Assembly (NCBI GenBank): GCA_963752155.1
Contig: CAVVXH010000011.1
Coordinates: forward strand, 224,001 to 288,000
Direction of reading: 5' to 3'
Length of the DNA: 64,000 bases
DNA from: an uncultured Parachlamydiaceae bacterium
GTDB lineage: Bacteria; Chlamydiota; Chlamydiia; Chlamydiales; Parachlamydiaceae
The position numbers were made by a program, and so were the translations under genes. The notes beneath the pieces are model-generated. The model made no database searches and was not told the origin of the DNA. It saw nothing but the letters and a program-made list of their open reading frames with translations. Below are positions 1 to 64,000 of this stretch, piece after piece. Every line of letters begins with the position of its first letter. Positions within the stretch are counted from its first letter, which is position 1.

Positions 1-209
1 AGGCTATTGAAAAATATAGCACCTCTTCGGATAAGATTATCGGATTTGAAGATACTCCACGAGGACTTACAGCACTGATGGGCACTCGTGCTGAAGCCAT
101 TTTAATCTGCGATGTAAATTATCCTGAAATTCCTGAATTCCTCAAATTAGGAGCCCAACACTTTTCTTCATTTATAAATTTTTCCAAGAGCTCCAAGCAT
201 CGAAATTAA
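1..209 (+). CDS. HAD-superfamily hydrolase, C-terminal part (5' truncated by window)
   Basis: Frame from nt 3 is open to TAA 207-209 and reads AIEKYSTSSDKIIGFEDTPRGLTAL...; (I)GFEDxxxG matches HAD motif IV. Confidence 0.6.
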   Translation, partial: AIEKYSTSSDKIIGFEDTPRGLTALMGTRAEAILICDVNYPEIPEFLKLGAQHFSSFINFSKSSKHRN

Positions 210-280
210 TTCCCCCTTGACAGTTGATAAATTTTTTGTATGATCAAATTTTCTGGGTAAAGAATTATTTTGGAGATCCT

Positions 281-3200
281 ATGTCTATTAAGGTTTCGTT
301 GAATCATCAAACACATTATAAATTCGATCGAGAAATCTCACTTTCTCCACATATTATCCGCTTAAGGCCCGCATCACACACTCGCATTCCCATCGAAGCT
401 TATTCTTTAAATATTTCACCAAAAAACCATTTCATCAACTGGCAACAAGATCCATTCGGCAACCATATTGCCAGGATTGTCTTCAAAGAAAAAACCGATC
501 ATCTGTCTATAGAAGTTGATCTGATTGCTAATATGACGGTCATTAATCCCTTTGATTTTTTCATCGAAGAATCTGCCCGCTTATACCCTTTCAAGTATGA
601 TTCACAACTTTATGATGAATTACTCCCCTACTTCAAACTAAGTAAAGAAGGGCCCTTGTTTGATGAATGGTTAAAGTCAACATCGATGTCAGAGACCCAT
701 ACGATCGATTATCTTTCTTTACTCAATAAAAAAGTGAAGGAGGCAATCAATTATGTCATCCGTTTAGAACCGGGCGTACAGTCTCCTGAAGAAACTCTAC
801 AACTCAAACGCGGGGCTTGCCGTGACATGGCATGGCTTTTGTTGCAAACCCTTCGCTATAATGGAATTGCAGCGCGATTTGTTTCAGGATATCTTGTTCA
901 ATTGAAATCAAGCGGATACCTTTCAGAAGAATTGAATTCTCTACAAAATGATTTAACTGATCTACATGCATGGGTGGAAGTTTACCTGCCTGGTGCTGGA
1001 TGGGTAGGGCTCGATCCGACAGCTGGATTTTTTGCCAGCGAAGGACATGTTCCCCTTTGCTGCACTCCAGACCCTATAAGCGCTGCTCCAGTGGTGGGAA
1101 GTACAGATCCCTGCAAAGTCGATTTTAATTTTAAAATGTCAGTGGATAGATTAAATCCCGTGATGCCTATTACTCACGAAGACCCCTATTCACAAGAAAC
1201 ATGGAAAAAAATAGACGAACTTGGGATTCAAATTGATAAGGAATTCACAGAGGGTGGTATCAAATTAACAATGGGTGGAGAGCCCACCTTTGTGGCGATG
1301 GAGAATCAGGATGATCCTGAATGGTCCGTTTGTGCTCTGGGTGCGAATAAATCTTTAATTGCCAACCATCTTATTAAAAGATTAATGAAACGATCGACTC
1401 CAAAAGGACTTTTAATCCACGGTCAAGGTAAATGGTATGCAGGCGAAGAGCTTCCTCGTTGGACACTTGGATGCTATTGGCGCAAAGATGACGTTCCTCT
1501 CTGGAATGATCCATCGCTCTTTGCCGATTATCCCATAAAAGATCCTTTCGATATCGCCATGGCCGAACGTTTTATTCACAGTTTGGCTTCAACAATTCAA
1601 GTAGATCCTATCAATATCCTACCTGCTTACGAGGATGAGCATTGGCAGCACCTTTTAGAGAGTCCTGAAGCATTGACTTCAGCAGAACCTCAAAGAGATC
1701 CAATAGGATATGTGTTGCCCCTAAAAATAAAAGAAGACAACCAACCTTTTCAAAGCCCTCGATGGTCTTTTAAACGGAAATATCTCTTTCTAGAGAGAGG
1801 CACTTCTTCTTTAGGTTACAGGCTCCCACTAAAGCAAGTTACACTAACTCCTCGAGAACCTAAAGACTTCCCCACAGCTCTATGTGTAGAGCTTCGTGAA
1901 GGAATCATTTGTATATTCATTCCTCCTATCGAAAATTCAAAACATTATTATTCACTCATCTCCGCCATTGAGTCTACCGCAGGACTGCTCAAATGCCCAG
2001 TTCGAATAGAAGGATACCAACCGCCCCCTGATCCGAATATCATCAGCTATCAGATTACTCCCGATCCAGGAGTGATCGAAGTGAATGTTTATCCTGCCGA
2101 AAACTGGGAACAACTTAAAAAAATCATTTTTGAAGTGTTTGAAGAAGCTAAAAATGTTCGTTTAACAACGGAAAAGTATCTCATCGATGGACGCCGCATT
2201 GGTGCAGGAGGGGGCCATCATATTATCATCGGAGGTCCTACACCCGAGGAAAGTCCTATTTTACGTCGACCGGACCTCTTACAAAGCTTCCTCACATTCT
2301 GGCAGCACCACCCAAGCCTTTCTTATTTCTTTTCTGGCCTCTTTGTAGGTCCCACAAGTCAAGCTCCACGTATTGACGAAGCTCGTCATGAAACACTCTA
2401 TGAATTAGAAATCGCCTTTTCTCAGCTTCCAAAATCTGGCAAAGACTTTCCCCTTATCGATCGACTCTTCCGTCATTTGCTTGTCGATATGACCGGAAAC
2501 ACACATCGCACAGAAATATCCATTGATAAACTTTACGATCCTAAGACTCCTCACGGCCGGCAAGGGCTCATCGAATTCCGTAGTTTTGAAATGCAACCTC
2601 ACCCCCAAATGTCGATGCTACAACTTCTACTCGTGCGTGCACTGACGGCCTATTTTTGGAAACAACCTTATAAAAAGAGATTGGTCCGGTGGGGAACTGC
2701 TCTGCACGATAAAATGATGATGCCTCATTTTCTCTGGCAAGATTTAACAGATATCATCCATGAATTGGTCAATGCAGGTTATCCTTTTAATATCGAATGG
2801 TTCAAACCTTTCTTCGATTTTCGTTTTCCTATTTATGGAACTGCGCAAATTGATAACATACGACTTGAGCTCCGCATGGCTCTAGAGCCATGGAATGTTC
2901 TAGGAGAAGAAAACGTCACAACTCACACAGCACGTACAGTAGATAGTTCAACTGAACGTTTACAAATCACCGCTCATGGAATCACAAAAGGTCGACACCT
3001 TATCACCTGCAACCAAAGGGCACTCCCTTTACATCCTACTTCCACTAAAGGGGAATTCATCGCGGCTGTACGATTTAAAGCATGGAATCCTGGAGCCACT
3101 CTTCATCCAAATATCCCCTTGGATGTTCCTCTAGTATTTGACATCTACGACACATGGCTTAATCGTTCTATAGGAGGCTGTAAGTATCACTATACGCATC

Positions 3201-3367
3201 CTGGAGGGGTTAATTATACGAAACTTCCCCCCAATGCTAAAGATGCTGAATCCAGACGCATGGCACGCTTTGAGGTCTTTGGACATACACCTGGCATGCA
3301 CACTCTAAGCATTGAACCTCTCAATGAGGAATATCCTTTTACCTTAGATTTGCGCAGAAAAAATTAA
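281..3367 (+). CDS. Large transglutaminase-like protein (bacterial transglutaminase N-domain and core plus DUF2126-type amidoligase-like domain)
   Basis: MSIKVSLNHQTHYKFDR start after GGAG; GACRD and DLHAWVEVYLPGAGWVGLDPT core; TMGGEPTF, PDPGVIEVN, GPTSQAPRIDE, NTHRTE motifs. Confidence 0.88.
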   Translation: MSIKVSLNHQTHYKFDREISLSPHIIRLRPASHTRIPIEAYSLNISPKNHFINWQQDPFGNHIARIVFKEKTDHLSIEVDLIANMTVINPFDFFIEESARLYPFKYDSQLYDELLPYFKLSKEGPLFDEWLKSTSMSETHTIDYLSLLNKKVKEAINYVIRLEPGVQSPEETLQLKRGACRDMAWLLLQTLRYNGIAARFVSGYLVQLKSSGYLSEELNSLQNDLTDLHAWVEVYLPGAGWVGLDPTAGFFASEGHVPLCCTPDPISAAPVVGSTDPCKVDFNFKMSVDRLNPVMPITHEDPYSQETWKKIDELGIQIDKEFTEGGIKLTMGGEPTFVAMENQDDPEWSVCALGANKSLIANHLIKRLMKRSTPKGLLIHGQGKWYAGEELPRWTLGCYWRKDDVPLWNDPSLFADYPIKDPFDIAMAERFIHSLASTIQVDPINILPAYEDEHWQHLLESPEALTSAEPQRDPIGYVLPLKIKEDNQPFQSPRWSFKRKYLFLERGTSSLGYRLPLKQVTLTPREPKDFPTALCVELREGIICIFIPPIENSKHYYSLISAIESTAGLLKCPVRIEGYQPPPDPNIISYQITPDPGVIEVNVYPAENWEQLKKIIFEVFEEAKNVRLTTEKYLIDGRRIGAGGGHHIIIGGPTPEESPILRRPDLLQSFLTFWQHHPSLSYFFSGLFVGPTSQAPRIDEARHETLYELEIAFSQLPKSGKDFPLIDRLFRHLLVDMTGNTHRTEISIDKLYDPKTPHGRQGLIEFRSFEMQPHPQMSMLQLLLVRALTAYFWKQPYKKRLVRWGTALHDKMMMPHFLWQDLTDIIHELVNAGYPFNIEWFKPFFDFRFPIYGTAQIDNIRLELRMALEPWNVLGEENVTTHTARTVDSSTERLQITAHGITKGRHLITCNQRALPLHPTSTKGEFIAAVRFKAWNPGATLHPNIPLDVPLVFDIYDTWLNRSIGGCKYHYTHPGGVNYTKLPPNAKDAESRRMARFEVFGHTPGMHTLSIEPLNEEYPFTLDLRRKN

Positions 3368-3395
3368 TCAATTGTTATTACCGGAGGAAGTTCTA

Positions 3396-4960
3396 ATGAG
3401 CGAAATAACTGAAAATAACCAAGTCAATCAAACACCTCAGGAGTATGAGAACCTGCATAAGATCTCTCGCGATGCACAAGTCTTAAGTTCTATCTCTCAG
3501 TTGTTAGATTGGGATCACGAGACCTATATGCCGGCTGATGGGGTCAATGCCCGCAGTGAGCAGATGAAAGTGATCGCCGGAGTTATTCATAAGAGAACGT
3601 ACAGGTGATGAATTTGAGGAAGCTTTGCAAAAGCTGATCGATATCAAATCGGGCAACGTCTTAATTGAGGGCTTAAATGCGCCTCAACTAGGCAGCTTTA
3701 AAATTATGGCGTCGTGACTATATTAAAGAAGTCGCCCTTCCTTCAAGTTTTGTCGAAGAATTTGCAGAAGTCACTTCACAAGCTGTCTCTGTGTGGCGCA
3801 AAGTAAAAAAGGAAGAGTCTTATGAACAATTTGCTCCTTTCTTAGATAAGATCGTCTCCTTATGCCGAAAGAAAGCAGATTATCTTGGATACGAAGATCA
3901 TCCATATGATGCTCTCATAGACCTTTATGAACCTGAAATGACAACTAAACACATAGATCCCATCTTTTCTGAACTTGAAGCTTCTAATTCCTCTCTCCTT
4001 AAACAAATTTCAGCTGCTCCGCAAATTGATGACAGCGTTCTTTTTGGAGATTTCGATCATAAAAAGCAACTCGAATTTAGTTTAGTTTTACTAAATGCCA
4101 TGGGATACGTCCGTTCCAAAGGGCGTTTAGATATCTCATCACACCCTTTTTCATGTTCACTTCACCCCACAGACACTCGAATTACCACTCGCATCCACCC
4201 CACAGGGCTCATGAGCAATATCTACTCTGTACTACACGAAGGGGGCCATGCGATCTATGATATGGGGCTGCCAGCCGAACAATTCGGATCCCCTCTTGGA
4301 CAAGCTATTTCCTATGGGATGCATGAATCGCAATCGCGTTGGTGGGAAACTCGCATTGGCAAAAGTAAGGGGTTTTGGCAATATTACCTTCCAATTTTAA
4401 AGCAGTATTTCCCCGAAGCCCTGCATCAAATTGATCTAGATACATTTTATAGAGCCATTAATAAAGTGCAGCCCTCTTTGATTCGCGTAGAAGCAGATGA
4501 AGTAGGTTATCCTTTGCACATCATTTTAAGGTATCAACTTGAAAGAGATCTCATAGGAGGCAAGCTCTCTGTTCGGGATATTCCTGAAGCATGGAATGCT
4601 AAAATGACAGAGCTCATAGGACTCACTCCCACAAACAATAGTGAAGGTTGCCTTCAAGATATTCATTGGTCCTTAGGATCCTTTGGTTACTTCCCTAGCT
4701 ACTCATTGGGAAATATCTATGCAAGTCAACTATTCACTGCTTTTGAAAAAGCTTTCCCCTCTTGGGAAGCTGATCTTGCTAAAGGGGATTTAACTTTCAT
4801 CAGAAAATGGCTTAACGACAACGTGCATAGGTTTGGTCGACAATATTCAATTCCGGAGTTGATGCAAAAAGTGACTAACGAACCTCTTTCTGCAAAAGCC
4901 TATACCGACTACCTTAACACAAAATACGCTCAGATTTATGAATTAAACAAAAGCTCATGA
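3396..4960 (+). CDS. Carboxypeptidase Taq (M32 metallopeptidase), read through two +1 frameshifts near 3600 and 3690
   Basis: LLDWDHETYMP N-terminus; HEGGH zinc motif, HESQSRWWE, LIRVEADE, GCLQDIHWS..FGYFPSY; the intervening frame encodes TGDEFEEALQKL. Confidence 0.88.
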
Positions 4961-6417
4961 GCATTATGACAAAAAAGCCTCTTCGAGAGGCTATTGAGAC
5001 GAGTCAAAAAATAGATGAAATGGGAGAAGGGGAACCTTCTCAACTTCATCGAGTTCTAGGACCCTGGCAACTTATCTTATTTGGTATTGGAGCCATTGTC
5101 GGGGCAGGTCTTTTCTCTATTACCGGAATGGCTGCTGCTCAGCATGCCGGTCCGGCGATATTGATTTCATTTTTAATTGCTGCAATAGGCTGCGGATTCG
5201 CAGGATTATGCTATAGCGAACTTGCAAGCATGATTCCGATCGCTGGAAGTGCTTACACATATGCTTATATTGCTATCGGAGAACTCGTTGCATGGATGAT
5301 TGGATGGACACTTATTCTAGAGTACGCTATCGGAGCTTCCACAGTAGCCATTAGCTGGTCTGCGTATTTAGTTTCACTTTTGCATGATTTTGGAATTCAC
5401 TTGCCTGCTACGTGGACAGCTTCGCCTTGGCATTCCACACTCGTTCCTGATGGCTCTTCTGCAACTGGTTACATCAATTTGCCGGCCATTTTGATCATTA
5501 TCTTGACTTCCATTATTTTAATTTTAGGAATTAAAAAAGCTGCTTATGCGAATGCCTTTATCGTAAGCCTTAAAATAGGCATCGTCTTACTATTTATTGC
5601 GATTGGAATCCAATACATTCAACCTGAAAATTATGTCCCATTCATCCCTGAAAATACGGGGACCTTTGGTGAATTCGGTTGGAGTGGTATACTAAGGGCT
5701 TCAGGGATAATCTTTTTTGCCTATATCGGCTTTGATAGCATTTCTACAGCAGCCCAAGAAACAATCAATCCTCAAAAAAATTTACCGATCGGCATCATGA
5801 CTTCCCTTGCGATCTGCACAGTGCTCTATATTCTTTTTGCTTTTGTGATGGTAGGTCTTGTGAATTACAAAGAGCTCGATGTAGCTGCACCGGTGGCTTT
5901 GGCTATCGACAAGACTCCATATGTTTGGCTAAATATAGCAGTCAAATTAGCTGTGTTAGCGGGGTTTACGTCGGTCATGCTTATTTTACTCTTGGGTCAA
6001 TCACGCATTTTTTACGCCATGTCGTGTGATGGACTTCTTCCTCCAATTTTCTCTAAACTCCACTCACGTTGGCATACCCCCTGGATCTCAAACCTGATTC
6101 TAATGTGTTTTGTAGGTCTTTTCAGTGCGTTTGCTCCACTTTATCTTGTGGGAAATATGACGAGTATCGGAACTCTTCTAGCTTTTGCGTTGGTGTGTGG
6201 CGGAGTTTTAATCCTGCGATACACACATCCCGAGTACCCTAGAAGCTTTAAAGTGAGTTATGTCCCTACAATTCCTCTCTTAGGGATAGCAACTTGCCTA
6301 CTGATGATGTTTTCACTCAATCTGGAAACTTGGTTGAGACTTTTTATTTGGTTAGTCATAGGCTTACTTGTCTACTTTTTCTATGGTCGTCATCATGCTG
6401 ATCCTAGCTTTAAGTAG
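4957..6417 (+). CDS. Amino acid permease (APC family, cationic amino acid transporter-like)
   Basis: GIGAIVGAGLF, GSAYTYAY, FFAYIGFDSISTAAQE motifs; many hydrophobic segments; 4-bp overlap with the upstream peptidase. Confidence 0.92.
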   Translation: MSIMTKKPLREAIETSQKIDEMGEGEPSQLHRVLGPWQLILFGIGAIVGAGLFSITGMAAAQHAGPAILISFLIAAIGCGFAGLCYSELASMIPIAGSAYTYAYIAIGELVAWMIGWTLILEYAIGASTVAISWSAYLVSLLHDFGIHLPATWTASPWHSTLVPDGSSATGYINLPAILIIILTSIILILGIKKAAYANAFIVSLKIGIVLLFIAIGIQYIQPENYVPFIPENTGTFGEFGWSGILRASGIIFFAYIGFDSISTAAQETINPQKNLPIGIMTSLAICTVLYILFAFVMVGLVNYKELDVAAPVALAIDKTPYVWLNIAVKLAVLAGFTSVMLILLLGQSRIFYAMSCDGLLPPIFSKLHSRWHTPWISNLILMCFVGLFSAFAPLYLVGNMTSIGTLLAFALVCGGVLILRYTHPEYPRSFKVSYVPTIPLLGIATCLLMMFSLNLETWLRLFIWLVIGLLVYFFYGRHHADPSFK

Positions 6418-6766
6418 CAGGAAATCGTTTTGCTAATTCAAGATTACTATTTGTATCTATACTCATTTAACTATCCTTTTTTTAAATTTTAACTTTAAAT
6501 AAAATTAAAGAACATTTTATATACACTTTGTATTATCATATTTTTAGATTTAATTATCAACACATTAAGGCTAACAAAAAGACCCCACAAGTGAGGATCC
6601 ACCTGAAATTAAAGCCATTAAGAGTCTGGAATAAATCATTAAAAATGATAACATGAGTCTTTGTTATTTTCCATAGAGACAAGGTTTTTAAGACGTTAAA
6701 AAAAATTATTCATTGTCTGTTTTTGTCTAGCGACCTTAGGAAGATCAGAAAAAGATCAGAAAAAGC

Positions 6767-6795
6767 TTGACATGTATTTTATAATGAGGTATGAT
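6767..6795 (+). promoter_or_regulatory. Sigma70/sigma66-type promoter of the antitoxin gene
   Basis: TTGACA (6767-6772), 17-nt spacer, TATGAT (6790-6795); then GGAGG and ATG 6816; direct repeat AGATCAGAAAA x2 just upstream. Confidence 0.65.
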
Positions 6796-6815
6796 GCAAG
6801 TATAGTGGAGGAAGT

Positions 6816-7052
6816 ATGGTAGCATTAAATATAAAAGGTTTTCCCGAAGAACTCTATAAAGCTTTAGTTGATTTAGCTAAAAATGAACATCGCTCCCTGA
6901 CACAAGAAGTTATCTATCTCCTACGAATTGCTATAAATACAACAGAAAAGTCAAAACCATCCATTCTTAAGCTTCGAGGACTTGGAAAAAAAAGTTGGAA
7001 CGAAGTTGATCCAGAAAAACATATAGATTCAGAACGAGATTCATGGGATTAG
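6816..7052 (+). CDS. Ribbon-helix-helix (Arc/FitA-like) antitoxin
   Basis: LNIKGFPEELYKALVDLAKNEHRSLTQEVIYLL RHH pattern; C-terminal LRGLGK..W....H...ERDSWD typical of VapB-type antitoxins. Confidence 0.78.
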   Translation: MVALNIKGFPEELYKALVDLAKNEHRSLTQEVIYLLRIAINTTEKSKPSILKLRGLGKKSWNEVDPEKHIDSERDSWD

Positions 7053-7096
7053 TAAAAGATATTGGCCAAGGCCCAAGAATTAAGCAAGGTTACTAA
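7043..7096 (+). pseudogene. Stub of a VapC/PIN toxin gene
   Basis: ATG overlapping the antitoxin end gives MGLVKDIGQGPRIKQGY*, resembling the MGLxxDxGxGP N-terminus of PIN toxins; it stops before the catalytic DT motif. Confidence 0.5.
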
Positions 7097-8235
7097 TTTA
7101 TGATCTTTCGCAGAAATTTTTCACATTCATCAAGTTGCTCGAGCGAGACAAATTCGTTTGCTTTATGTGCTTCCATAATGCTTCCAGGACCGCAAACAAT
7201 TGTAGGAATACCCGCCTTTTGAAAGAAACCCGCTTCCGTAGCATAGGAGACTTTACTTATTTTATTGCCTTTTTTTGCGATTTGGATAAATCCTATCTCT
7301 TCAGAAATTTCAAAAGCAGGAACGCGAGCTATCGGTTCAATCACAACCGAAGCTTCGCTAAACTCCTTCTGCATCTCTGGAAGTAAGCTCTCCTTTACAT
7401 AGTCCTTTACCACTTGGCAAATCTGATCTGGATCGTCATCAGGCAAATTGCGAAACTCAAACAAAAATTCAAGAAAAGAGGGAATCGTATTCACAGCGAT
7501 TCCACCAGAAATCACTGTGCTAGTCAAGGTTGTAAAGGGGACATCGTATAGCTCGTCCTTAAGTCCTTTTTCTTTAAGCACTTCAGCAAAATCTCTTAAC
7601 CAACAAATCAATTTAGCCCCATGTTCAATGGCATTGCAACCTTTAGGAGTTAGTGAAGAATGAGCTGCATGGCCATGCACACGACATCTAAAACAATTAA
7701 TTCCTTTATGTGCGACGACCGGCATCATTCCTGTAGGCTCGCCCACAATACAAGCAGAAGGTTGGATGCCTTTTTGTTTAATATCTGCAATCATTAAAGG
7801 AGCTCCTAAACACCCAACCTCTTCATCATAAGAGAAGGCCAAATGCACTGGATGTTTGAGGGATGTGGCCTGAAACTCTGGGATCAAGGCTAATACGACT
7901 GCAAGAAAACCTTTCATATCGCAAGCCCCTCTACCATAGATGCGATTGTCCTTTTTTATTGCACAAAATGGGTCGCTATCCCATGCTTGGCCTAAAACAG
8001 GTACAACATCTGTGTGGCCAGAAAGAAGTAGACCTCCATTTAAAGAACCATCAGATGAGGGAAGAGAGGCAAATAGATTAGCTTTTGTTCCTGTTGGATC
8101 ATATGTAAGAGTGTAGGAAATACGAAAATGATCGAGCCAATTTCCAATGCACTCAATGAGAGGCAAATTGGTCTTGCTAGAAGTTGTATCATAAGCGATC
8201 AGTTTAGCAAGCCACGCTTCTTTATCCATAATCAT
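7093..8235 (-). CDS. argE: Acetylornithine deacetylase (M20A peptidase)
   Basis: LSGHTDVVP, GRGACDMKG, SYDEEVGC, VGEPT, AHSS, GPGSI..AHKANE. Confidence 0.9.
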   Translation of the reverse strand: MIMDKEAWLAKLIAYDTTSSKTNLPLIECIGNWLDHFRISYTLTYDPTGTKANLFASLPSSDGSLNGGLLLSGHTDVVPVLGQAWDSDPFCAIKKDNRIYGRGACDMKGFLAVVLALIPEFQATSLKHPVHLAFSYDEEVGCLGAPLMIADIKQKGIQPSACIVGEPTGMMPVVAHKGINCFRCRVHGHAAHSSLTPKGCNAIEHGAKLICWLRDFAEVLKEKGLKDELYDVPFTTLTSTVISGGIAVNTIPSFLEFLFEFRNLPDDDPDQICQVVKDYVKESLLPEMQKEFSEASVVIEPIARVPAFEISEEIGFIQIAKKGNKISKVSYATEAGFFQKAGIPTIVCGPGSIMEAHKANEFVSLEQLDECEKFLRKIIN

Positions 8236-8426
8236 TTCCTAATTTTCGAAAGTAGTCCGAATAGTCCCAAACCAATTCAGACTCTAATATTTTCCTTTTT
8301 AAGAATCAATGTAAATGGGTCATTTAAACAAAGGCACTCCCTTTTTCTGTTGACATAAAATTATCAAGGGCCTACAGCTTAGATTAAAGTGCCATAAGAT
8401 ATAAACGTTTAAAAGTAAAATCTACC

Positions 8427-8804
8427 ATGAATTATATCACAATATTTCTTCAATTAATTGTCGCATTTGGTTTGCTAAACGTTTGGGTCATTCGAAGCAC
8501 TCAAGAAACCCCTTATCGGGGATCCAATGCGAGTTCTTTAAAAAATGAATTCATCGCTTATGGTCTGCCTTTATGGGCTTTTTATGTTGTTGGATTCATT
8601 AAAATCAGCGCAGCTCTCCTACTTCTTTTAGGATTGTGGATACCTTTTTTAGTTTTTCCTGCAGCTCTTGTAGTTTCTATCTTGATGATCGGAGCCTTAT
8701 GCATGCACATAAAAGTCAAAGACCCTGTGAAGAAGTCTTTACCAGCTTTACTAATGCTATTTTTTAGCATCTGCATATGCTTTGGATCATTTTATCATAG
8801 CTAA
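8427..8804 (+). CDS. DoxX-like membrane protein
   Basis: 125 aa with 4 hydrophobic segments; EF..YGLP.W, MIGAL.MHIKVKDP..KSLPA. Confidence 0.75.
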   Translation: MNYITIFLQLIVAFGLLNVWVIRSTQETPYRGSNASSLKNEFIAYGLPLWAFYVVGFIKISAALLLLLGLWIPFLVFPAALVVSILMIGALCMHIKVKDPVKKSLPALLMLFFSICICFGSFYHS

Positions 8805-8813
8805 ACCCATCTT

Positions 8814-10266
8814 TCATCGTTTAACTTGTTCTCCAGCTAAAGCGTTTGCCATTTTCTGAAAAATAAAGAAATGAAAAGGGACAAGAGCATACCAATAGAG
8901 GCGTCCTAAAATACCTTTAGGTCGAAATGTCGCTGTTTGAACAAGAAACGACTCATGATTTTTTTGTTCAAACTTAAATTGAAGCCAAGCTTCGCCAGGA
9001 ACTTTCATTCCAGCAAAAAGAATCAGATGGCCATTTTCTTTATCAGCAAGGATCACTCTCCAAAAATCGATAGAATCGCCTACTTGGATTTCAAAAGGAT
9101 GCCGTCTTCCTCTATTCAAACCCACGCCTCCAATCATTTGATCAAATAAACCTCGCAAATGCCAAGCCCAATTCAAAGCATAATAACCAGTACTTCCACC
9201 AATGCGCCAAATCCGTTCGATAGCAGCTGCTTTAGAATCTTTGATCAAAATTCTTCTTTCATCTTTTAAACATCCTTCATCAGGAACTTGGATATAATTT
9301 TCAATATTTGGATTATTTCCACGAATTTCCCATGAATCCATCCAACTGGAAATAACCTCATTTTGTGAGATCTTTTGAAAGGCAAATTCAAGAGCTTCGT
9401 GTATAGGTCAAACAAAGATGGGGAATGATTTTTTGGATTTCATTCAATTGAACAACAGTGCTTGTTTTCATGCTTTCTACTAAGTAAGAACAAAGCGAAT
9501 AACGAACGGATGTAATAAAAACCAGCCAATAGCTGGATAAACGGGGAGTTAGAACCGGAACATTGATTATCCATCTTTTAAGATTTCGGAATTTTGCGTA
9601 TCTGAGCATCACCTCTTTAAATGTAATAGCTTCCGGGCCTCCAATATCAAAAGTTTTATTCATGCATTTTTGATTGAGAAGTACGCTAGAAAGATAAAAA
9701 AGGACATCCCGAATCGCAATGGGTTGACATAATGAGTTGACCCACTTAGGAGCGATCATTATAGGTAGCTTTTCGCATAAATCCCTAATGATTTCAAAAG
9801 ATGCACTTCCCGCCCCAATGATAATGCTTGCGCGCAAAACAGTGTAAGGAATACCACTCTGTTTTAATGCTTTTTCGACTAATAATCGGGACTTAAGGTG
9901 AGGGGATAACTTTTTTTCGTCATTAATAATCCCTCCTAAATAGATAATCTGCTTAATATGGGAGTTTTTTACACCTTTTAGAAACTGTTCGACTACTTCC
10001 ATTTCAGTATCCACTAAGTTGCCGACGATTTCCGACATGGAGTGGACAAGATAATAAGCAGCCTCAATATCTTCTGGAATCTCTTTTAAAGTTTCAGAAT
10101 TTCTTAAATCTCCCCAAATGTAGTGAAGATTTGGTCTATCTTCAGCAAAAACTTTGGCCCCTTTAATGCGGCACAAAGCATAAATTTGATGACCTTGATT
10201 TAAGAGATAAACGATCAGTCTTTTCCCTACAAATCCATTCGCTCCTGTAATCAAAATCTTTGTCAT
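8814..10266 (-). CDS. NAD(P)-binding SDR-like protein with C-terminal DUF2867 domain (YbjT-like), one +1 frameshift near 9400
   Basis: ITGANGFVG Rossmann motif; YYLVHSM, LRASIIIGAGSASFE; second ORF GDSIDFWRV...MKVPGEAWL...LYWYALVPFH; frames join via EALEFAFQKISQNEVISSW. Confidence 0.85.
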
Positions 10267-10466
10267 CGATCAATCCCCTATCTCTCTTCATTAACACGTA
10301 CTTGTAGAGGTATATTTTCTTTCATATTGAACCACGTAAAACTCATACAATATCATAACGCCAAAGCCATAAATATTCATTAAGAAATTGCGAAAATTGC
10401 TGGCTTTGTGAAAGTCTCCTTGCTATACATAAGACAACAGGTTACTTTTGTTCTGAAAACCCACAC

Positions 10467-10526
10467 TCAGACCACATGACCCCTATACGTGGCGTAAGGC
10501 CTACGTATAGGAGTCATGTGGTCTGA
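10467..10526. repeat. REP-like palindrome, family A (second copy about 26185-26232)
   Basis: tcagaccacatgacccctatacgt...acgtataggagtcatgtggtctga. Confidence 0.8.
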
Positions 10527-10543
10527 TACTGCTGAAGAAAAAA

Positions 10544-11044
10544 ATGGATAAATCTAAGCTTAAAGATAAAATTATTCATGAAGCCTATAAGCTTCTTTTT
10601 CTTGCTATTTACTTGTGTCTATTTTTGAGTTCACTCAGCATTTATCGCAACTTAATCTTAAATAAAGATCTCTTTAATTTTTTTCATATCGGGTACAATT
10701 TTGTTGAGGCTTTGCTACTTGCAAAGATCATTCTTCTAGGAGAAATGCTTCACCTAGGAAAAAAATATTCAGATAAACCTCTAATTATTCCAACTCTATA
10801 CAACGCCTTTATATTTACTATTTTTGTATTTCTTTTTAGCATTGCTGAGCACTTTGTTTTGGGAATCATTGAAAGGAAAGAAATGATTCTCATTTGGCAG
10901 GAACTTTACACGCATGCACTTTATCAGATCATGAGCAAACTGCTTATTACATTCATATTTTTTATTCTACTTTTCAGCTTTTTAGAGACCAGTCGAGTTA
11001 TCGGTGAGCAGAAGTTATTCAATCTTTTTTTTCGTAGAAAATAA
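10544..11044 (+). CDS. Hypothetical 4-TM membrane protein
   Basis: 166-aa ORF with four hydrophobic segments; ALLLAKIILLGE. Confidence 0.7.
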   Translation: MDKSKLKDKIIHEAYKLLFLAIYLCLFLSSLSIYRNLILNKDLFNFFHIGYNFVEALLLAKIILLGEMLHLGKKYSDKPLIIPTLYNAFIFTIFVFLFSIAEHFVLGIIERKEMILIWQELYTHALYQIMSKLLITFIFFILLFSFLETSRVIGEQKLFNLFFRRK

Positions 11045-11148
11045 GAAGTTCTTCATTAACACACACTTGTCGAGGCCTAGTTTCTTTCATATTTATTCTT
11101 CGTTTACTACCTCGGTCTCAACTCCCAGAATACCAGAATTAAAAGTTG

Positions 11149-11982
11149 CTAGCCTTTAAAAAATTCAAGCAAATCTGCATTGATCTGATCTTTTAAAGTC
11201 GAACACATTCCGTGAGGAGCCCCACTATAGACTTTGAGCCGTGAATTTGTAATTAATTTAGAAGAAAGCATTGCAGAGTCATCAATGGGTACAATTTGAT
11301 CATCATCTCCATGTAAAATCAAAGTAGGAATATCAAATTTTTTGAGATCTTGAGTAAAATCAGTTTCAGAGAAAGCCTTGATACAATCATATAACCCTTT
11401 AAAACCACCAAGCATCCCTTGCAACCAAAAGGAGTCTCTAAGGCCTTGGGAAACATTAGATCCAGACCTGTTAGCTCCATAAAATGGCCCACTGAGATCT
11501 TTGAAGAATTGAGAACGATCTACAAGCATATTTTTGCGAATCTGATTAAATACTTCGATAGGCAATCCACCTGGATTCTGTTTCGATTTTAACATGACTG
11601 GAGGAACAGCACCAATTAATACAGCTTTAGCCACTCGTTTTGTGCCATGGCGTCCTATGTAGCGTGCCACTTCACCCCCACCTGTGGAGTGACCTACATG
11701 AATAACATCTTTTAAATCAAGAGCATTAACTAGCTGTGCTAAGTCGTCAGCATAAGTGTCCATTTCATTACCACTCCAGGTCTGACTAGAGCGACCATGC
11801 CCACGGCGATCATGTGCAATACATCGGTATCCATGTGAAGCTAAAAATAACATCTGATCTTCCCAAGCGTCTGCAGTCAATGGCCATCCATGACTAAAAA
11901 CGACAGGTCGCCCATTTCCCCAATCTTTATAATAAATTTGGATGTCTTTATTGTTTTCTTTACCAACTTGTATATAGCTCAT
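11149..11982 (-). CDS. Non-heme chloroperoxidase-type alpha/beta hydrolase
   Basis: [34 protein letters not shown] nucleophile, [14 protein letters not shown]; start MSYIQVG after GGAG. Confidence 0.9.
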
Positions 11983-12115
11983 GTTAACTCCCCTAAAGTA
12001 AAAGGCATGTATCTCTAGATATCTCAACTTGCTAAAATTTATACAAGAAAATATTGGTGCCTCAATGAGGAGAAACGAAACGACGTTTTTCGACCCAAAC
12101 CTTGCCATCTCTTCC

Positions 12116-12512
12116 TCCCCCATTTCCGGATCCAAAATAGGTAACTTCTAATTAAGTATGCACCCCTGATTATAACATCCAAAAACTTTTTGGAGTGCTG
12201 TGGGCTCTGCCACAGCGCGTGAAAAGGTTTAATCATAAAGTATGCAATTTAAAAAAATTCCCTTTCGGATGGCAAGGGTTTTGTTTTTTACAAATCTGTT
12301 CCTGACATACATTTATGGTCTGAATGAAGCTACGATTAGGAGGCTGTCATAAAGCGAGACAACATCCTATAATTTTTAATTGCATACTTTATGATTTAAC
12401 CTTCTTAACGCGCTGTGGCAGAGCCCACAGCACTCCAAAAAGTTTTTGGATGTTATAATCAGGGGGGCATACTTAATTAGAAGTCACATATTTTGGCACC
12501 AGAAATAGGGGG
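12116..12512. repeat. Large inverted repeat (about 140-bp arms, 12116-12254 and 12373-12512), MITE-like
   Basis: Left arm ...cttctaattaagtatgcacccctgattataacatccaaaaactttttggagtgctgtgggctctgccacagcgcgt... is the near-exact reverse complement of the right arm. Confidence 0.9.
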
Positions 12513-12544
12513 CGAGCAGGCAACCCTGTCTCGCTTTGCGTCAA

Positions 12545-13321
12545 CTAGACCTTTAGAGCTTCGAACATTTTTCTTGCCAATTGAACATCTTGTGGTTTGT
12601 TAATGTCCAATGTTCTTTTCTTCATTTGATTGTTCAAAGCATCATAGAACTTATCAAATGTATTTGCATTACCACAATGATATATCTCTACAAATCCACT
12701 TTTCAAAGCTTTGTATGTTTCAGAATCTTCAGAAGTGATAATCTTAGCAATTGCATCATAGAGGCTCATCTCTGGGTTTTTTGCTGCATATTCATTTAAT
12801 TTATCTCTAAGAATTACACCACGTAGCTCTCCTACTGTCGTTGAACCTCGATTTGAAAAATCCATGATTTCTTGCGTTTTTGTATTTCGAATATTAAATT
12901 TGGGTCCACCAGGAACGTCAAAAGCCATGTCTTTCAATTTTAAATTTTTCATGAATTTAACATCGATCTCTTGAACCGGCCTATCCGTTATAACATCACC
13001 GTAATCTTCAGGTCTTGCTTGTTGGATTTGTGGCATCGCGCTAAATGCTACTCTTAAAAATTCATTGAACGTCTCTGGACATTCTCTTTTGTTTGCTCTT
13101 AACGGCTCTCCTTGAGCAGCTATAAGCACCGCTGCAGCTATTGACAAACCTGCGAGGGTGAATTGAGCAACTTTCCAGACAGTCGCTTTCAAAAAACTCT
13201 CGGGCTTTGGCTGTTCTTTCTTTGTCACTTTTTCTTGGTTAGTCATTCCAACCAATGAATGATCCACTTGATCTGTATACGTAGTGCCCATCGGAGCTGG
13301 TATATTAGCTGAAATACTCAT
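12545..13321 (-). CDS. Hypothetical protein with one N-proximal hydrophobic segment
   Basis: 258-aa ORF; low-complexity N-terminus, then VAQFTLAGLSIAAAVLIAA; no recognised motif. Confidence 0.65.
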   Translation of the reverse strand: MSISANIPAPMGTTYTDQVDHSLVGMTNQEKVTKKEQPKPESFLKATVWKVAQFTLAGLSIAAAVLIAAQGEPLRANKRECPETFNEFLRVAFSAMPQIQQARPEDYGDVITDRPVQEIDVKFMKNLKLKDMAFDVPGGPKFNIRNTKTQEIMDFSNRGSTTVGELRGVILRDKLNEYAAKNPEMSLYDAIAKIITSEDSETYKALKSGFVEIYHCGNANTFDKFYDALNNQMKKRTLDINKPQDVQLARKMFEALKV

Positions 13322-13695
13322 AATCTAAACCTTGAATAAAATATTTTATTGTTATATGACTTATTTTGATTAATCTCATAGATAGATCAATACAATCGGT
13401 CATATGTTTATTTATAGCATAAAACTGTTACAACATGCAACAGGAAAAACAAAGTGCTGCTTTAACAGATGAAGAACAGGGTTAACAAGCACTCTAAAAG
13501 TACCCTTGTTAATCAAGGATGAGATCATTTTTTTCTTATGGATTAATAAATCAACAAGAAAGTCCCCGTTAAAAACAAGTAAAAATCTATAAAAATAATT
13601 TATAAAGATCAAATATATTGAAGGACAAAGAGATCTTACATGTAAAGTATCGTAATAACCAAAAAATTGCGCAAATTTCTTAGCTGCTACGATAT

Positions 13696-13745
13696 CAGAC
13701 CTGATATTCTGACATTAAGATCAGACACCAATGGCAAGGCGCTTT
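13696..13745. repeat. Partial copy of palindromic element family B
   Basis: cagacctgatattctgacatt and caccaatggcaaggcgcttt match the 35428-35766 element. Confidence 0.75.
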
Positions 13746-13747
13746 CC

Positions 13748-13927
13748 CTATGATTTCTTTTTGGGAACTTTAACACCTTCTTTTCGTGCCTCAGAGAGAC
13801 CAATTGCAATAGCTTGCTTAGGATTCGTCACTTTTTTATGACTTTTCCCAGATTCAAGGGTCCCTTCCTTCATTTTGTGCATCGCTTTTTCTACCGATTC
13901 GCCTGCTTTCGCTCCATATTTAGCCAT
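13748..13927 (-). CDS. Small basic protein, DUF6496-like (absent from ORF track, 59 aa)
   Basis: MAKYGAKAGESVEKAMHKMKEGTLESGKSHKKVTNPKQAIAIGLSEARKEGVKVPKKKS*; GGAGG RBS; QAIAIGLSEAR signature. Confidence 0.85.
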   Translation of the reverse strand: MAKYGAKAGESVEKAMHKMKEGTLESGKSHKKVTNPKQAIAIGLSEARKEGVKVPKKKS

Positions 13928-14007
13928 AACTCCTCCCTTATTACTTTTTTTTTAGATATATCTCCCAAAGGTTAATTTGTAAATTTTTTTTTGCTTCATT
14001 TTTTTAT

Positions 14008-14036
14008 TTGACAAAATATTTTTTTTGAAATATGAG
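14008..14036 (+). promoter_or_regulatory. Putative sigma70/sigma66-type promoter for the BON gene
   Basis: TTGACA, 17 nt, TATGAG. Confidence 0.4.
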
Positions 14037-14108
14037 GAAAATATAGCAGTTTAGGAATCTAAAGATGCTATAACTTCTAAAATTCCAATTTAAAAAAAAG
14101 GATTCATT

Positions 14109-14729
14109 ATGAGTAAAAACCTTATAAACAAAACTTCCTTAATTGCTCTAGCGTTAGGAGCTAATTTTGCTATCATACAAGCCGATTCCTATAATTCCTA
14201 TAATCAACCCAGAGAAACAGCTTATGGTGAAAATCAAACAACAACTACATCCAATCAAGAACTCGAAAAAAAAATCCGTTCTAAAATAGAATCAGGATGG
14301 TTCTCAAAAGGTTACGAGCAACTTAACGTAAGAGTGAATAACGGAAATGTAACCATCCAAGGGCCTGTCAAAACATGGAAAGATAAAGAAGGGGTTGAAA
14401 AAGAAGTCCGCAACATCCCTGGAGTCATTAGCCTAAATAGCCAAATTACTGTCACAGAACCAAACTCAAATGATTCTAGAGAAAAAGAGTTTGCACAGGA
14501 TAAAGGTGCTACTTCAGAAGATAATCAACTCAATAAAAAAATCCGCGATCAAGTTAGCCGAGGTTGGCTATGGGACAGCTATAAACAAGTCATTTTAAAT
14601 ACGTCGAATGGTAATGTGACTTTAGAAGGTTTTGTTAGAAGCAATAGTAACCAACAAAAACTTATAGATGAAATAAAGAAAGTCGATGGTGTTAAGTCTG
14701 TCAAAAGTGAATTAAGAATCAGAGATTAA
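14109..14729 (+). CDS. Secreted double-BON-domain protein (OsmY-like)
   Basis: Signal peptide; two repeats of V.V.NGNVT(I/L).G.V...V..V.GV.S(L/V).S.(I/L). Confidence 0.85.
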   Translation: MSKNLINKTSLIALALGANFAIIQADSYNSYNQPRETAYGENQTTTTSNQELEKKIRSKIESGWFSKGYEQLNVRVNNGNVTIQGPVKTWKDKEGVEKEVRNIPGVISLNSQITVTEPNSNDSREKEFAQDKGATSEDNQLNKKIRDQVSRGWLWDSYKQVILNTSNGNVTLEGFVRSNSNQQKLIDEIKKVDGVKSVKSELRIRD

Positions 14730-14753
14730 TAAAAAGTAAATAAGAGGATACCT

Positions 14754-14834
14754 ATGGGCAGGATGTTGATTCTATGGATGATGGGGATACCTATCTTGGT
14801 AATTATCATACTTAAAGTTTTAGGATTAATATAA
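14754..14834 (+). CDS. 26-aa hydrophobic small protein (absent from ORF track)
   Basis: MGRMLILWMMGIPILVIIILKVLGLI*; AGAGGA RBS; LWxxGxP single-TM pattern. Confidence 0.6.
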   Translation: MGRMLILWMMGIPILVIIILKVLGLI

Positions 14835-14873
14835 TCTTAAAACATTACTTACAAAAATTTAAGGAGTAATATT

Positions 14874-15410
14874 ATGAAAACACAAACATTAGACAAATTG
14901 TTTATTGATGAATTAGAAGATATGTATAGTTCTGAAAATCAAATAATCAAATCTTTACCCAATTTAATAAAACTGGCAACATTTCCAGATTTAAAAAAGG
15001 CACTATCTAATCATTTAAAAGAAACTCAAGATCAAGTAAAAAGGCTCGAAAAAATATTTTCTTTTTTAGATTTATCTCCCACAGAAAAACACTGTAAGGC
15101 AATGGAAGGAATTTTAAAAGAAGCAAATGATTTAGTAGAAAATAAACCAAAAGCAGCGACTTTAGATGCAGCGATTATTAGTGCTGCTCAAAAAGTTGAA
15201 CACTATGAAATGGCTTCTTATGGCACATTACGTAGTTTTGCAAAATATTTAGAAATGGACCAAGAAATCATTGATCTTCTACAAGAAACATTAAATGAAG
15301 AAGGTGGTGCTGATAAAGCTCTTACAAAAATTGCTGAAGGTTCTTTGTTTTCAAGCGGTGTAAATAAAGAAGCAGCCTCTGATAGCCCCCACCACCATCA
15401 TCATAAATAA
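14874..15410 (+). CDS. Ferritin-like DUF892 (YciE/YciF family) stress protein
   Basis: LEDMYSSENQI, HLKETQDQVKRLE, CKAMEG, AAQKVEHYEMASYGTL, ETLNEEGGADKALT; His-rich tail. Confidence 0.9.
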   Translation: MKTQTLDKLFIDELEDMYSSENQIIKSLPNLIKLATFPDLKKALSNHLKETQDQVKRLEKIFSFLDLSPTEKHCKAMEGILKEANDLVENKPKAATLDAAIISAAQKVEHYEMASYGTLRSFAKYLEMDQEIIDLLQETLNEEGGADKALTKIAEGSLFSSGVNKEAASDSPHHHHHK

Positions 15411-15420
15411 ATTCCATTAG

Positions 15421-15445
15421 GGAGAGGAGCCAAACATTCCTCTCC
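15421..15445. terminator. Hairpin between convergent genes
   Basis: ggagagga...tcctctcc. Confidence 0.5.
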
Positions 15446-15462
15446 GAGTACATAAAGTCATT

Positions 15463-17235
15463 TTACACACGTTTTCTTTTTTCTTTTGGCTGATCCAGAT
15501 CAATTTCTTCATCAAAGGGGAATGCTCTTTTATTCTCCCCCTTATGATGAAATTCTTCCATCTGCTGATCAAAAACAGGACTCAATTTATTTTGTTCCCA
15601 CCATGGATTTTCAAAAGATTGGGTTGAAAATTTTGGCAATTTTCTCGCTCGCTTTTTTAAAAATTTCCATCTTCCGATCGGATCATATACATCTTCTAAA
15701 TTTCTATCTTGACCCCAAGTAAGGGCTCTTAAATTTGTTAATTGAGAAAGACGTTCAATTCCATTTTCTGTAATACGTTTACATAAATTGAAATTCACTG
15801 TTTGTAAATTTATTAATCCCAAAAGATAATGGATCGCGGCGTCTGTGATTTTTCGGTTAAAGAAAAAATTGAGATTTTGCAAATTAACTAACCCAGAAAG
15901 TTTCTCAACCATCTCATCAGTCATCTTGCTGCAAGAAAGATTAAGATTTTGCAAATTTATTAATCTAGAAATAGGCTCCAGTCCCATACACGTTGGGTCC
16001 AGCCAAGAAGTGAGAGAAAGAGTCTGCAAATTTGTTAATGGAGCAAAATACTGAATAGTTCCACCTAAATCCCCTCCAACCGCTTGAATTTCAAAATATT
16101 TAAGTTTTTCTAATGTAGAAAAGTGTTTAAGACTCTTCTCCGAAATATTAAAGCAATATTGAGTGCGGCTATCGCAATAAAGATACGTAAGATTTGTCAA
16201 TTTAGAAAGATGTTGAAATTCATCATCCAAGATCTGGTGAGAAAGTTCAATCTGAAGGCTTATTAAAGATGTAAAACCAATAAGATTTTTTAAATCTACT
16301 TGAGTTAAAGGGAAATTAATTTCTAACATCTCTAGAGTCTTGAATGTCTTAAAATGCTCTAACCCGATATTCATATACTTATGTCTACTATCTATTTGAA
16401 TTGCGATGGTTCCTTCGTCGCGAATTTTAAGTACCTTGAGATTAGTAAATTGCTGACACTCTTTAATGTCATAGACAGTTAGAAAATAAGGATTGCTAAG
16501 AAATAATTTATACGGATTTACAAGTTCTAATGGCCATCTTTTCAAAGCTGTTTGAGAAAAATTAGATTTATCTCTTAAATTTATAATCAGACTTACATAT
16601 TGCATTTGCGTGCGTTTTAAGTTGAGGACTTTTATAGATTGAAGAGTCCTCAAAAACATGTCAACCCTATAATTTTCTTTCCATATTGATTTCTGTTGTG
16701 ATGATACAAATTTTAAATGGTTTTGTATAAAGAAATCAAAAATTGGGACTCGTCCAAATTCAATCAAAGTCGGAAAAACATCATCACAAAGGATATTCAA
16801 TCCATTATCAAATTTTTCATAAATAGCGACCAGCTTCTCATAGCAGATTTTTAATTTTTCATTTGTTTTAGACATCAGTGGATCCTCAAATTCCTTATAG
16901 CTAAACGATAAGGATGCAAAAATAGAAATAATTTTTTTATTAAGATCCAAAGAGAGCATTTCAAAGTAACTAATCGAATTTATATATTTATTATTTACTA
17001 AGATAAAATTAGCAACACATTCAATTTTGTTAGAAGTATAATTTAAATTGTAGTTTAAAGCAATTTTTTCGAGTCTTTTAAGATCAGAATACACAGCACG
17101 CATATTGGTAGAATAAAAAACTAACTTAAGATTTCTATATATAAATAATATTTTCTGATTTACTTCTGATAAAAAATCCATTTCATTAAATGATAAAAAA
17201 TAATTTTCATTAGCCAAATTACAATCAACTTCCAT
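15463..17235 (-). CDS. Leucine-rich repeat protein, putative host-directed effector
   Basis: Repeats LxxLxNLxxLxL..C.K(I/M)TD (e.g. LINLQNLNLSCSKMTD, LINLQTVNFNLCKRITE); start MEVDCN after GAGGTG; C-terminus PKEKRKRV. Confidence 0.85.
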   Translation of the reverse strand: MEVDCNLANENYFLSFNEMDFLSEVNQKILFIYRNLKLVFYSTNMRAVYSDLKRLEKIALNYNLNYTSNKIECVANFILVNNKYINSISYFEMLSLDLNKKIISIFASLSFSYKEFEDPLMSKTNEKLKICYEKLVAIYEKFDNGLNILCDDVFPTLIEFGRVPIFDFFIQNHLKFVSSQQKSIWKENYRVDMFLRTLQSIKVLNLKRTQMQYVSLIINLRDKSNFSQTALKRWPLELVNPYKLFLSNPYFLTVYDIKECQQFTNLKVLKIRDEGTIAIQIDSRHKYMNIGLEHFKTFKTLEMLEINFPLTQVDLKNLIGFTSLISLQIELSHQILDDEFQHLSKLTNLTYLYCDSRTQYCFNISEKSLKHFSTLEKLKYFEIQAVGGDLGGTIQYFAPLTNLQTLSLTSWLDPTCMGLEPISRLINLQNLNLSCSKMTDEMVEKLSGLVNLQNLNFFFNRKITDAAIHYLLGLINLQTVNFNLCKRITENGIERLSQLTNLRALTWGQDRNLEDVYDPIGRWKFLKKRARKLPKFSTQSFENPWWEQNKLSPVFDQQMEEFHHKGENKRAFPFDEEIDLDQPKEKRKRV

Positions 17236-17483
17236 ATCACCTCTAGAATTACAAATTATTTTTACTAGTTCTAACATATGCAAAATCATATCAATACATA
17301 GATTTATACGTCAAGGTTAACTCTTAGAGAATCATTTTGACAATTAATTTTGTTAAATTAATTCTTTTAATAGAGTAATCCACATTGAAAAAGAGGAATT
17401 TCTTGTTTAAGCGGATGCAAAATATCATCTTTGACAAGGTATGCAGGCAAAGAAGCTTCCCTTAGCTGATGTCTTGTCTTATT

Positions 17484-17694
17484 TTAAAGTTTAGCTCTAC
17501 GCGAGAGATCGTAACTCCCTTTGACTAAATCAAGCATAGAACTTCCAGAAAAAACAACTTTTAATGAAGGAAAAGAATCATAAATATTCTTTAAATCGAT
17601 TACGCAACTGAAATTGAGGATAGAGATAACGGGTTCGGGAGAAAGTAAGCTCTTCAATCAATCGTTGAAAAGTGGCTGAAATAAAACGAAACAT
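17484..17694 (-). pseudogene. Remnant of an AAA_14/DUF4143-type ATP-binding protein
   Basis: MFRFISATFQRLIEELTFSRTRYLYPQFQLRNR is joined out of frame to LKNIYDSFPSLKVVFSGSSMLDLVKGSYDLSRRAKL*; the Walker A/B region is missing. Confidence 0.65.
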
Positions 17695-17722
17695 GAGTAC
17701 ACTCCAAAATTTAACGCTTAAA

Positions 17723-17888
17723 TCTATACCAGGCGCGACCATAGATTGTATTTTTTTGCTGCGTGAAAGCCCCGCGGTTGAACGATCAAAAATGACCCAA
17801 TATTGCAATATGGGGTCATTTTTGATCGTTCAACCGCGGGAGCTTTGACGCGCAAAAAAATACAATCTATGGCCGCGCCTGGTATAGA
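17723..17888. repeat. Near-perfect 166-bp palindrome, family C
   Basis: tctataccaggcgcgaccatagattgtatttttttgc...aaaatgacccaatattg|caatatggggtcatttt...gcaaaaaaatacaatctatggccgcgcctggtataga; partial end copy near 27306 (ctataccaggcacggctat). Confidence 0.9.
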
Positions 17889-17912
17889 GTGTACTCCCAA
17901 AATCTTAGATTT

Positions 17913-20570
17913 TCAATGGATAATATCACCTGATTGCTGGATGAGCTTGGCAATCAAAGCCGTCCAACCTGTCTGATGGCTTGCACCTAAACCTAAACCG
18001 CTATCTCCATGGAAATATTCATTAAACAAAAGCAAATCTTTCCAATAAGGATCATGGCGATATTTTTCAGAAGTCCCATAGATAGGACGATTGCCTTCTT
18101 GATTCACCTGGAATAGTTTAATTAATCTTTTTGACAATTCTACACTGACATCCCAAAGGTTCAAAAATTGACCAGAACGAGTAGGAAACTCAACTTTCAA
18201 GGTATCTCCATAGTAGTAATAATACTTCTGCAACGATTCAATGATCAAAAAATTCATTGGAAACCATATCGGACCGCGCCAATTTGAATTTCCACCAAAA
18301 AGACCGCTGTCTGCATCACCAGGGACATAGCCAACAGAATAATTTTCTCCATCTAGATTAAGTGAGTAAGGGTGATCCTTATGGTATTTTGAGAGTGAAC
18401 GAATCCCATATTCAGAAAGAAATTCATTTTCATCTAACATATATTTGAGAATACTGACTAGACGTTCTTCTGTTAGAATAGAGAGCAATCTTCTATTTTC
18501 AACTCCAGGGCGATAGATGCAAGTTAAATTCGCAAAAACATGAGGCCGTTTACTTATAAACCAATCGACTCGACGTGAAAAGACAGTCAACTTTCGCATC
18601 TCCTCTGATTCCAAAGTTTCGACAGCTAGTAAAGGCAAAAGACCGACAAGCGAACGCACTTTCACCGGAACAATTTGATCATTTGGCAGATGAACAGCAT
18701 CATAAAAAAAGCCGTCATCATCATTCCAAAGGTGATGTCCCTTTCCTCCACAATTTGTCAACGCTCCAGCTATACGCAAAAAGTGTTCAAAAAATTTTGT
18801 AGCAATATCTTGAAAATAAGGTTCTTCGAGAGATAAGTGAAGAGCCATCCGCATCATCAGTATACAATAAAATGCCATCCATGCTGTGCCATCAGCTTGA
18901 TCAATGTGTCCTCCGGACGGAATAGACTTACTCCGATCAAAAAGGCTAATGTTATCTAAACCTAAAAATCCTCCCTGGAATACATTATTACCATCTTTAT
19001 CTTTCCGATTGACCCACCAAGTAAAGTTCAGGAGAAGTTTATTAAAAACTCCTTTTAGAAAATCACGATCATGGGTACCACTAACCTTCCCTTCGATTTT
19101 ATATGCCCTCCATGCCCCCCAAGCTAAAACAGGGGGATTAACATCTGAAAAGTTCCATTCATAGGCCGGCAGCTGTCCATTGGGATGCATATACCATTCG
19201 CGAGTATATAGCACAATTTGTCGCTTAGCAAAATCGGGGTCGATTAATAACAGAGGGATACAATGAAAGGCAGTATCCCACGAACAAAAGTAAGGATATT
19301 CCCATTTATCGGGCATCGAGAAGATATCAAAACTGGTCAAATGCTCCCACTCACGATTCCGTTCTACTGTCCTATAAACAGGGAGTTCAGGATCTCCTTT
19401 GCCCCATTGTTCAACATCTAAATAATAAAATTGTTTATTCCAAAGAAGTCCTGCAAAAGCTTTTCTCTGTATTTGTTTCAGTTCTTCAGTTAAGTTTCCG
19501 TGCTGAATAGCGGCATAAAATTCATTTGCTTCCTCTTTTCGTTTCAAAATAAGCTCATCTATATCCTTAAACGGCTGATTGACTTCCATTTTAGAAAACC
19601 TCAAGGTTATCGTAGTATATTCCTGAGGAGGAACTTTCTTCCGATAAACAGCTGCTGCCTTAGTTCCTACTTGATTGATATTAATTGCAGATTTTTCCTC
19701 GCCTACAATATAGCGATGAAACGCGTCTTTGGTATATGGGGAACTATTTTTGACTCCAAAGAGTTTTTCATTATTCGTTTCATTTTCAGTAAAGATAAGC
19801 TCGGGATTCTCTGCGCAATAAAGGTAATAAGATCCTTCTATGGGATGTTCAAGGAGAAATGTTGCCTTTTCCGGCACCCTCTTTATCTGGGGTTTTCCAT
19901 GTTCATCTCCAGTTGGCCCTTCATTTCCATACCTCCAGCTCCAAGTATTTCTAAACCATATAATAGGAAGTATCGTTATTTCCGCTTCTTCTGGGCCACG
20001 ATTATGAAGAGTGTAGCGGATCAAAATATCCTCTTCGTCCACTTTAACGTACTCAATGAAGAGATCAAAATAACGGTTTTCATCAAACACGCCGGTGTCA
20101 GTCAATTCATATTCCCGTTCCTGTCGTCCCCGTTTTTTGTTTTCCTTTCTTAATTTGTCGTACGGAAATTCTTGTTGAGGGTACTTATAGAGCATTTTCA
20201 TATAGCTATGGGTCGGTGTGCTATCGATATAATAATAACATTCTTTGACGTCTTCGCCATGATTTCCTTCTAGACCACTCAGCCCGAACAATCTTTCTTT
20301 TAAAAACGGATCTTTACCATTCCAAAGGGCTAATGAAAGACAAATTCTCTGATTGCGATCAGAAATCCCTCCTAATCCATCTTCATTCCATCTATAAGCT
20401 CTTGCTTGAGCCATTTCATAAGAAAAATACTGCCAGGCTTCCCCTTCTCGACTATAATCTTCGCGCACAGTTCCCCATGCTCGTTCAGATAAATAAGGTC
20501 CCCATTTCTTCCACTTTGTTTTATCGAAACGATAGGATTTTAATCGCTGATGTTCGGCAGTCTCTTGCAT
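17913..20570 (-). CDS. MGH1-like / GH63-type glycoside hydrolase (glucosidase)
   Basis: WKKWGPYLSERAWGTVREDYS, GNHGEDVKE, SMPDKWEYP, GGFLGLDNI, GGNSNWRGPIWFP, EYFHGDSG.GLGASHQTGWT. Confidence 0.9.
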   Translation of the reverse strand: MQETAEHQRLKSYRFDKTKWKKWGPYLSERAWGTVREDYSREGEAWQYFSYEMAQARAYRWNEDGLGGISDRNQRICLSLALWNGKDPFLKERLFGLSGLEGNHGEDVKECYYYIDSTPTHSYMKMLYKYPQQEFPYDKLRKENKKRGRQEREYELTDTGVFDENRYFDLFIEYVKVDEEDILIRYTLHNRGPEEAEITILPIIWFRNTWSWRYGNEGPTGDEHGKPQIKRVPEKATFLLEHPIEGSYYLYCAENPELIFTENETNNEKLFGVKNSSPYTKDAFHRYIVGEEKSAININQVGTKAAAVYRKKVPPQEYTTITLRFSKMEVNQPFKDIDELILKRKEEANEFYAAIQHGNLTEELKQIQRKAFAGLLWNKQFYYLDVEQWGKGDPELPVYRTVERNREWEHLTSFDIFSMPDKWEYPYFCSWDTAFHCIPLLLIDPDFAKRQIVLYTREWYMHPNGQLPAYEWNFSDVNPPVLAWGAWRAYKIEGKVSGTHDRDFLKGVFNKLLLNFTWWVNRKDKDGNNVFQGGFLGLDNISLFDRSKSIPSGGHIDQADGTAWMAFYCILMMRMALHLSLEEPYFQDIATKFFEHFLRIAGALTNCGGKGHHLWNDDDGFFYDAVHLPNDQIVPVKVRSLVGLLPLLAVETLESEEMRKLTVFSRRVDWFISKRPHVFANLTCIYRPGVENRRLLSILTEERLVSILKYMLDENEFLSEYGIRSLSKYHKDHPYSLNLDGENYSVGYVPGDADSGLFGGNSNWRGPIWFPMNFLIIESLQKYYYYYGDTLKVEFPTRSGQFLNLWDVSVELSKRLIKLFQVNQEGNRPIYGTSEKYRHDPYWKDLLLFNEYFHGDSGLGLGASHQTGWTALIAKLIQQSGDIIH

Positions 20571-20659
20571 GATATCTCCTCAATAAGTAAGTCTTTTATT
20601 ATTGATTTATAACCACGTATTTTGCTATGATCAATCTATAATATTACTTTGGAGGAATC

Positions 20660-22528
20660 ATGGATTTATCATCTTCGATAACAAACAATTATCCCCTCTC
20701 TTGGTCAGAAAAACTAACTGGTCTATTTAATCCGTATCATAGTTTAGAGAAGCGCATAAGTGCAATCGGAATTAACAAACTTACGCAGGAAAACATCGCA
20801 GACCTCCAGCAAGTGTTTAAGCTTGCACATCAATGGACATGGCCGGCAGGGAAGATGAGAAAATTAATTTCAACGATTCCTACAGAAGTTATTAAGCAGC
20901 TTGTGGTTGAATTGCTAGAAACCGGTAATGAAAAGGAAATAGCTAAACTTCTTCACACTTACCTTAAATTTCTTTCGAATAATGCCTTACTTGATATTTC
21001 AGAATTATCAACTCCTGAAAAAGCTGCTAGCTGGTTTTTAAGTCGAGGACTCCTAAGAAATTCTGTTTTAAAAAGTGCCATAGAAAAAGAAAGCCGTGTC
21101 ATTCTCCAAGAATTTGCCATTGAATTTAAGTATTTTATTCATCACATCTTGGATATTTTAATTTCACGATTAGGATTATCTGAAATTGGAGCTGATAAAC
21201 ACTCCATGTATGAAAATCGAAGAATGGGTAACTACGCGGACCAGAATAAATTAGATATATATCTGAAGTTACTCGCTATGCCTGCAGCTGTTTTTGGATT
21301 TTTTAGCCTTTACGTCACAACTCCGGCAATTGCTGCAATCTCTACTGTTATAACAATTCTCTCTATGCTTACCTCCTTAGTGGCTTATCAAAGGTACTGG
21401 AAGCCTTGCCCTAAAGAACATACGGGATTGAAAAATGTCACCATAGACATGTTGAATCCAAAAGAGCCTATTTATCCCCGACCAGAGATCTTAAAAGACA
21501 TTCAAAGTGCATTTGCAGAAAAAATGGGAGTGATCCTAGTAGGTGAGCCCGGAGCCGGAAAATCGTCGGTTGCTCGTTATTTCGCACAACAAATGGCCGA
21601 TAAAAAAATTTGCACCTTCATTAAAAATGGTCAAGTCTTTTCATCCTCAGCATCCAAATTTAAATCAAAAGACTATATGAGTCCTACTCTTAACTCTATT
21701 GAAGAGCGGTTTAATAAATACAATGAAGAAGTAGTATTTTTCTTTGATGAATTCCATTCCTTATTTAAGAACGATGGCTTATTAGGGAGTAATTCTGAAG
21801 AAGAAATCAAAATGTTTTGTGAAGAATTCAAATACGTTATAGGGGCAACAACGAGCAAGGAATTTGAAGAACTCATTAAAGATAAAACAGCTATTGTCGA
21901 TCGTAGGTTCAAAATTGTTTATCTTAATCCTTTAGAAGATCATCGAATTAAAATTGTTTTATCACAATATCTTCAAACTCTTCATCCAGAAATCGATCTT
22001 GGAAAAGGCGTGCTTGAACATATCATTTCAAATTCTAAATCATTTAACAAGAACACTTCAAAAATTCATGCTGCTCAGACTTTATTAAACAAAGCTATAA
22101 ATAAAATGAATAATATTGAATTTAAAGATTTGGAATTAAAAATCTTAGGGCTTGAGGAACAATTGAAGAAGACCGAACAAGATTTAATGCATGTGGAAAT
22201 AAGTCAAGTAGAGGAATTGAATGATCATTGGAAAGAGATAAACAAAAATGTTGAGGAATTAAGGACTGAGCTCCGGCAAAAAACAATGAGGATTGAGCGC
22301 ATGAAGAAGATTGAAGCTTATCATCTCAAATTAAAACAACAAAGCTTCAAAATGGCTGATCCAGCAAAGAAATTAATAGCAGGCTCTTCATTGGAAAAAG
22401 AATGGATCACTCTAAATGCACAAATTAAAATGATTGCTGATTTTCTTATCAGGGAAAGAAAAAAACATTCTTTATCGATTGCCTTGGACATTGAATTAAT
22501 CGACAGTATTTCCGGCAATTCCCGCTAA
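20660..22528 (+). CDS. Membrane-anchored protein with a single ClpA/B-like AAA+ domain and coiled coil
   Basis: Hydrophobic hairpin (LLAMPAAVFGFF...ITILSMLTSLVAY); Walker A GEPGAGKS, Walker B FFFDEFH, GATT..EF, DRRF. Confidence 0.75.
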   Translation: MDLSSSITNNYPLSWSEKLTGLFNPYHSLEKRISAIGINKLTQENIADLQQVFKLAHQWTWPAGKMRKLISTIPTEVIKQLVVELLETGNEKEIAKLLHTYLKFLSNNALLDISELSTPEKAASWFLSRGLLRNSVLKSAIEKESRVILQEFAIEFKYFIHHILDILISRLGLSEIGADKHSMYENRRMGNYADQNKLDIYLKLLAMPAAVFGFFSLYVTTPAIAAISTVITILSMLTSLVAYQRYWKPCPKEHTGLKNVTIDMLNPKEPIYPRPEILKDIQSAFAEKMGVILVGEPGAGKSSVARYFAQQMADKKICTFIKNGQVFSSSASKFKSKDYMSPTLNSIEERFNKYNEEVVFFFDEFHSLFKNDGLLGSNSEEEIKMFCEEFKYVIGATTSKEFEELIKDKTAIVDRRFKIVYLNPLEDHRIKIVLSQYLQTLHPEIDLGKGVLEHIISNSKSFNKNTSKIHAAQTLLNKAINKMNNIEFKDLELKILGLEEQLKKTEQDLMHVEISQVEELNDHWKEINKNVEELRTELRQKTMRIERMKKIEAYHLKLKQQSFKMADPAKKLIAGSSLEKEWITLNAQIKMIADFLIRERKKHSLSIALDIELIDSISGNSR

Positions 22529-22674
22529 TTTTCGAGCCTTGTTCACTTCTTCGCTCAATTATTCCTCCTGTGTTCTCTGTGATCTCTGTGGTAGTTTTTT
22601 TTTACCACAGAGATCACAGAGGAGGAATAATTGAGCGAAGAAGTGAACAAGGCTCGAAAATTAGCGGGAATTGC
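22515..22674. repeat. About 160-bp palindrome between convergent genes, family D
   Basis: gcaattcccgctaattttcgagccttgttcacttcttcgctcaattattcctcc...ggaggaataattgagcgaagaagtgaacaaggctcgaaaattagcgggaattgc, with an inner ctctgtgatctctgtggt / accacagagatcacagag stem. Confidence 0.9.
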
Positions 22675-22686
22675 TAAAAATAAATC

Positions 22687-23958
22687 TCAAATATACAACC
22701 TCTCAAGTTGATGCAAAGGTGCTTGAATTGTCTTTCCTGTTGCCATCTCTTTCACGGAAACTTCCCCGGTTCTGAGCTCATCATCGCCTATAACCGCTAC
22801 ATAACGAGCAGAAACTTGATTTGCATAGTTCATGATTTTACCAAGCTTTCGACCAGTGAAATCCATTTCTGCAGAAATTCCTTTTTGACGAAGGCTCTGA
22901 AGAAGCAAAAAGCAAGACTCCCTAGCAGGATCTCCAAGTGGAATTAAGTAAATAAATAATGCCGGTATGGGGGGAAGCTGAACTTGCTGCTTAAGCATTG
23001 TTTGCAAAATACGCTCCATTCCGGTGCCAAATCCAACAGCAGGCAAATCGGGCCCTCCAATTGTTTTAAGCAATCCATCATAGCGTCCTCCCCCTGCAAT
23101 GCTATTTTGAGCACCTAGTTGACCTGCAGTAATCTCAAAAACGGTCCTGTTATAATAATCAAGACCCCGAACAAGCAACGAATTGACTTCAAAAGGGATT
23201 TTCAGGAAGTTTAATAACTTTTTAAGAGTCTCAAAATGCTCCTTGCTGGACTCATTTAGGAAATCAAGTATACAAGGAGCGCCAGCCGTGATAGCCTGAT
23301 CTTGAGGATCTTTAGAATCCAATATACGCAAAGGATTGGTTTCAAAGCGCAATTTGCTATCGTCAGATAGACGATCGAAATGAGATCGCAAGTAGTCTTG
23401 TAAAGATTTTCGAAAAGCCAATCGACATTCTACATCGCCAATCGAATTAATACTCACTTTTAAATCTTTCAACCCTAGACAATTATATAGAGTATACAGC
23501 AAATCAATAAGCTCAGCATCCTGCTCTGCAGAGTCGATTCCGATCACCTCAGCCCCAAACTGATGATGCTGACGATAACGCCCCGCTTGGGCACGTTCGT
23601 ACCGAAACATCGGACAAATATAAAATAACTTATGGATGGGAGCTGTGGTATGCATTTTATTTTCTATAAAGACGCGCATTGCAGGAGCTGTCCCCTCAGG
23701 TCGCAAAGTTAAGGAGCGGCCACCTTTATCGAGAAAAGTGTACATTTCTTTAGATACAATATCTGTGGTTTCACCTACAGCGCGTTGAAACAATTCTGTT
23801 CTTTCAAAAAGCGGAGCACGAATCTCGCGAAAGCCATAGCGTGCGACGATTTCTCGGATGATTGATTCAAGGTAATTCCATAAATAAGAACTGCGCCAAG
23901 GATCTTTTGTATCCACCGGCAAAATATCATAAACTCCTGGGGCTATTGGCACACACAT
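22687..23958 (-). CDS. hisS: Histidine--tRNA ligase
   Basis: KEMYTF, LRPEGTA, FRYERAQAGRYRQHHQFG, LVRGLDYY, GGGRYDGL, GFGTGMER. Confidence 0.97.
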   Translation of the reverse strand: MCVPIAPGVYDILPVDTKDPWRSSYLWNYLESIIREIVARYGFREIRAPLFERTELFQRAVGETTDIVSKEMYTFLDKGGRSLTLRPEGTAPAMRVFIENKMHTTAPIHKLFYICPMFRYERAQAGRYRQHHQFGAEVIGIDSAEQDAELIDLLYTLYNCLGLKDLKVSINSIGDVECRLAFRKSLQDYLRSHFDRLSDDSKLRFETNPLRILDSKDPQDQAITAGAPCILDFLNESSKEHFETLKKLLNFLKIPFEVNSLLVRGLDYYNRTVFEITAGQLGAQNSIAGGGRYDGLLKTIGGPDLPAVGFGTGMERILQTMLKQQVQLPPIPALFIYLIPLGDPARESCFLLLQSLRQKGISAEMDFTGRKLGKIMNYANQVSARYVAVIGDDELRTGEVSVKEMATGKTIQAPLHQLERLYI

Positions 23959-24273
23959 ATCATCCCAACCATTATCGTTTTATTTTGTAAGTCTTTGTAG
24001 AACTCTTCACATGAAACATCTACAGTTCTATAGTTTAACAGCCTCATTCTTTCTCGAAAAGTCAAAAAATAGCCAAACAGGTATTGAAAAGATGCGGCGA
24101 ATTTAGGATATTAAAGTATAGGAAAAATTGAAACACACAAAGAGATCTTACGCAAAGAATCTTCAGTTTTAGTATTCCGTAGAGGTTTGCTAGGCAAAAT
24201 ACAGAAGCCTCTGCCTTTTTCAGATAGATAAAAATGATTTTCATTATGTATGTTTAAGATATAGGGCTAACTT

Positions 24274-24759
24274 ATGACTCAACTTAAACCAGCCAATTCA
24301 CCGGAAACACCCGAAATCATTTTGCAAAATTATCTTTTGCAAAATATCCCTATTTCTGCCGCAATGGGCGTCAAAGTAGATCTAGCATCTACACAGCAAG
24401 TCATCTTAAACGCCCCTCTGGCTAATAATATCAATCACAAAAAAACCGCATTTGGAGGAAGTTTACACGCTGTTGCCACATTGGCATGTTGGAGTTTATT
24501 ACATCTGAATTTGTTAAAATTAAGTGAAGATCATTTTCAAATTGTGATTGCAAGCAGTGAAGTTGCTTACCTAGCTCCAGTCATCTCTGACTTTACAGCA
24601 GATTGTCGTATGGTGGATTTAGAATCATTAGAGTGGAACCGTTTCGTAAAAATGTTTCAAAAAAAAGGAAAAGGACGCATTAAATTAAATGCAATCATTT
24701 TACAAGAAAATCAGCTCTGCGTCGAATATTCAGGTGTGTTTGTTGCACTTATCGAATAA
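24274..24759 (+). CDS. YiiD C-terminal-like hotdog-fold thioesterase
   Basis: IPISAAMGV, APLANNINHKKTAFGGSL...TLACW, YLAPV. Confidence 0.82.
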   Translation: MTQLKPANSPETPEIILQNYLLQNIPISAAMGVKVDLASTQQVILNAPLANNINHKKTAFGGSLHAVATLACWSLLHLNLLKLSEDHFQIVIASSEVAYLAPVISDFTADCRMVDLESLEWNRFVKMFQKKGKGRIKLNAIILQENQLCVEYSGVFVALIE

Positions 24760-24917
24760 CCTTCTTTTCAGCCTCGAAGGCCTTAAATGATAGCTTTGGG
24801 CATTGTCCCAAGCTTATTATTTACCTAAAAAATAACGCAAAATGCATCTGGCATATCATTACGTTTTTTTAATTTAAGTTACTAGGAAAAATTAAACAAA
24901 AGCGAGCTACTAAAGTG

Positions 24918-25679
24918 TCATTCGAGGCTTTTTAGCGGATTATTATGAAGGTCATTCAATAATTTAACAATATCAATCAAAGAACTTGGACCAGAATATC
25001 CTAATGCCATAGAAGTCTGGCGAGTATCGAATCTTAAAGGGAACAACTTATTTTTTGATTTAGTCTGCCACTCATCAATCTCACACAATTTACGAAGGAA
25101 GAAAACTTTCTTAAAAAAAAATAATGTAATCTCTCGCCTGAACTCTGAATCAAAAAAAAGATGAACTTGTCTCTCATGATGATTAATGAAAAATTTTACC
25201 TTACCTTCGTTTCCACATATAATTTTGAGGCCACTTAGCAAGCCTGGACTCTTTTGTTTAGCAACCTCATCACACAAAGGTTTGCGTGTGGTAATAAACT
25301 TGATTAGCGATAATGCTTTAGCTAGCTCCTTATAATTAATTGATTTCGGTGGGAAAGCTTTTATACCAAAATTGCTGATAAATGATCCAAATATTAATTG
25401 AGAATAATCATCGTATATCTTTTTTATTTTTTTATTTAGCAATGAAAAGTCGCAAATTTCTTTATAAGCTTTGTTATAAAGATTAGGTAAGTCGACAGGA
25501 TAATCGGCATAATTGACATAAAAATTTATATCATTCCACACCGATCTAATTAAATAATTGATAATTAATAAATTGCATTCTACAGGCAAACTTATCTCTT
25601 GTTGATCTTTTTTATGGCGGGTTATTTTTTTAACAATTTCCTGCTTTGCTTTATTGAAAAATGAGCCGACAGATTCCAT
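24918..25679 (-). CDS. Hypothetical protein with N-terminal F-box-like motif
   Basis: SLPVECNLLIINYL resembles F-box LPxE...I..YL; remainder unrecognised; AT-rich. Confidence 0.5.
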   Translation of the reverse strand: MESVGSFFNKAKQEIVKKITRHKKDQQEISLPVECNLLIINYLIRSVWNDINFYVNYADYPVDLPNLYNKAYKEICDFSLLNKKIKKIYDDYSQLIFGSFISNFGIKAFPPKSINYKELAKALSLIKFITTRKPLCDEVAKQKSPGLLSGLKIICGNEGKVKFFINHHERQVHLFFDSEFRREITLFFFKKVFFLRKLCEIDEWQTKSKNKLFPLRFDTRQTSMALGYSGPSSLIDIVKLLNDLHNNPLKSLE

Positions 25680-25893
25680 AAAAATTTCCTTTAACTTATA
25701 GATTTATAGGGATAATCGTATCATAACATAGCCAAATTTATATCTCAACCTGTTTTACACATTTTTGTAACATTATTTATTATTTATTTTCAATTTGACA
25801 ATTAAAATAATAATTATTATAATACGAAGAGCTATCCAAAGCATCTCTATAATAAATAGGCGATATATCTTCAACACTTTATTTGGAGGATTT

Positions 25894-26133
25894 ATGAATA
25901 AATATATTAAAATAGCTCTTCTATCCAATCTATTTCTTTTCAACGGATTCATGGCAGCAGATGTCAACCAAGATCGAGCAGAGGCAACCCGAATAGAAAA
26001 TCAACGCTTGGAGCAACAACGTCTGGACAATCAACGTAATGATCAAAAAATCCAGGATCAACAGCAGCAATCACGCCGCTTGGAAGATCGAAGACTCGAT
26101 AATGCACGTTGGGATAGACAACATGGACGATAA
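25894..26133 (+). CDS. Small secreted Gln/Arg/Asp-rich protein
   Basis: GGAGG RBS; signal-like MNKYIKIALLSNLFLFNGFMAA; repeats RIENQR/RLEQQR/RLDNQR/RLEDRR. Confidence 0.65.
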   Translation: MNKYIKIALLSNLFLFNGFMAADVNQDRAEATRIENQRLEQQRLDNQRNDQKIQDQQQQSRRLEDRRLDNARWDRQHGR

Positions 26134-26144
26134 ATAATAAACAA

Positions 26145-26182
26145 AATAGAGAAAGAATAGCCAATCGCTATCCTTCTCTATT
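26145..26182. terminator. Hairpin between convergent genes
   Basis: aatagagaaagaatagc...gctatccttctctatt. Confidence 0.5.
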
Positions 26183-26184
26183 CT

Positions 26185-26232
26185 TCAGACTACATGACCC
26201 CTATGCGTAGGCGGAGGGATCATGTGGTCTGA
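26185..26232. repeat. REP-like palindrome, family A copy 2
   Basis: tcagactacatgacccctatgcgtaggcggagggatcatgtggtctga. Confidence 0.75.
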
Positions 26233-26249
26233 TTCTTGTGAACAGCAGA

Positions 26250-27173
26250 CTAAAAAGTATGGCCTAAATCCACTTGAATCGAACCTGAAGCCCATGAGAT
26301 TTTATCATGGTTATTATCAGAGAAGTATTTCTTATAAACAAGGCTAGCATCTACATACCAATCCTCAGAAAGCACATAATAGGTTCCCAATCGGAATAGA
26401 GGGCCGTAAAATATTTTTGTGCAGCGATAGCCATCAATAAAATCGCTTCCAGTATGGGAATTAGCTATACGACGAGCTCTCCCAAAATGAAATTCAAATG
26501 CTCCGTAAAGGTTCCAACATTCAGGGGAATTGTAATCGAAATCAAAACCTAAATAAGGACCCCACCAGTTCGCACGAAAATCGCTTCTGTTAGAAGAACA
26601 AACGAAACTTTCATCATTAAATCCAGCTTCTTCAAATGCAGTTCTTCCCTTAAGTTTCAATTGTTGATGATTAAGAGAAAATCCTACAACAGGTGAAACT
26701 TTTAATTCACTGCATCCGCACTCGAAAGGATAACCAAAAGCAATATCGAAATCCCAAACATAACTATTCGTTTTCAGATTATTGTGCACAACAGTATCTA
26801 CATAATCGCCATCAATCACAATGCCTGAATGGTGAAATTCGACAACATCAAGACGATCTGCAACTTTGAGCTGATCTCTCACTTGTCCATCTACAACAAA
26901 ACCCCAATCAAACTCCCCACGCACGTAAGCCTCAGAACATCCAAGAGTACTGTTCAATTGTGTTCCTACTGTGACAATCTCGATATTTTTGAAATGTCGA
27001 TTGGATTTTGCACGTGGATTGGCGGAACCTCGTTCTTTGATATTCAGCGTGATGCTGTCCTGACGGTATCCGACACCGGCGTCAATCCTCGTATTGTCGG
27101 CAGACAGAAAAACTGCACTCGACAGTACGGCTGTAGTCGCGATCGCCGTATACTTAAACATTTTTTTATTCAT
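26250..27173 (-). CDS. Cys-rich outer-membrane beta-barrel (MOMP/porin-like)
   Basis: Signal peptide MNKKMFKYTAIATTAVLSSAVFLSA; alternating aromatic beta-strands; GVGYRQD; C-terminal VDLGHTF; several Cys. Confidence 0.7.
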   Translation of the reverse strand: MNKKMFKYTAIATTAVLSSAVFLSADNTRIDAGVGYRQDSITLNIKERGSANPRAKSNRHFKNIEIVTVGTQLNSTLGCSEAYVRGEFDWGFVVDGQVRDQLKVADRLDVVEFHHSGIVIDGDYVDTVVHNNLKTNSYVWDFDIAFGYPFECGCSELKVSPVVGFSLNHQQLKLKGRTAFEEAGFNDESFVCSSNRSDFRANWWGPYLGFDFDYNSPECWNLYGAFEFHFGRARRIANSHTGSDFIDGYRCTKIFYGPLFRLGTYYVLSEDWYVDASLVYKKYFSDNNHDKISWASGSIQVDLGHTF

Positions 27174-27407
27174 AAAACCTCTGTGTTTGATATGCTTCTG
27201 ATAATAAAGTATTAGAAACTGGGAAATTTGACAACAAAATTTCCTCAAAAAATCAAGATAAATTGAAAGCTATTTTCTAAGCAACTGGAAATGAATGACT
27301 AAAGACTATACCAGGCACGGCTATGGTGTAAACCTCAAATTTCTATTGATTTCTCAAAATGGGTCATTTATAAGGGTAGATAAACCAAAGGAAGTTGAGT
27401 TTTTTCT

Positions 27408-28082
27408 ATGAAGAATTTATTTTCCAAAAATTTGCCCTGTCAATTCGATGGGGCTCCGTTTGAAATTAAACATAAGCCCCTAAAGCGCGCTTTCGACATC
27501 ATTTTTAGCTTATTAGTATTCGCATTCTTTTTTCCAATATTTATGGCGATTATCTTAGCTGTAAGACTATCTTCCTCTGGCCCCATAGTTTATTCTCATG
27601 AACGTGTTGGCAGAGGAGGGATTCCATTTTCATGCTATAAATTTCGAACAATGTACTCTGATTCCAAAGAACGTTTAGAGGAGCTCTTAAATAGTTCTCC
27701 GGCGATTCGAAAAGAATGGGAAGAGACGTTTAAGCTCAAAAACGACCCTCGTATTACACCTATAGGTCGTTTTTTGCGTAAGAGCTCTTTGGATGAACTT
27801 CCACAATTCTGGAATGTTTTAAGAGGTGATCTCAGTGTTGTAGGTCCTCGGCCAGTTGTCCTACAAGAGATGCAAAAGCATTTTGGAGAAAAAGCGTCAA
27901 TTATTCTTTCTATCCGTCCAGGCCTCACAGGGATTTGGCAAGTTTCCGGACGCAGCGATACTGCCTATTCACAACGAATACAATTGGATGAAATGTATGT
28001 AGATACTCAATCCCTATTATTGGATCTCAAATTAATCGCTAAAACAATACCTGCAATGCTATCCTCTCGAGGTGCATACTAG
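27408..28082 (+). CDS. Bacterial sugar transferase (priming undecaprenyl-phosphate glycosyl-1-phosphate transferase)
   Basis: KRAFDI, YKFRTM, DPRITPIGRFLRKSSLDELPQFWNVLRGDLSVVGPRP, RPGLTGIWQVSGRS. Confidence 0.93.
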   Translation: MKNLFSKNLPCQFDGAPFEIKHKPLKRAFDIIFSLLVFAFFFPIFMAIILAVRLSSSGPIVYSHERVGRGGIPFSCYKFRTMYSDSKERLEELLNSSPAIRKEWEETFKLKNDPRITPIGRFLRKSSLDELPQFWNVLRGDLSVVGPRPVVLQEMQKHFGEKASIILSIRPGLTGIWQVSGRSDTAYSQRIQLDEMYVDTQSLLLDLKLIAKTIPAMLSSRGAY

Positions 28083-28089
28083 GTGGTTA

Positions 28090-28596
28090 ATGAACTTAAG
28101 ATCTTGTAATATAGCAATATATTTTTGTTTTTCTTTAGCGGCTTTATTGACTGTCCCTATAGTGTGGCCTGCAATTAAGCTCTTTTTTTTTGCCCCGATT
28201 CTCATCATCAGTTATTATCAACTCACCTATATAGGAAGCCTTTGGACTTCCCTATGTTGTGGAATAGCTATTGATTGCCTATCTGCACATCCCTTCTTTG
28301 GACTCAATGCTTTCACGTATACATTGACAACGTTCTTACTTTACCCCCAACGAATTCACTTTTTTGCAGATCGTTCCAGCACATTGCCACTCCTGACTTT
28401 TTTATTCTCTTTCACTGTTACACTCATTTCTATGCTATGGGCTTCCATTTTTGAAAAAAAACAACTCGTTTTTGGAAATTTGCTCTTCACAGATTTTATT
28501 ATCATGCCCTTGTGGGATAGCTTGTATGCCTTAATTTTTTTTGTATGGTTTTCAAGGATAGCAAGTCAGTATAGGAAAGGAAGGCGAGTGTATTAA
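28090..28596 (+). CDS. mreD: Rod shape-determining protein MreD-like membrane protein
   Basis: 5-6 TM segments; G...D.LS...FGLNA.TY pattern. Confidence 0.6.
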   Translation: MNLRSCNIAIYFCFSLAALLTVPIVWPAIKLFFFAPILIISYYQLTYIGSLWTSLCCGIAIDCLSAHPFFGLNAFTYTLTTFLLYPQRIHFFADRSSTLPLLTFLFSFTVTLISMLWASIFEKKQLVFGNLLFTDFIIMPLWDSLYALIFFVWFSRIASQYRKGRRVY

Positions 28597-28623
28597 GGGG
28601 CTGTGCAACTTTGCAAAGCCCCT
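28596..28623. terminator. Hairpin between convergent genes
   Basis: aggggctgtgcaa...ttgcaaagcccct. Confidence 0.55.
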
Positions 28624-28685
28624 AACATAAGGAATATTCATGGACTAAAACGACTAAACCTAGTACATTATGCAAACAGTCTTCT

Positions 28686-29180
28686 CTACTTAGAATTCTC
28701 TCTATCTTTCTCATGCAGCAAAGGAAGCCTACGTTTTCTAATGCAATCTTGAAATTCTTTTATCTTTTGACTCTGAATGTTATCCAGTATCGCTCGAATT
28801 TGCTGGGGATCACGAATACCTGCATCATTAAAGGGGCCTGTAGCTATTTCTGTAATTATTTCTTTGGTCAGTTTAACTACAGCTTTACGTTGTTCAGGGT
28901 CTTTTAACAGGCCTGGAGATATCTTTTCAGCATTTGCTTCAATTTTCGATACGATCTCACTTTCTCTTTGATGCAAGGCATCAATCAAAGCTTGTTGTTT
29001 GTCTTTAGGGACATCAAACTTATTCAATGATGCACGAACATACTTTTCAGGAAAAAATTGTCGTAAAATCTCCATTGAGCATTCATCGTGGGTAGCTTCA
29101 ACGGAAAATATAAAATTTGGTATCGTATTAATGCTCACAATTAACAAAAATAAAGCCTTAAAAATTAAATTCGTTTTCAT
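28686..29180 (-). CDS. Hypothetical exported helical protein
   Basis: N-terminal signal-like segment; GAGGT RBS; 164 aa. Confidence 0.65.
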   Translation of the reverse strand: MKTNLIFKALFLLIVSINTIPNFIFSVEATHDECSMEILRQFFPEKYVRASLNKFDVPKDKQQALIDALHQRESEIVSKIEANAEKISPGLLKDPEQRKAVVKLTKEIITEIATGPFNDAGIRDPQQIRAILDNIQSQKIKEFQDCIRKRRLPLLHEKDRENSK

Positions 29181-29318
29181 CACAACCTCTTTGATATAAA
29201 TATTTTAATGGAGCTCACTATATCCGAAGAATACAACTTTCAAGATTTTTATTGACATCCTTTTTTAACGTAAACTTGTGGAAAAGAGCGATAAGAACAA
29301 TAGAAGAAGACAAGATAG

Positions 29319-29569
29319 AACGATAAAAACGATAAAAACGATAAAAACGATAGGAACGATAGGAACGATAGGAACGATAGGAACGATAGGAACGATAAGA
29401 ACGATAGGAACGATAGGAACGATAAGAACGATAAGAACGATAAGAACGATAAAAACGATAAGAACGATAGGAACGATAGGAACGATAAGAACGATAAGAA
29501 CGATAAGAACGATAAAAACGATAAAAACGATAAGAACGATCGGAACGATAAGAACGATAAACGATAAGA
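29319..29569 (+). repeat. 9-bp tandem array AACGATA(A/G)(A/G), about 28 units (locus 1, left arm)
   Basis: Directly visible; unit variants AACGATAAA, AACGATAAG, AACGATAGG. Confidence 0.97.
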
Positions 29570-29862
29570 ATGATGGAAGAAGACATTCTGAACTGTTGTT
29601 TTGAGGTCATGAAGGAGCTTGGGCAGGATTTCTGGAAAAAATCTACAAAAATGCGCTATTGATTGCGACGGGGCCTAGAGGTCGAAGTGGAACGACCTTT
29701 TGAAATAATGTTTAGAGGCAAAGTAATCGGTCGATATTACGCAGATCTGGTTGCGAAAAACCGTGATTGTGGAATTAAAATATTGCGAAAGTAGGTTCGC
29801 GAACATTATAAAGTTTCTCACTTCAAATCGATTTGTTAGTAAATTTCCGGCATAGGAGAGAG
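29570..29862 (+). pseudogene. Decayed GxxExxY protein (PD-(D/E)XK nuclease fold)
   Basis: Across frames: MMEEDILNCCFEVMKELG / GFLEKIYKNALLIA / RGLEVEVERPFEIMFRGKVIGRYYADLV / KTVIVELKYCES / LLVNFRHRR; GFLEKIY = GxxExxY; several deletions. Confidence 0.85.
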
Positions 29863-29863
29863 T

Positions 29864-30346
29864 GTCGTTCCTGTCGTTCTTATCCTTCTCATCGTTCCTA
29901 TCGTTCTTATCGTTCTTATCGTTCCTATCGTTCTTATCGTTCCTATCGTTCTTATCGTTCTTATCGTTCCTATCGTTCTTATCGTTCTTATCGTTCCTAT
30001 CGTTCTTATCGTTCTTATCGTTCCTATCGTTCTTATCGTTCTTATCGTTCCTATCGTTCTTATCGTTCCTATCGTTCTTATCGTTCTTATCGTTCCTATC
30101 GTTCTTATCGTTCTTATCGTTCCTATCGTTCTTATCGTTCTTATCGTTCCTATCGTTCTTATCGTTCTTATCGTTCCTATCGTTCTTATCGTTCCTATCG
30201 TTCTTATCGTTCCTATCGTTCTTATCGTTCTTATCGTTCTTATCGTTCCTATCGTTCCTATCGTTCTTATCGTTCCTATCGTTCTTATCGTTCCTATCGT
30301 TCTTATCGTTCTTATCGTTCCTATCGTTCTTATCGTTTTTATCGTT
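29864..30346 (-). repeat. 9-bp tandem array in inverted orientation (TATCGTTC(C/T) on +), about 53 units (locus 1, right arm)
   Basis: Directly visible; reverse complement of the left-arm unit. Confidence 0.97.
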
Positions 30347-30523
30347 ATATCATTAGCATCGTTGATTACGTCTACATAAAAAAATACTTATCCATATAAC
30401 ATCTTGAATAGGCGCTATTTTACACCATGCTGTGGCTCTATTTTAGAGATTGTTTCTTGTCAAATCTTTATAAGGAAAACGCCCAGAGTAGTTAGCTGTT
30501 CAACTCTCATTGAGAAGTTGCGT

Positions 30524-32197
30524 TTATAAAGACGTTTGCTTCAACAATACTTCTTTTTTATGAATGGCGATACCAAAAAGTTCAATATTTTTAATATTGA
30601 GTCCCTGAAGTTCTGCAATATAATTCTTGATTGTTATTTGGCTAAGGGCACGACTAGCACATTCTTCCATTGTCTCGTTACCATTTTTTTTCTTAAATTC
30701 TATAACAAATCCAGGGTGTAATCGATCGTGTGGAATCAACAAAATATCATAACGACCATAGCCACTTTCTTTATTGGAACGAACAGAGTAGGTTTTTGAT
30801 AGAACCACAAGTAATCCAAGAACAAAAAGATGATAACTACTTTCCGGTTCATTTTCAGAAATATCGTGCCAACTCATACTTTGGGCGATAAATTTTGATA
30901 ACAATGAAGAAAATAAATCTCCATTAGCTGTAAGTAAGGCTTCTCCAAGCTGTTCAACTTCAGAATAGCCTAAGCTTTGCTTAAAAAGTTCGTTGATTAG
31001 ATCTTGGAATAAAAGGAAAAGCTCTTTGTTGGGCAATATGAGATTTGCATAGTATCTTCCATGATGAATTTCATATGAGGTCGAAGTGAGATATCCACTG
31101 AATAACAATAACGACCAGATGGAATTCGGATCGACGACCATGCCTGGAAGTACCATTCTATCTTCGATTCGTATTTCAAAAAGGCTATTGCCTTTAAGAA
31201 GTTCAGCACAATCATCTTTAATTTGGGGACTTGCAGTTGCTATAATTTTTGCAATTAATGCATTGTCGCTCGTATTTACCCAATAGGGGAGAAATTTTCC
31301 TTGCTCCTTGACACATCCAAGCGAGGACCACGGATTATAAATTTTAGTTTTCCCAATTAAATATCCGTTATACCAAGATTTAAAATCATTTTTGATATTT
31401 TCTAAATGGTAGTTGATTAATAATTGATCGATCTCTTCCTCAGTAAATCCAAACTTGTCTGTAAAATGATCATTTAGGATCGTAAAGACCTCGAGATTAT
31501 TGAGTCCCGAGAAAATCCCTTCTTTTGCCATTTGCAAAATACCACTCATGATTCCGAATTTGATGCTAGAGTTGTCCTTTAAGCCGTCACCAAGGAAACT
31601 TCGAATAAATTTTACTGCACTATCGTAGTATCCTTGAAGAAGCGCTTCATGAATGGGGGCATCGTATTCATCAATGAGTATAATAACTTTTTCACCATAA
31701 AATCGTTCTAGAAATCGGGTCAAGTAGAGCAAGCTAAGCTGATATTCCCACTCATAGGCTGTCAGAGAGGTAATCCTCTTAAAAAAAGCTTTTTCATCTT
31801 CATCCAAAATGTTACTTTCATATAGGGAATTGTGCCTTCTGTATTCACTTGCAATCAGATGAATGAACTTTCCATATGAACCTTCCCAATGCGATTCCTT
31901 GATTCCCTTAAATGTAATAAAGATAACAGGAAATTTACCCTGCATAGCTTGTGCTTCCGGCACGTCCCATATTTTTTTGCCTACAAAAAGATAGCTATTA
32001 GATTGTTCAGTTTTTTCGAAAAAATAGCGTAGCATTGACATGTTTACTGTTTTTCCAAAGCGACGTGGGCGTGGAAAGAGTGTGATCTTCCCTCCATGAG
32101 TGATCAATTCTTGAATCAGTAACGTTTTATCGATGTAGTAGAGCTCGTCATCGATGATTTCTTTGTAATCGCTACAGCCAATAGGCAAGCGTTTCAT
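30524..32197 (-). CDS. AAA-ATPase-like protein with C-terminal PD-(D/E)XK nuclease domain
   Basis: MKRLPIG..DY, YYIDKT, PRPRRFGKT, LIDEYDAP, FSGLNN, WYNGY, YNPWS, ESSYH, SNKESGYGRYDI, IEFK. Confidence 0.9.
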   Translation of the reverse strand: MKRLPIGCSDYKEIIDDELYYIDKTLLIQELITHGGKITLFPRPRRFGKTVNMSMLRYFFEKTEQSNSYLFVGKKIWDVPEAQAMQGKFPVIFITFKGIKESHWEGSYGKFIHLIASEYRRHNSLYESNILDEDEKAFFKRITSLTAYEWEYQLSLLYLTRFLERFYGEKVIILIDEYDAPIHEALLQGYYDSAVKFIRSFLGDGLKDNSSIKFGIMSGILQMAKEGIFSGLNNLEVFTILNDHFTDKFGFTEEEIDQLLINYHLENIKNDFKSWYNGYLIGKTKIYNPWSSLGCVKEQGKFLPYWVNTSDNALIAKIIATASPQIKDDCAELLKGNSLFEIRIEDRMVLPGMVVDPNSIWSLLLFSGYLTSTSYEIHHGRYYANLILPNKELFLLFQDLINELFKQSLGYSEVEQLGEALLTANGDLFSSLLSKFIAQSMSWHDISENEPESSYHLFVLGLLVVLSKTYSVRSNKESGYGRYDILLIPHDRLHPGFVIEFKKKNGNETMEECASRALSQITIKNYIAELQGLNIKNIELFGIAIHKKEVLLKQTSL

Positions 32198-32293
32198 TAT
32201 TTTAACTCCCAAGGAATTGGTCTCTTTCGCCTAAATTAATTCTATCAAAAAATGAGATATGAAAGGATAAAAAATTGGTTATTGCAGTTCCCG

Positions 32294-33713
32294 CTAAATA
32301 GCTATTCCCCTTCGACGACTCCATGAGGCAATGTAGACAGTGGATCTTAAATTTTCTTCAGCGGCCATACGCACAATTTTAGGTTGGAACTTACCCAACA
32401 CCTCAACTAAATCTTTTTGTTCTTCCATTACGGCGTCAATAGGCTTATAAGCTTGAGGGGCTTCATCCAATCCCCCTCCGATTAAATCTATCGCCATGTT
32501 TTAATAGATATTCCATATGCTGTTCATGGGTGATCGATTTTTTTGCTTTGGTGCGGGCCATTTGCCTTCCGCTACCATGTGAAGCAGAATTTAAAGAATC
32601 TGAATTACCCTTACCCATAACTAAGTATCCAGGGTCTGCCATAGTCCCTGGAATAATTCCTAAAACGCCATTGCCCGCTGGAGTTGCTCCCTTGCGATGG
32701 ACGATTGCCTCTTTCTCGTTTCCATTAATTAAAATCTTTTCCTTCCAAGCAAAATTGTGATGATTTTCAATTATTGCTACTGAAGTTATTCCGATTGCAT
32801 GACTTATTCTTTGGTGGATCACATGATGGTTTGCTGATGCAAATTCACCTGCAAGCTGCATAGCGTCCCAGTACTCTTTACCAAGATCTTGATCAAGAGG
32901 CAACCACGCCAAATGTCTCACAGAATGATCTAATTCTTCCATTTGCGACATGGCCATTTTAGTATAATAATTAGCTATTTTAAATCCCACTCCTCTAGAA
33001 CCACTATGCGAAAGTAATGCGAGGTAGTGCCCTACAGCAAGATTAAGAGGATTTGTCGGATTGGTGATTTCTAACTCTCCCCATTCAACAAAATGATTCC
33101 CGCCACCACTTGTACCAATTTGATGAATAGCAGTTTGCCTCAATGATCGTGTCAATTCTGAAAGTTCCCAATGGGATTTGTCCAAAATTGGATGTTCAAT
33201 TTTACCCGCATGAATACCGGCAGCTCCGGAACCGAATATAGTATTGTTTAATAAGGCCAAGTATAGGTGTTTATATTCAGAATTTTTAGAATTTTTTAAA
33301 ACCTGTGGGGAAGAAGGATAAATTGACAACATCATCCTGCAAGCAATATCGACTCCAACTGCGTAAGGAATGACTGAATTTTCTGTGGCTAAAACTCCAC
33401 CAATAGGAAGACCATAACCCAAGTGAGCGTCAGGCATTAAGGCCCCTCCTATTGCCACCGGTAAACGAGCTGCTCCAGCCATTTGTGTTATCGTTTCTGC
33501 TTCAATGTGCTTTTCTCCCCAGATTTTGTATGGAACAGGAGATGGTTTCAACAACAAATTTTTTCGCATTAATGCAAGTTTATTTTCAATATTTTGTACA
33601 AAAGCAATAGCTACTTCCGGGCTTTCTGTTTTGTAGTCATTCCAAGCTTTGCCCTTCTCTCTCGAAGTTAGCATTGTCTGATTGAGTAATTCTTGAAATT
33701 CTTTTGGTTTCAT
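32294..33713 (-). CDS. rtcB: RtcB-family RNA ligase, one +1 frameshift near 32493
   Basis: MPDAHLGYGLPIGGV, VGVDIAC, GTSGGGNHFVE, HSGSRG, NHHN, HRKGATPA, IPGTM, SHGSGR; DEAPQAYK lies in the second frame. Confidence 0.9.
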
Positions 33714-33927
33714 TTGTTATATTCTCTATTTAATATAGCCTATCTTGGTAATGCATTACACAGATAAAGTCAACTCTCTACAAGGTAAGAAAGAGCTACA
33801 CCCTTAAAATTTGTCAGTGTCGTGCTCACAATCTGTTTCCGTCCGATTTATTTCACTAATAAAACAAAAAAAATGTTAAATTCAATTAAATCATTATCCA
33901 TAATTATATTTCAACATCTATTTCATA

Positions 33928-33976
33928 ACCTGATATTCTGACATTTGCCGATGCGCTAACATTGCTTCCTAAAGGG
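33928..33976. repeat. Partial copy of palindromic element family B
   Basis: acctgatattctgacatttgccgatgcgctaacattgcttcctaaaggg is nearly identical to 35453-35501. Confidence 0.85.
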
Positions 33977-34139
33977 GTAACTTTATCCTAGCGAATTTGC
34001 AATTACTTTTTATCATTAGGTGAATTTTATGCCCTGGAATATATCCCTTTACTTAATTTAGAATTTAAATATAATAGCTGCAGATTCTAGAAGAAGTCAT
34101 TCGAATAACAAAGAAACACACCCAAATTGGAGTGTTAAA

Positions 34140-35430
34140 ATGACAGAATATTCTAGCCCTATTGAAGCAAATATTGCCGACAAAAGCAGTAACGTCTCTC
34201 AAAAAGATGCATCTATTCTCATCGGCAATGCTTTGGATCATTACGATTCATCTATTTATAGCTTCTTGGGACCACTTTTAGGACCTATTTTTTTTCCTAA
34301 TTTTGATCCGATAGCTCAACTTATTTTTACTTATAGCGTTTTGGGGACATCTGTCGTTACCCGTCCCATAGGATCTTTTATTTTTGGGATGATAGCACGA
34401 AAATATGGCCCTCTTTCAGGAATGTCTTATTCGTTAATCGGTGTGGCTATTTCTTCCATCTTTATTGCCTTTCTCCCTACCTATGCAGCCGTAGGATGCC
34501 TTGCTCCATTCTTATTAATTCTTGTAAGAATGATCAAAGGGATATTTGCTGCAGGAGAAAGTACTATTGCTAAAATGTACATTATGGAAAATAAACCGAC
34601 TACTTCGGCTTTAAAAGCTTCCTATTTTTATCAAAGCTCCTCAATGCTTGGCTCGATATTAGCCTCAGCCATTGCAACTGTTGTCATTGCTTCAAAATCT
34701 GATGCATGGCGTCTGTGTTTTTTGCTTGGAGGAACTACTGGAATAATCGGTTATTTTTTACGGCGATATTCAGACGATATAGAAGATAAACAATTCTTTT
34801 TGAATCTTATCAAATTTCAAAAATTCCTTCGTTTTGGAAAAATCGAATAAATCTTTTGCGTGTCATCGTAACTACAGGATTTGGGCATATTACGGAACAA
34901 TCCCGTTTGCTTTTATGAATTGTTTTGTGCCTTTTATCACATCGATTACCTTAGAAACAATGATGATTTATAATACAGCTTTATTAGTCATTGACATGTT
35001 TTTAATTCCCGCAATAGGAAATAGAATCATTAAATATGATGGTGTTAAAATCATGACACTCAGCAGCTTGGTTTTAGCCACGACGATTATTCCTTTATTT
35101 GCATTCCTACCGCAATCTTCCTTGACTTACGTGCTATTTGTTCGTGTGTGGATCGTTTTCTGGGGAGTCGTTTTCTTATGTCCGATGAATTATTGGTATA
35201 GGGGTCTTTTTCAGACTTCGGATCAATATCTGATGGTAGGTATGGGTGGAGCTCTGGGTTCGACTCTTATTGGTCGATTTACCATTCCTATATGTCTGTC
35301 ATTGTGGTATTATACCGAATGGGCATTTTCACCAGCAATCTTTTTGGCTATAGTCATGCTAGCGGCAGCTGGGGCTGTCTATAGAACAAGTAAAGAGGAG
35401 CAAAAAACCAGGGCACAGTTGCCTGCGTAA
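34140..35430 (+). CDS. MFS transporter (ProP-like), frameshifted around 34800-34880
   Basis: IGNALDHYD, FFP, RPIGSFIFG, LPTY..VG..AP, R...G...AGE, WR..FLLG in ORF 1; remaining TM helices in ORF 34834-35430. Confidence 0.8.
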
Positions 35431-35766
35431 AGCGCCTTGCCATTGGTGCCTGACCTGATATTCTGACATTTGCCGATGCGATAACATTGCTTCCTAAAGG
35501 GCAAATGTCAGAATGTCAGGTCTGGAACCAAGGCCAGAACGTTACCTCTCAGAGGACAGCAAACAAGCATCCTCAATGATATTGAAAATTTCTATTGACG
35601 AATTTGTTCCGCGTTTCCTGTTGTCCTTGCCTTGCTGTCCTCTTGGGGGGTAATGTTCCGCCTTGGTTCCAGACCTGACATTCTGACATTTGCCCTTTAG
35701 GAACCAATGTTATCCCATCGGCAAATGTCAGAATATCAGGTCAGGCACCAATGGCAAGGCGCTTTA
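35428..35766. repeat. Nested inverted-repeat element, family B (about 135-bp arms, each with an internal hairpin)
   Basis: taaagcgccttgccattggtgcctgacctgatattctgacatttgccgatg ... catcggcaaatgtcagaatatcaggtcaggcaccaatggcaaggcgcttta. Confidence 0.92.
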
Positions 35767-35944
35767 AAAATTTTTTATTTCCCGATAGGGGACGCCGCAG
35801 GCAACTGTCTCGCTTTGTGTTTAAAATTAACGGGAACTGCTGAAGTTTGTTTTTCCTTGCCGTTTCTATTTCAAAGATGCAATATAAGTGACTGGAGTTC
35901 AAACTTCGCAACTCCCACTTATTCATATTACCGGAGCATGGCGA

Positions 35945-37707
<1,763 letters not shown>

Positions 37708-37725
37708 TGAACTTCGGAACATGAC

Positions 37726-40700
37726 ATGTCCCAATTGCGATTCAGCACCAAATTATCAGGATTAGTTGCACTTGCTTTAGTTCTTTTTTTCTGGATTTTT
37801 TGGAATCCCATCTCCTCACATACCATAGAGTGGTATTTCAAAAAGAAAATCCAGAAAGAGCTAGAAAGTATTATACAACTTGAAAATGCAACGTGGGACA
37901 ATGGTGTTCTACTCTTGAACTCTCCCTCAATGATTTCACGTCAAGAAAATCTTCCTTATTTTTACGCTGAGCAGATCGCCCTCTCCTACGACTTTTCATT
38001 ATGGCAAAGAAAAATACATTTGAAACTTCAAGTTTTAAATCCTATTTTTACCATCAACTCTAAAACAGAAATGCTCCTTAAAGCGATCCTCAATGGAAAA
38101 ACCATACGATTTAAATACTTTTCTCTACAGTGGGAATTATCCATTCCAAATGGAATCTTACAAAACAAGGAATTTTTCATTCCCTTTTCTTTAGAAATTG
38201 CAAGCAGTAAAGAATCTCGTGGTGAATTTTCACTGCAATTAAAAAACAACATCCCTCAGCAACCTCTAAAAGGAGAATTCTTTTCAGAAACCTCCGGAAA
38301 ACGTACGATCGATCTAATTTTCAATCAAACTCCCTTTTCCATCTTATCAAAAGGATTTCGATTATTAAACCTATCACCAAATGAATTACAAATTGATTCA
38401 GGAATTGTTCACGGTCATTCTCAGATCTTATTCTCTAAAAGACAACCTCTTCAATTGAGAGGAGAACTCACATTTACCGATATTGCTATTAACGAACCGA
38501 CGCTTAAATTTACTTGCAATATTCCCAAAGCCACACTTACTTTTTTACCTAACTCAAAAGAAACACTAGGACAATTTGAAATTCATAAACCTTTCTCCAT
38601 CTCTCTTGGAGGATTTAAACAGGAACTGCTAGCTGTCAATGCTGAGCTTAGAAACTGGGCGGTTGATGCCGTTGCAGAAGTGGCAGAACAAAGGGATCAG
38701 TATGCAATCAAGCTAGGATTCGATCTGGATCTACTTGGAATGAGGAACGGATGGTTTAAAGGAGATGATTTTCCAATGGGAAAATTTATTAAACCATTCT
38801 TTACAAACGATCATTCTTCTTTAGATGGCACTATTAGTTTTCAAGGAACATTTGATCCGAAAGCCTTGTCAATCCAATATCAAACCAATAATCTTCATTT
38901 TGAAAATCAACATTTTTATCTAACAACTACACCTCAAGATGATTTACCCAATGAAATTATGGCAAATGGAACACACTTATTTGATTTTGTTAACAACGAA
39001 AGCTCAGGAGAATTACATCTCAAGGGTGGACGCTATTTCGACAAAAAAAACCGGCTTCTCTGTACTGATATAGCGACTTCCATCTTATTTAAAGAAGGAA
39101 AAATTGAAGCTCCACAATTTGAAGGGAACTGTTGTGATCTATGTCTAAACGGAGCCTTGAAGATAGACTCACCCTTACCAGACCATTTTAACCTCAATCT
39201 GGCCCTAAACGATCTAACAGGCACTGTATTTAATTTCCAACGCTTACTTTCGCAATTGGAACTTCTTAATCCCCTAACGAATTTGCCACTTCAGGGTAAC
39301 ATCTATTTAACTACAGGTCCTCATCATCTCAATTTTACTTTTGCTCCTACTGGTTATGATCTGGAAGCAAATTTCTCAGGATCTCTTTCTGAAGGTAAGC
39401 TGGATGTCTATTCTGAAGACTACACCTTGCAAGAAATCGGTTTTGATTTCCAATTCGACCATAAAGGCAAATCTCTTTTATGTAGTAATCTACAAGGCTC
39501 TTTATTTTTAGGAAAGCCTGAGGAAGCTGAGGAGTACACTTTCTCAGGAAATTATATCCATTTCAAACATCTTCCTGAGTCCCAAGCAGAATTTGATATA
39601 GCTTTCATTGACAAAAATAATGATGAACTTCTTAGACTGATAGGAAATATTCATCAAGAGATCCTGCAAAAAGAAGGTTTTCTATGCATCGACATCGATA
39701 AGAATCTTTCTCATATCCAAAAAACTCACTTTAATCGTTGTGAACTCATTTTAAATAAACAGTGGCAAATCGATCATTTTCGCGTGCGATTTAATCCCCT
39801 TTTACAAGATATGTCGACAGCTCTCGAAGGATTGAGTAAAACTAAAATTTGGCGTGATCTCGGAATAGCCAAATACAAGTGGGGAGGTTCAAAGAGAAAT
39901 CAAGGAGCCCTCTCGGTAGACCTTAAGTATGATCAAGCCCAAGGAGATTTCATCTTTAATCTTAAAGGTTCAGATCTTCTCATAAATTCTCATCCTATTA
40001 AAAAATTATCACTCATAGGCAAAAAACAAGAAAATGTCTGGTCTATCGAACAGCTCCAACTTGATCACATTTCAATTGCTGCAGATATCGTAAAAGAAAA
40101 CCAAATATGGAAATTTCCTTTTTTAGGTTTACGATGGAGTCCTTCCTGCCTTGTGGGACTAGAAGGAACTTATTTTGCCGATCAAAAATCTTTCCTGGGT
40201 CGCATTCATCTTTTAGAATTAGATCTTCCGACGATTAAAAAAGTGTTTCCATTGGCACATTTAATTAGCGAAGATCAAGCTAAAGAAACATTTAAAAGAT
40301 TAAAAGCCTTAGGACAAGTGCAAATCTTTCAAACAGAACATGGAGTCTCCTTTAACATCGAACATTCTCCTTACCGACTATCCATCCACTCTAAAGATCT
40401 AAAACTGTCCCGTGGAAAATTAGTTCTTTCCAATCTTCTGACTCATAAGCTCCCATCCGAAATCAATAACTCTCTTCAAATTGACTGGACACGTACATCT
40501 CAAGGCTTAGAGATTCAAAAAGCGATGGGCTCTTTCGAGGGTTTAACAATCGATGTCGTTAAATATCCTCTACAACTTCCTGAAGAAAGATTCGCTCCCA
40601 TGATCGGCAAAATGGCCATTCATTTCGATCAAGCTTCAAATATACTCCCACAAAATATGAGAAACTTTCTGAAGTCATGGCAAATTGGAGGTACATATCA

Positions 40701-41475
40701 TTTTATTGGACAATGGATGTTACAGAATCCAGACCCAAAAAAGCATTTATTTTCTTTCCAGGGAAGCATAAAAGGACAAAATGTTCACCTAAATGGGTAT
40801 GAATTTGATTCCATGCAATCTGACTGTGTCTATACAGAGGACAAAATAGGTTTAAACAACTTTTCGATTAAAGATCAGTCAGGCATTCTGCATATCCATT
40901 CCATCCAAAGTGTGCTCAGGGATAACAATCGCTGGGAAGCCACTCTCGAAAACTGTCATGTGTCAGAATGGCAACCTTCCCTCTTAAGAGCTGTAGGATC
41001 CACCCCTATTCCAAGTCCCCTTATAATAAAGCAGCTTAGAATTGAAAAACTAAAAGGTTTTTTGGATGATCCTAACAGTTTTACTGCAAAAGGAAAATTC
41101 GATTTTAACAACCGTTCACGCGATACACCGCTATTTGTCATTCCGGAAGAAATCATCAAACGCATTGGACTGGATGTGTCCATCTTGACACCTACTACGG
41201 GCACTCTTTACTTTGATCTTTTTGAGAGTAAGATTTGTTTCACTAAATTTAAGGATGTATATAGTGAAGGAGGTCTTTCGAAATTTAATTTAGCAAGCAA
41301 TTCTCTTCCTTCATATATGGATCTCAATGGAAAACTAAATTTAAGAATCAGAATGAAGCACCACAATCTATTTTTTAAACTTGCAGAACACTTCATTCTT
41401 AAGATCGAAGGGACTGTTCGAAAACCCATTTATTTCATCCGTAAGCAACCTCGTAAAGAGCGTTCGATACACTAA
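37726..41475 (+). CDS. Large hypothetical protein with N-terminal membrane anchor, beta-rich (possibly AsmA-like)
   Basis: 1249-aa intact ORF; single N-terminal TM; beta-strand-like periodicity; C-terminal L.I.GT...P pattern; family is inference. Confidence 0.55.
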   Translation: MSQLRFSTKLSGLVALALVLFFWIFWNPISSHTIEWYFKKKIQKELESIIQLENATWDNGVLLLNSPSMISRQENLPYFYAEQIALSYDFSLWQRKIHLKLQVLNPIFTINSKTEMLLKAILNGKTIRFKYFSLQWELSIPNGILQNKEFFIPFSLEIASSKESRGEFSLQLKNNIPQQPLKGEFFSETSGKRTIDLIFNQTPFSILSKGFRLLNLSPNELQIDSGIVHGHSQILFSKRQPLQLRGELTFTDIAINEPTLKFTCNIPKATLTFLPNSKETLGQFEIHKPFSISLGGFKQELLAVNAELRNWAVDAVAEVAEQRDQYAIKLGFDLDLLGMRNGWFKGDDFPMGKFIKPFFTNDHSSLDGTISFQGTFDPKALSIQYQTNNLHFENQHFYLTTTPQDDLPNEIMANGTHLFDFVNNESSGELHLKGGRYFDKKNRLLCTDIATSILFKEGKIEAPQFEGNCCDLCLNGALKIDSPLPDHFNLNLALNDLTGTVFNFQRLLSQLELLNPLTNLPLQGNIYLTTGPHHLNFTFAPTGYDLEANFSGSLSEGKLDVYSEDYTLQEIGFDFQFDHKGKSLLCSNLQGSLFLGKPEEAEEYTFSGNYIHFKHLPESQAEFDIAFIDKNNDELLRLIGNIHQEILQKEGFLCIDIDKNLSHIQKTHFNRCELILNKQWQIDHFRVRFNPLLQDMSTALEGLSKTKIWRDLGIAKYKWGGSKRNQGALSVDLKYDQAQGDFIFNLKGSDLLINSHPIKKLSLIGKKQENVWSIEQLQLDHISIAADIVKENQIWKFPFLGLRWSPSCLVGLEGTYFADQKSFLGRIHLLELDLPTIKKVFPLAHLISEDQAKETFKRLKALGQVQIFQTEHGVSFNIEHSPYRLSIHSKDLKLSRGKLVLSNLLTHKLPSEINNSLQIDWTRTSQGLEIQKAMGSFEGLTIDVVKYPLQLPEERFAPMIGKMAIHFDQASNILPQNMRNFLKSWQIGGTYHFIGQWMLQNPDPKKHLFSFQGSIKGQNVHLNGYEFDSMQSDCVYTEDKIGLNNFSIKDQSGILHIHSIQSVLRDNNRWEATLENCHVSEWQPSLLRAVGSTPIPSPLIIKQLRIEKLKGFLDDPNSFTAKGKFDFNNRSRDTPLFVIPEEIIKRIGLDVSILTPTTGTLYFDLFESKICFTKFKDVYSEGGLSKFNLASNSLPSYMDLNGKLNLRIRMKHHNLFFKLAEHFILKIEGTVRKPIYFIRKQPRKERSIH

Positions 41476-41479
41476 GAAG

Positions 41480-42877
41480 TCATGTGGTCCGAGGATAGCA
41501 CATCTTTAATGGATTGACAAGGCGATCGAATTCTTCTGGCTTAACGTAGCCTAGCTGTATGGCCGCTTCCCGTAATTTTAAATCATGATCCACTGCATAA
41601 TGAGCGATTTCTGAAGCTTTATCGTAACCGATAACAGGCGCAAGAGCTGTAACAAGCATAACAGAATATTCCAAATCCTGCTTGATCTTTTTTAAATTCG
41701 GCGCCATGCCGCGAACTAAGTATTTATCAAAGTTCTTACAGCTGTCGCTTATAATTCTGATGGATTGGAGAACATTATAAATAATCACGGGTTTGTAAAC
41801 GTTCATCTCTAAATAACCACTAGCTCCTCCAAGTGCCACGGCCATATCATTTGCCATGACTTGTACAGCAACCATTGATAAGGCTTCGCATTGCGTTGGG
41901 TTCACTTTACCAGGCATGATCGAAGATCCAGGTTCATTAGAAGGAAGAATGAGTTCATTAATTCCTGCTCTTGGACCACATGAGAGCAATCTGATATCGT
42001 TGGCTATTTTATAAAGAGAAACTGCTAAAGTTTTCAAAGTGGCGCTCAATTGCACTAGGGCGTTATGGGCTCCTTGCGTTGCAAATTTATTTTTAGCGGT
42101 CTTGAAGGGAAGCTTTGTTAACTTGGCAATTTCTTTTGCGACATCTTTGTCGAATCCTTCGAGGGTGTTCAAACCTGTCCCAACAGCGGTTCCTCCCAGG
42201 GTTAAATTATAAACATTTTTGATAGAAAATTCTATATCTGCAATATTATCATTAAGCATTCCCACATACCCTGAGAATTCTTGTCCAAGGGTTAATGGGG
42301 TGGCATCCTGCATGTGTGTTCTACCTAATTTGACGATATTTTTCCATTCTTTTGATTTAGCATTGAAGCTCTCTCGAAGTTGTTTAAGGATGGGAATGAG
42401 AGTATTTTTAATTTCCATTGCTGCGGCAATATTCATTGCTGTTGGGAAGGTATCGTTAGATGATTGAGACATATTGACATCGTCATTGGGATGAACAGGA
42501 GATTTACTTCCTAAAGGTTTTCCACTTATTTGAGAGATACGATTGGCAATGACTTCATTCACATTCATATTGAATTGTGTGCCACTACCGGTCATCCAAA
42601 CATACAGAGGGAAATGGTCATAATGTTTTCCTTTAAGGATATCTTCGCAGACACTTTCAATCAGTTTTGCTTTTTTAGCTGGAAGAAGGCCTTGTCGTTG
42701 ATTTACAATGGCTGAGGCCTTTTTTAAAATTGCATAGGCATGAATCAGTTCTTTAGCGATGAGATCGTCACCGATCGAAAAATGTTCTAAGGATCTTTGA
42801 GTTTGAGCGCCCCACAAGGAATCAGCAGGAACCTTTACTTTCCCGTGACTATCACTTTCGACTCTGAACTTTTTCAT
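41480..42877 (-). CDS. fumC: Fumarate hydratase class II
   Basis: [61 protein letters not shown]. Confidence 0.97.
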
Positions 42878-43018
42878 AGTATTCAAATAGGGGTAGATAA
42901 TTAGTCCTATTTCCTAATTTCTACATAAATGTTTTTCATTTATTTAGCAATTCCCTGGGATCGGACCCAGAGCAGGTCCGGCATCGCTTACATGGATTAA
43001 TTTAGTGAGGATAGCTAA

Positions 43019-43615
43019 TTACATCTTTTCATGAAGTATCTGAAGAGCCTCTGCATAGGTTTCTTCGTATTCATGCATAGATTTAAAATATTTATATGTT
43101 TTCTGGTTTTTTCTTTCAGGATTGTGTGTGACATAAGTGAGTATCCCACGTCTTATCTCTCCTATCCCTATTTCCGGGTCATATACCCAATACCCTTCAT
43201 GATCGTGGTTATAAATAGCCATTTGAATATTCTCTATTGTAAAGGGCTTATTCTCTAAGGAATATTGAATCTCTTCATTTGAGGTCACATTATGTAGTAA
43301 CATCTCGGCAAATTCTATAAGAAATTTTCTCAATTGATCTTTAGAAAGATTTTGATATGAACTAAAGTCTAAACCTAATCTTTTGATCTTCCCTTCCGGC
43401 ATAGAAACTATTGTTCCAATAACGGCAATTTTATATTTTTTGGTTATTGAAGAAGATGTCTCATAAAGTATTTGGTTTACCAAACGCTCACTTTTGGAAA
43501 GATATTTATCTTCTGCATCAAACCAAAATAATATTCTATCTCGAAAATCAACTGAGATTAAGGAAGATAAGATCAAGACAATAAGAATAAAAACAATAAA
43601 ATAAATAAATTTCAT
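43019..43615 (-). CDS. Putative immunity protein for the Rhs tip
   Basis: Its ATG overlaps the Rhs stop (TAATG); AT-rich; N-terminal hydrophobic anchor; position typical of immunity genes. Confidence 0.6.
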   Translation of the reverse strand: MKFIYFIVFILIVLILSSLISVDFRDRILFWFDAEDKYLSKSERLVNQILYETSSSITKKYKIAVIGTIVSMPEGKIKRLGLDFSSYQNLSKDQLRKFLIEFAEMLLHNVTSNEEIQYSLENKPFTIENIQMAIYNHDHEGYWVYDPEIGIGEIRRGILTYVTHNPERKNQKTYKYFKSMHEYEETYAEALQILHEKM

Positions 43616-46600
43616 TATAGCTTCCCTTGTTCAATGTAATTCTTAATATTATGCTCCAAAACACCGTAGTAAGTAGGACTTGTGAAAAGATGATCATGCC
43701 AAGGAGCATCCGGATGACTCTTTAGTTGAGTTGTCGTATCTTTCGAACACCTACTCCCCCGCCCATCAAAATGAGGGATAAGATCACGATACCAGGCTGC
43801 TCGGTAATGCTGAACTTGAGCACACGTTCTCTGAAATATGTAACCTCCTGGAGCAATTGCCAAAACATCAATGTGCTTGCGTAGCTCTTCAGGATAATCA
43901 ATAAGGGCATTTCTCACGTTAACAGCGCCTTGACTATGACAAATCTGTAGATAGTTAACATCCTTATAACCATCTTTAAAAAAGTCATTCCATTCTTGAT
44001 GCAATAATCTTACAGGTTCCGTAGCTGTAAATTGATATCCATATATATATTCCTCTGCGTCACCCATAAGTCCATGTGTAGCATTATAAACTCCATGAAT
44101 ATTAAATCCACCAATCATTGAAGAAAGGTAAGTCGAACTCTCATTATAATCTTTAAAGGAATTATTGACGCCATTCGTAAATCCAATCCTTCTTCCTTCA
44201 GGTAATTCCGTCAGTCCTAAATCTGATATACAAGAAGGTTTCCAATAGTTTTCTATACAAATACCTTCGCAAATACCTCCATCTAAAATTAAATCATTAT
44301 GAGTTTTTTCAAAATTGTCATTATAAGTGATTTGTGGCAATTCAGCAGAGGTATTGCCGGAAAAATCTATAGTGTCATAAGGATTTTTATCTTGTTCAGG
44401 AATAATAGAGATTGCAACTGACATCAAACCATAACGATCAATGTAACTCGCAGGACTGTTCTTAACGTACGCGTATAAATTAGGTCCTCCACTTTGACCC
44501 AAAGGGTCTTGCATCAGCCACTGCGCTGATTTTGGATGGTAACAACGAAATCCAAAATCAATGATTCCAATGCTAGAGGTTTCATGCCTCTTTCCACAAA
44601 ATCTCCAAGGTGAAAGGGGAGTTTCTTTCAAATCTTTCCCAAACATTGTTAGAAAACTTAGATCTGCCAATTTTCCAGATTTCATCTCGACAAGGCCTAC
44701 AATATGTCTTTGAGAAGAAAAGATGGGAGAATAGAGATTCTCACCCAACTCAATAGCCATCGGCATCGATTCTTCACCTCCGGATAAAACTTTGAGGTCA
44801 ATGCACTCATTGTTGCTACTATAGGATCCTATCTCCTCATGGTTGTTATAAAGGTAATAGAGGGTTTCTCCGTTACAAGTACGTGACATTTTACGATTAA
44901 AACTATCGTAGGTATACGTCCAAGTCGAATTGTCTTGTTCGATAGTGATTAAACGATCAAAACTATCATATGTAAATTGTGTTTTAGAATCCTTTGTCCT
45001 ACGCCCTTTGGCATCGTATGTGTAGGTTTCATCAGCCCCTTGAACCAATTGTAAAAGGGCATTGTGGGTTTGTTGTTGGCCATCCACTGATATTTGCCGA
45101 TTAAGGGCATCATTTTTATAGCGATGAGAATAGAGTGCCGTTTTTTCTTGAGTAAGCTGTTGTAAGTGATCGTGCTTAAACTGTTGCAAATCGCCATTGA
45201 CTATCTTTGAAACCAAGGTTCCTCGAGAGTCATAACAAATCTCCTTTTCTTGGTAAAAAGGATAAATAATGGAAATTGCACGAGTCAATGGGTCATATTC
45301 AAGTTCAAGTGTTCCACTTTTTTGAGGAAAAACAATTCTCCTAGGTTTGCCTGTGCGATCAAAATTTTTAAATTCAGTTTGATAAACCTTTTGGCCATTT
45401 TTAATGCGCTCAGATTTCGTCAGAAAAACAGGGCTATAAGTTTGTTTAACTGATGTCCCATCGGGATAAATACATTCCACAAGACGATTCATCCGATCAT
45501 AGACGTAACATATCTTTAAGCCGTTTTCAAATTTCTCAGAAAGCAGAGCTCCTTCCGATGAATATTTACGGACGGTTTTTTTATGGGTGTTAAGATTCTC
45601 TACGATAGTGGGTTGGCTTTTCTTATTGTAGATATAGTGATAATGAACTGATTTATCATTAGACCACTCTTCAGCAAGCCTGCCGATTCCATCATAGAGA
45701 GAATGTTTTGATGTTCCATTTGCATATTGATTTTCCGAAAGCTCTCCACGATGATTGTAGATGAAGGAAGTGGCAATCTGTTCAGAGGTGCCTGCACCAT
45801 TCACTTGGTGTATCAGACGTGAACATGAATCATATTCATAGAGTGTAAAAATAGTCTCATTGGGAAGATGATGTTCTTTTCGTACCATCTTGCCATTTAG
45901 ATCGTAATAATATTCTACGTTGGATAATAGTTTACCAGAAGGTGAGAACATTTTTGTACTTACAGGAGATCCTTTAGCGTCCGATAGAGTCATCGTTTTC
46001 ACGCCTTTAGGGTCCACCATCTCTAAGCAAGGTAAATTTATGCCTTCGTATAGGAAGTCATAATGATGTCGATAATAGGTTGTGTTGCCTAAAGCATCTG
46101 TCGTGGAGCTTAAATTACCTCTTGGATCATAGGTATTTTTTGTTGTTGCTTCACCTCCATGAGTTTGTTTCGTCGTAGAGATAACGTGGTTACTAGCATC
46201 ATAAGCTGTTCTGGTTTTAGTATAAATCCTGCCAGTTGCATCGACTTCACTTCTTGCAATGACTCGATTGAGCAAGTCGTATTCAAACTTAGTCGCTATA
46301 TAGTCTTGATCATTATCACCAAAATAATGCCATTCTTCATCGATTCTTCCCAAAGCGTCGTAAACGTATTTGGTTAACCTGTTGCCTTTGCGAATTTCCA
46401 AAACCCTGCCGGCAAAATCATATTTATATTTAGTTTTTACCCCTTCTTCATCTGTCTCTGAAACCAATAAGCTACCGGAATATTTTTTACTGATTTCTTT
46501 TAATAATTTGCCATCGCAATCATAAGTTGTTTCAGAAATAAGCCTTGACAAAGCGTCGTAGGCATAAAGGACTTTAGAATTATTTCTTTCCTTTTTTTCG

Positions 46601-49059
46601 AGAAGTTCTCCATAAAGTGAATAATGAAATTCCTCTGACGTTCCGTCGGGAAAACTAATTTGCAAGGGCAATCCGGCATCATTCGGTTTGTAGGTTGTGA
46701 CCGCTCCATTGGCATCAATTTCTGCAATCAAATTTCCTAGGAAATTATATTTCTTTCGTATTTTGGGCGTAATCCATTCTCCTGTTTCTGTTCTAATCGG
46801 AGGATAGATAATTTCTACGGGTCTTCCTTGTGCGTTATAAGCAAATTTAGTGGTGAATCCATAGGAATCTTGAATCTTAACCAATCTTCCTTCTAAGTCG
46901 TAATCTCTATAGGTGGAGAGCTCGATACCGTCAGTACATTTCAGTGTTTCTTTGATGGGGCGTTGCTGCCAATCGTACGTATATTCCTTTAAGTAATTTA
47001 AATCAGGCCCTTGCAGTTGTATTAAGGATCCATAGAGATTAAATTTTCGATGGGTCTTTTGTCCTATGGGATCTGATTCAATTATAGCATTTCCTCTTAG
47101 ATCGTTTGTCTTTTCAATTTGATACACAAATGCATTATTGGCATCATAGTAGGATTCCTTTTGTACATAACCGTGGGAATCGTAATCTAAAACTGTTCGA
47201 GAAATTCTATGCTCTTCAAGGCCATTTGAGCTCCATAAATCAATTTCTATTGGCAATCCCGCAAAAGTTGTCGTTCTATTTTTCATACGAAGGATTTTAC
47301 GGCACTTTACCCCTGTTAGATCTTCAGGAGAGCTTTTATAACCATCATCTTCAATTTTCAGGGTGCAACCTGCGTTCAAATCAAATTCATAAAATTGACG
47401 TTTTAGAATTTTGCCATCTTGTTGCACGAGAATGGATTTTGTTAAATTCGTTTCTTTTCCTTCACGTTTGTGATAGGTGAAAAGAGTTTCGAGCCTGCCC
47501 TCATGTTCTGTTACAAGTAAATTGAGGGCATTGTAAGTGTAGTGAGTCGATTTGACTTCTCCACCTTTTAGAGAACAATTAGTTTCAGTAGAGAGATCGC
47601 CTTTAACAACAATTGGAGGTGTATTTGCCCCTGTAAAGGTCTTGAAAATGCAATTTTTCTTTAGAACGTTTCCTCGTTCATCATATTCAAATTCTTCTGC
47701 AAAATGGATCACTCCATCCTTATTTTCCACTGTTTTAAAAAGTAAGTCACCTTCAAGCGGAGTCGATTTGGCCCCAAAGTGAAAGTTTTCCCGTCGATAA
47801 ATCGAACGTTTGTTAGAACCTTTATACCTTTCAATGGAACTTAAGCGATAATCTTTGGAGGAATAGTGAAATCGCGTCAGAAAGTTGCAAGAATCATAGA
47901 CATCAGTGAAGGCTTTTTTTGTTTCTTTATTTTTGTAGTAGGCAAATTGGCAGATTGGACGGAGGTCATGATGGTTATTTACTGCCATACTAATTTGGCG
48001 AACACGATCGCGATGGGATTTTTTTAAGGTTTGAGGATTTTCCCCATACACACTCATTGTATCTCCCTTTTTGTAATACTCAATGGCTACTCTATGGTGA
48101 TATCCATATCGATTTGATAGCTTTGACCCATCTTCGGGATTTGTATAGGTATAATATTCAGTGGGGAAATAATTAGATCCAGCTGCATTCATTAAAACAT
48201 TCGGACATCTATAGTCTTCTGTATCATGGAATTCAAAAAAATATCTTACAAGTTTCCCTTCATCTGAATTAGCATCGATTGAAAAGGGTTTTTTCAGATT
48301 TGCCATTTTAATAGGGTTGCCTGTGGGAAATGTAAATGCAATCTGATTAGAAACTTCTTCAGCATGTGTTAGCGCCTTAACTTTGTTTAAGATATGTCCT
48401 TCGGTTTCGTAAGTTGTTTTCAAGCCGTTTGGCCTTTTGGTAAATTTAAGATTATTTTCGGAATGGTGGTCAGGAAGGTGTTTTGAATATGAGACACAAT
48501 GATAAAAATTCTCTGTGCCATCCCCATTGATGACATTAACTCCTGCGTGTGAATGGATCGTCCGGATATTTTTGATGTTGGTTCGACCGGAAATTTCCCC
48601 TTTACCACTGTTTGTCACTCCTTTTCTAAGTATATCTTTATTAATTTTGAGGGGATCTGTCCTTTTTTCAATCGCAGTCTTAAAAGGAATGTCTCCGGAA
48701 ACAGATCCGGAAGTGATCACATGGAAATATTTTTTGCAGGTCGAAGGATAAGTCATGGCGGTCCCGACCATATTGTGGGACCAGTAGTTCCAAAACCCAC
48801 CACATTGAAATCTAGAACTGCAATAGGTTCTTTGTAGGATTAAGGGATTAGAACCGGGAAGTGCAAAATCCACACATGCATAATGGTAATCTCCATTAAT
48901 GACATTCACACCAAAAATGTTCGTCGAAGGGATTCCATAAATCGCTGTTAGGGGTGTATGTGATGATTCCAATATTTCATTTTCAGTTGGAACCGAAGTT
49001 GTATTCGCCAAAAGAAAGAATGGAGTCATCAGAAGAAAGGAAAGAATAAAACAGGACAT
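43615..49059 (-). CDS. RHS/YD-repeat protein with signal peptide and C-terminal alpha/beta-hydrolase-like domain
   Basis: VNVINGDY...LQRTY N-domain; many YDxxGR repeats; core PWRFCGKR...FGFRCYHP...W...DPLG...GPNLYAYVKNSP...IDRYGL; tip has CHSQGA, D.IP and DH.F. Confidence 0.92.
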   Translation of the reverse strand: MSCFILSFLLMTPFFLLANTTSVPTENEILESSHTPLTAIYGIPSTNIFGVNVINGDYHYACVDFALPGSNPLILQRTYCSSRFQCGGFWNYWSHNMVGTAMTYPSTCKKYFHVITSGSVSGDIPFKTAIEKRTDPLKINKDILRKGVTNSGKGEISGRTNIKNIRTIHSHAGVNVINGDGTENFYHCVSYSKHLPDHHSENNLKFTKRPNGLKTTYETEGHILNKVKALTHAEEVSNQIAFTFPTGNPIKMANLKKPFSIDANSDEGKLVRYFFEFHDTEDYRCPNVLMNAAGSNYFPTEYYTYTNPEDGSKLSNRYGYHHRVAIEYYKKGDTMSVYGENPQTLKKSHRDRVRQISMAVNNHHDLRPICQFAYYKNKETKKAFTDVYDSCNFLTRFHYSSKDYRLSSIERYKGSNKRSIYRRENFHFGAKSTPLEGDLLFKTVENKDGVIHFAEEFEYDERGNVLKKNCIFKTFTGANTPPIVVKGDLSTETNCSLKGGEVKSTHYTYNALNLLVTEHEGRLETLFTYHKREGKETNLTKSILVQQDGKILKRQFYEFDLNAGCTLKIEDDGYKSSPEDLTGVKCRKILRMKNRTTTFAGLPIEIDLWSSNGLEEHRISRTVLDYDSHGYVQKESYYDANNAFVYQIEKTNDLRGNAIIESDPIGQKTHRKFNLYGSLIQLQGPDLNYLKEYTYDWQQRPIKETLKCTDGIELSTYRDYDLEGRLVKIQDSYGFTTKFAYNAQGRPVEIIYPPIRTETGEWITPKIRKKYNFLGNLIAEIDANGAVTTYKPNDAGLPLQISFPDGTSEEFHYSLYGELLEKKERNNSKVLYAYDALSRLISETTYDCDGKLLKEISKKYSGSLLVSETDEEGVKTKYKYDFAGRVLEIRKGNRLTKYVYDALGRIDEEWHYFGDNDQDYIATKFEYDLLNRVIARSEVDATGRIYTKTRTAYDASNHVISTTKQTHGGEATTKNTYDPRGNLSSTTDALGNTTYYRHHYDFLYEGINLPCLEMVDPKGVKTMTLSDAKGSPVSTKMFSPSGKLLSNVEYYYDLNGKMVRKEHHLPNETIFTLYEYDSCSRLIHQVNGAGTSEQIATSFIYNHRGELSENQYANGTSKHSLYDGIGRLAEEWSNDKSVHYHYIYNKKSQPTIVENLNTHKKTVRKYSSEGALLSEKFENGLKICYVYDRMNRLVECIYPDGTSVKQTYSPVFLTKSERIKNGQKVYQTEFKNFDRTGKPRRIVFPQKSGTLELEYDPLTRAISIIYPFYQEKEICYDSRGTLVSKIVNGDLQQFKHDHLQQLTQEKTALYSHRYKNDALNRQISVDGQQQTHNALLQLVQGADETYTYDAKGRRTKDSKTQFTYDSFDRLITIEQDNSTWTYTYDSFNRKMSRTCNGETLYYLYNNHEEIGSYSSNNECIDLKVLSGGEESMPMAIELGENLYSPIFSSQRHIVGLVEMKSGKLADLSFLTMFGKDLKETPLSPWRFCGKRHETSSIGIIDFGFRCYHPKSAQWLMQDPLGQSGGPNLYAYVKNSPASYIDRYGLMSVAISIIPEQDKNPYDTIDFSGNTSAELPQITYNDNFEKTHNDLILDGGICEGICIENYWKPSCISDLGLTELPEGRRIGFTNGVNNSFKDYNESSTYLSSMIGGFNIHGVYNATHGLMGDAEEYIYGYQFTATEPVRLLHQEWNDFFKDGYKDVNYLQICHSQGAVNVRNALIDYPEELRKHIDVLAIAPGGYIFQRTCAQVQHYRAAWYRDLIPHFDGRGSRCSKDTTTQLKSHPDAPWHDHLFTSPTYYGVLEHNIKNYIEQGKL

Positions 49060-49409
49060 GTTAATTCCTCAAAATTATAAGGTTTTTTGTGAAGTTTTTG
49101 TTTGAAGGCTCATTCTATGTTTTAAGAATTTCAGATTCAAGCACTTTATAAATTAAAATAAATATATATATTTCAATTATTTATTTTATAAAGTTATTTT
49201 TGTTGAAGTTTTAAGGTTATTCGAGTAATTGTGGAGAGTAGTTGTGGAGATAGTAGATTAATCTTTTTTTGATATGTAAAACGTCAGCGTGGAATCGTAG
49301 CAAAAAAAATCAGGATATGGAAATTAACACTTATTCACGATGTTGTCTGGATATTTTTTTTATGTAGACCTAATCAACGATGCAAACTATACAGTGATGC
49401 AAACGGTAC

Positions 49410-49624
49410 AACGATAAGAACGATAAAAACGATAAGAACGATGAGAACGATAAAAACGATAAAAACGATAAAAACGATAAAAACGATAAGAACGATAAGA
49501 ACGATAAGAACGATAAAAACGATAAGAACGATAAAAACGATAAAAACGATAAGAACGATAAAAACGATAAGAACGATAAGAACGATAAGAAAGATAAGAA
49601 AGATGATAACGATAAAAAACGATA
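49410..49624 (+). repeat. 9-bp tandem array AACGATAA(A/G), about 24 units (locus 2, left arm)
   Basis: Directly visible; same unit as 29319-29569. Confidence 0.97.
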
Positions 49625-49635
49625 GATTAGTCTAG

Positions 49636-49690
49636 ACCATCATTTATACTACCAATGCAGTAGAATCGTTACATCGCCAGTTTAGAAAAA
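49636..49690 (+). mobile_element. IS256-family transposase fragment
   Basis: accatcatttatactaccaatgcagtagaatcgttacatcgccagtttagaaaa = TIIYTTNAVESLHRQFRK, the YTTNxxE catalytic region of IS256 transposases. Confidence 0.75.
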
Positions 49691-49737
49691 AGGGTGGAAA
49701 GCCCCTATCCCTTGACTGAGCCCTCACCGCTTTGAGA

Positions 49738-49879
49738 TTATCTTTTTATCGTTTTTATCGTTCCTATCGTTCTTATCGTTCCTATCGTTCTTATCGTTCC
49801 TATCGTTCTTATCGTTCTTATCGTTCTTATCGTTCCTATCGTTCTTATCGTTCTTATCGTTTTTATCGTTTTTACCGTT
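49738..49879 (-). repeat. 9-bp tandem array in inverted orientation, about 15 units (locus 2, right arm)
   Basis: TATCGTT(C/T)(C/T) units on +. Confidence 0.97.
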
Positions 49880-49926
49880 GATCCACGGTAGTAACAGAAC
49901 GTGTCAAGCTGTATACTCGGACTGCA

Positions 49927-50002
49927 TACGCATCAGGATAAGGAAATAAAATTTAAATTTCATTATTTCACTATTTCATTATTTCCTTATCCTGATGCGT
50001 AT
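49927..50002. repeat. Hairpin with 23-bp perfect stem
   Basis: atacgcatcaggataaggaaata ... tatttccttatcctgatgcgtat; may terminate the 50019-50423 gene. Confidence 0.8.
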
Positions 50003-50018
50003 AGATCGGAAGGATGAG

Positions 50019-50423
50019 CTACAGTTCGCTCAATGATGAGGCAGAATTTCTAAATGCAATCTCCCGGGGCCTAAAGAGTTGATTGATTCTAACCACTTCA
50101 CCCGTATGCAAATCAAATGAACGTTCGGGAACATCTTCAAAAAAATGGTCCGCATTCGGTATTAAAAACTGAACCGAATACCTTCCAACAGGTAAATTCT
50201 CAATCACAACCATACGAAATTGACAATTATCACTTTCACTATGATTAAAAAATTTTGGGTAAAACTGCCCCTCTAACTGTTCGTTCCAAAGACGAAAACG
50301 CACACGATCAAGACGTTCTTCTCTGGGACCAGTTTGGAAACTAACAACAAGGGTCCCTGATTCCTTCCCGATGCAATGCAATGCCTGAAAAATAAAAAAT
50401 AGAAATAAAAAAAAATTGCACAT
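50019..50423 (-). CDS. Hypothetical exported protein (beta-sandwich-like, possibly truncated)
   Basis: Signal-like N-terminus; GTLVVSFQTG...IENLPVGRYSVQF. Confidence 0.55.
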   Translation of the reverse strand: MCNFFLFLFFIFQALHCIGKESGTLVVSFQTGPREERLDRVRFRLWNEQLEGQFYPKFFNHSESDNCQFRMVVIENLPVGRYSVQFLIPNADHFFEDVPERSFDLHTGEVVRINQLFRPREIAFRNSASSLSEL

Positions 50424-50557
50424 GCGTGGCGACTGAAAAGATGATTAAATTTTACTTTACTTTAAGATTTTTTCTTTTCTTTTGCTATAAAGAAATGAAA
50501 CTTCTAGCAAATTAAAGTCATCCAAGGAACAATAGTACTTTCCCATTTTGAGGATTT

Positions 50558-51604
50558 ATGAAGTCTGCAATTTTAATTTTTATCTCTTTATGGTTGTGTG
50601 CTTGCACGTCAACTAACTGCTGTGATTTCCCACTGATGGGTGCTGATGAGTTTGTCATGGATTCATATATAATCCGACAAGGCAAGCTTGCAATTTTGGA
50701 AATGGAAGGTATTGATGTCGAACCAATGCCAGAAAATGCCATGTATGAGTATCTAGACACCATTGTCGAAGATGACCTGTTAAATATTGTCATCTACCAT
50801 CCTTCCAGACGAGATTTAATGGAATCCATACAATTCATCAATCATGCTGTGGGTGGATTTCGTGTCAAAGATGGAAATGTCAATTTACCAGATATCCCCC
50901 CTGTGCAAGTTGAAGGGCTCAGTTTAGAAGATGCTCGACAAAAAATCCAATGCGAATTTCAAAGTCAAATCAGCAATGTTGAAGTCTTTGTCACCTATCA
51001 GGATCGTCAAAAAAATAAAGTCGAACTCACAGGACTCGTCAACACTCCCTCCATCCCCGTAGATGGCAAAATGCGCCTTTATGAAACCATTGCCAAAGCA
51101 CGTATCCCACCGGATGCCAATCTATTTATGAGCTATGTATTGCGCTGCGGCCGCCCCTTGCCAATCGATTTACATCAACTCATCAACGAAGGGGACATGT
51201 GCCAAAATATTGTGATGCGTGGCGGAGACAAAATCTTCATTGCAAGTCCAAAAGATGGTCTAGCCGTAGTAATGGGAGAAGTGGTAAGACCCGGCCCTGT
51301 ACCCCTTCCCTACGGATTTCTTTCTCTACGTGAAGCTCTTGTCACCAGCGGAGGAATCCCCTTCACAGGAGATAAAAGGCACATTCAAATCATTCGAGGC
51401 AATTTACAGTGTCCAAAAATCTACGAGCTCTCCTGGGAACATATCATTCACCTACCTAATGACAGCCTCTTAGTGATGCCTGGAGATACAATTTACGTTT
51501 CCGCCAAACCAATCACAGAGTGGAATCGATTTATTGATCAACTATTGCCCACAGTTCTTTTGTTTAAATCAGGACATAGCGTTTATACCGTATTTGGAGA
51601 TTAA
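50558..51604 (+). CDS. wza: Polysaccharide export outer-membrane lipoprotein (Wza-like)
   Basis: Lipobox LCAC; D.LNI, DGNVNLPDI..VQVEGLS, VMGEVVRPG, L.MPGDTIYV...PITEWNRFIDQLLP. Confidence 0.85.
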   Translation: MKSAILIFISLWLCACTSTNCCDFPLMGADEFVMDSYIIRQGKLAILEMEGIDVEPMPENAMYEYLDTIVEDDLLNIVIYHPSRRDLMESIQFINHAVGGFRVKDGNVNLPDIPPVQVEGLSLEDARQKIQCEFQSQISNVEVFVTYQDRQKNKVELTGLVNTPSIPVDGKMRLYETIAKARIPPDANLFMSYVLRCGRPLPIDLHQLINEGDMCQNIVMRGGDKIFIASPKDGLAVVMGEVVRPGPVPLPYGFLSLREALVTSGGIPFTGDKRHIQIIRGNLQCPKIYELSWEHIIHLPNDSLLVMPGDTIYVSAKPITEWNRFIDQLLPTVLLFKSGHSVYTVFGD

Positions 51605-51613
51605 TTTTTTATC

Positions 51614-54301
51614 ATGAGTAAAAATGCATCTATAAAAAACCATGACAACGCAAGCTCTAACATCTTGCTTTCCCTTTCTGACTTTAAACGGATTTGTCAA
51701 AAATGGAAACGACCCATTATCCGAAGTAGCTTACTCTGTGCAGCTTTAGGGGTAATTGTATCCTTACTGCTACCCGTTAAATATACCTCTGAAGCCACTT
51801 TTTATGAAAAAGCTAAATCTTCAAATGGCAGCAACAGTTCTACAAAAAATACTGCTCTGCTCTTGTTAGGAGAGGAAAGAGAAAATTCGGCAATCGTCAT
51901 GCTAAAGTCTCGTAAAATCCTCGAGTCTGCAATCAAAAAACTCGATTTACAAGCGACCATAGAGCCCTATACCATCCTTCCCACCGCAATCACTAAAATC
52001 ATCCAACATCTCAACTATGCAAAAGAAAATCTGATGGCTCAAGGAGCCTACCTGATTAGAAGCAAATATCCCATCATCAAGGATACAATTCCCGAAATAG
52101 TCGCAAAGAACCTCAACTATTCCGGAGAAGTTCCTTTATATTACGAGTTACAATTCACTTCTCCAACAAAATATATCGTCATTGACTCGATCGAGGGAAG
52201 AATCGGAGAAGGTTCATTAGGCATCCCTTTTCAACGGGAAAATATACAGTTTACTTTGGAGGCAACTCCTCGCACAGCTTCTCATCAAAGCGCTTATCAA
52301 ATGAAAGTCAAACCTATCCGTCAGATGGCCGAAGATGTATCCTCAGACCTAAAAGTTGTTTCTGACTATAAAGACAAATCATTTATCACCTTAACGCTAC
52401 AGTTTCGATCACGCCAAGAAACAAGCACTCTTTTAAATGCTATCATGGGAGCTTACCGAAAACATTTACATGATGAACATCACTTAACAGTTGCGAGCCA
52501 AGTCGAGTACTTAAAAGATCGTCGTCATGATATGGAAGAACAACTTTCCACAGTCATGCAGGAACACGCAGAACAACTTTCGGTTCATGCAGGGAATTTG
52601 GATCTGCTTGTAGCAACTCAACAAAATTTACAAAAAAAACTTCTTACTATCGATCTTGAAATCAAACATATTCAACAAGTTCTCAATGAGGGTCCTCATC
52701 TTCAAGCTCAATATTCTTCAGAAAGCGATCCTCCATTTATCCATCAGACCCTAGCAGAAATCCGACGTTATCAACAACACTGTGACTCAATTGACATTGC
52801 ATTAGGAAATTCATCCGACAAAAGTATTAAATTACATCCTATGCCTCTAAATCCTCAATGGGAGAGATTAGCATCGATTCGACAGCTGATCCATGAGCAA
52901 ACTCCTGCACAAGAATTTCAGGGAATCGATTTAGAAACCGCCAATGCCCTATACCTTTCGCAATGTCGTGAATTGAGTGAAACAGAAGCAAACGCTAACC
53001 AATATAAATATATCATTGATAAAATTCCAAATCCAGACTTTGAAATGAGTTCTTTGATAGCCATTTTGACTGATCCTGTAAGCCAAGAGATCGTTAAAAA
53101 GGCAAGTACACTCGCTGTAACTATAAAAGATCAATCCAATCGCACTCAGAAAGAACTCGAGCGTTTAAATCACGATTTAGATTTACAACGAAACGTTCTT
53201 AGCATCCATTTGAACCACATCATCGAAATTTCAAAATTGCGAGCAGACTTTCTTCGCTCTAAAATTAAATCCATTCAGGCTGTCACTTTTGAACTACTTC
53301 AGCAGAAAATTTCACTATTGGAAAAATCCTTATATGACTACGCAACGTCCCGTCTCAACAGCTTAAAACATGAACAAACTTTGATCCTTCAACAAAAACA
53401 GGCTTTACAAAATGATTTTGAAAAGCTGCCTGAACAATGGGCAACAGAAAAGCTTCTCAATCTATATCTTCAAACAGATGCCACCGTCATGCAAACTATT
53501 GGAAGCTTAATTGAATCAAAAAATATTTCCGATCATTTAGAAATGTCTCTCTCAGCTCCTTTTGATTCGGCAACCCCTCCTTTGCATCCTAAATCCCCCC
53601 ACCTTCTCATTTGGGCTCTTCTTGGAGCTTTCTTAGGTGGTGTAGGTATGACGTTCTTTGCAATCACTCAAGCTGTCAAAGAAGGTATTGATGCTACAGA
53701 AGATAATTTATGTCTAGCGGGTCAACACGTTGCAGGGGCTCTATCGCCAAATTACCCAAAAGAAGAAAATCTTGAAACGTTAAGACATTTGGCAGCTTAT
53801 CTTTGCCCGATACAAACTCAAGTAATCAATTCGAATCGTGCTGAAGCTCTGCTTTTACTTGAAAATAATGGCTATAGCTACGCTGCAGAATTTGCAGAAC
53901 TCCTCAGCAAACGAAACCTTAAAGTTATCCTCATATGGATGACATTCGATGCAGTAGAAAGCTCATCAGATGGGTTATTATCCTATCTACAGGGCTTTTC
54001 AAAAAAAATCGAAATCAAACACGAAACGTCATTTGATGAGATCTCTGCTGGAGGTACAACGTCCTATAATGTGGAACTTCTTGAATCACCCACATTTCAA
54101 AAGTTATTATCTCAATTGCGAGAAAATTACGATTATATTATTGCTGTTAGTAAAGCTTCTCTCCTAAGCGCAGAAGCTGAGGCCCTTCTTGCACTATTTG
54201 ATGGTGCAGCGATAACAATTACAGACCAAAAACTGCATGAACTTGACGGTTTCTTTGCTCAAGAGAAAAAGCATTCCTTTATCATCTCATATCCGGAGTA
54301 G
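51614..54301 (+). CDS. Wzc-like polysaccharide co-polymerase with degenerate kinase domain
   Basis: Two TM segments flanking a long coiled-coil region; LKSRKILE, D.A.PP..P.SP before TM2; C-domain ELLES..F..LL..LRENYDYII, but no Walker A or Tyr cluster; follows wza. Confidence 0.78.
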   Translation: MSKNASIKNHDNASSNILLSLSDFKRICQKWKRPIIRSSLLCAALGVIVSLLLPVKYTSEATFYEKAKSSNGSNSSTKNTALLLLGEERENSAIVMLKSRKILESAIKKLDLQATIEPYTILPTAITKIIQHLNYAKENLMAQGAYLIRSKYPIIKDTIPEIVAKNLNYSGEVPLYYELQFTSPTKYIVIDSIEGRIGEGSLGIPFQRENIQFTLEATPRTASHQSAYQMKVKPIRQMAEDVSSDLKVVSDYKDKSFITLTLQFRSRQETSTLLNAIMGAYRKHLHDEHHLTVASQVEYLKDRRHDMEEQLSTVMQEHAEQLSVHAGNLDLLVATQQNLQKKLLTIDLEIKHIQQVLNEGPHLQAQYSSESDPPFIHQTLAEIRRYQQHCDSIDIALGNSSDKSIKLHPMPLNPQWERLASIRQLIHEQTPAQEFQGIDLETANALYLSQCRELSETEANANQYKYIIDKIPNPDFEMSSLIAILTDPVSQEIVKKASTLAVTIKDQSNRTQKELERLNHDLDLQRNVLSIHLNHIIEISKLRADFLRSKIKSIQAVTFELLQQKISLLEKSLYDYATSRLNSLKHEQTLILQQKQALQNDFEKLPEQWATEKLLNLYLQTDATVMQTIGSLIESKNISDHLEMSLSAPFDSATPPLHPKSPHLLIWALLGAFLGGVGMTFFAITQAVKEGIDATEDNLCLAGQHVAGALSPNYPKEENLETLRHLAAYLCPIQTQVINSNRAEALLLLENNGYSYAAEFAELLSKRNLKVILIWMTFDAVESSSDGLLSYLQGFSKKIEIKHETSFDEISAGGTTSYNVELLESPTFQKLLSQLRENYDYIIAVSKASLLSAEAEALLALFDGAAITITDQKLHELDGFFAQEKKHSFIISYPE

Positions 54302-54309
54302 TACTGAAG

Positions 54310-55377
54310 ATGGAAATAGTTTCGTATCTCGATTTAAACGGAGTCCTTTCCGAAAGCTACCACGATACGATAGATCCGAAAATACTTCTCAAGGGTTATC
54401 GAACGATGGCCTTGACTCGACATATCGATGAACGGATGATCACTCTGCAAAGACAGGGAACGATCACCTTTGCGATGAGTTCCCTTGGAGAAGAAGCTTG
54501 TTCAGTAGCAAGCGCTGCTGCATTACAGCCGCAAGATTGGATGTATCCTCAATATCGTGAAGCAGCAATATTTTTTTGGCGTGGTGGAACCCCTCAACAA
54601 TATATCCACCATATGTTTTGCAATGAAATGGATATTCTTCAAGGGCGTCAAATGCCCAATCATTTCGGTTCACGTCAGCTGAATATTGTTCAGGTCTCTT
54701 CCCCAATAGGCACTAAAATTCCTCACGCAGCAGGATGCGGCTATGCAATGCGCATAAAAAAAGAAGATGGCGTAGCTATTTGTTACTTTGGCGAAGGAGC
54801 CACCTCCGAGGGAGATTTTCATGTTGGAATCAATTTTGCCGCGGTCCGCAAATCTCAAACAATCTTCTTCTGCCGTAATAATGGTTACGCCATTTCAACT
54901 CCCTGTAGCGAACAATTTGCTTCTGATGGTATTGCCCCAAAGGGCATTGGCTATGGGATTCAATCCGTTCGCGTAGATGGAAATGATTTTTTTGCTGTCT
55001 ATGATGTAGTAGCTAAGGCGAGGGCCCATTGTCTTGCTGGAAAAGGGCCTGTTTTAATTGAGGCCATGACCTATCGAATGGGAGCACACTCCACTTCAGA
55101 CGATCCCTCCATTTATCGCAAAGATGAAGAGGTCAAAAGCTGGGAACCAAAAGATCCTCTTCTACGTTTAGGCCTCTATCTTAAAAAACAAAAACTCATG
55201 AATGATGAACAAGAATGTCTACTGCAAAAATCTATCACTGAAGAAGTCGATGTGGCTATAGCAGAAGCTAAGATTTGTAGAAAACCCTCTTTACGCTCCA
55301 TGTTTGAGAACGTTTATTTTGAAGTCCCTTCTCATCTTGAACGTCAATACGAACAACGCTTACAGGAGAACGTGTAA
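54310..55377 (+). CDS. 2-oxoacid dehydrogenase E1 alpha (branched-chain type)
   Basis: LQRQG, PQYRE, GRQMPNHFGS, GEGATSEGDFH...NNGYAIST TPP motif, YRMGAHSTSDDP. Confidence 0.92.
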   Translation: MEIVSYLDLNGVLSESYHDTIDPKILLKGYRTMALTRHIDERMITLQRQGTITFAMSSLGEEACSVASAAALQPQDWMYPQYREAAIFFWRGGTPQQYIHHMFCNEMDILQGRQMPNHFGSRQLNIVQVSSPIGTKIPHAAGCGYAMRIKKEDGVAICYFGEGATSEGDFHVGINFAAVRKSQTIFFCRNNGYAISTPCSEQFASDGIAPKGIGYGIQSVRVDGNDFFAVYDVVAKARAHCLAGKGPVLIEAMTYRMGAHSTSDDPSIYRKDEEVKSWEPKDPLLRLGLYLKKQKLMNDEQECLLQKSITEEVDVAIAEAKICRKPSLRSMFENVYFEVPSHLERQYEQRLQENV

Positions 55378-56354
55378 TGCCTGTCATGAACATCATTCAA
55401 TCCCTCAATCATACCCTACATGAGGCATTTGCTGCTGACGAGCGATTATTGACTTTTGGAGAAGATGTGGGTGCTTTTGGCGGTGTCTTTAGAGTAACAT
55501 CCGGTCTTCAAAAGGAATTTGGTGATGCACGTTGCTTTAATACTCCGCTTGCAGAAGGGGGAATTATCGGGTTTGGAATTGGTATCGCACAAAAAGGTCT
55601 TAAGCCTATTTGTGAAATACAATTTGCCGACTATATTTTTCCTGCTTATGATCAAATTGTCAATGAACTTGCTAAGATGCGATATCGCACGGGTAATCAA
55701 TACAGTACTCCACTCATTATTAGAACACCTTGCGGTGGAGGAATTCACGGCGGCCACTATCATTCTCAATCCCCCGAAGCCCAATTCTTGCACACTCCAG
55801 GTCTCAATGTCGTTTATATTTCATCGCCTTACGATGCTAAGGGGTTATTACTGACTGCTATTGAAAGCAATGATCCAGTACTTATCTTCGAACCGAAACG
55901 ACTCTACCGTTCATTAAAAGAAGAGGTTCCTCTCGAAAAATACATGATTCCATTCGGACAAGCCCACATTGCACGGAGGGGTAAATCCATCACTCTTTTA
56001 GGATGGGGCGCGCAACATCATCAAAACTGCCAAGCTGCCGATGAATTACGAAAAAGCCACAATCTTGAGGTTGAAGTCATCAATTTGCGCACATTAAATC
56101 CACTTGACCTTGATGCAATTGTTAACTCCATAAAAAAAACAGGACGCTGCGTCATTGCTCATGAAGCCCCTCAGACAATGGGATTTGGAGCTGAACTTGC
56201 GGCCCTAATCATGGAGGAATGTTTTCTGTATCTCGAAGCCCCTGTCAAAAGATGCTGTGGCCTTGATACCCCTTTTCCCAACGCCCTGGAGAATGAATAT
56301 TTGCCGGAAGCTCCGCGCGTCAAACAAGCAATCCTGGAAGTGATGGAGTATTGA
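55377..56354 (+). CDS. 2-oxoacid dehydrogenase E1 beta (branched-chain type)
   Basis: GEDVG.FGGVFR, FNTPLAE, EIQFADYIFPAYDQI, GGHYHSQSPEA, FEPKRLYR. Confidence 0.92.
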   Translation: MPVMNIIQSLNHTLHEAFAADERLLTFGEDVGAFGGVFRVTSGLQKEFGDARCFNTPLAEGGIIGFGIGIAQKGLKPICEIQFADYIFPAYDQIVNELAKMRYRTGNQYSTPLIIRTPCGGGIHGGHYHSQSPEAQFLHTPGLNVVYISSPYDAKGLLLTAIESNDPVLIFEPKRLYRSLKEEVPLEKYMIPFGQAHIARRGKSITLLGWGAQHHQNCQAADELRKSHNLEVEVINLRTLNPLDLDAIVNSIKKTGRCVIAHEAPQTMGFGAELAALIMEECFLYLEAPVKRCCGLDTPFPNALENEYLPEAPRVKQAILEVMEY

Positions 56355-57569
56355 ATGGGAACTATTTTCACTGTAACTTTTCCCGATATTGGAGAAGGTG
56401 TCGTCGAGGGGGAAGTGATTGAATGGCACAAAAAAGAAGGGGACTCGGTTAAACAAGATGAGCCTGTTGTGATGGTCATGACCGACAAGGCCACAGTAGA
56501 GCTCCCCTCTCCTCATCCCGGAATATTTAAAAAGCAATACTATGCGCCCGGGGAAATGGCTATTAAGGATAAGCCATTATACGATATTGAACTAGCTGAA
56601 GGTCAAAAGGGAGAGCAAACTGAACGAACCAAGAAAACTGATCCCATTCATCATTCTGAACAAAAACAAGCAATTCCCGTTCCTCCTACATCTAATGAGT
56701 CTTCCATAGGTAAAAATTTAGCGACTCCAAAAGTTAGAGGACTTGCGAAAGAATTAGGAATTTCGATCGAAGAGATCCATGGAACAGGCAAAGATGGAAG
56801 AGTGACTTCTGAAGATCTGCGTCAAAAAACTATGTGTTCGATGACTTCGGTAACTCCTTTGTGGCATCTACCAGGAGACACGGAAATGCCGATCATAGGC
56901 ATTAAAGCGCGAATGGCCAAAAAAATGACCGAATCGAAAGAACTGATTCCTTCATTTTCTTATTTTGAAGAAGTTGAAGTTACCCGTTTAATTCAATTAA
57001 AAGCGAGCATGAAAACCAAAGCCACGCAAGAAGGAGTCCATCTGACATACATGCCTTTTATTCTCAAGGCACTTTCTGCATGTATCGTTAAATTTCCTTT
57101 TTTGAATAGTTCGTATGATAAAGAAAATTCGAAACTTATTTTACACCGTCAACAAAACATTGGTATTGCTGTAGCGACCCCTTTAGGGCTGATTGTACCT
57201 GTATTAAAGGAAATTGAGAAGTTATCATTGGAACCCCTCATCCGCAACTATGAAGAGCTCATTTTGCGTGCGCAGCAAGGTAAATTGCATCCTTCGGATA
57301 TGAAAGAAGCGACTTTTACTGTCAGTAATTTTGGCAGCAATGGAAGCCATGGACTGTGGGCAACCCCAGTCATTAACTACCCCGAAGTGGCGATTCTTGC
57401 CATAGGGAAGATCCATGCACAGCCGGTTGTGAGAAATGGAGAAGTTGTCGTGCGAGAAATGCTCAATTTATCCTGGAGCTTCGACCATCGAATTATCGAT
57501 GGAGAAGCAGCAGCACATATTTCGAGTCATCTATGCAAGCTGTTGCAAAATCCAGCGAGTCTACTTTAA
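56355..57569 (+). CDS. Dihydrolipoamide acyltransferase E2
   Basis: PDIGEGV.EGE, MTDKATVE lipoyl-Lys, ATPKVR.LA binding domain, SFDHRIIDG catalytic motif. Confidence 0.93.
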   Translation: MGTIFTVTFPDIGEGVVEGEVIEWHKKEGDSVKQDEPVVMVMTDKATVELPSPHPGIFKKQYYAPGEMAIKDKPLYDIELAEGQKGEQTERTKKTDPIHHSEQKQAIPVPPTSNESSIGKNLATPKVRGLAKELGISIEEIHGTGKDGRVTSEDLRQKTMCSMTSVTPLWHLPGDTEMPIIGIKARMAKKMTESKELIPSFSYFEEVEVTRLIQLKASMKTKATQEGVHLTYMPFILKALSACIVKFPFLNSSYDKENSKLILHRQQNIGIAVATPLGLIVPVLKEIEKLSLEPLIRNYEELILRAQQGKLHPSDMKEATFTVSNFGSNGSHGLWATPVINYPEVAILAIGKIHAQPVVRNGEVVVREMLNLSWSFDHRIIDGEAAAHISSHLCKLLQNPASLL

Positions 57570-57602
57570 GGCAGGAAATCAGGACATAAATCGCTGAACA
57601 TA

Positions 57603-58634
57603 TCAAAATAGAGTGCAGCTAACACCAAGTGATTGCAGGTTTTCACCAGGCGCGATGATCCCTTTTACAGCATTCATCATTGCTACTCTTTCTTCACAAC
57701 TCATTTTCCTTAAGGCTATCAGCTCTTGACTTTTTATTTCTTGACGTTTTAACTGCGCTCGGTTCTCTTCTTCAAGCTTTTTTTGTGCAAAGCCTAAGTC
57801 CACCTCTTTATTTTTTAGGCGATTTTCTCGCTTTGCATTCTTTTCCTGTAAACTCTGCTTTCGATAATCTATGTCTTTTTGATGTGCAAATACTTCACTT
57901 TGTAACTGCATTTCAAAGGCCCGATACTTCTCTTTTGAAGCAAATTGAGCATGTTGTAAAAATAAACCAAACATTTCTTTTTCTTCGTTAAGTTTTTGGA
58001 CACGCTTAGTCAATTCAATTCCAAGCTCGTGATTTTGTTGATCCCTTAAAATCTGTGCTTGTTCAGCGACTAGGTGAATTTCTGTCATTCTCGCTGAAAA
58101 TAATAGGGTGATTGCTCTTTCACATTTTCCCAACTGATCCTGTTGATTGATGAGCGCAATCGATCTTTCCGCATGAGAAAAAAGAGCTTCAATGAGCTCT
58201 TTGATAGCATTTCCCCAAGATTGGAAATTCTGAACATCGGCAGGCACAGCAGTACCTGCACGAATTTTATTATGTACATCACGAAAGTACTCTAGACGAA
58301 GTCCGATTAATTGTTTTGTTTCTGTTCTGCAGTCTTGGATAATTCCCCTAATTTGTTTTCTATCATCTTCTAAAATTTCGTACTGAATGTTTAAGATTTC
58401 CATCATTTTACTGTGAATTTCCAGTGTTGCTTGTGATGTAAGGAGCCCTCCTTGTAAACTGGTCAGGGTAGCATCAGCGCTGCGATTAGATACATTAAGC
58501 CCATACGGATCCGCACGATCGATCCCGTAATTAACACCATGGGCAGACGCATTCACCCCATATGGGTCTCTTCGATTAATCCCATAGCCACCATCATACT
58601 GATGACCAGCAACTAAATTATATGGATCTGCCAT
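57603..58634 (-). CDS. Coiled-coil protein with N-terminal DPYG repeats and C-terminal CaaX (CTLF)
   Basis: 343 aa; AGGAG RBS; ends VSCTLF*. Confidence 0.8.
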   Translation of the reverse strand: MADPYNLVAGHQYDGGYGINRRDPYGVNASAHGVNYGIDRADPYGLNVSNRSADATLTSLQGGLLTSQATLEIHSKMMEILNIQYEILEDDRKQIRGIIQDCRTETKQLIGLRLEYFRDVHNKIRAGTAVPADVQNFQSWGNAIKELIEALFSHAERSIALINQQDQLGKCERAITLLFSARMTEIHLVAEQAQILRDQQNHELGIELTKRVQKLNEEKEMFGLFLQHAQFASKEKYRAFEMQLQSEVFAHQKDIDYRKQSLQEKNAKRENRLKNKEVDLGFAQKKLEEENRAQLKRQEIKSQELIALRKMSCEERVAMMNAVKGIIAPGENLQSLGVSCTLF

Positions 58635-58644
58635 AAAATCTCCT

Positions 58645-59478
58645 TTATTGTAGAATGCATCCAGTTTTTTGTTTAGGTGGTCTATTTTCCCGTGCTTCTA
58701 TCCTACGGGTTTGATTGGTTTCTTTAATTTCTAGGATTCTCTCTTGATGAGCAAGAGCCTGACGCTCAGTTTGGAGTTCTAATTTTTTCTGCTTAAAGCC
58801 CAATTTTTGTCGTTCTATTTCAAGCTGTTGATCATCCTTTTGTTTTTGATATTGAAAAACTTCTCGTTGCTGTTCTCTAGCATAACCATCCTGTTCTCTT
58901 TCTAGAGAAATTTTCTCTTTCTCAATGAATTGATTAAACTTTTGCTCTTGCACTTGAAGTTCCATCTCTTTTCGTTTGACTGTCATTTCAAAATCTGCTT
59001 TTCGACATTCGATATCTAATTTGATTAATTCTTTATATTCATTCAAAAGCTTTTGCCTTAAATCAAACATAACTTTAAATAGCGCATCATATTTATCGGG
59101 ATCAAAGCCTGCATCTTGCAGTTCTATTGCCCTTGAGGCAGTTTGATAAATGAGGTTAAGATAGTTTTTATATTCCTGTGAAATAAATGTGTATGCTTTA
59201 ACTGTTTCTTGATCCAAACCTCCTTGTTCCCTAAATCGCCTGGACATCTCTTGCAGATCAGCTCTTGCTTCGGCTTGTACTTCTATTGATTCTTTTAACC
59301 ATTGATTGCAAATTTCTTTAATCTGATTCTCTTCTATTCTGATCTGATGCGAATGATTACGGAAAGCAGCTGTGATGTCGGCAAACAATGCTTTTTGATT
59401 GACATCAAGCTGTTGAAGTTGGTTGTTAGCCCTTTCAATAAGAGGCATTTGATTTGCTCTATAAACCGTTGGTTCCAT
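58645..59478 (-). CDS. Coiled-coil protein with basic tail and C-terminal CaaX (CILQ)
   Basis: Start MEPTVYR after AAGGAG; ends RPPKQKTGCILQ*. Confidence 0.8.
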   Translation of the reverse strand: MEPTVYRANQMPLIERANNQLQQLDVNQKALFADITAAFRNHSHQIRIEENQIKEICNQWLKESIEVQAEARADLQEMSRRFREQGGLDQETVKAYTFISQEYKNYLNLIYQTASRAIELQDAGFDPDKYDALFKVMFDLRQKLLNEYKELIKLDIECRKADFEMTVKRKEMELQVQEQKFNQFIEKEKISLEREQDGYAREQQREVFQYQKQKDDQQLEIERQKLGFKQKKLELQTERQALAHQERILEIKETNQTRRIEARENRPPKQKTGCILQ

Positions 59479-59530
59479 GATTTCTCCTTTTTTTCTAGAA
59501 AAAATAAAGCGAATTGCGTAGTTGTTATTC

Positions 59531-61117
59531 CTAATCTGGTCCCATGAGATCAATTACTCTTTTTTGGGCCTCTTTGTTGCCGTTTACAACATCTTTTATG
59601 TCTTGCTCCGTAATACCCTTTGCCCTAAGCAGATCGTCTACCCTTTCTTGGGATGTCATGTATTGCAAAAACTTCACAGATTTTTCCCCTACTCCCAAAC
59701 TTTGGGCTACCGTAGCTAATACAAAACCATATGGATTTTTCTTGATTAACCAAGGAGCTAAATCAATTGTATTACTAATAATCTTCTCGACGAATGACAA
59801 CTCAACATCTTCATTTTGCTGCTGGTTTTTTGGTTGGTCTTGCAAATTATGATTGGTATGGACATTGGGGATTTGAGGATTTTCTTGTCTACGGCTACCA
59901 GAAAAACTCAGAGTTTGATGAGACATTGCTTGTGGAGATTGAATTGGAAATTCTACTTTCTTAGGTTGAGCATTCAGTGGACGCGGGCTGGGCTTATCAA
60001 TGGTAGAGCTTATAGTCAATGAAGAAGGGTTCGGACTTGCTTGCAAGACTCTTGGAGCTGGATTTGTGGAATGGAGATGACTACCCCTTCCGATTTCAGG
60101 AACTTTGCTATTTAATACACGTCCAGATTGAGCTTGAGAAGCAAAATGGGGAATCACTTGCCCCGCTAGAGAAATGATTCGGTCGAAAGAGGCAATCCTA
60201 TCTTGCGAATTCATTTTTGCTAATTCTACATGTTCAATACTGCTAATTTTCCTCATTTCTATATCTCGTGTATTACTTTGAGCATTAAGGTTACACTCAC
60301 GATGATAATCAAGTTGTTTATTCTGTACCTGATTATCTAATCGAACTTTCTTCTTTTCTAAATCGAATTTCGCAAAGTCGAATTTTTCTAAGTGATCTTG
60401 TTTTCTCATGGTCATCATATTTTCAAATTGTCTCTGATTTTCTTCAGAAAGTAACTTTGCTCTTACTAAAACCTGCTGAAATTTCTGTGCTTCTTCTTGA
60501 AGAACGAGGTTTCTCTGCTTAATTTCTATTTCTAATTCATGATTTTCCTGTTTGCGTAATTCTTCCATACGAGTTTTAACTTCTTGTATATCCAGCATCC
60601 TCCCACGGAAAATTGCTTCAATCTCAGATAGATAATCATCGAGTTTCTTTTCTCTTAGTTGCTTGGCAAGAGAAAGAGCTTGAACAGCGATGTGGAAGCA
60701 GTGATCGTTGTATTCACAAACAGCTTTTTTTACAAACTGCCTTCGTCGTTCTGCTTGTTGTATGTCTCCTCCTTGACGAACAAACTCAATTTCTTCAAGA
60801 GTCACTTCTTTAAATTTTTGGGTCATGATCTTGGAGTCTCTTTGCCAATCGTCACATTTTTCTTCAACATCCCAATCTTCTGCAGTAAACGTGGGCACTG
60901 TTACATCGGAAATACGCCTGCCTCCTCTTGTTGACAACTCTTTTGCCAATTCATGGCTAGGCAATGACTCCTGTTGATGCCGACTATCCCAAGAAGTAGA
61001 ATCAAAAAGATAATTACCCGAAGCAACATTTTGTACTGGGTTGATTTGTTGCGTTGAATTAAACTCAAATCCGCCCCAGCTTGTTGATATTGAATTTTTA
61101 GATACCCCTGTTTGCAT
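59531..61117 (-). CDS. Coiled-coil protein with Pro/Ser/Gln-rich linker (array member)
   Basis: Start MQTGVSK avoids overlap with the upstream gene; shares the IF..R...........ENHELEIE......L.EE.QKF block with neighbours. Confidence 0.78.
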   Translation of the reverse strand: MQTGVSKNSISTSWGGFEFNSTQQINPVQNVASGNYLFDSTSWDSRHQQESLPSHELAKELSTRGGRRISDVTVPTFTAEDWDVEEKCDDWQRDSKIMTQKFKEVTLEEIEFVRQGGDIQQAERRRQFVKKAVCEYNDHCFHIAVQALSLAKQLREKKLDDYLSEIEAIFRGRMLDIQEVKTRMEELRKQENHELEIEIKQRNLVLQEEAQKFQQVLVRAKLLSEENQRQFENMMTMRKQDHLEKFDFAKFDLEKKKVRLDNQVQNKQLDYHRECNLNAQSNTRDIEMRKISSIEHVELAKMNSQDRIASFDRIISLAGQVIPHFASQAQSGRVLNSKVPEIGRGSHLHSTNPAPRVLQASPNPSSLTISSTIDKPSPRPLNAQPKKVEFPIQSPQAMSHQTLSFSGSRRQENPQIPNVHTNHNLQDQPKNQQQNEDVELSFVEKIISNTIDLAPWLIKKNPYGFVLATVAQSLGVGEKSVKFLQYMTSQERVDDLLRAKGITEQDIKDVVNGNKEAQKRVIDLMGPD

Positions 61118-61145
61118 AAAACTTACCCTTATTAAAACAATTGAT

Positions 61146-62018
61146 TTACTGAATCGAACAACGTTTATGGTGATGATGACCACGACCACCTCTTGGAACT
61201 GGTTGTTGGACTGGCCGTGGAGCTGGTGCTGCAGGGGCAGGTGGAAGACCAACTCCTTCACATTCTACGCTACCTGGTTTCACTAATTTATTTACCCAGT
61301 CAATCTCAGGCGGGATTGCTTTCACTTTCTTGTTTACGTGATTTCCTTTAATGAAGATCTGTGCAACAGCAAGTTCATTTGCGTGAGCTTGTATATACTT
61401 ATCAAAAGTCTCCTGCAGCATATTCCTTTCCACTGCTTCTTTTTGTAGTTGCAGTTCTTGTACTTTGTTCATTTCTTGGAGCTTTCTAGCGTTTTCTTGA
61501 TTCCTTGCGATTTCTTCTATCTCTCGTTCTCTTTCTCGGATTTGTTGTTGAGCTCTTTCAAACTCTAAGTTTCTTTGTTGGATAATTCCTGCTGCTTGAC
61601 TTGACTGTTGGAATGCTTCCCATTGGGCCTTTAATACCATGTCAATAATATTTTGAACTCTCTCTATGGAAGCATTTTGCATTTCAAGTGCTTTAGTAGC
61701 AAACACTTCAAATGTCTGAGCTTGACTATCTTTTGCCAGAACCATAACTTCCTTATAAATTGCTATTAATTCTTTTTGCTCAGCAAGAGGTAATCCTTTT
61801 ATTTCTTGAAGAAGCTGTTGATGCGTTTGTGATATTGCGTCTCGAGCTACTTTGTAAGCTTGTACCAATTCTTCTTGTGTCCTCGTATGATCTTCACCAA
61901 TTTTTTGCATAATTCCTTGGACAGCCACTATTACTTGAGGTGGAAGTTGTATTATCTGTCCGTCTTGGTTATAAGCGTCAACGATATTGTTTAATCCACC
62001 GATTGCCACTGGTTCCAT
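61146..62018 (-). CDS. Coiled-coil protein with Pro-rich linker, basic/His tail and C-terminal CaaX (CSIQ)
   Basis: GAGGAG RBS; ends PRGGRGHHHHKRCSIQ*. Confidence 0.8.
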   Translation of the reverse strand: MEPVAIGGLNNIVDAYNQDGQIIQLPPQVIVAVQGIMQKIGEDHTRTQEELVQAYKVARDAISQTHQQLLQEIKGLPLAEQKELIAIYKEVMVLAKDSQAQTFEVFATKALEMQNASIERVQNIIDMVLKAQWEAFQQSSQAAGIIQQRNLEFERAQQQIREREREIEEIARNQENARKLQEMNKVQELQLQKEAVERNMLQETFDKYIQAHANELAVAQIFIKGNHVNKKVKAIPPEIDWVNKLVKPGSVECEGVGLPPAPAAPAPRPVQQPVPRGGRGHHHHKRCSIQ

Positions 62019-62068
62019 TTTTTTCTCCTCTCATTTGCGTGGGCTTGGACATATTTATCAAAAGTTTC

Positions 62069-62452
62069 CTAAAACTGCTCTTTTTTAATTGCACGCCAAT
62101 TTAATTCATTTTGCTTTTCTCTAGTTTTGAGTAAAACTTCTATTCCCTGATTATTGGCTGCTTTTATCCGATCACATTGCTTTTCTGTAGCTCTATTGAA
62201 TTGATCGTAGTTGGAAATCATTTCTTGATGTGTCATATGATGTAAATCAGAATACAAGGAAACCAATTCTTCTTTCTCTTGAGTAGATTTGCCTTTCATT
62301 TCTTGCAATAGTTGTTGTTGGGTATTGAGAAATTGTGACATAACATCATCCGAAGTCTGTTGCAAACACTGTAAAGATCGTTCTCTTGCATTAAGTAGTG
62401 TTTGTGCTTCTTGGCTAAATATCTCACCGATTAGCGGTAAAACGGGATTCAT
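62069..62452 (-). CDS. Short helical protein (array member)
   Basis: Start MNPVLP after AAGGAG; TQQQLLQEMKG motif shared with neighbours. Confidence 0.75.
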   Translation of the reverse strand: MNPVLPLIGEIFSQEAQTLLNARERSLQCLQQTSDDVMSQFLNTQQQLLQEMKGKSTQEKEELVSLYSDLHHMTHQEMISNYDQFNRATEKQCDRIKAANNQGIEVLLKTREKQNELNWRAIKKEQF

Positions 62453-62463
62453 AAAATCTCCTT

Positions 62464-63639
62464 TCATTGGTTATGAAAATTTCTTATGTTCTCTCGGATT
62501 TTTTCAATTTCTTCTTCATAGTTTCTCTCAAAGATCTGGTGTTGATAAGCAAGCGATCTTTTTTGCATTTCTATAGCAAAAAGCTCATTTAACTTTTTTC
62601 TTTCAAATGCTTTTGCTTCTTGGCTCTGAGAAAATCTTTGCTCATTTTTTTTGTGATCTAATTCGTTGAACTTAAGTAACTGTAAAATTTTCTGTCCTTC
62701 CTCTGTAAGTTTGATTTTGTGGAAGACAACAGCCATCTCAAGTTCAGCTGATGATGCTTCATTCAGCAAGAAGATTTTTTCTTTTAATAACCCAAGATGT
62801 TGTATGCGAATTGCAAAGATCAAATTGAGAGTTTCTTGATACTTTCTTAATTGGGTATTAAATTGTAATAGATCGAGCTTAAGGGCATATTCTGCAGTCT
62901 GTAAGTAAAATTCAGCAAGTTCTTTTTCCGCTTGGATCAAAAATTCAGCACCATTTTCTCTTTCCAGGTTTCTTTCGCGTTTATTTAAAATATTATCACT
63001 AGCTTGGAGCAAATGATCGACATATTGGTTTTGAGCTGACCTGTATTGTATTTTAAATAAACGGATCTGTTCTTGAATCCATTCATTGAAATGGAAATTC
63101 GGATTCGGAAATTTTTGTCTTAATTGAACTGCTTCCTCTTCAAGCCATTGGTAAACTTCTAAATCTTTAGATGGATCATATGGTATCAATTCCATTCCCA
63201 ACGACTCAATTTCTAGTTGATGTACTTCAACAATACTCATTTGCTCCAAAACAGCACATTGTTTTGTATGGATAGAAGAACCCAAATTCATTTCATGCTG
63301 TACTCTTTGTTTTTCAGCATTCATTTTTACTTGAATGATGCCACTATCAATATCAGAAGTAGAGACTATTTTCTCAAAAGTTTGTTGGTTTGATTCCATG
63401 GCTTTTTTAAAAACCGGCAGAGCTTTTTTTAAAGCTTCAAGTTTTTTGCCTTGCATTTGTTGGAGAATTGCTTGATGAGTAGTACTAACAGACCTTTGAT
63501 GTATTTCTAAATCTTTAGATAGGCTATCTCGCTGACTTTTTGCAATACCATCAATCGCTCTGGTATCGATTGAAGTATTGGGATTTCCCCTATAAAGCAA
63601 AACTGATGAATCAACAACACTTAAAGTACTAACTGACAT
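62464..63639 (-). CDS. Coiled-coil protein carrying both array motifs
   Basis: GAGGT RBS; THQAILQQMQG and LIFAIR...ELEM...KLTEEGQK blocks. Confidence 0.78.
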   Translation of the reverse strand: MSVSTLSVVDSSVLLYRGNPNTSIDTRAIDGIAKSQRDSLSKDLEIHQRSVSTTHQAILQQMQGKKLEALKKALPVFKKAMESNQQTFEKIVSTSDIDSGIIQVKMNAEKQRVQHEMNLGSSIHTKQCAVLEQMSIVEVHQLEIESLGMELIPYDPSKDLEVYQWLEEEAVQLRQKFPNPNFHFNEWIQEQIRLFKIQYRSAQNQYVDHLLQASDNILNKRERNLERENGAEFLIQAEKELAEFYLQTAEYALKLDLLQFNTQLRKYQETLNLIFAIRIQHLGLLKEKIFLLNEASSAELEMAVVFHKIKLTEEGQKILQLLKFNELDHKKNEQRFSQSQEAKAFERKKLNELFAIEMQKRSLAYQHQIFERNYEEEIEKIRENIRNFHNQ

Positions 63640-63647
63640 CTTTTACC

Positions 63648-64000
63648 TCAATAAATAGATTCTTCTATTTTTTTCAAAGCCTCTAAAAAATTTACTAAAT
63701 TTTTTGACATTTCCCACTCTTCAAGTAATTTCTGGTACATTTGAATAATAATCTGAGAGTCATGTTCATTAAATTTACCGAGAACAATAAGTTTTTTTTG
63801 AATTGACAATAGAATTTTTTTTATCTCAAAGTTTGGGACTTTGAATATCAATTGTCGATATTCATTCTCAAATGATTGTTTTTGCACTGCATCTTGGTTA
63901 AACTGTTGTGCACGAAGCCGTTGCTTTATTTGATCTTGACGTAGTTCTTCGCGAACAGCAACAACTGCCGCTTTTGCATCTTTTCTAATTTCTTCAAACT
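63648..64000 (-). CDS. Helical protein, 5' end outside the window (probable array member)
   Basis: Frame is open to the window edge: ...FEEIRKDAKAAVVAVREELRQDQIKQRLRAQQFNQDAVQKQSFENEY...; stop lies 8 nt before the next start. Confidence 0.65.
   Translation of the reverse strand, partial: FEEIRKDAKAAVVAVREELRQDQIKQRLRAQQFNQDAVQKQSFENEYRQLIFKVPNFEIKKILLSIQKKLIVLGKFNEHDSQIIIQMYQKLLEEWEMSKNLVNFLEALKKIEESIY

What the first reader, a model, noticed from the sequence alone, without database searches (positions are those of the whole stretch)
57603..64000. Operon-like array of coiled-coil proteins, three ending in eukaryotic CaaX prenylation motifs
Seen: at least 7 co-oriented genes with 8-52 nt gaps, mostly with clear RBSs, all helical and Q/E/K-rich, with no recognisable enzyme motif. 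Three of the six complete proteins end exactly in Cys-a-a-X-stop: VSCTLF*, RPPKQKTGCILQ* and RGGRGHHHHKRCSIQ*. Two of these have a basic stretch just upstream, as in Ras/Rho tails. Established: CaaX farnesyl/geranylgeranyl transferases are eukaryotic, X=Q favours farnesylation, and Legionella AnkB and Salmonella SifA are host-prenylated effectors. Inference: a multi-subunit secreted system in which host-prenylated members anchor a hetero-oligomeric coiled-coil assembly (filament, coat, tether or pore) on host membranes and the CaaX-less members co-assemble. The rod-plus-CaaX layout recalls lamins or GBP tails, as an analogy only. I do not recognise this cluster as a described system.
Basis: partly seen in the sequence, partly recalled or inferred. 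Interest (0 to 1): 0.88.

Follow-up and report, generated by a model that had tools for sequence, protein, structure and literature searches.

The report
CaaX-tailed helical protein cassette in chlamydiae
An environmental chlamydia carries a cluster of related rod-shaped proteins, most of whose relatives end in the lipid-tagging signal used by eukaryotic cells, and they are predicted to line up side by side into a wall or cage, which would be an undescribed way for an intracellular bacterium to build a structure on its host's membranes.

Summary
The array has 8 genes (one and a half lie beyond the window) on an 8.8-kb islet between 147-bp direct repeats. Four genes (g1, g2, g3, g6) belong to one undescribed family with 137 clusters at 50% identity, found in 11 of 401 genomes of the class. 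Cys at -4 occurs in 78 of 128 non-seed homologues (40 of 43 strong hits with a tail-free profile) against 0-2 at neighbouring positions; 82 of 86 boxes are canonical. CaaX and CaaX-less subtypes keep their state across lineages, and CaaX-less members are often fused to cargo (GTPase, Jacalin-DnaJ). The predicted fold is a hairpin plus a 158-residue helix. A four-copy model passes (0.51 against controls 0.00) with two contact faces about 165-195 degrees apart; sequences show a 1.8-residue two-faced pattern, not heptads. Best reading: secreted, host-prenylated subunits of a flotillin-like single-layer helical wall, without SPFH homology. Secretion, prenylation and co-assembly are untested. The polybasic tail is not general, and g4's CaaX is not conserved. 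No description was found in the library searched, nor in earlier scan notes.

The parts
56355..57569 (+). 2-oxoacid dehydrogenase E2 gene; its 3' end is the integration site of the islet
   Evidence: ORF; its last 42 residues are duplicated at the far end of the islet; Pfam 2-oxoacid_dh on that duplicate
57441..57587 (+). Left copy of a 147-bp direct repeat (3' end of the E2 gene plus 18 bp). The right copy lies beyond the window, at G000:C11:290423-290569, behind a serine-recombinase fragment (C11:290120 on)
   Evidence: blastn, 92.5% identical; Pfam Resolvase E 8e-11 and 2-oxoacid_dh E 1e-8 in one 143-aa ORF
57603..58634 (-). g1, 343 aa, main family, ends CTLF; disordered head (1-50), helices 51-62, 67-126, 131-164, 167-324
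   Evidence: nearest relative P0044 also ends in CaaX
58645..59478 (-). g2, 277 aa from the ATG with RBS, main family, ends KTGCILQ
   Evidence: relatives P0092 and P0077 end in CaaX
59531..61117 (-). g3, 528 aa, main family, CaaX-less, with a long low-complexity linker and a small C-terminal region
   Evidence: 30% identical to g1 over 149 aa; relative P0040 has the same layout and no CaaX
61146..62018 (-). g4, 290 aa, second (g4-type) group: hairpin, 148-residue helix, C-terminal beta-hairpin, Pro/His/basic tail, ends CSIQ
   Evidence: model; homologues in G152 and G110 share the beta-hairpin but not the CaaX; link to the main family weak (hhalign probability 11-14%)
62069..62452 (-). g5, about 127 aa, short hairpin-only g4-type paralogue, CaaX-less, possibly truncated
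62464..63639 (-). g6, 391 aa: N-terminal part weakly like the g4-type hairpin, C-terminal part a CaaX-less main-family domain
   Evidence: relatives P0094, P0115 and P0116 are all CaaX-less
63648..64000 (-). g7, 3' part; the whole gene is 560 aa (G000:C11:287648-289330), Q/E/K-rich, no homologue found. Upstream of it, beyond the window, lies g8 (C11:289420-289983; 187 aa, g4-type, His-rich tail), the first gene of the array

Best explanation
The islet encodes subunits of a secreted, host-prenylated helical scaffold. Step 1 (inferred): the proteins leave the bacterium, probably by type III secretion via their disordered N-termini. Step 2 (strongly inferred from motif selection, not observed): host CaaX prenyltransferases, mostly farnesyltransferase, lipidate the C-terminal Cys. 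Step 3 (predicted): subunits line up parallel and in register; the 150-160-residue straight helices form a single-layer wall, as a barrel, cage or curved sheet of many subunits. The prenyl tails ring one end on a host membrane and the hairpins point away from it. Many lipids per assembly would explain why most tails need no polybasic second signal. Step 4 (inferred from gene context and fusions): CaaX-less paralogues enter the wall through the same interface and, in many loci, bring an N-terminal cargo (P-loop GTPase; helical-Jacalin-DnaJ). It would work like a flotillin/SPFH cage, but is built from an unrelated protein and anchored at the opposite end. My odds: step 2 about 0.9, step 3 about 0.6, step 4 about 0.45.
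For: CaaX selection: 78 of 128 non-seed homologues have Cys at -4 against 0-2 at -1 to -3 and -5 to -11; with a tail-free profile 76 of 123, 64 of 83 and 40 of 43 at E 1e-3, 1e-10, 1e-20; 82 of 86 boxes canonical; X is M, Q or S in 71 of 86. CaaX state clusters on the tree: 13 changes against a shuffled mean of 33, 0 of 500 shuffles as low. Host context: five nucleotide-transporter genes and a type III gene cluster in G000; all 5 of 30 looked-up clusters that carry an organism name are Chlamydiota. N-termini are S/T/P/N-rich (0.37 against 0.23) and poor in charged and aliphatic residues. Assembly: g1 residues 48-297 in four copies scored 0.51, best of 3 controls 0.00; the mark was reached by 20 of 30 solved one-chain pairs and 1 of 23 single chains; runs agree in 90% or more of contacts; pLDDT 73 or more. 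The two contact faces share no residue over 200-262, lie 195 degrees (165 the short way) apart and have period 3.61. Family hydrophobicity has period 1.8 (0 of 1000 shuffles) and no 3.6 signal (493 of 1000); single sequences show this in 80 of 97 members against 39 of 99 other charged helical windows of G000. Cassettes: 7 of 11 other loci mix CaaX and CaaX-less members; 0 of 9 members with an N-terminal extension over 300 aa have CaaX, against 85 of 115 others.
Against: Nothing was measured: no secretion, prenylation or localisation data. The complex job is unlike its calibration (four copies, own alignment), the model tends to lay helices side by side, and I had contact lists, not coordinates, so ring closure and subunit number are not shown. 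The alignment-based periodicity used the alignment that also fed the model. No hetero-complex was modelled. 4 of 11 other loci show no CaaX-less member (2 are cut by contig ends). 8 of the 9 long fusions form one clade, so they are not independent. The array's own N-termini are mixed (S/T/P/N 0.17-0.45; g1, g2, g4 0.21-0.24, the genome average). sctU and sctV frames are interrupted in this assembly. g4's CaaX is in 0 of its 3 outside homologues. g7 has no relative and no assigned role.
Confidence: 0.52

Rival explanations
1. An expanded repertoire of independent host-prenylated effectors: each paralogue acts alone or as a small homo-oligomeric rod (tether or trafficking decoy), and the array reflects tandem duplication, not a shared assembly.
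For: The genes are paralogues. Two related loci (L036, L043) and L080 hold a single full-length member. Copy number and partners vary widely. Known prenylated effectors are described as single proteins (PMC4951486, passages).
Against: Two-faced helix without heptads, which a free rod would not need; passing four-copy model with two separate faces; CaaX-less subtypes are kept across lineages beside CaaX ones.
Confidence: 0.24
2. A membrane-remodelling polymer or conduit: an ESCRT-III/PspA-like or ejection-protein-like assembly that bends, seals or bridges host membranes, with the fused GTPase or J-domain protein as its remodelling or disassembly factor.
For: Short helix, hairpin and extended second helix resemble the PspA/ESCRT-III outline (recalled). 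Vipp1, PspA, CHMP and a T7 core protein appear among weak structural hits. GTPase and DnaJ partners recur.
Against: These hits are within noise for helical hairpins (Foldseek E 0.1-1; Z 8.6-9.1 among 103 chains at Z 8 or more). The model has one continuous 158-residue helix, not hinged short helices. The predicted packing is parallel and in register. No hydrophobic membrane-spanning segment: 0 of 98 members reach 1.9.
Confidence: 0.12
3. A competition or defence device: abundant CaaX substrates or a prenylated coat occupy the host's prenylation machinery or membranes and so hinder other intracellular microbes that depend on them.
For: Patchy, mobile distribution like that of conflict genes (11 of 401; islet with recombinase remnant). 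Named members occur in Neochlamydia S13, whose host amoebae resist Legionella (PMC3991601, passages), and Legionella AnkB needs host farnesylation (PMC2916131, passages). Partners include NB-ARC/TPR and deaminase-like genes.
Against: No direct link; a mere sink would not need a conserved 270-residue fold. The protective effect in that paper is ascribed tentatively to other proteins.
Confidence: 0.07
4. The proteins stay in the bacterium, or are prenylated by a symbiont-encoded enzyme, and form an intrabacterial scaffold.
For: Another environmental chlamydia encodes 15 prenyltransferase-domain proteins (10.1101/2024.11.28.625222, passages). Type III export genes look interrupted in this assembly. 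No secretion test exists.
Against: No PPTA or Prenyltrans match in G000, though the genome is 80% complete and the Prenyltrans control rang nowhere. The a2 and X preferences match eukaryotic CaaX enzymes (specificity recalled). All named carriers are chlamydiae.
Confidence: 0.05

Closest known systems
Host-prenylated bacterial effectors (Legionella AnkB and PelA/E/F/H/J; Salmonella SifA)
   Same: Bacterial protein of an intracellular organism ending in a canonical CaaX box, read as a substrate of host prenyltransferases (PMC2916131, PMC4951486; passages).
   Different: Those are separate proteins with enzyme or adaptor domains. Here CaaX marks a whole paralogue family in operon-like cassettes, with conserved CaaX-less partners and a predicted shared wall. 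No family-level match to them in Pfam, NCBIfam or PDB sequences.
Flotillin/SPFH cages (flotillin-1/2, HflK/C, prohibitin) and the vault cap helix
   Same: Flotillin's wall is a single-layer barrel of 44 side-by-side helices spanning 186 residues, without heptads, charged inside and outside, made of two paralogues and held by lipids (10.1101/2024.05.09.593390, abstract and passages). The family here is predicted to share this helix type.
   Different: No SPFH domain: a helical hairpin takes its place. The main lipid anchor would be a C-terminal prenyl group, not the N-terminal SPFH1 surface. The proteins would be made by a bacterium for a host membrane. No homology detected.
Guanylate-binding proteins (GBP1/2/5)
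   Same: Long C-terminal helix plus CaaX; CaaX-bearing and CaaX-less paralogues that can pair (PMC2998424, listing only). In related loci a P-loop GTPase is fused to the family domain.
   Different: No GTPase in this array. Where the GTPase is fused, the chain lacks CaaX, so enzyme and anchor sit on different subunits. No GBP or GBP_C Pfam hit.
PspA/Vipp1/ESCRT-III
   Same: Short N-terminal helix, helical hairpin, extended second helix; membrane-associated polymers (recalled).
   Different: Continuous 158-residue helix, prenyl signal, no Pfam match; structural hits not above noise.
Multi-component alpha-pore-forming toxins (ClyA, Hbl/Nhe, YaxAB, MakABE)
   Same: Operon of paralogous long-helix proteins that could form rings; MakA and YaxB appear among weak structural hits.
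   Different: No hydrophobic membrane-inserting segment; CaaX tails; hits at noise level.

Membership tests
Host-prenylated bacterial effectors | Canonical CaaX at the exact C-terminus, under selection | tested here: met
   3 of 8 array proteins; 78 of 128 non-seed homologues, 40 of 43 strong tail-free hits; 82 of 86 canonical
Host-prenylated bacterial effectors | Producer is an intracellular bacterium with an injection system | tested here: inconclusive
   Nucleotide transporters and sctU/sctV/sctJ-like genes present, but sctU and sctV frames are interrupted in this assembly and no needle-family match was found (control rang nowhere)
Host-prenylated bacterial effectors | Translocated into the host cytosol | not testable with these tools
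   Only N-terminal composition: S/T/P/N 0.37 in 98 members against 0.23 in 1738 ORFs
Host-prenylated bacterial effectors | Cys modified by a host FTase or GGTase-I and needed for membrane location | not testable with these tools
   No own prenyltransferase found in an 80% complete genome; no experiment
SPFH/flotillin cages | SPFH (Band 7) alpha/beta domain | tested here: not met
   No such Pfam hit in 98 members; the g1 model is all-helical after a disordered head
SPFH/flotillin cages | Long non-heptad helix packed side by side into a single-layer wall | tested here: inconclusive
   Predicted only: all point this way; ring closure not shown
SPFH/flotillin cages | C-terminal beta-strand layer closing the narrow end | tested here: inconclusive
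   g4-type has a conserved C-terminal beta-hairpin; g1's tail is low-confidence coil
GBP/dynamin-like GTPases | N-terminal GTPase domain on the CaaX-bearing chain | tested here: not met
   No GTPase in g1-g8; GTPase-fused family members lack CaaX
PspA/Vipp1/ESCRT-III | Hairpin core fold | tested here: inconclusive
   Foldseek E 0.26-0.97 for Vipp1/PspA; Z 8.9 (rmsd 3.1, 79 aligned) for the CHMP4B hairpin, tied with unrelated hairpins
PspA/Vipp1/ESCRT-III | Hinged short helices 4 and 5; family profile match | tested here: not met
   One continuous helix 167-324; no PspA_IM30 or Snf7 hit in 98 members
Alpha-pore-forming toxins and chlamydial Inc proteins | Hydrophobic membrane-inserting hairpin or bilobed segment | tested here: not met
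   Max 19-residue hydropathy 0.38-1.13 in g1-g8; 0 of 98 members reach 1.9, 4 reach 1.6
Lamins/intermediate filaments | Heptad two-stranded coiled-coil rod | tested here: not met
   3.4-3.75 periodicity not above shuffles (493 of 1000), 1.8 periodicity is (0 of 1000)

The most novel reading that the evidence does not exclude
Environmental chlamydiae export a modular, host-farnesylated protein cage: prenylated subunits form a flotillin- or vault-like barrel on host membranes, and interchangeable CaaX-less subunits load enzymes (GTPase, J-domain/lectin, possibly a deaminase-like protein) onto or into it. It would be a bacterial membrane-microdomain or container system that arose independently of SPFH proteins and moves between lineages as a cassette.
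Probability: 0.35. Interest if true: 0.93.

Novelty: categorically new. Interest (0 to 1): 0.82.

Why it matters
Host prenylation of single bacterial effectors is known. A whole family under CaaX selection, with a conserved split into anchored and cargo-bearing subunits and a predicted cage-wall helix, was not found in the libraries searched. If the assembly is real, it is a second, unrelated solution to the SPFH-type membrane cage, and the first I know of that a bacterium builds in its host with the host's lipidation. It gives a testable handle on how amoeba-dwelling chlamydiae organise host membranes, since named members occur in Neochlamydia and Parachlamydia strains. If the assembly fails, the finding drops to a new variant of a known kind: a large new family of prenylated effectors.

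Tried and rejected
Word-indexed homologue searches with g1 and g4 found only the queries, and with alignment A3 only 2 proteins; the unindexed HMMER search found the family. ESM Atlas gave no usable hit. PHROGs: 0 of 9 proteins. Plasmids: no match. PDB sequences: nothing below E 0.002, only designed or generic helical proteins. Fold searches: no Foldseek hit at E 1e-3 in PDB or BFVD; best Z 10.5 for g1 and 10.3 for g4, generic hairpins below the level that means anything for helical models; no SPFH or vault chain was listed, which does not exclude them. Pattern scans found no locus in genome, viral or (first try) metagenome contigs; the second metagenome scan gave 2 copies of one locus. One of 8 first-pass hits was RNase Y and was dropped; P0105, P0129 and P0133 fail the core profile and are probably false hits but remain in the 128. 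g7: no relative. g4-type versus main family: aligned in the expected register but only 11-14% probability, so common origin is left open. Empty-site test: the same-genus genome G133 has other DNA after its E2 gene, but its contig ends about 390 bp later, inconclusive. Promoter and terminator counts equal the shuffles. No RNA holder listed; the one DNA run gave only short low-depth pieces. Deaminase-like partner: no Pfam or PDB match. Earlier scan notes: four look-ups gave nothing that bears on this.
Full report
OBSERVATION. The window is G000:C11:224001-288000. Beyond its end lie the rest of g7 (560 aa) and g8 (187 aa), so the array has eight genes, read g8 to g1 on the minus strand. Gaps are 89, 8, 11, 50, 28, 52 and 10 nt. 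No Pfam or NCBIfam family fits the seven in-window proteins. In G000, Cys at -4 ends 43 of 2064 ORFs of 150 aa or more, against 20-40 at other terminal positions. A canonical box ends 14, against 1-4 at shifted offsets, so the genome is mildly enriched and three of the 14 sit here.

AN INTEGRATED ISLET. The array lies between two copies of a 147-bp sequence, 92.5% identical, that is the 3' end of the neighbouring 2-oxoacid dehydrogenase E2 gene. The right copy follows a serine-recombinase fragment. The 8835 bp between them are 36.6% G+C against 38.4% for the contig. The 99%-complete genome of the same genus, G133, has no family match. I infer an old site-specific integration; the empty site could not be shown.

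HOST CONTEXT. G000 has five nucleotide-transporter genes and type III secretion genes, the marks of a chlamydia (recalled). sctU and sctV are in pieces in this assembly, as is one transporter gene, so either the assembly has indel errors or these genes are decaying. No prenyltransferase was found, but the genome is 80% complete and one control rang nowhere. The host is unknown.

THE GENES ARE PARALOGUES. g1, g2, g3 and the C-terminal half of g6 match one profile. g4, g5, g8 and, weakly, the N-terminal half of g6 form a second group. The two groups align in register at the one conserved motif but at only 11-14% probability. g7 has no relative.

THE CAAX TEST. A search of 400 scored genomes of the class with g1 alone gave eight outside hits (G005 was not scored). 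One was RNase Y; the other seven all end in CaaX, and only one of the seven matches reached the tail. A profile of these against 1.84 billion representatives gave 137 proteins. Of the 128 that were not seeds or near-seeds, 78 have Cys at -4, against 0-2 at positions -1 to -3 and -5 to -11 and 5 at -12. Rescored with a profile lacking the last 45 residues, the counts are 76 of 123, 64 of 83 and 40 of 43 at E 1e-3, 1e-10 and 1e-20. Among all 86 boxes, a2 is I, V or L in 80, and X is M (43), Q (18), S (10), L (7) or F (4); 82 are canonical. By recalled specificity this is mostly farnesylation. Only 9 of 86 have four or more K/R upstream, so the Ras-like basic stretch is not general. g4's box is absent from its three outside homologues and may be a local gain.

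TWO KINDS OF SUBUNIT. On a FastTree tree of 124 core domains, CaaX state needs 13 changes against 33 for shuffled labels, 0 of 500 as low; deep branches are poorly supported. g1 pairs with P0044 and g2 with P0092 and P0077, all with CaaX; g3 pairs with P0040 and g6 with P0094, P0115 and P0116, all without (support 97-99). P0044 and P0092 have contigs of equal length, as do P0040 and P0094, which suggests that the subtypes travel together; I could not fetch those contigs. Of 11 other loci with an intact full-length member (L035-L043, L077/L078 counted once, L080), all have a CaaX member and 7 also a CaaX-less one; two of the other four are cut by contig ends, and several loci come from related genomes. 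Recurrent partners are a helical-Jacalin-DnaJ protein, a P-loop GTPase, a short helix-only relative often with CaaX, NB-ARC/TPR proteins with CaaX, and a deaminase-like gene. The CaaX-less domain is fused behind the Jacalin-DnaJ protein in G346 and behind the GTPase in G122 and other representatives. None of 9 members with an N-terminal extension over 300 residues has CaaX, against 85 of 115 others, but eight of the nine are one clade. The family was found in 11 of 401 genomes, in five families. All 5 of 30 looked-up clusters that carry an organism name are Chlamydiota: Neochlamydia sp. S13 and AcF65, Parachlamydia sp. AcF125 and an unnamed chlamydial bin, all annotated hypothetical. The origin of the rest is unknown.

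STRUCTURE. AlphaFold2 with 98 sequences gives g1 a disordered head, a short helix, a hairpin (67-126, 131-164) and one helix of 158 residues (mean pLDDT 83). g4 has the same outline plus a C-terminal beta-hairpin (pLDDT 78, six sequences). Fold searches give only generic hairpins. No member has a transmembrane segment. Four copies of g1 residues 48-297 scored 0.51, best of three controls 0.00; that mark was reached by 20 of 30 proteins solved as one-chain pairs and 1 of 23 solved as single chains; runs agree in at least 90% of contacts and pLDDT is at least 73. The job differs from the calibration (four copies, my alignment), and the model supports binding without showing it. One copy touches two neighbours, parallel and in register. 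Over residues 200-262 the two faces share no residue, have period 3.61 and lie 195 degrees apart. In a four-stranded coiled coil the seams would lie near 90 degrees apart (recalled), so this is the geometry of a flat or gently curved wall. The sequences agree: family hydrophobicity peaks at both faces, with charged residues on the two free sides. The 1.8-residue period beats 1000 of 1000 shuffles while the 3.6 period does not. In single sequences, 80 of 97 members but 39 of 99 other charged helical windows of G000 favour 1.8 over 3.6.

HOW IT MOST LIKELY WORKS. Shown in sequence: selection for a eukaryote-type CaaX box, stable CaaX and CaaX-less subtypes, cargo fusions on the latter, a two-faced long helix. 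Predicted: side-by-side self-assembly. Inferred: export into the host, host prenylation, a multi-subunit wall or cage standing on a host membrane by its C-terminal lipids, and entry of CaaX-less, cargo-bearing subunits. The flotillin cage is the closest working analogy: a single-layer barrel of 44 side-by-side helices, 186 residues long, without heptads (10.1101/2024.05.09.593390, abstract and passages). The family is not an SPFH member, as it lacks the domain. Rivals are independent effectors, a remodelling polymer, a competition device and an intrabacterial role.

LITERATURE. Host prenylation of AnkB, the Pel proteins and SifA is established (PMC2916131 and PMC4951486, passages). A symbiont chlamydia with its own prenyltransferase-domain proteins is reported (10.1101/2024.11.28.625222, passages). 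The Neochlamydia S13 genome paper has no occurrence of 'prenyl' (PMC3991601, passages). Nine searches of the open-access library showed no description of this family. I saw listings and abstract starts only for papers not named above. One search listed 25 of 30 papers and one search listed 25 of 3015; six accession numbers gave 0 papers. Most subscription papers are not held. I read no supplements; Table S1 of PMC2916131, a list of bacterial CaaX proteins, could bear on prior notice, though its main text does not mention chlamydiae. Earlier scan notes held nothing on this family.

VERDICT. Real, strongly selected, and undescribed as far as searched. Prenylation is very likely, wall-type assembly more likely than not, hetero-assembly open. 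Interest 0.82.

Noticed in passing
L077:269-1399; L038:7446-8390; L041:11339-12280: A gene just upstream of the CaaX member in three loci encodes a domain with CAE...PxCxxC, which looks like a zinc deaminase motif with Cys in place of His (motif recalled). No Pfam or PDB match.
   Followed up: partly
L038:9938-11902; L040:9174-13028; L041:7160-9127; L042:2645-5380; L077:5265-7247: A recurrent 640-660 aa protein: 360-residue helical region, Jacalin-like lectin domain, DnaJ domain; beside the family in each of these loci.
   Followed up: partly
L039:2221-9997; P0066, P0069, P0071, P0081, P0089, P0093, P0108, P0113, P0137: An unclassified P-loop GTPase (GxxxxGKST, DxPG), fused to the CaaX-less domain or standing beside it. 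Distant relatives lie inside 1280-1440 aa proteins of G000 on C6:113857-136713 and C17:59725-63924.
   Followed up: partly
L036:4523-7561; L043:7670-11176: NB-ARC/TPR-type proteins ending CLVM and CLLM follow the family gene; a 26-residue piece of the L036 protein matches the family's second helix at 54%.
   Followed up: partly
G000:C11:290557-290836 and many other places: A palindromic repeat of about 240-280 bp, MITE-like, with dozens of copies across the genome; one abuts the right-hand direct repeat.
   Followed up: no
L085 (G000:C10:588257-593152): sctU and sctV reading frames are interrupted in this assembly; one nucleotide-transporter gene on C9 is also in two pieces.
   Followed up: no
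G000 genome-wide, e.g. C7:27638-28747, C10:54141-55259, C6:283694-286033, C6:240738-243602, C1:346-1533, C12:64030-64743: Other ORFs end in canonical CaaX boxes (CVIQ, CVIQ, CMIQ, CVIS, CLIL, CIIL): further candidate prenylated effectors.
   Followed up: no
window 43615-49059 (-): 1814-aa Rhs protein with DUF6531 and an unassigned C-terminal domain.
   Followed up: no
G000:C11:289420-289983; L079:6857-7873; window 61146-61200: g4-type proteins end in His-rich tails (g8, the G110 homologue, and four His in g4), function unknown.
   Followed up: no
L077:3337-3654 and 4081-5169: In this locus half of the cassette lies on the other strand and a 26-codon piece of the CaaX-less gene is duplicated at the junction.
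   Followed up: no
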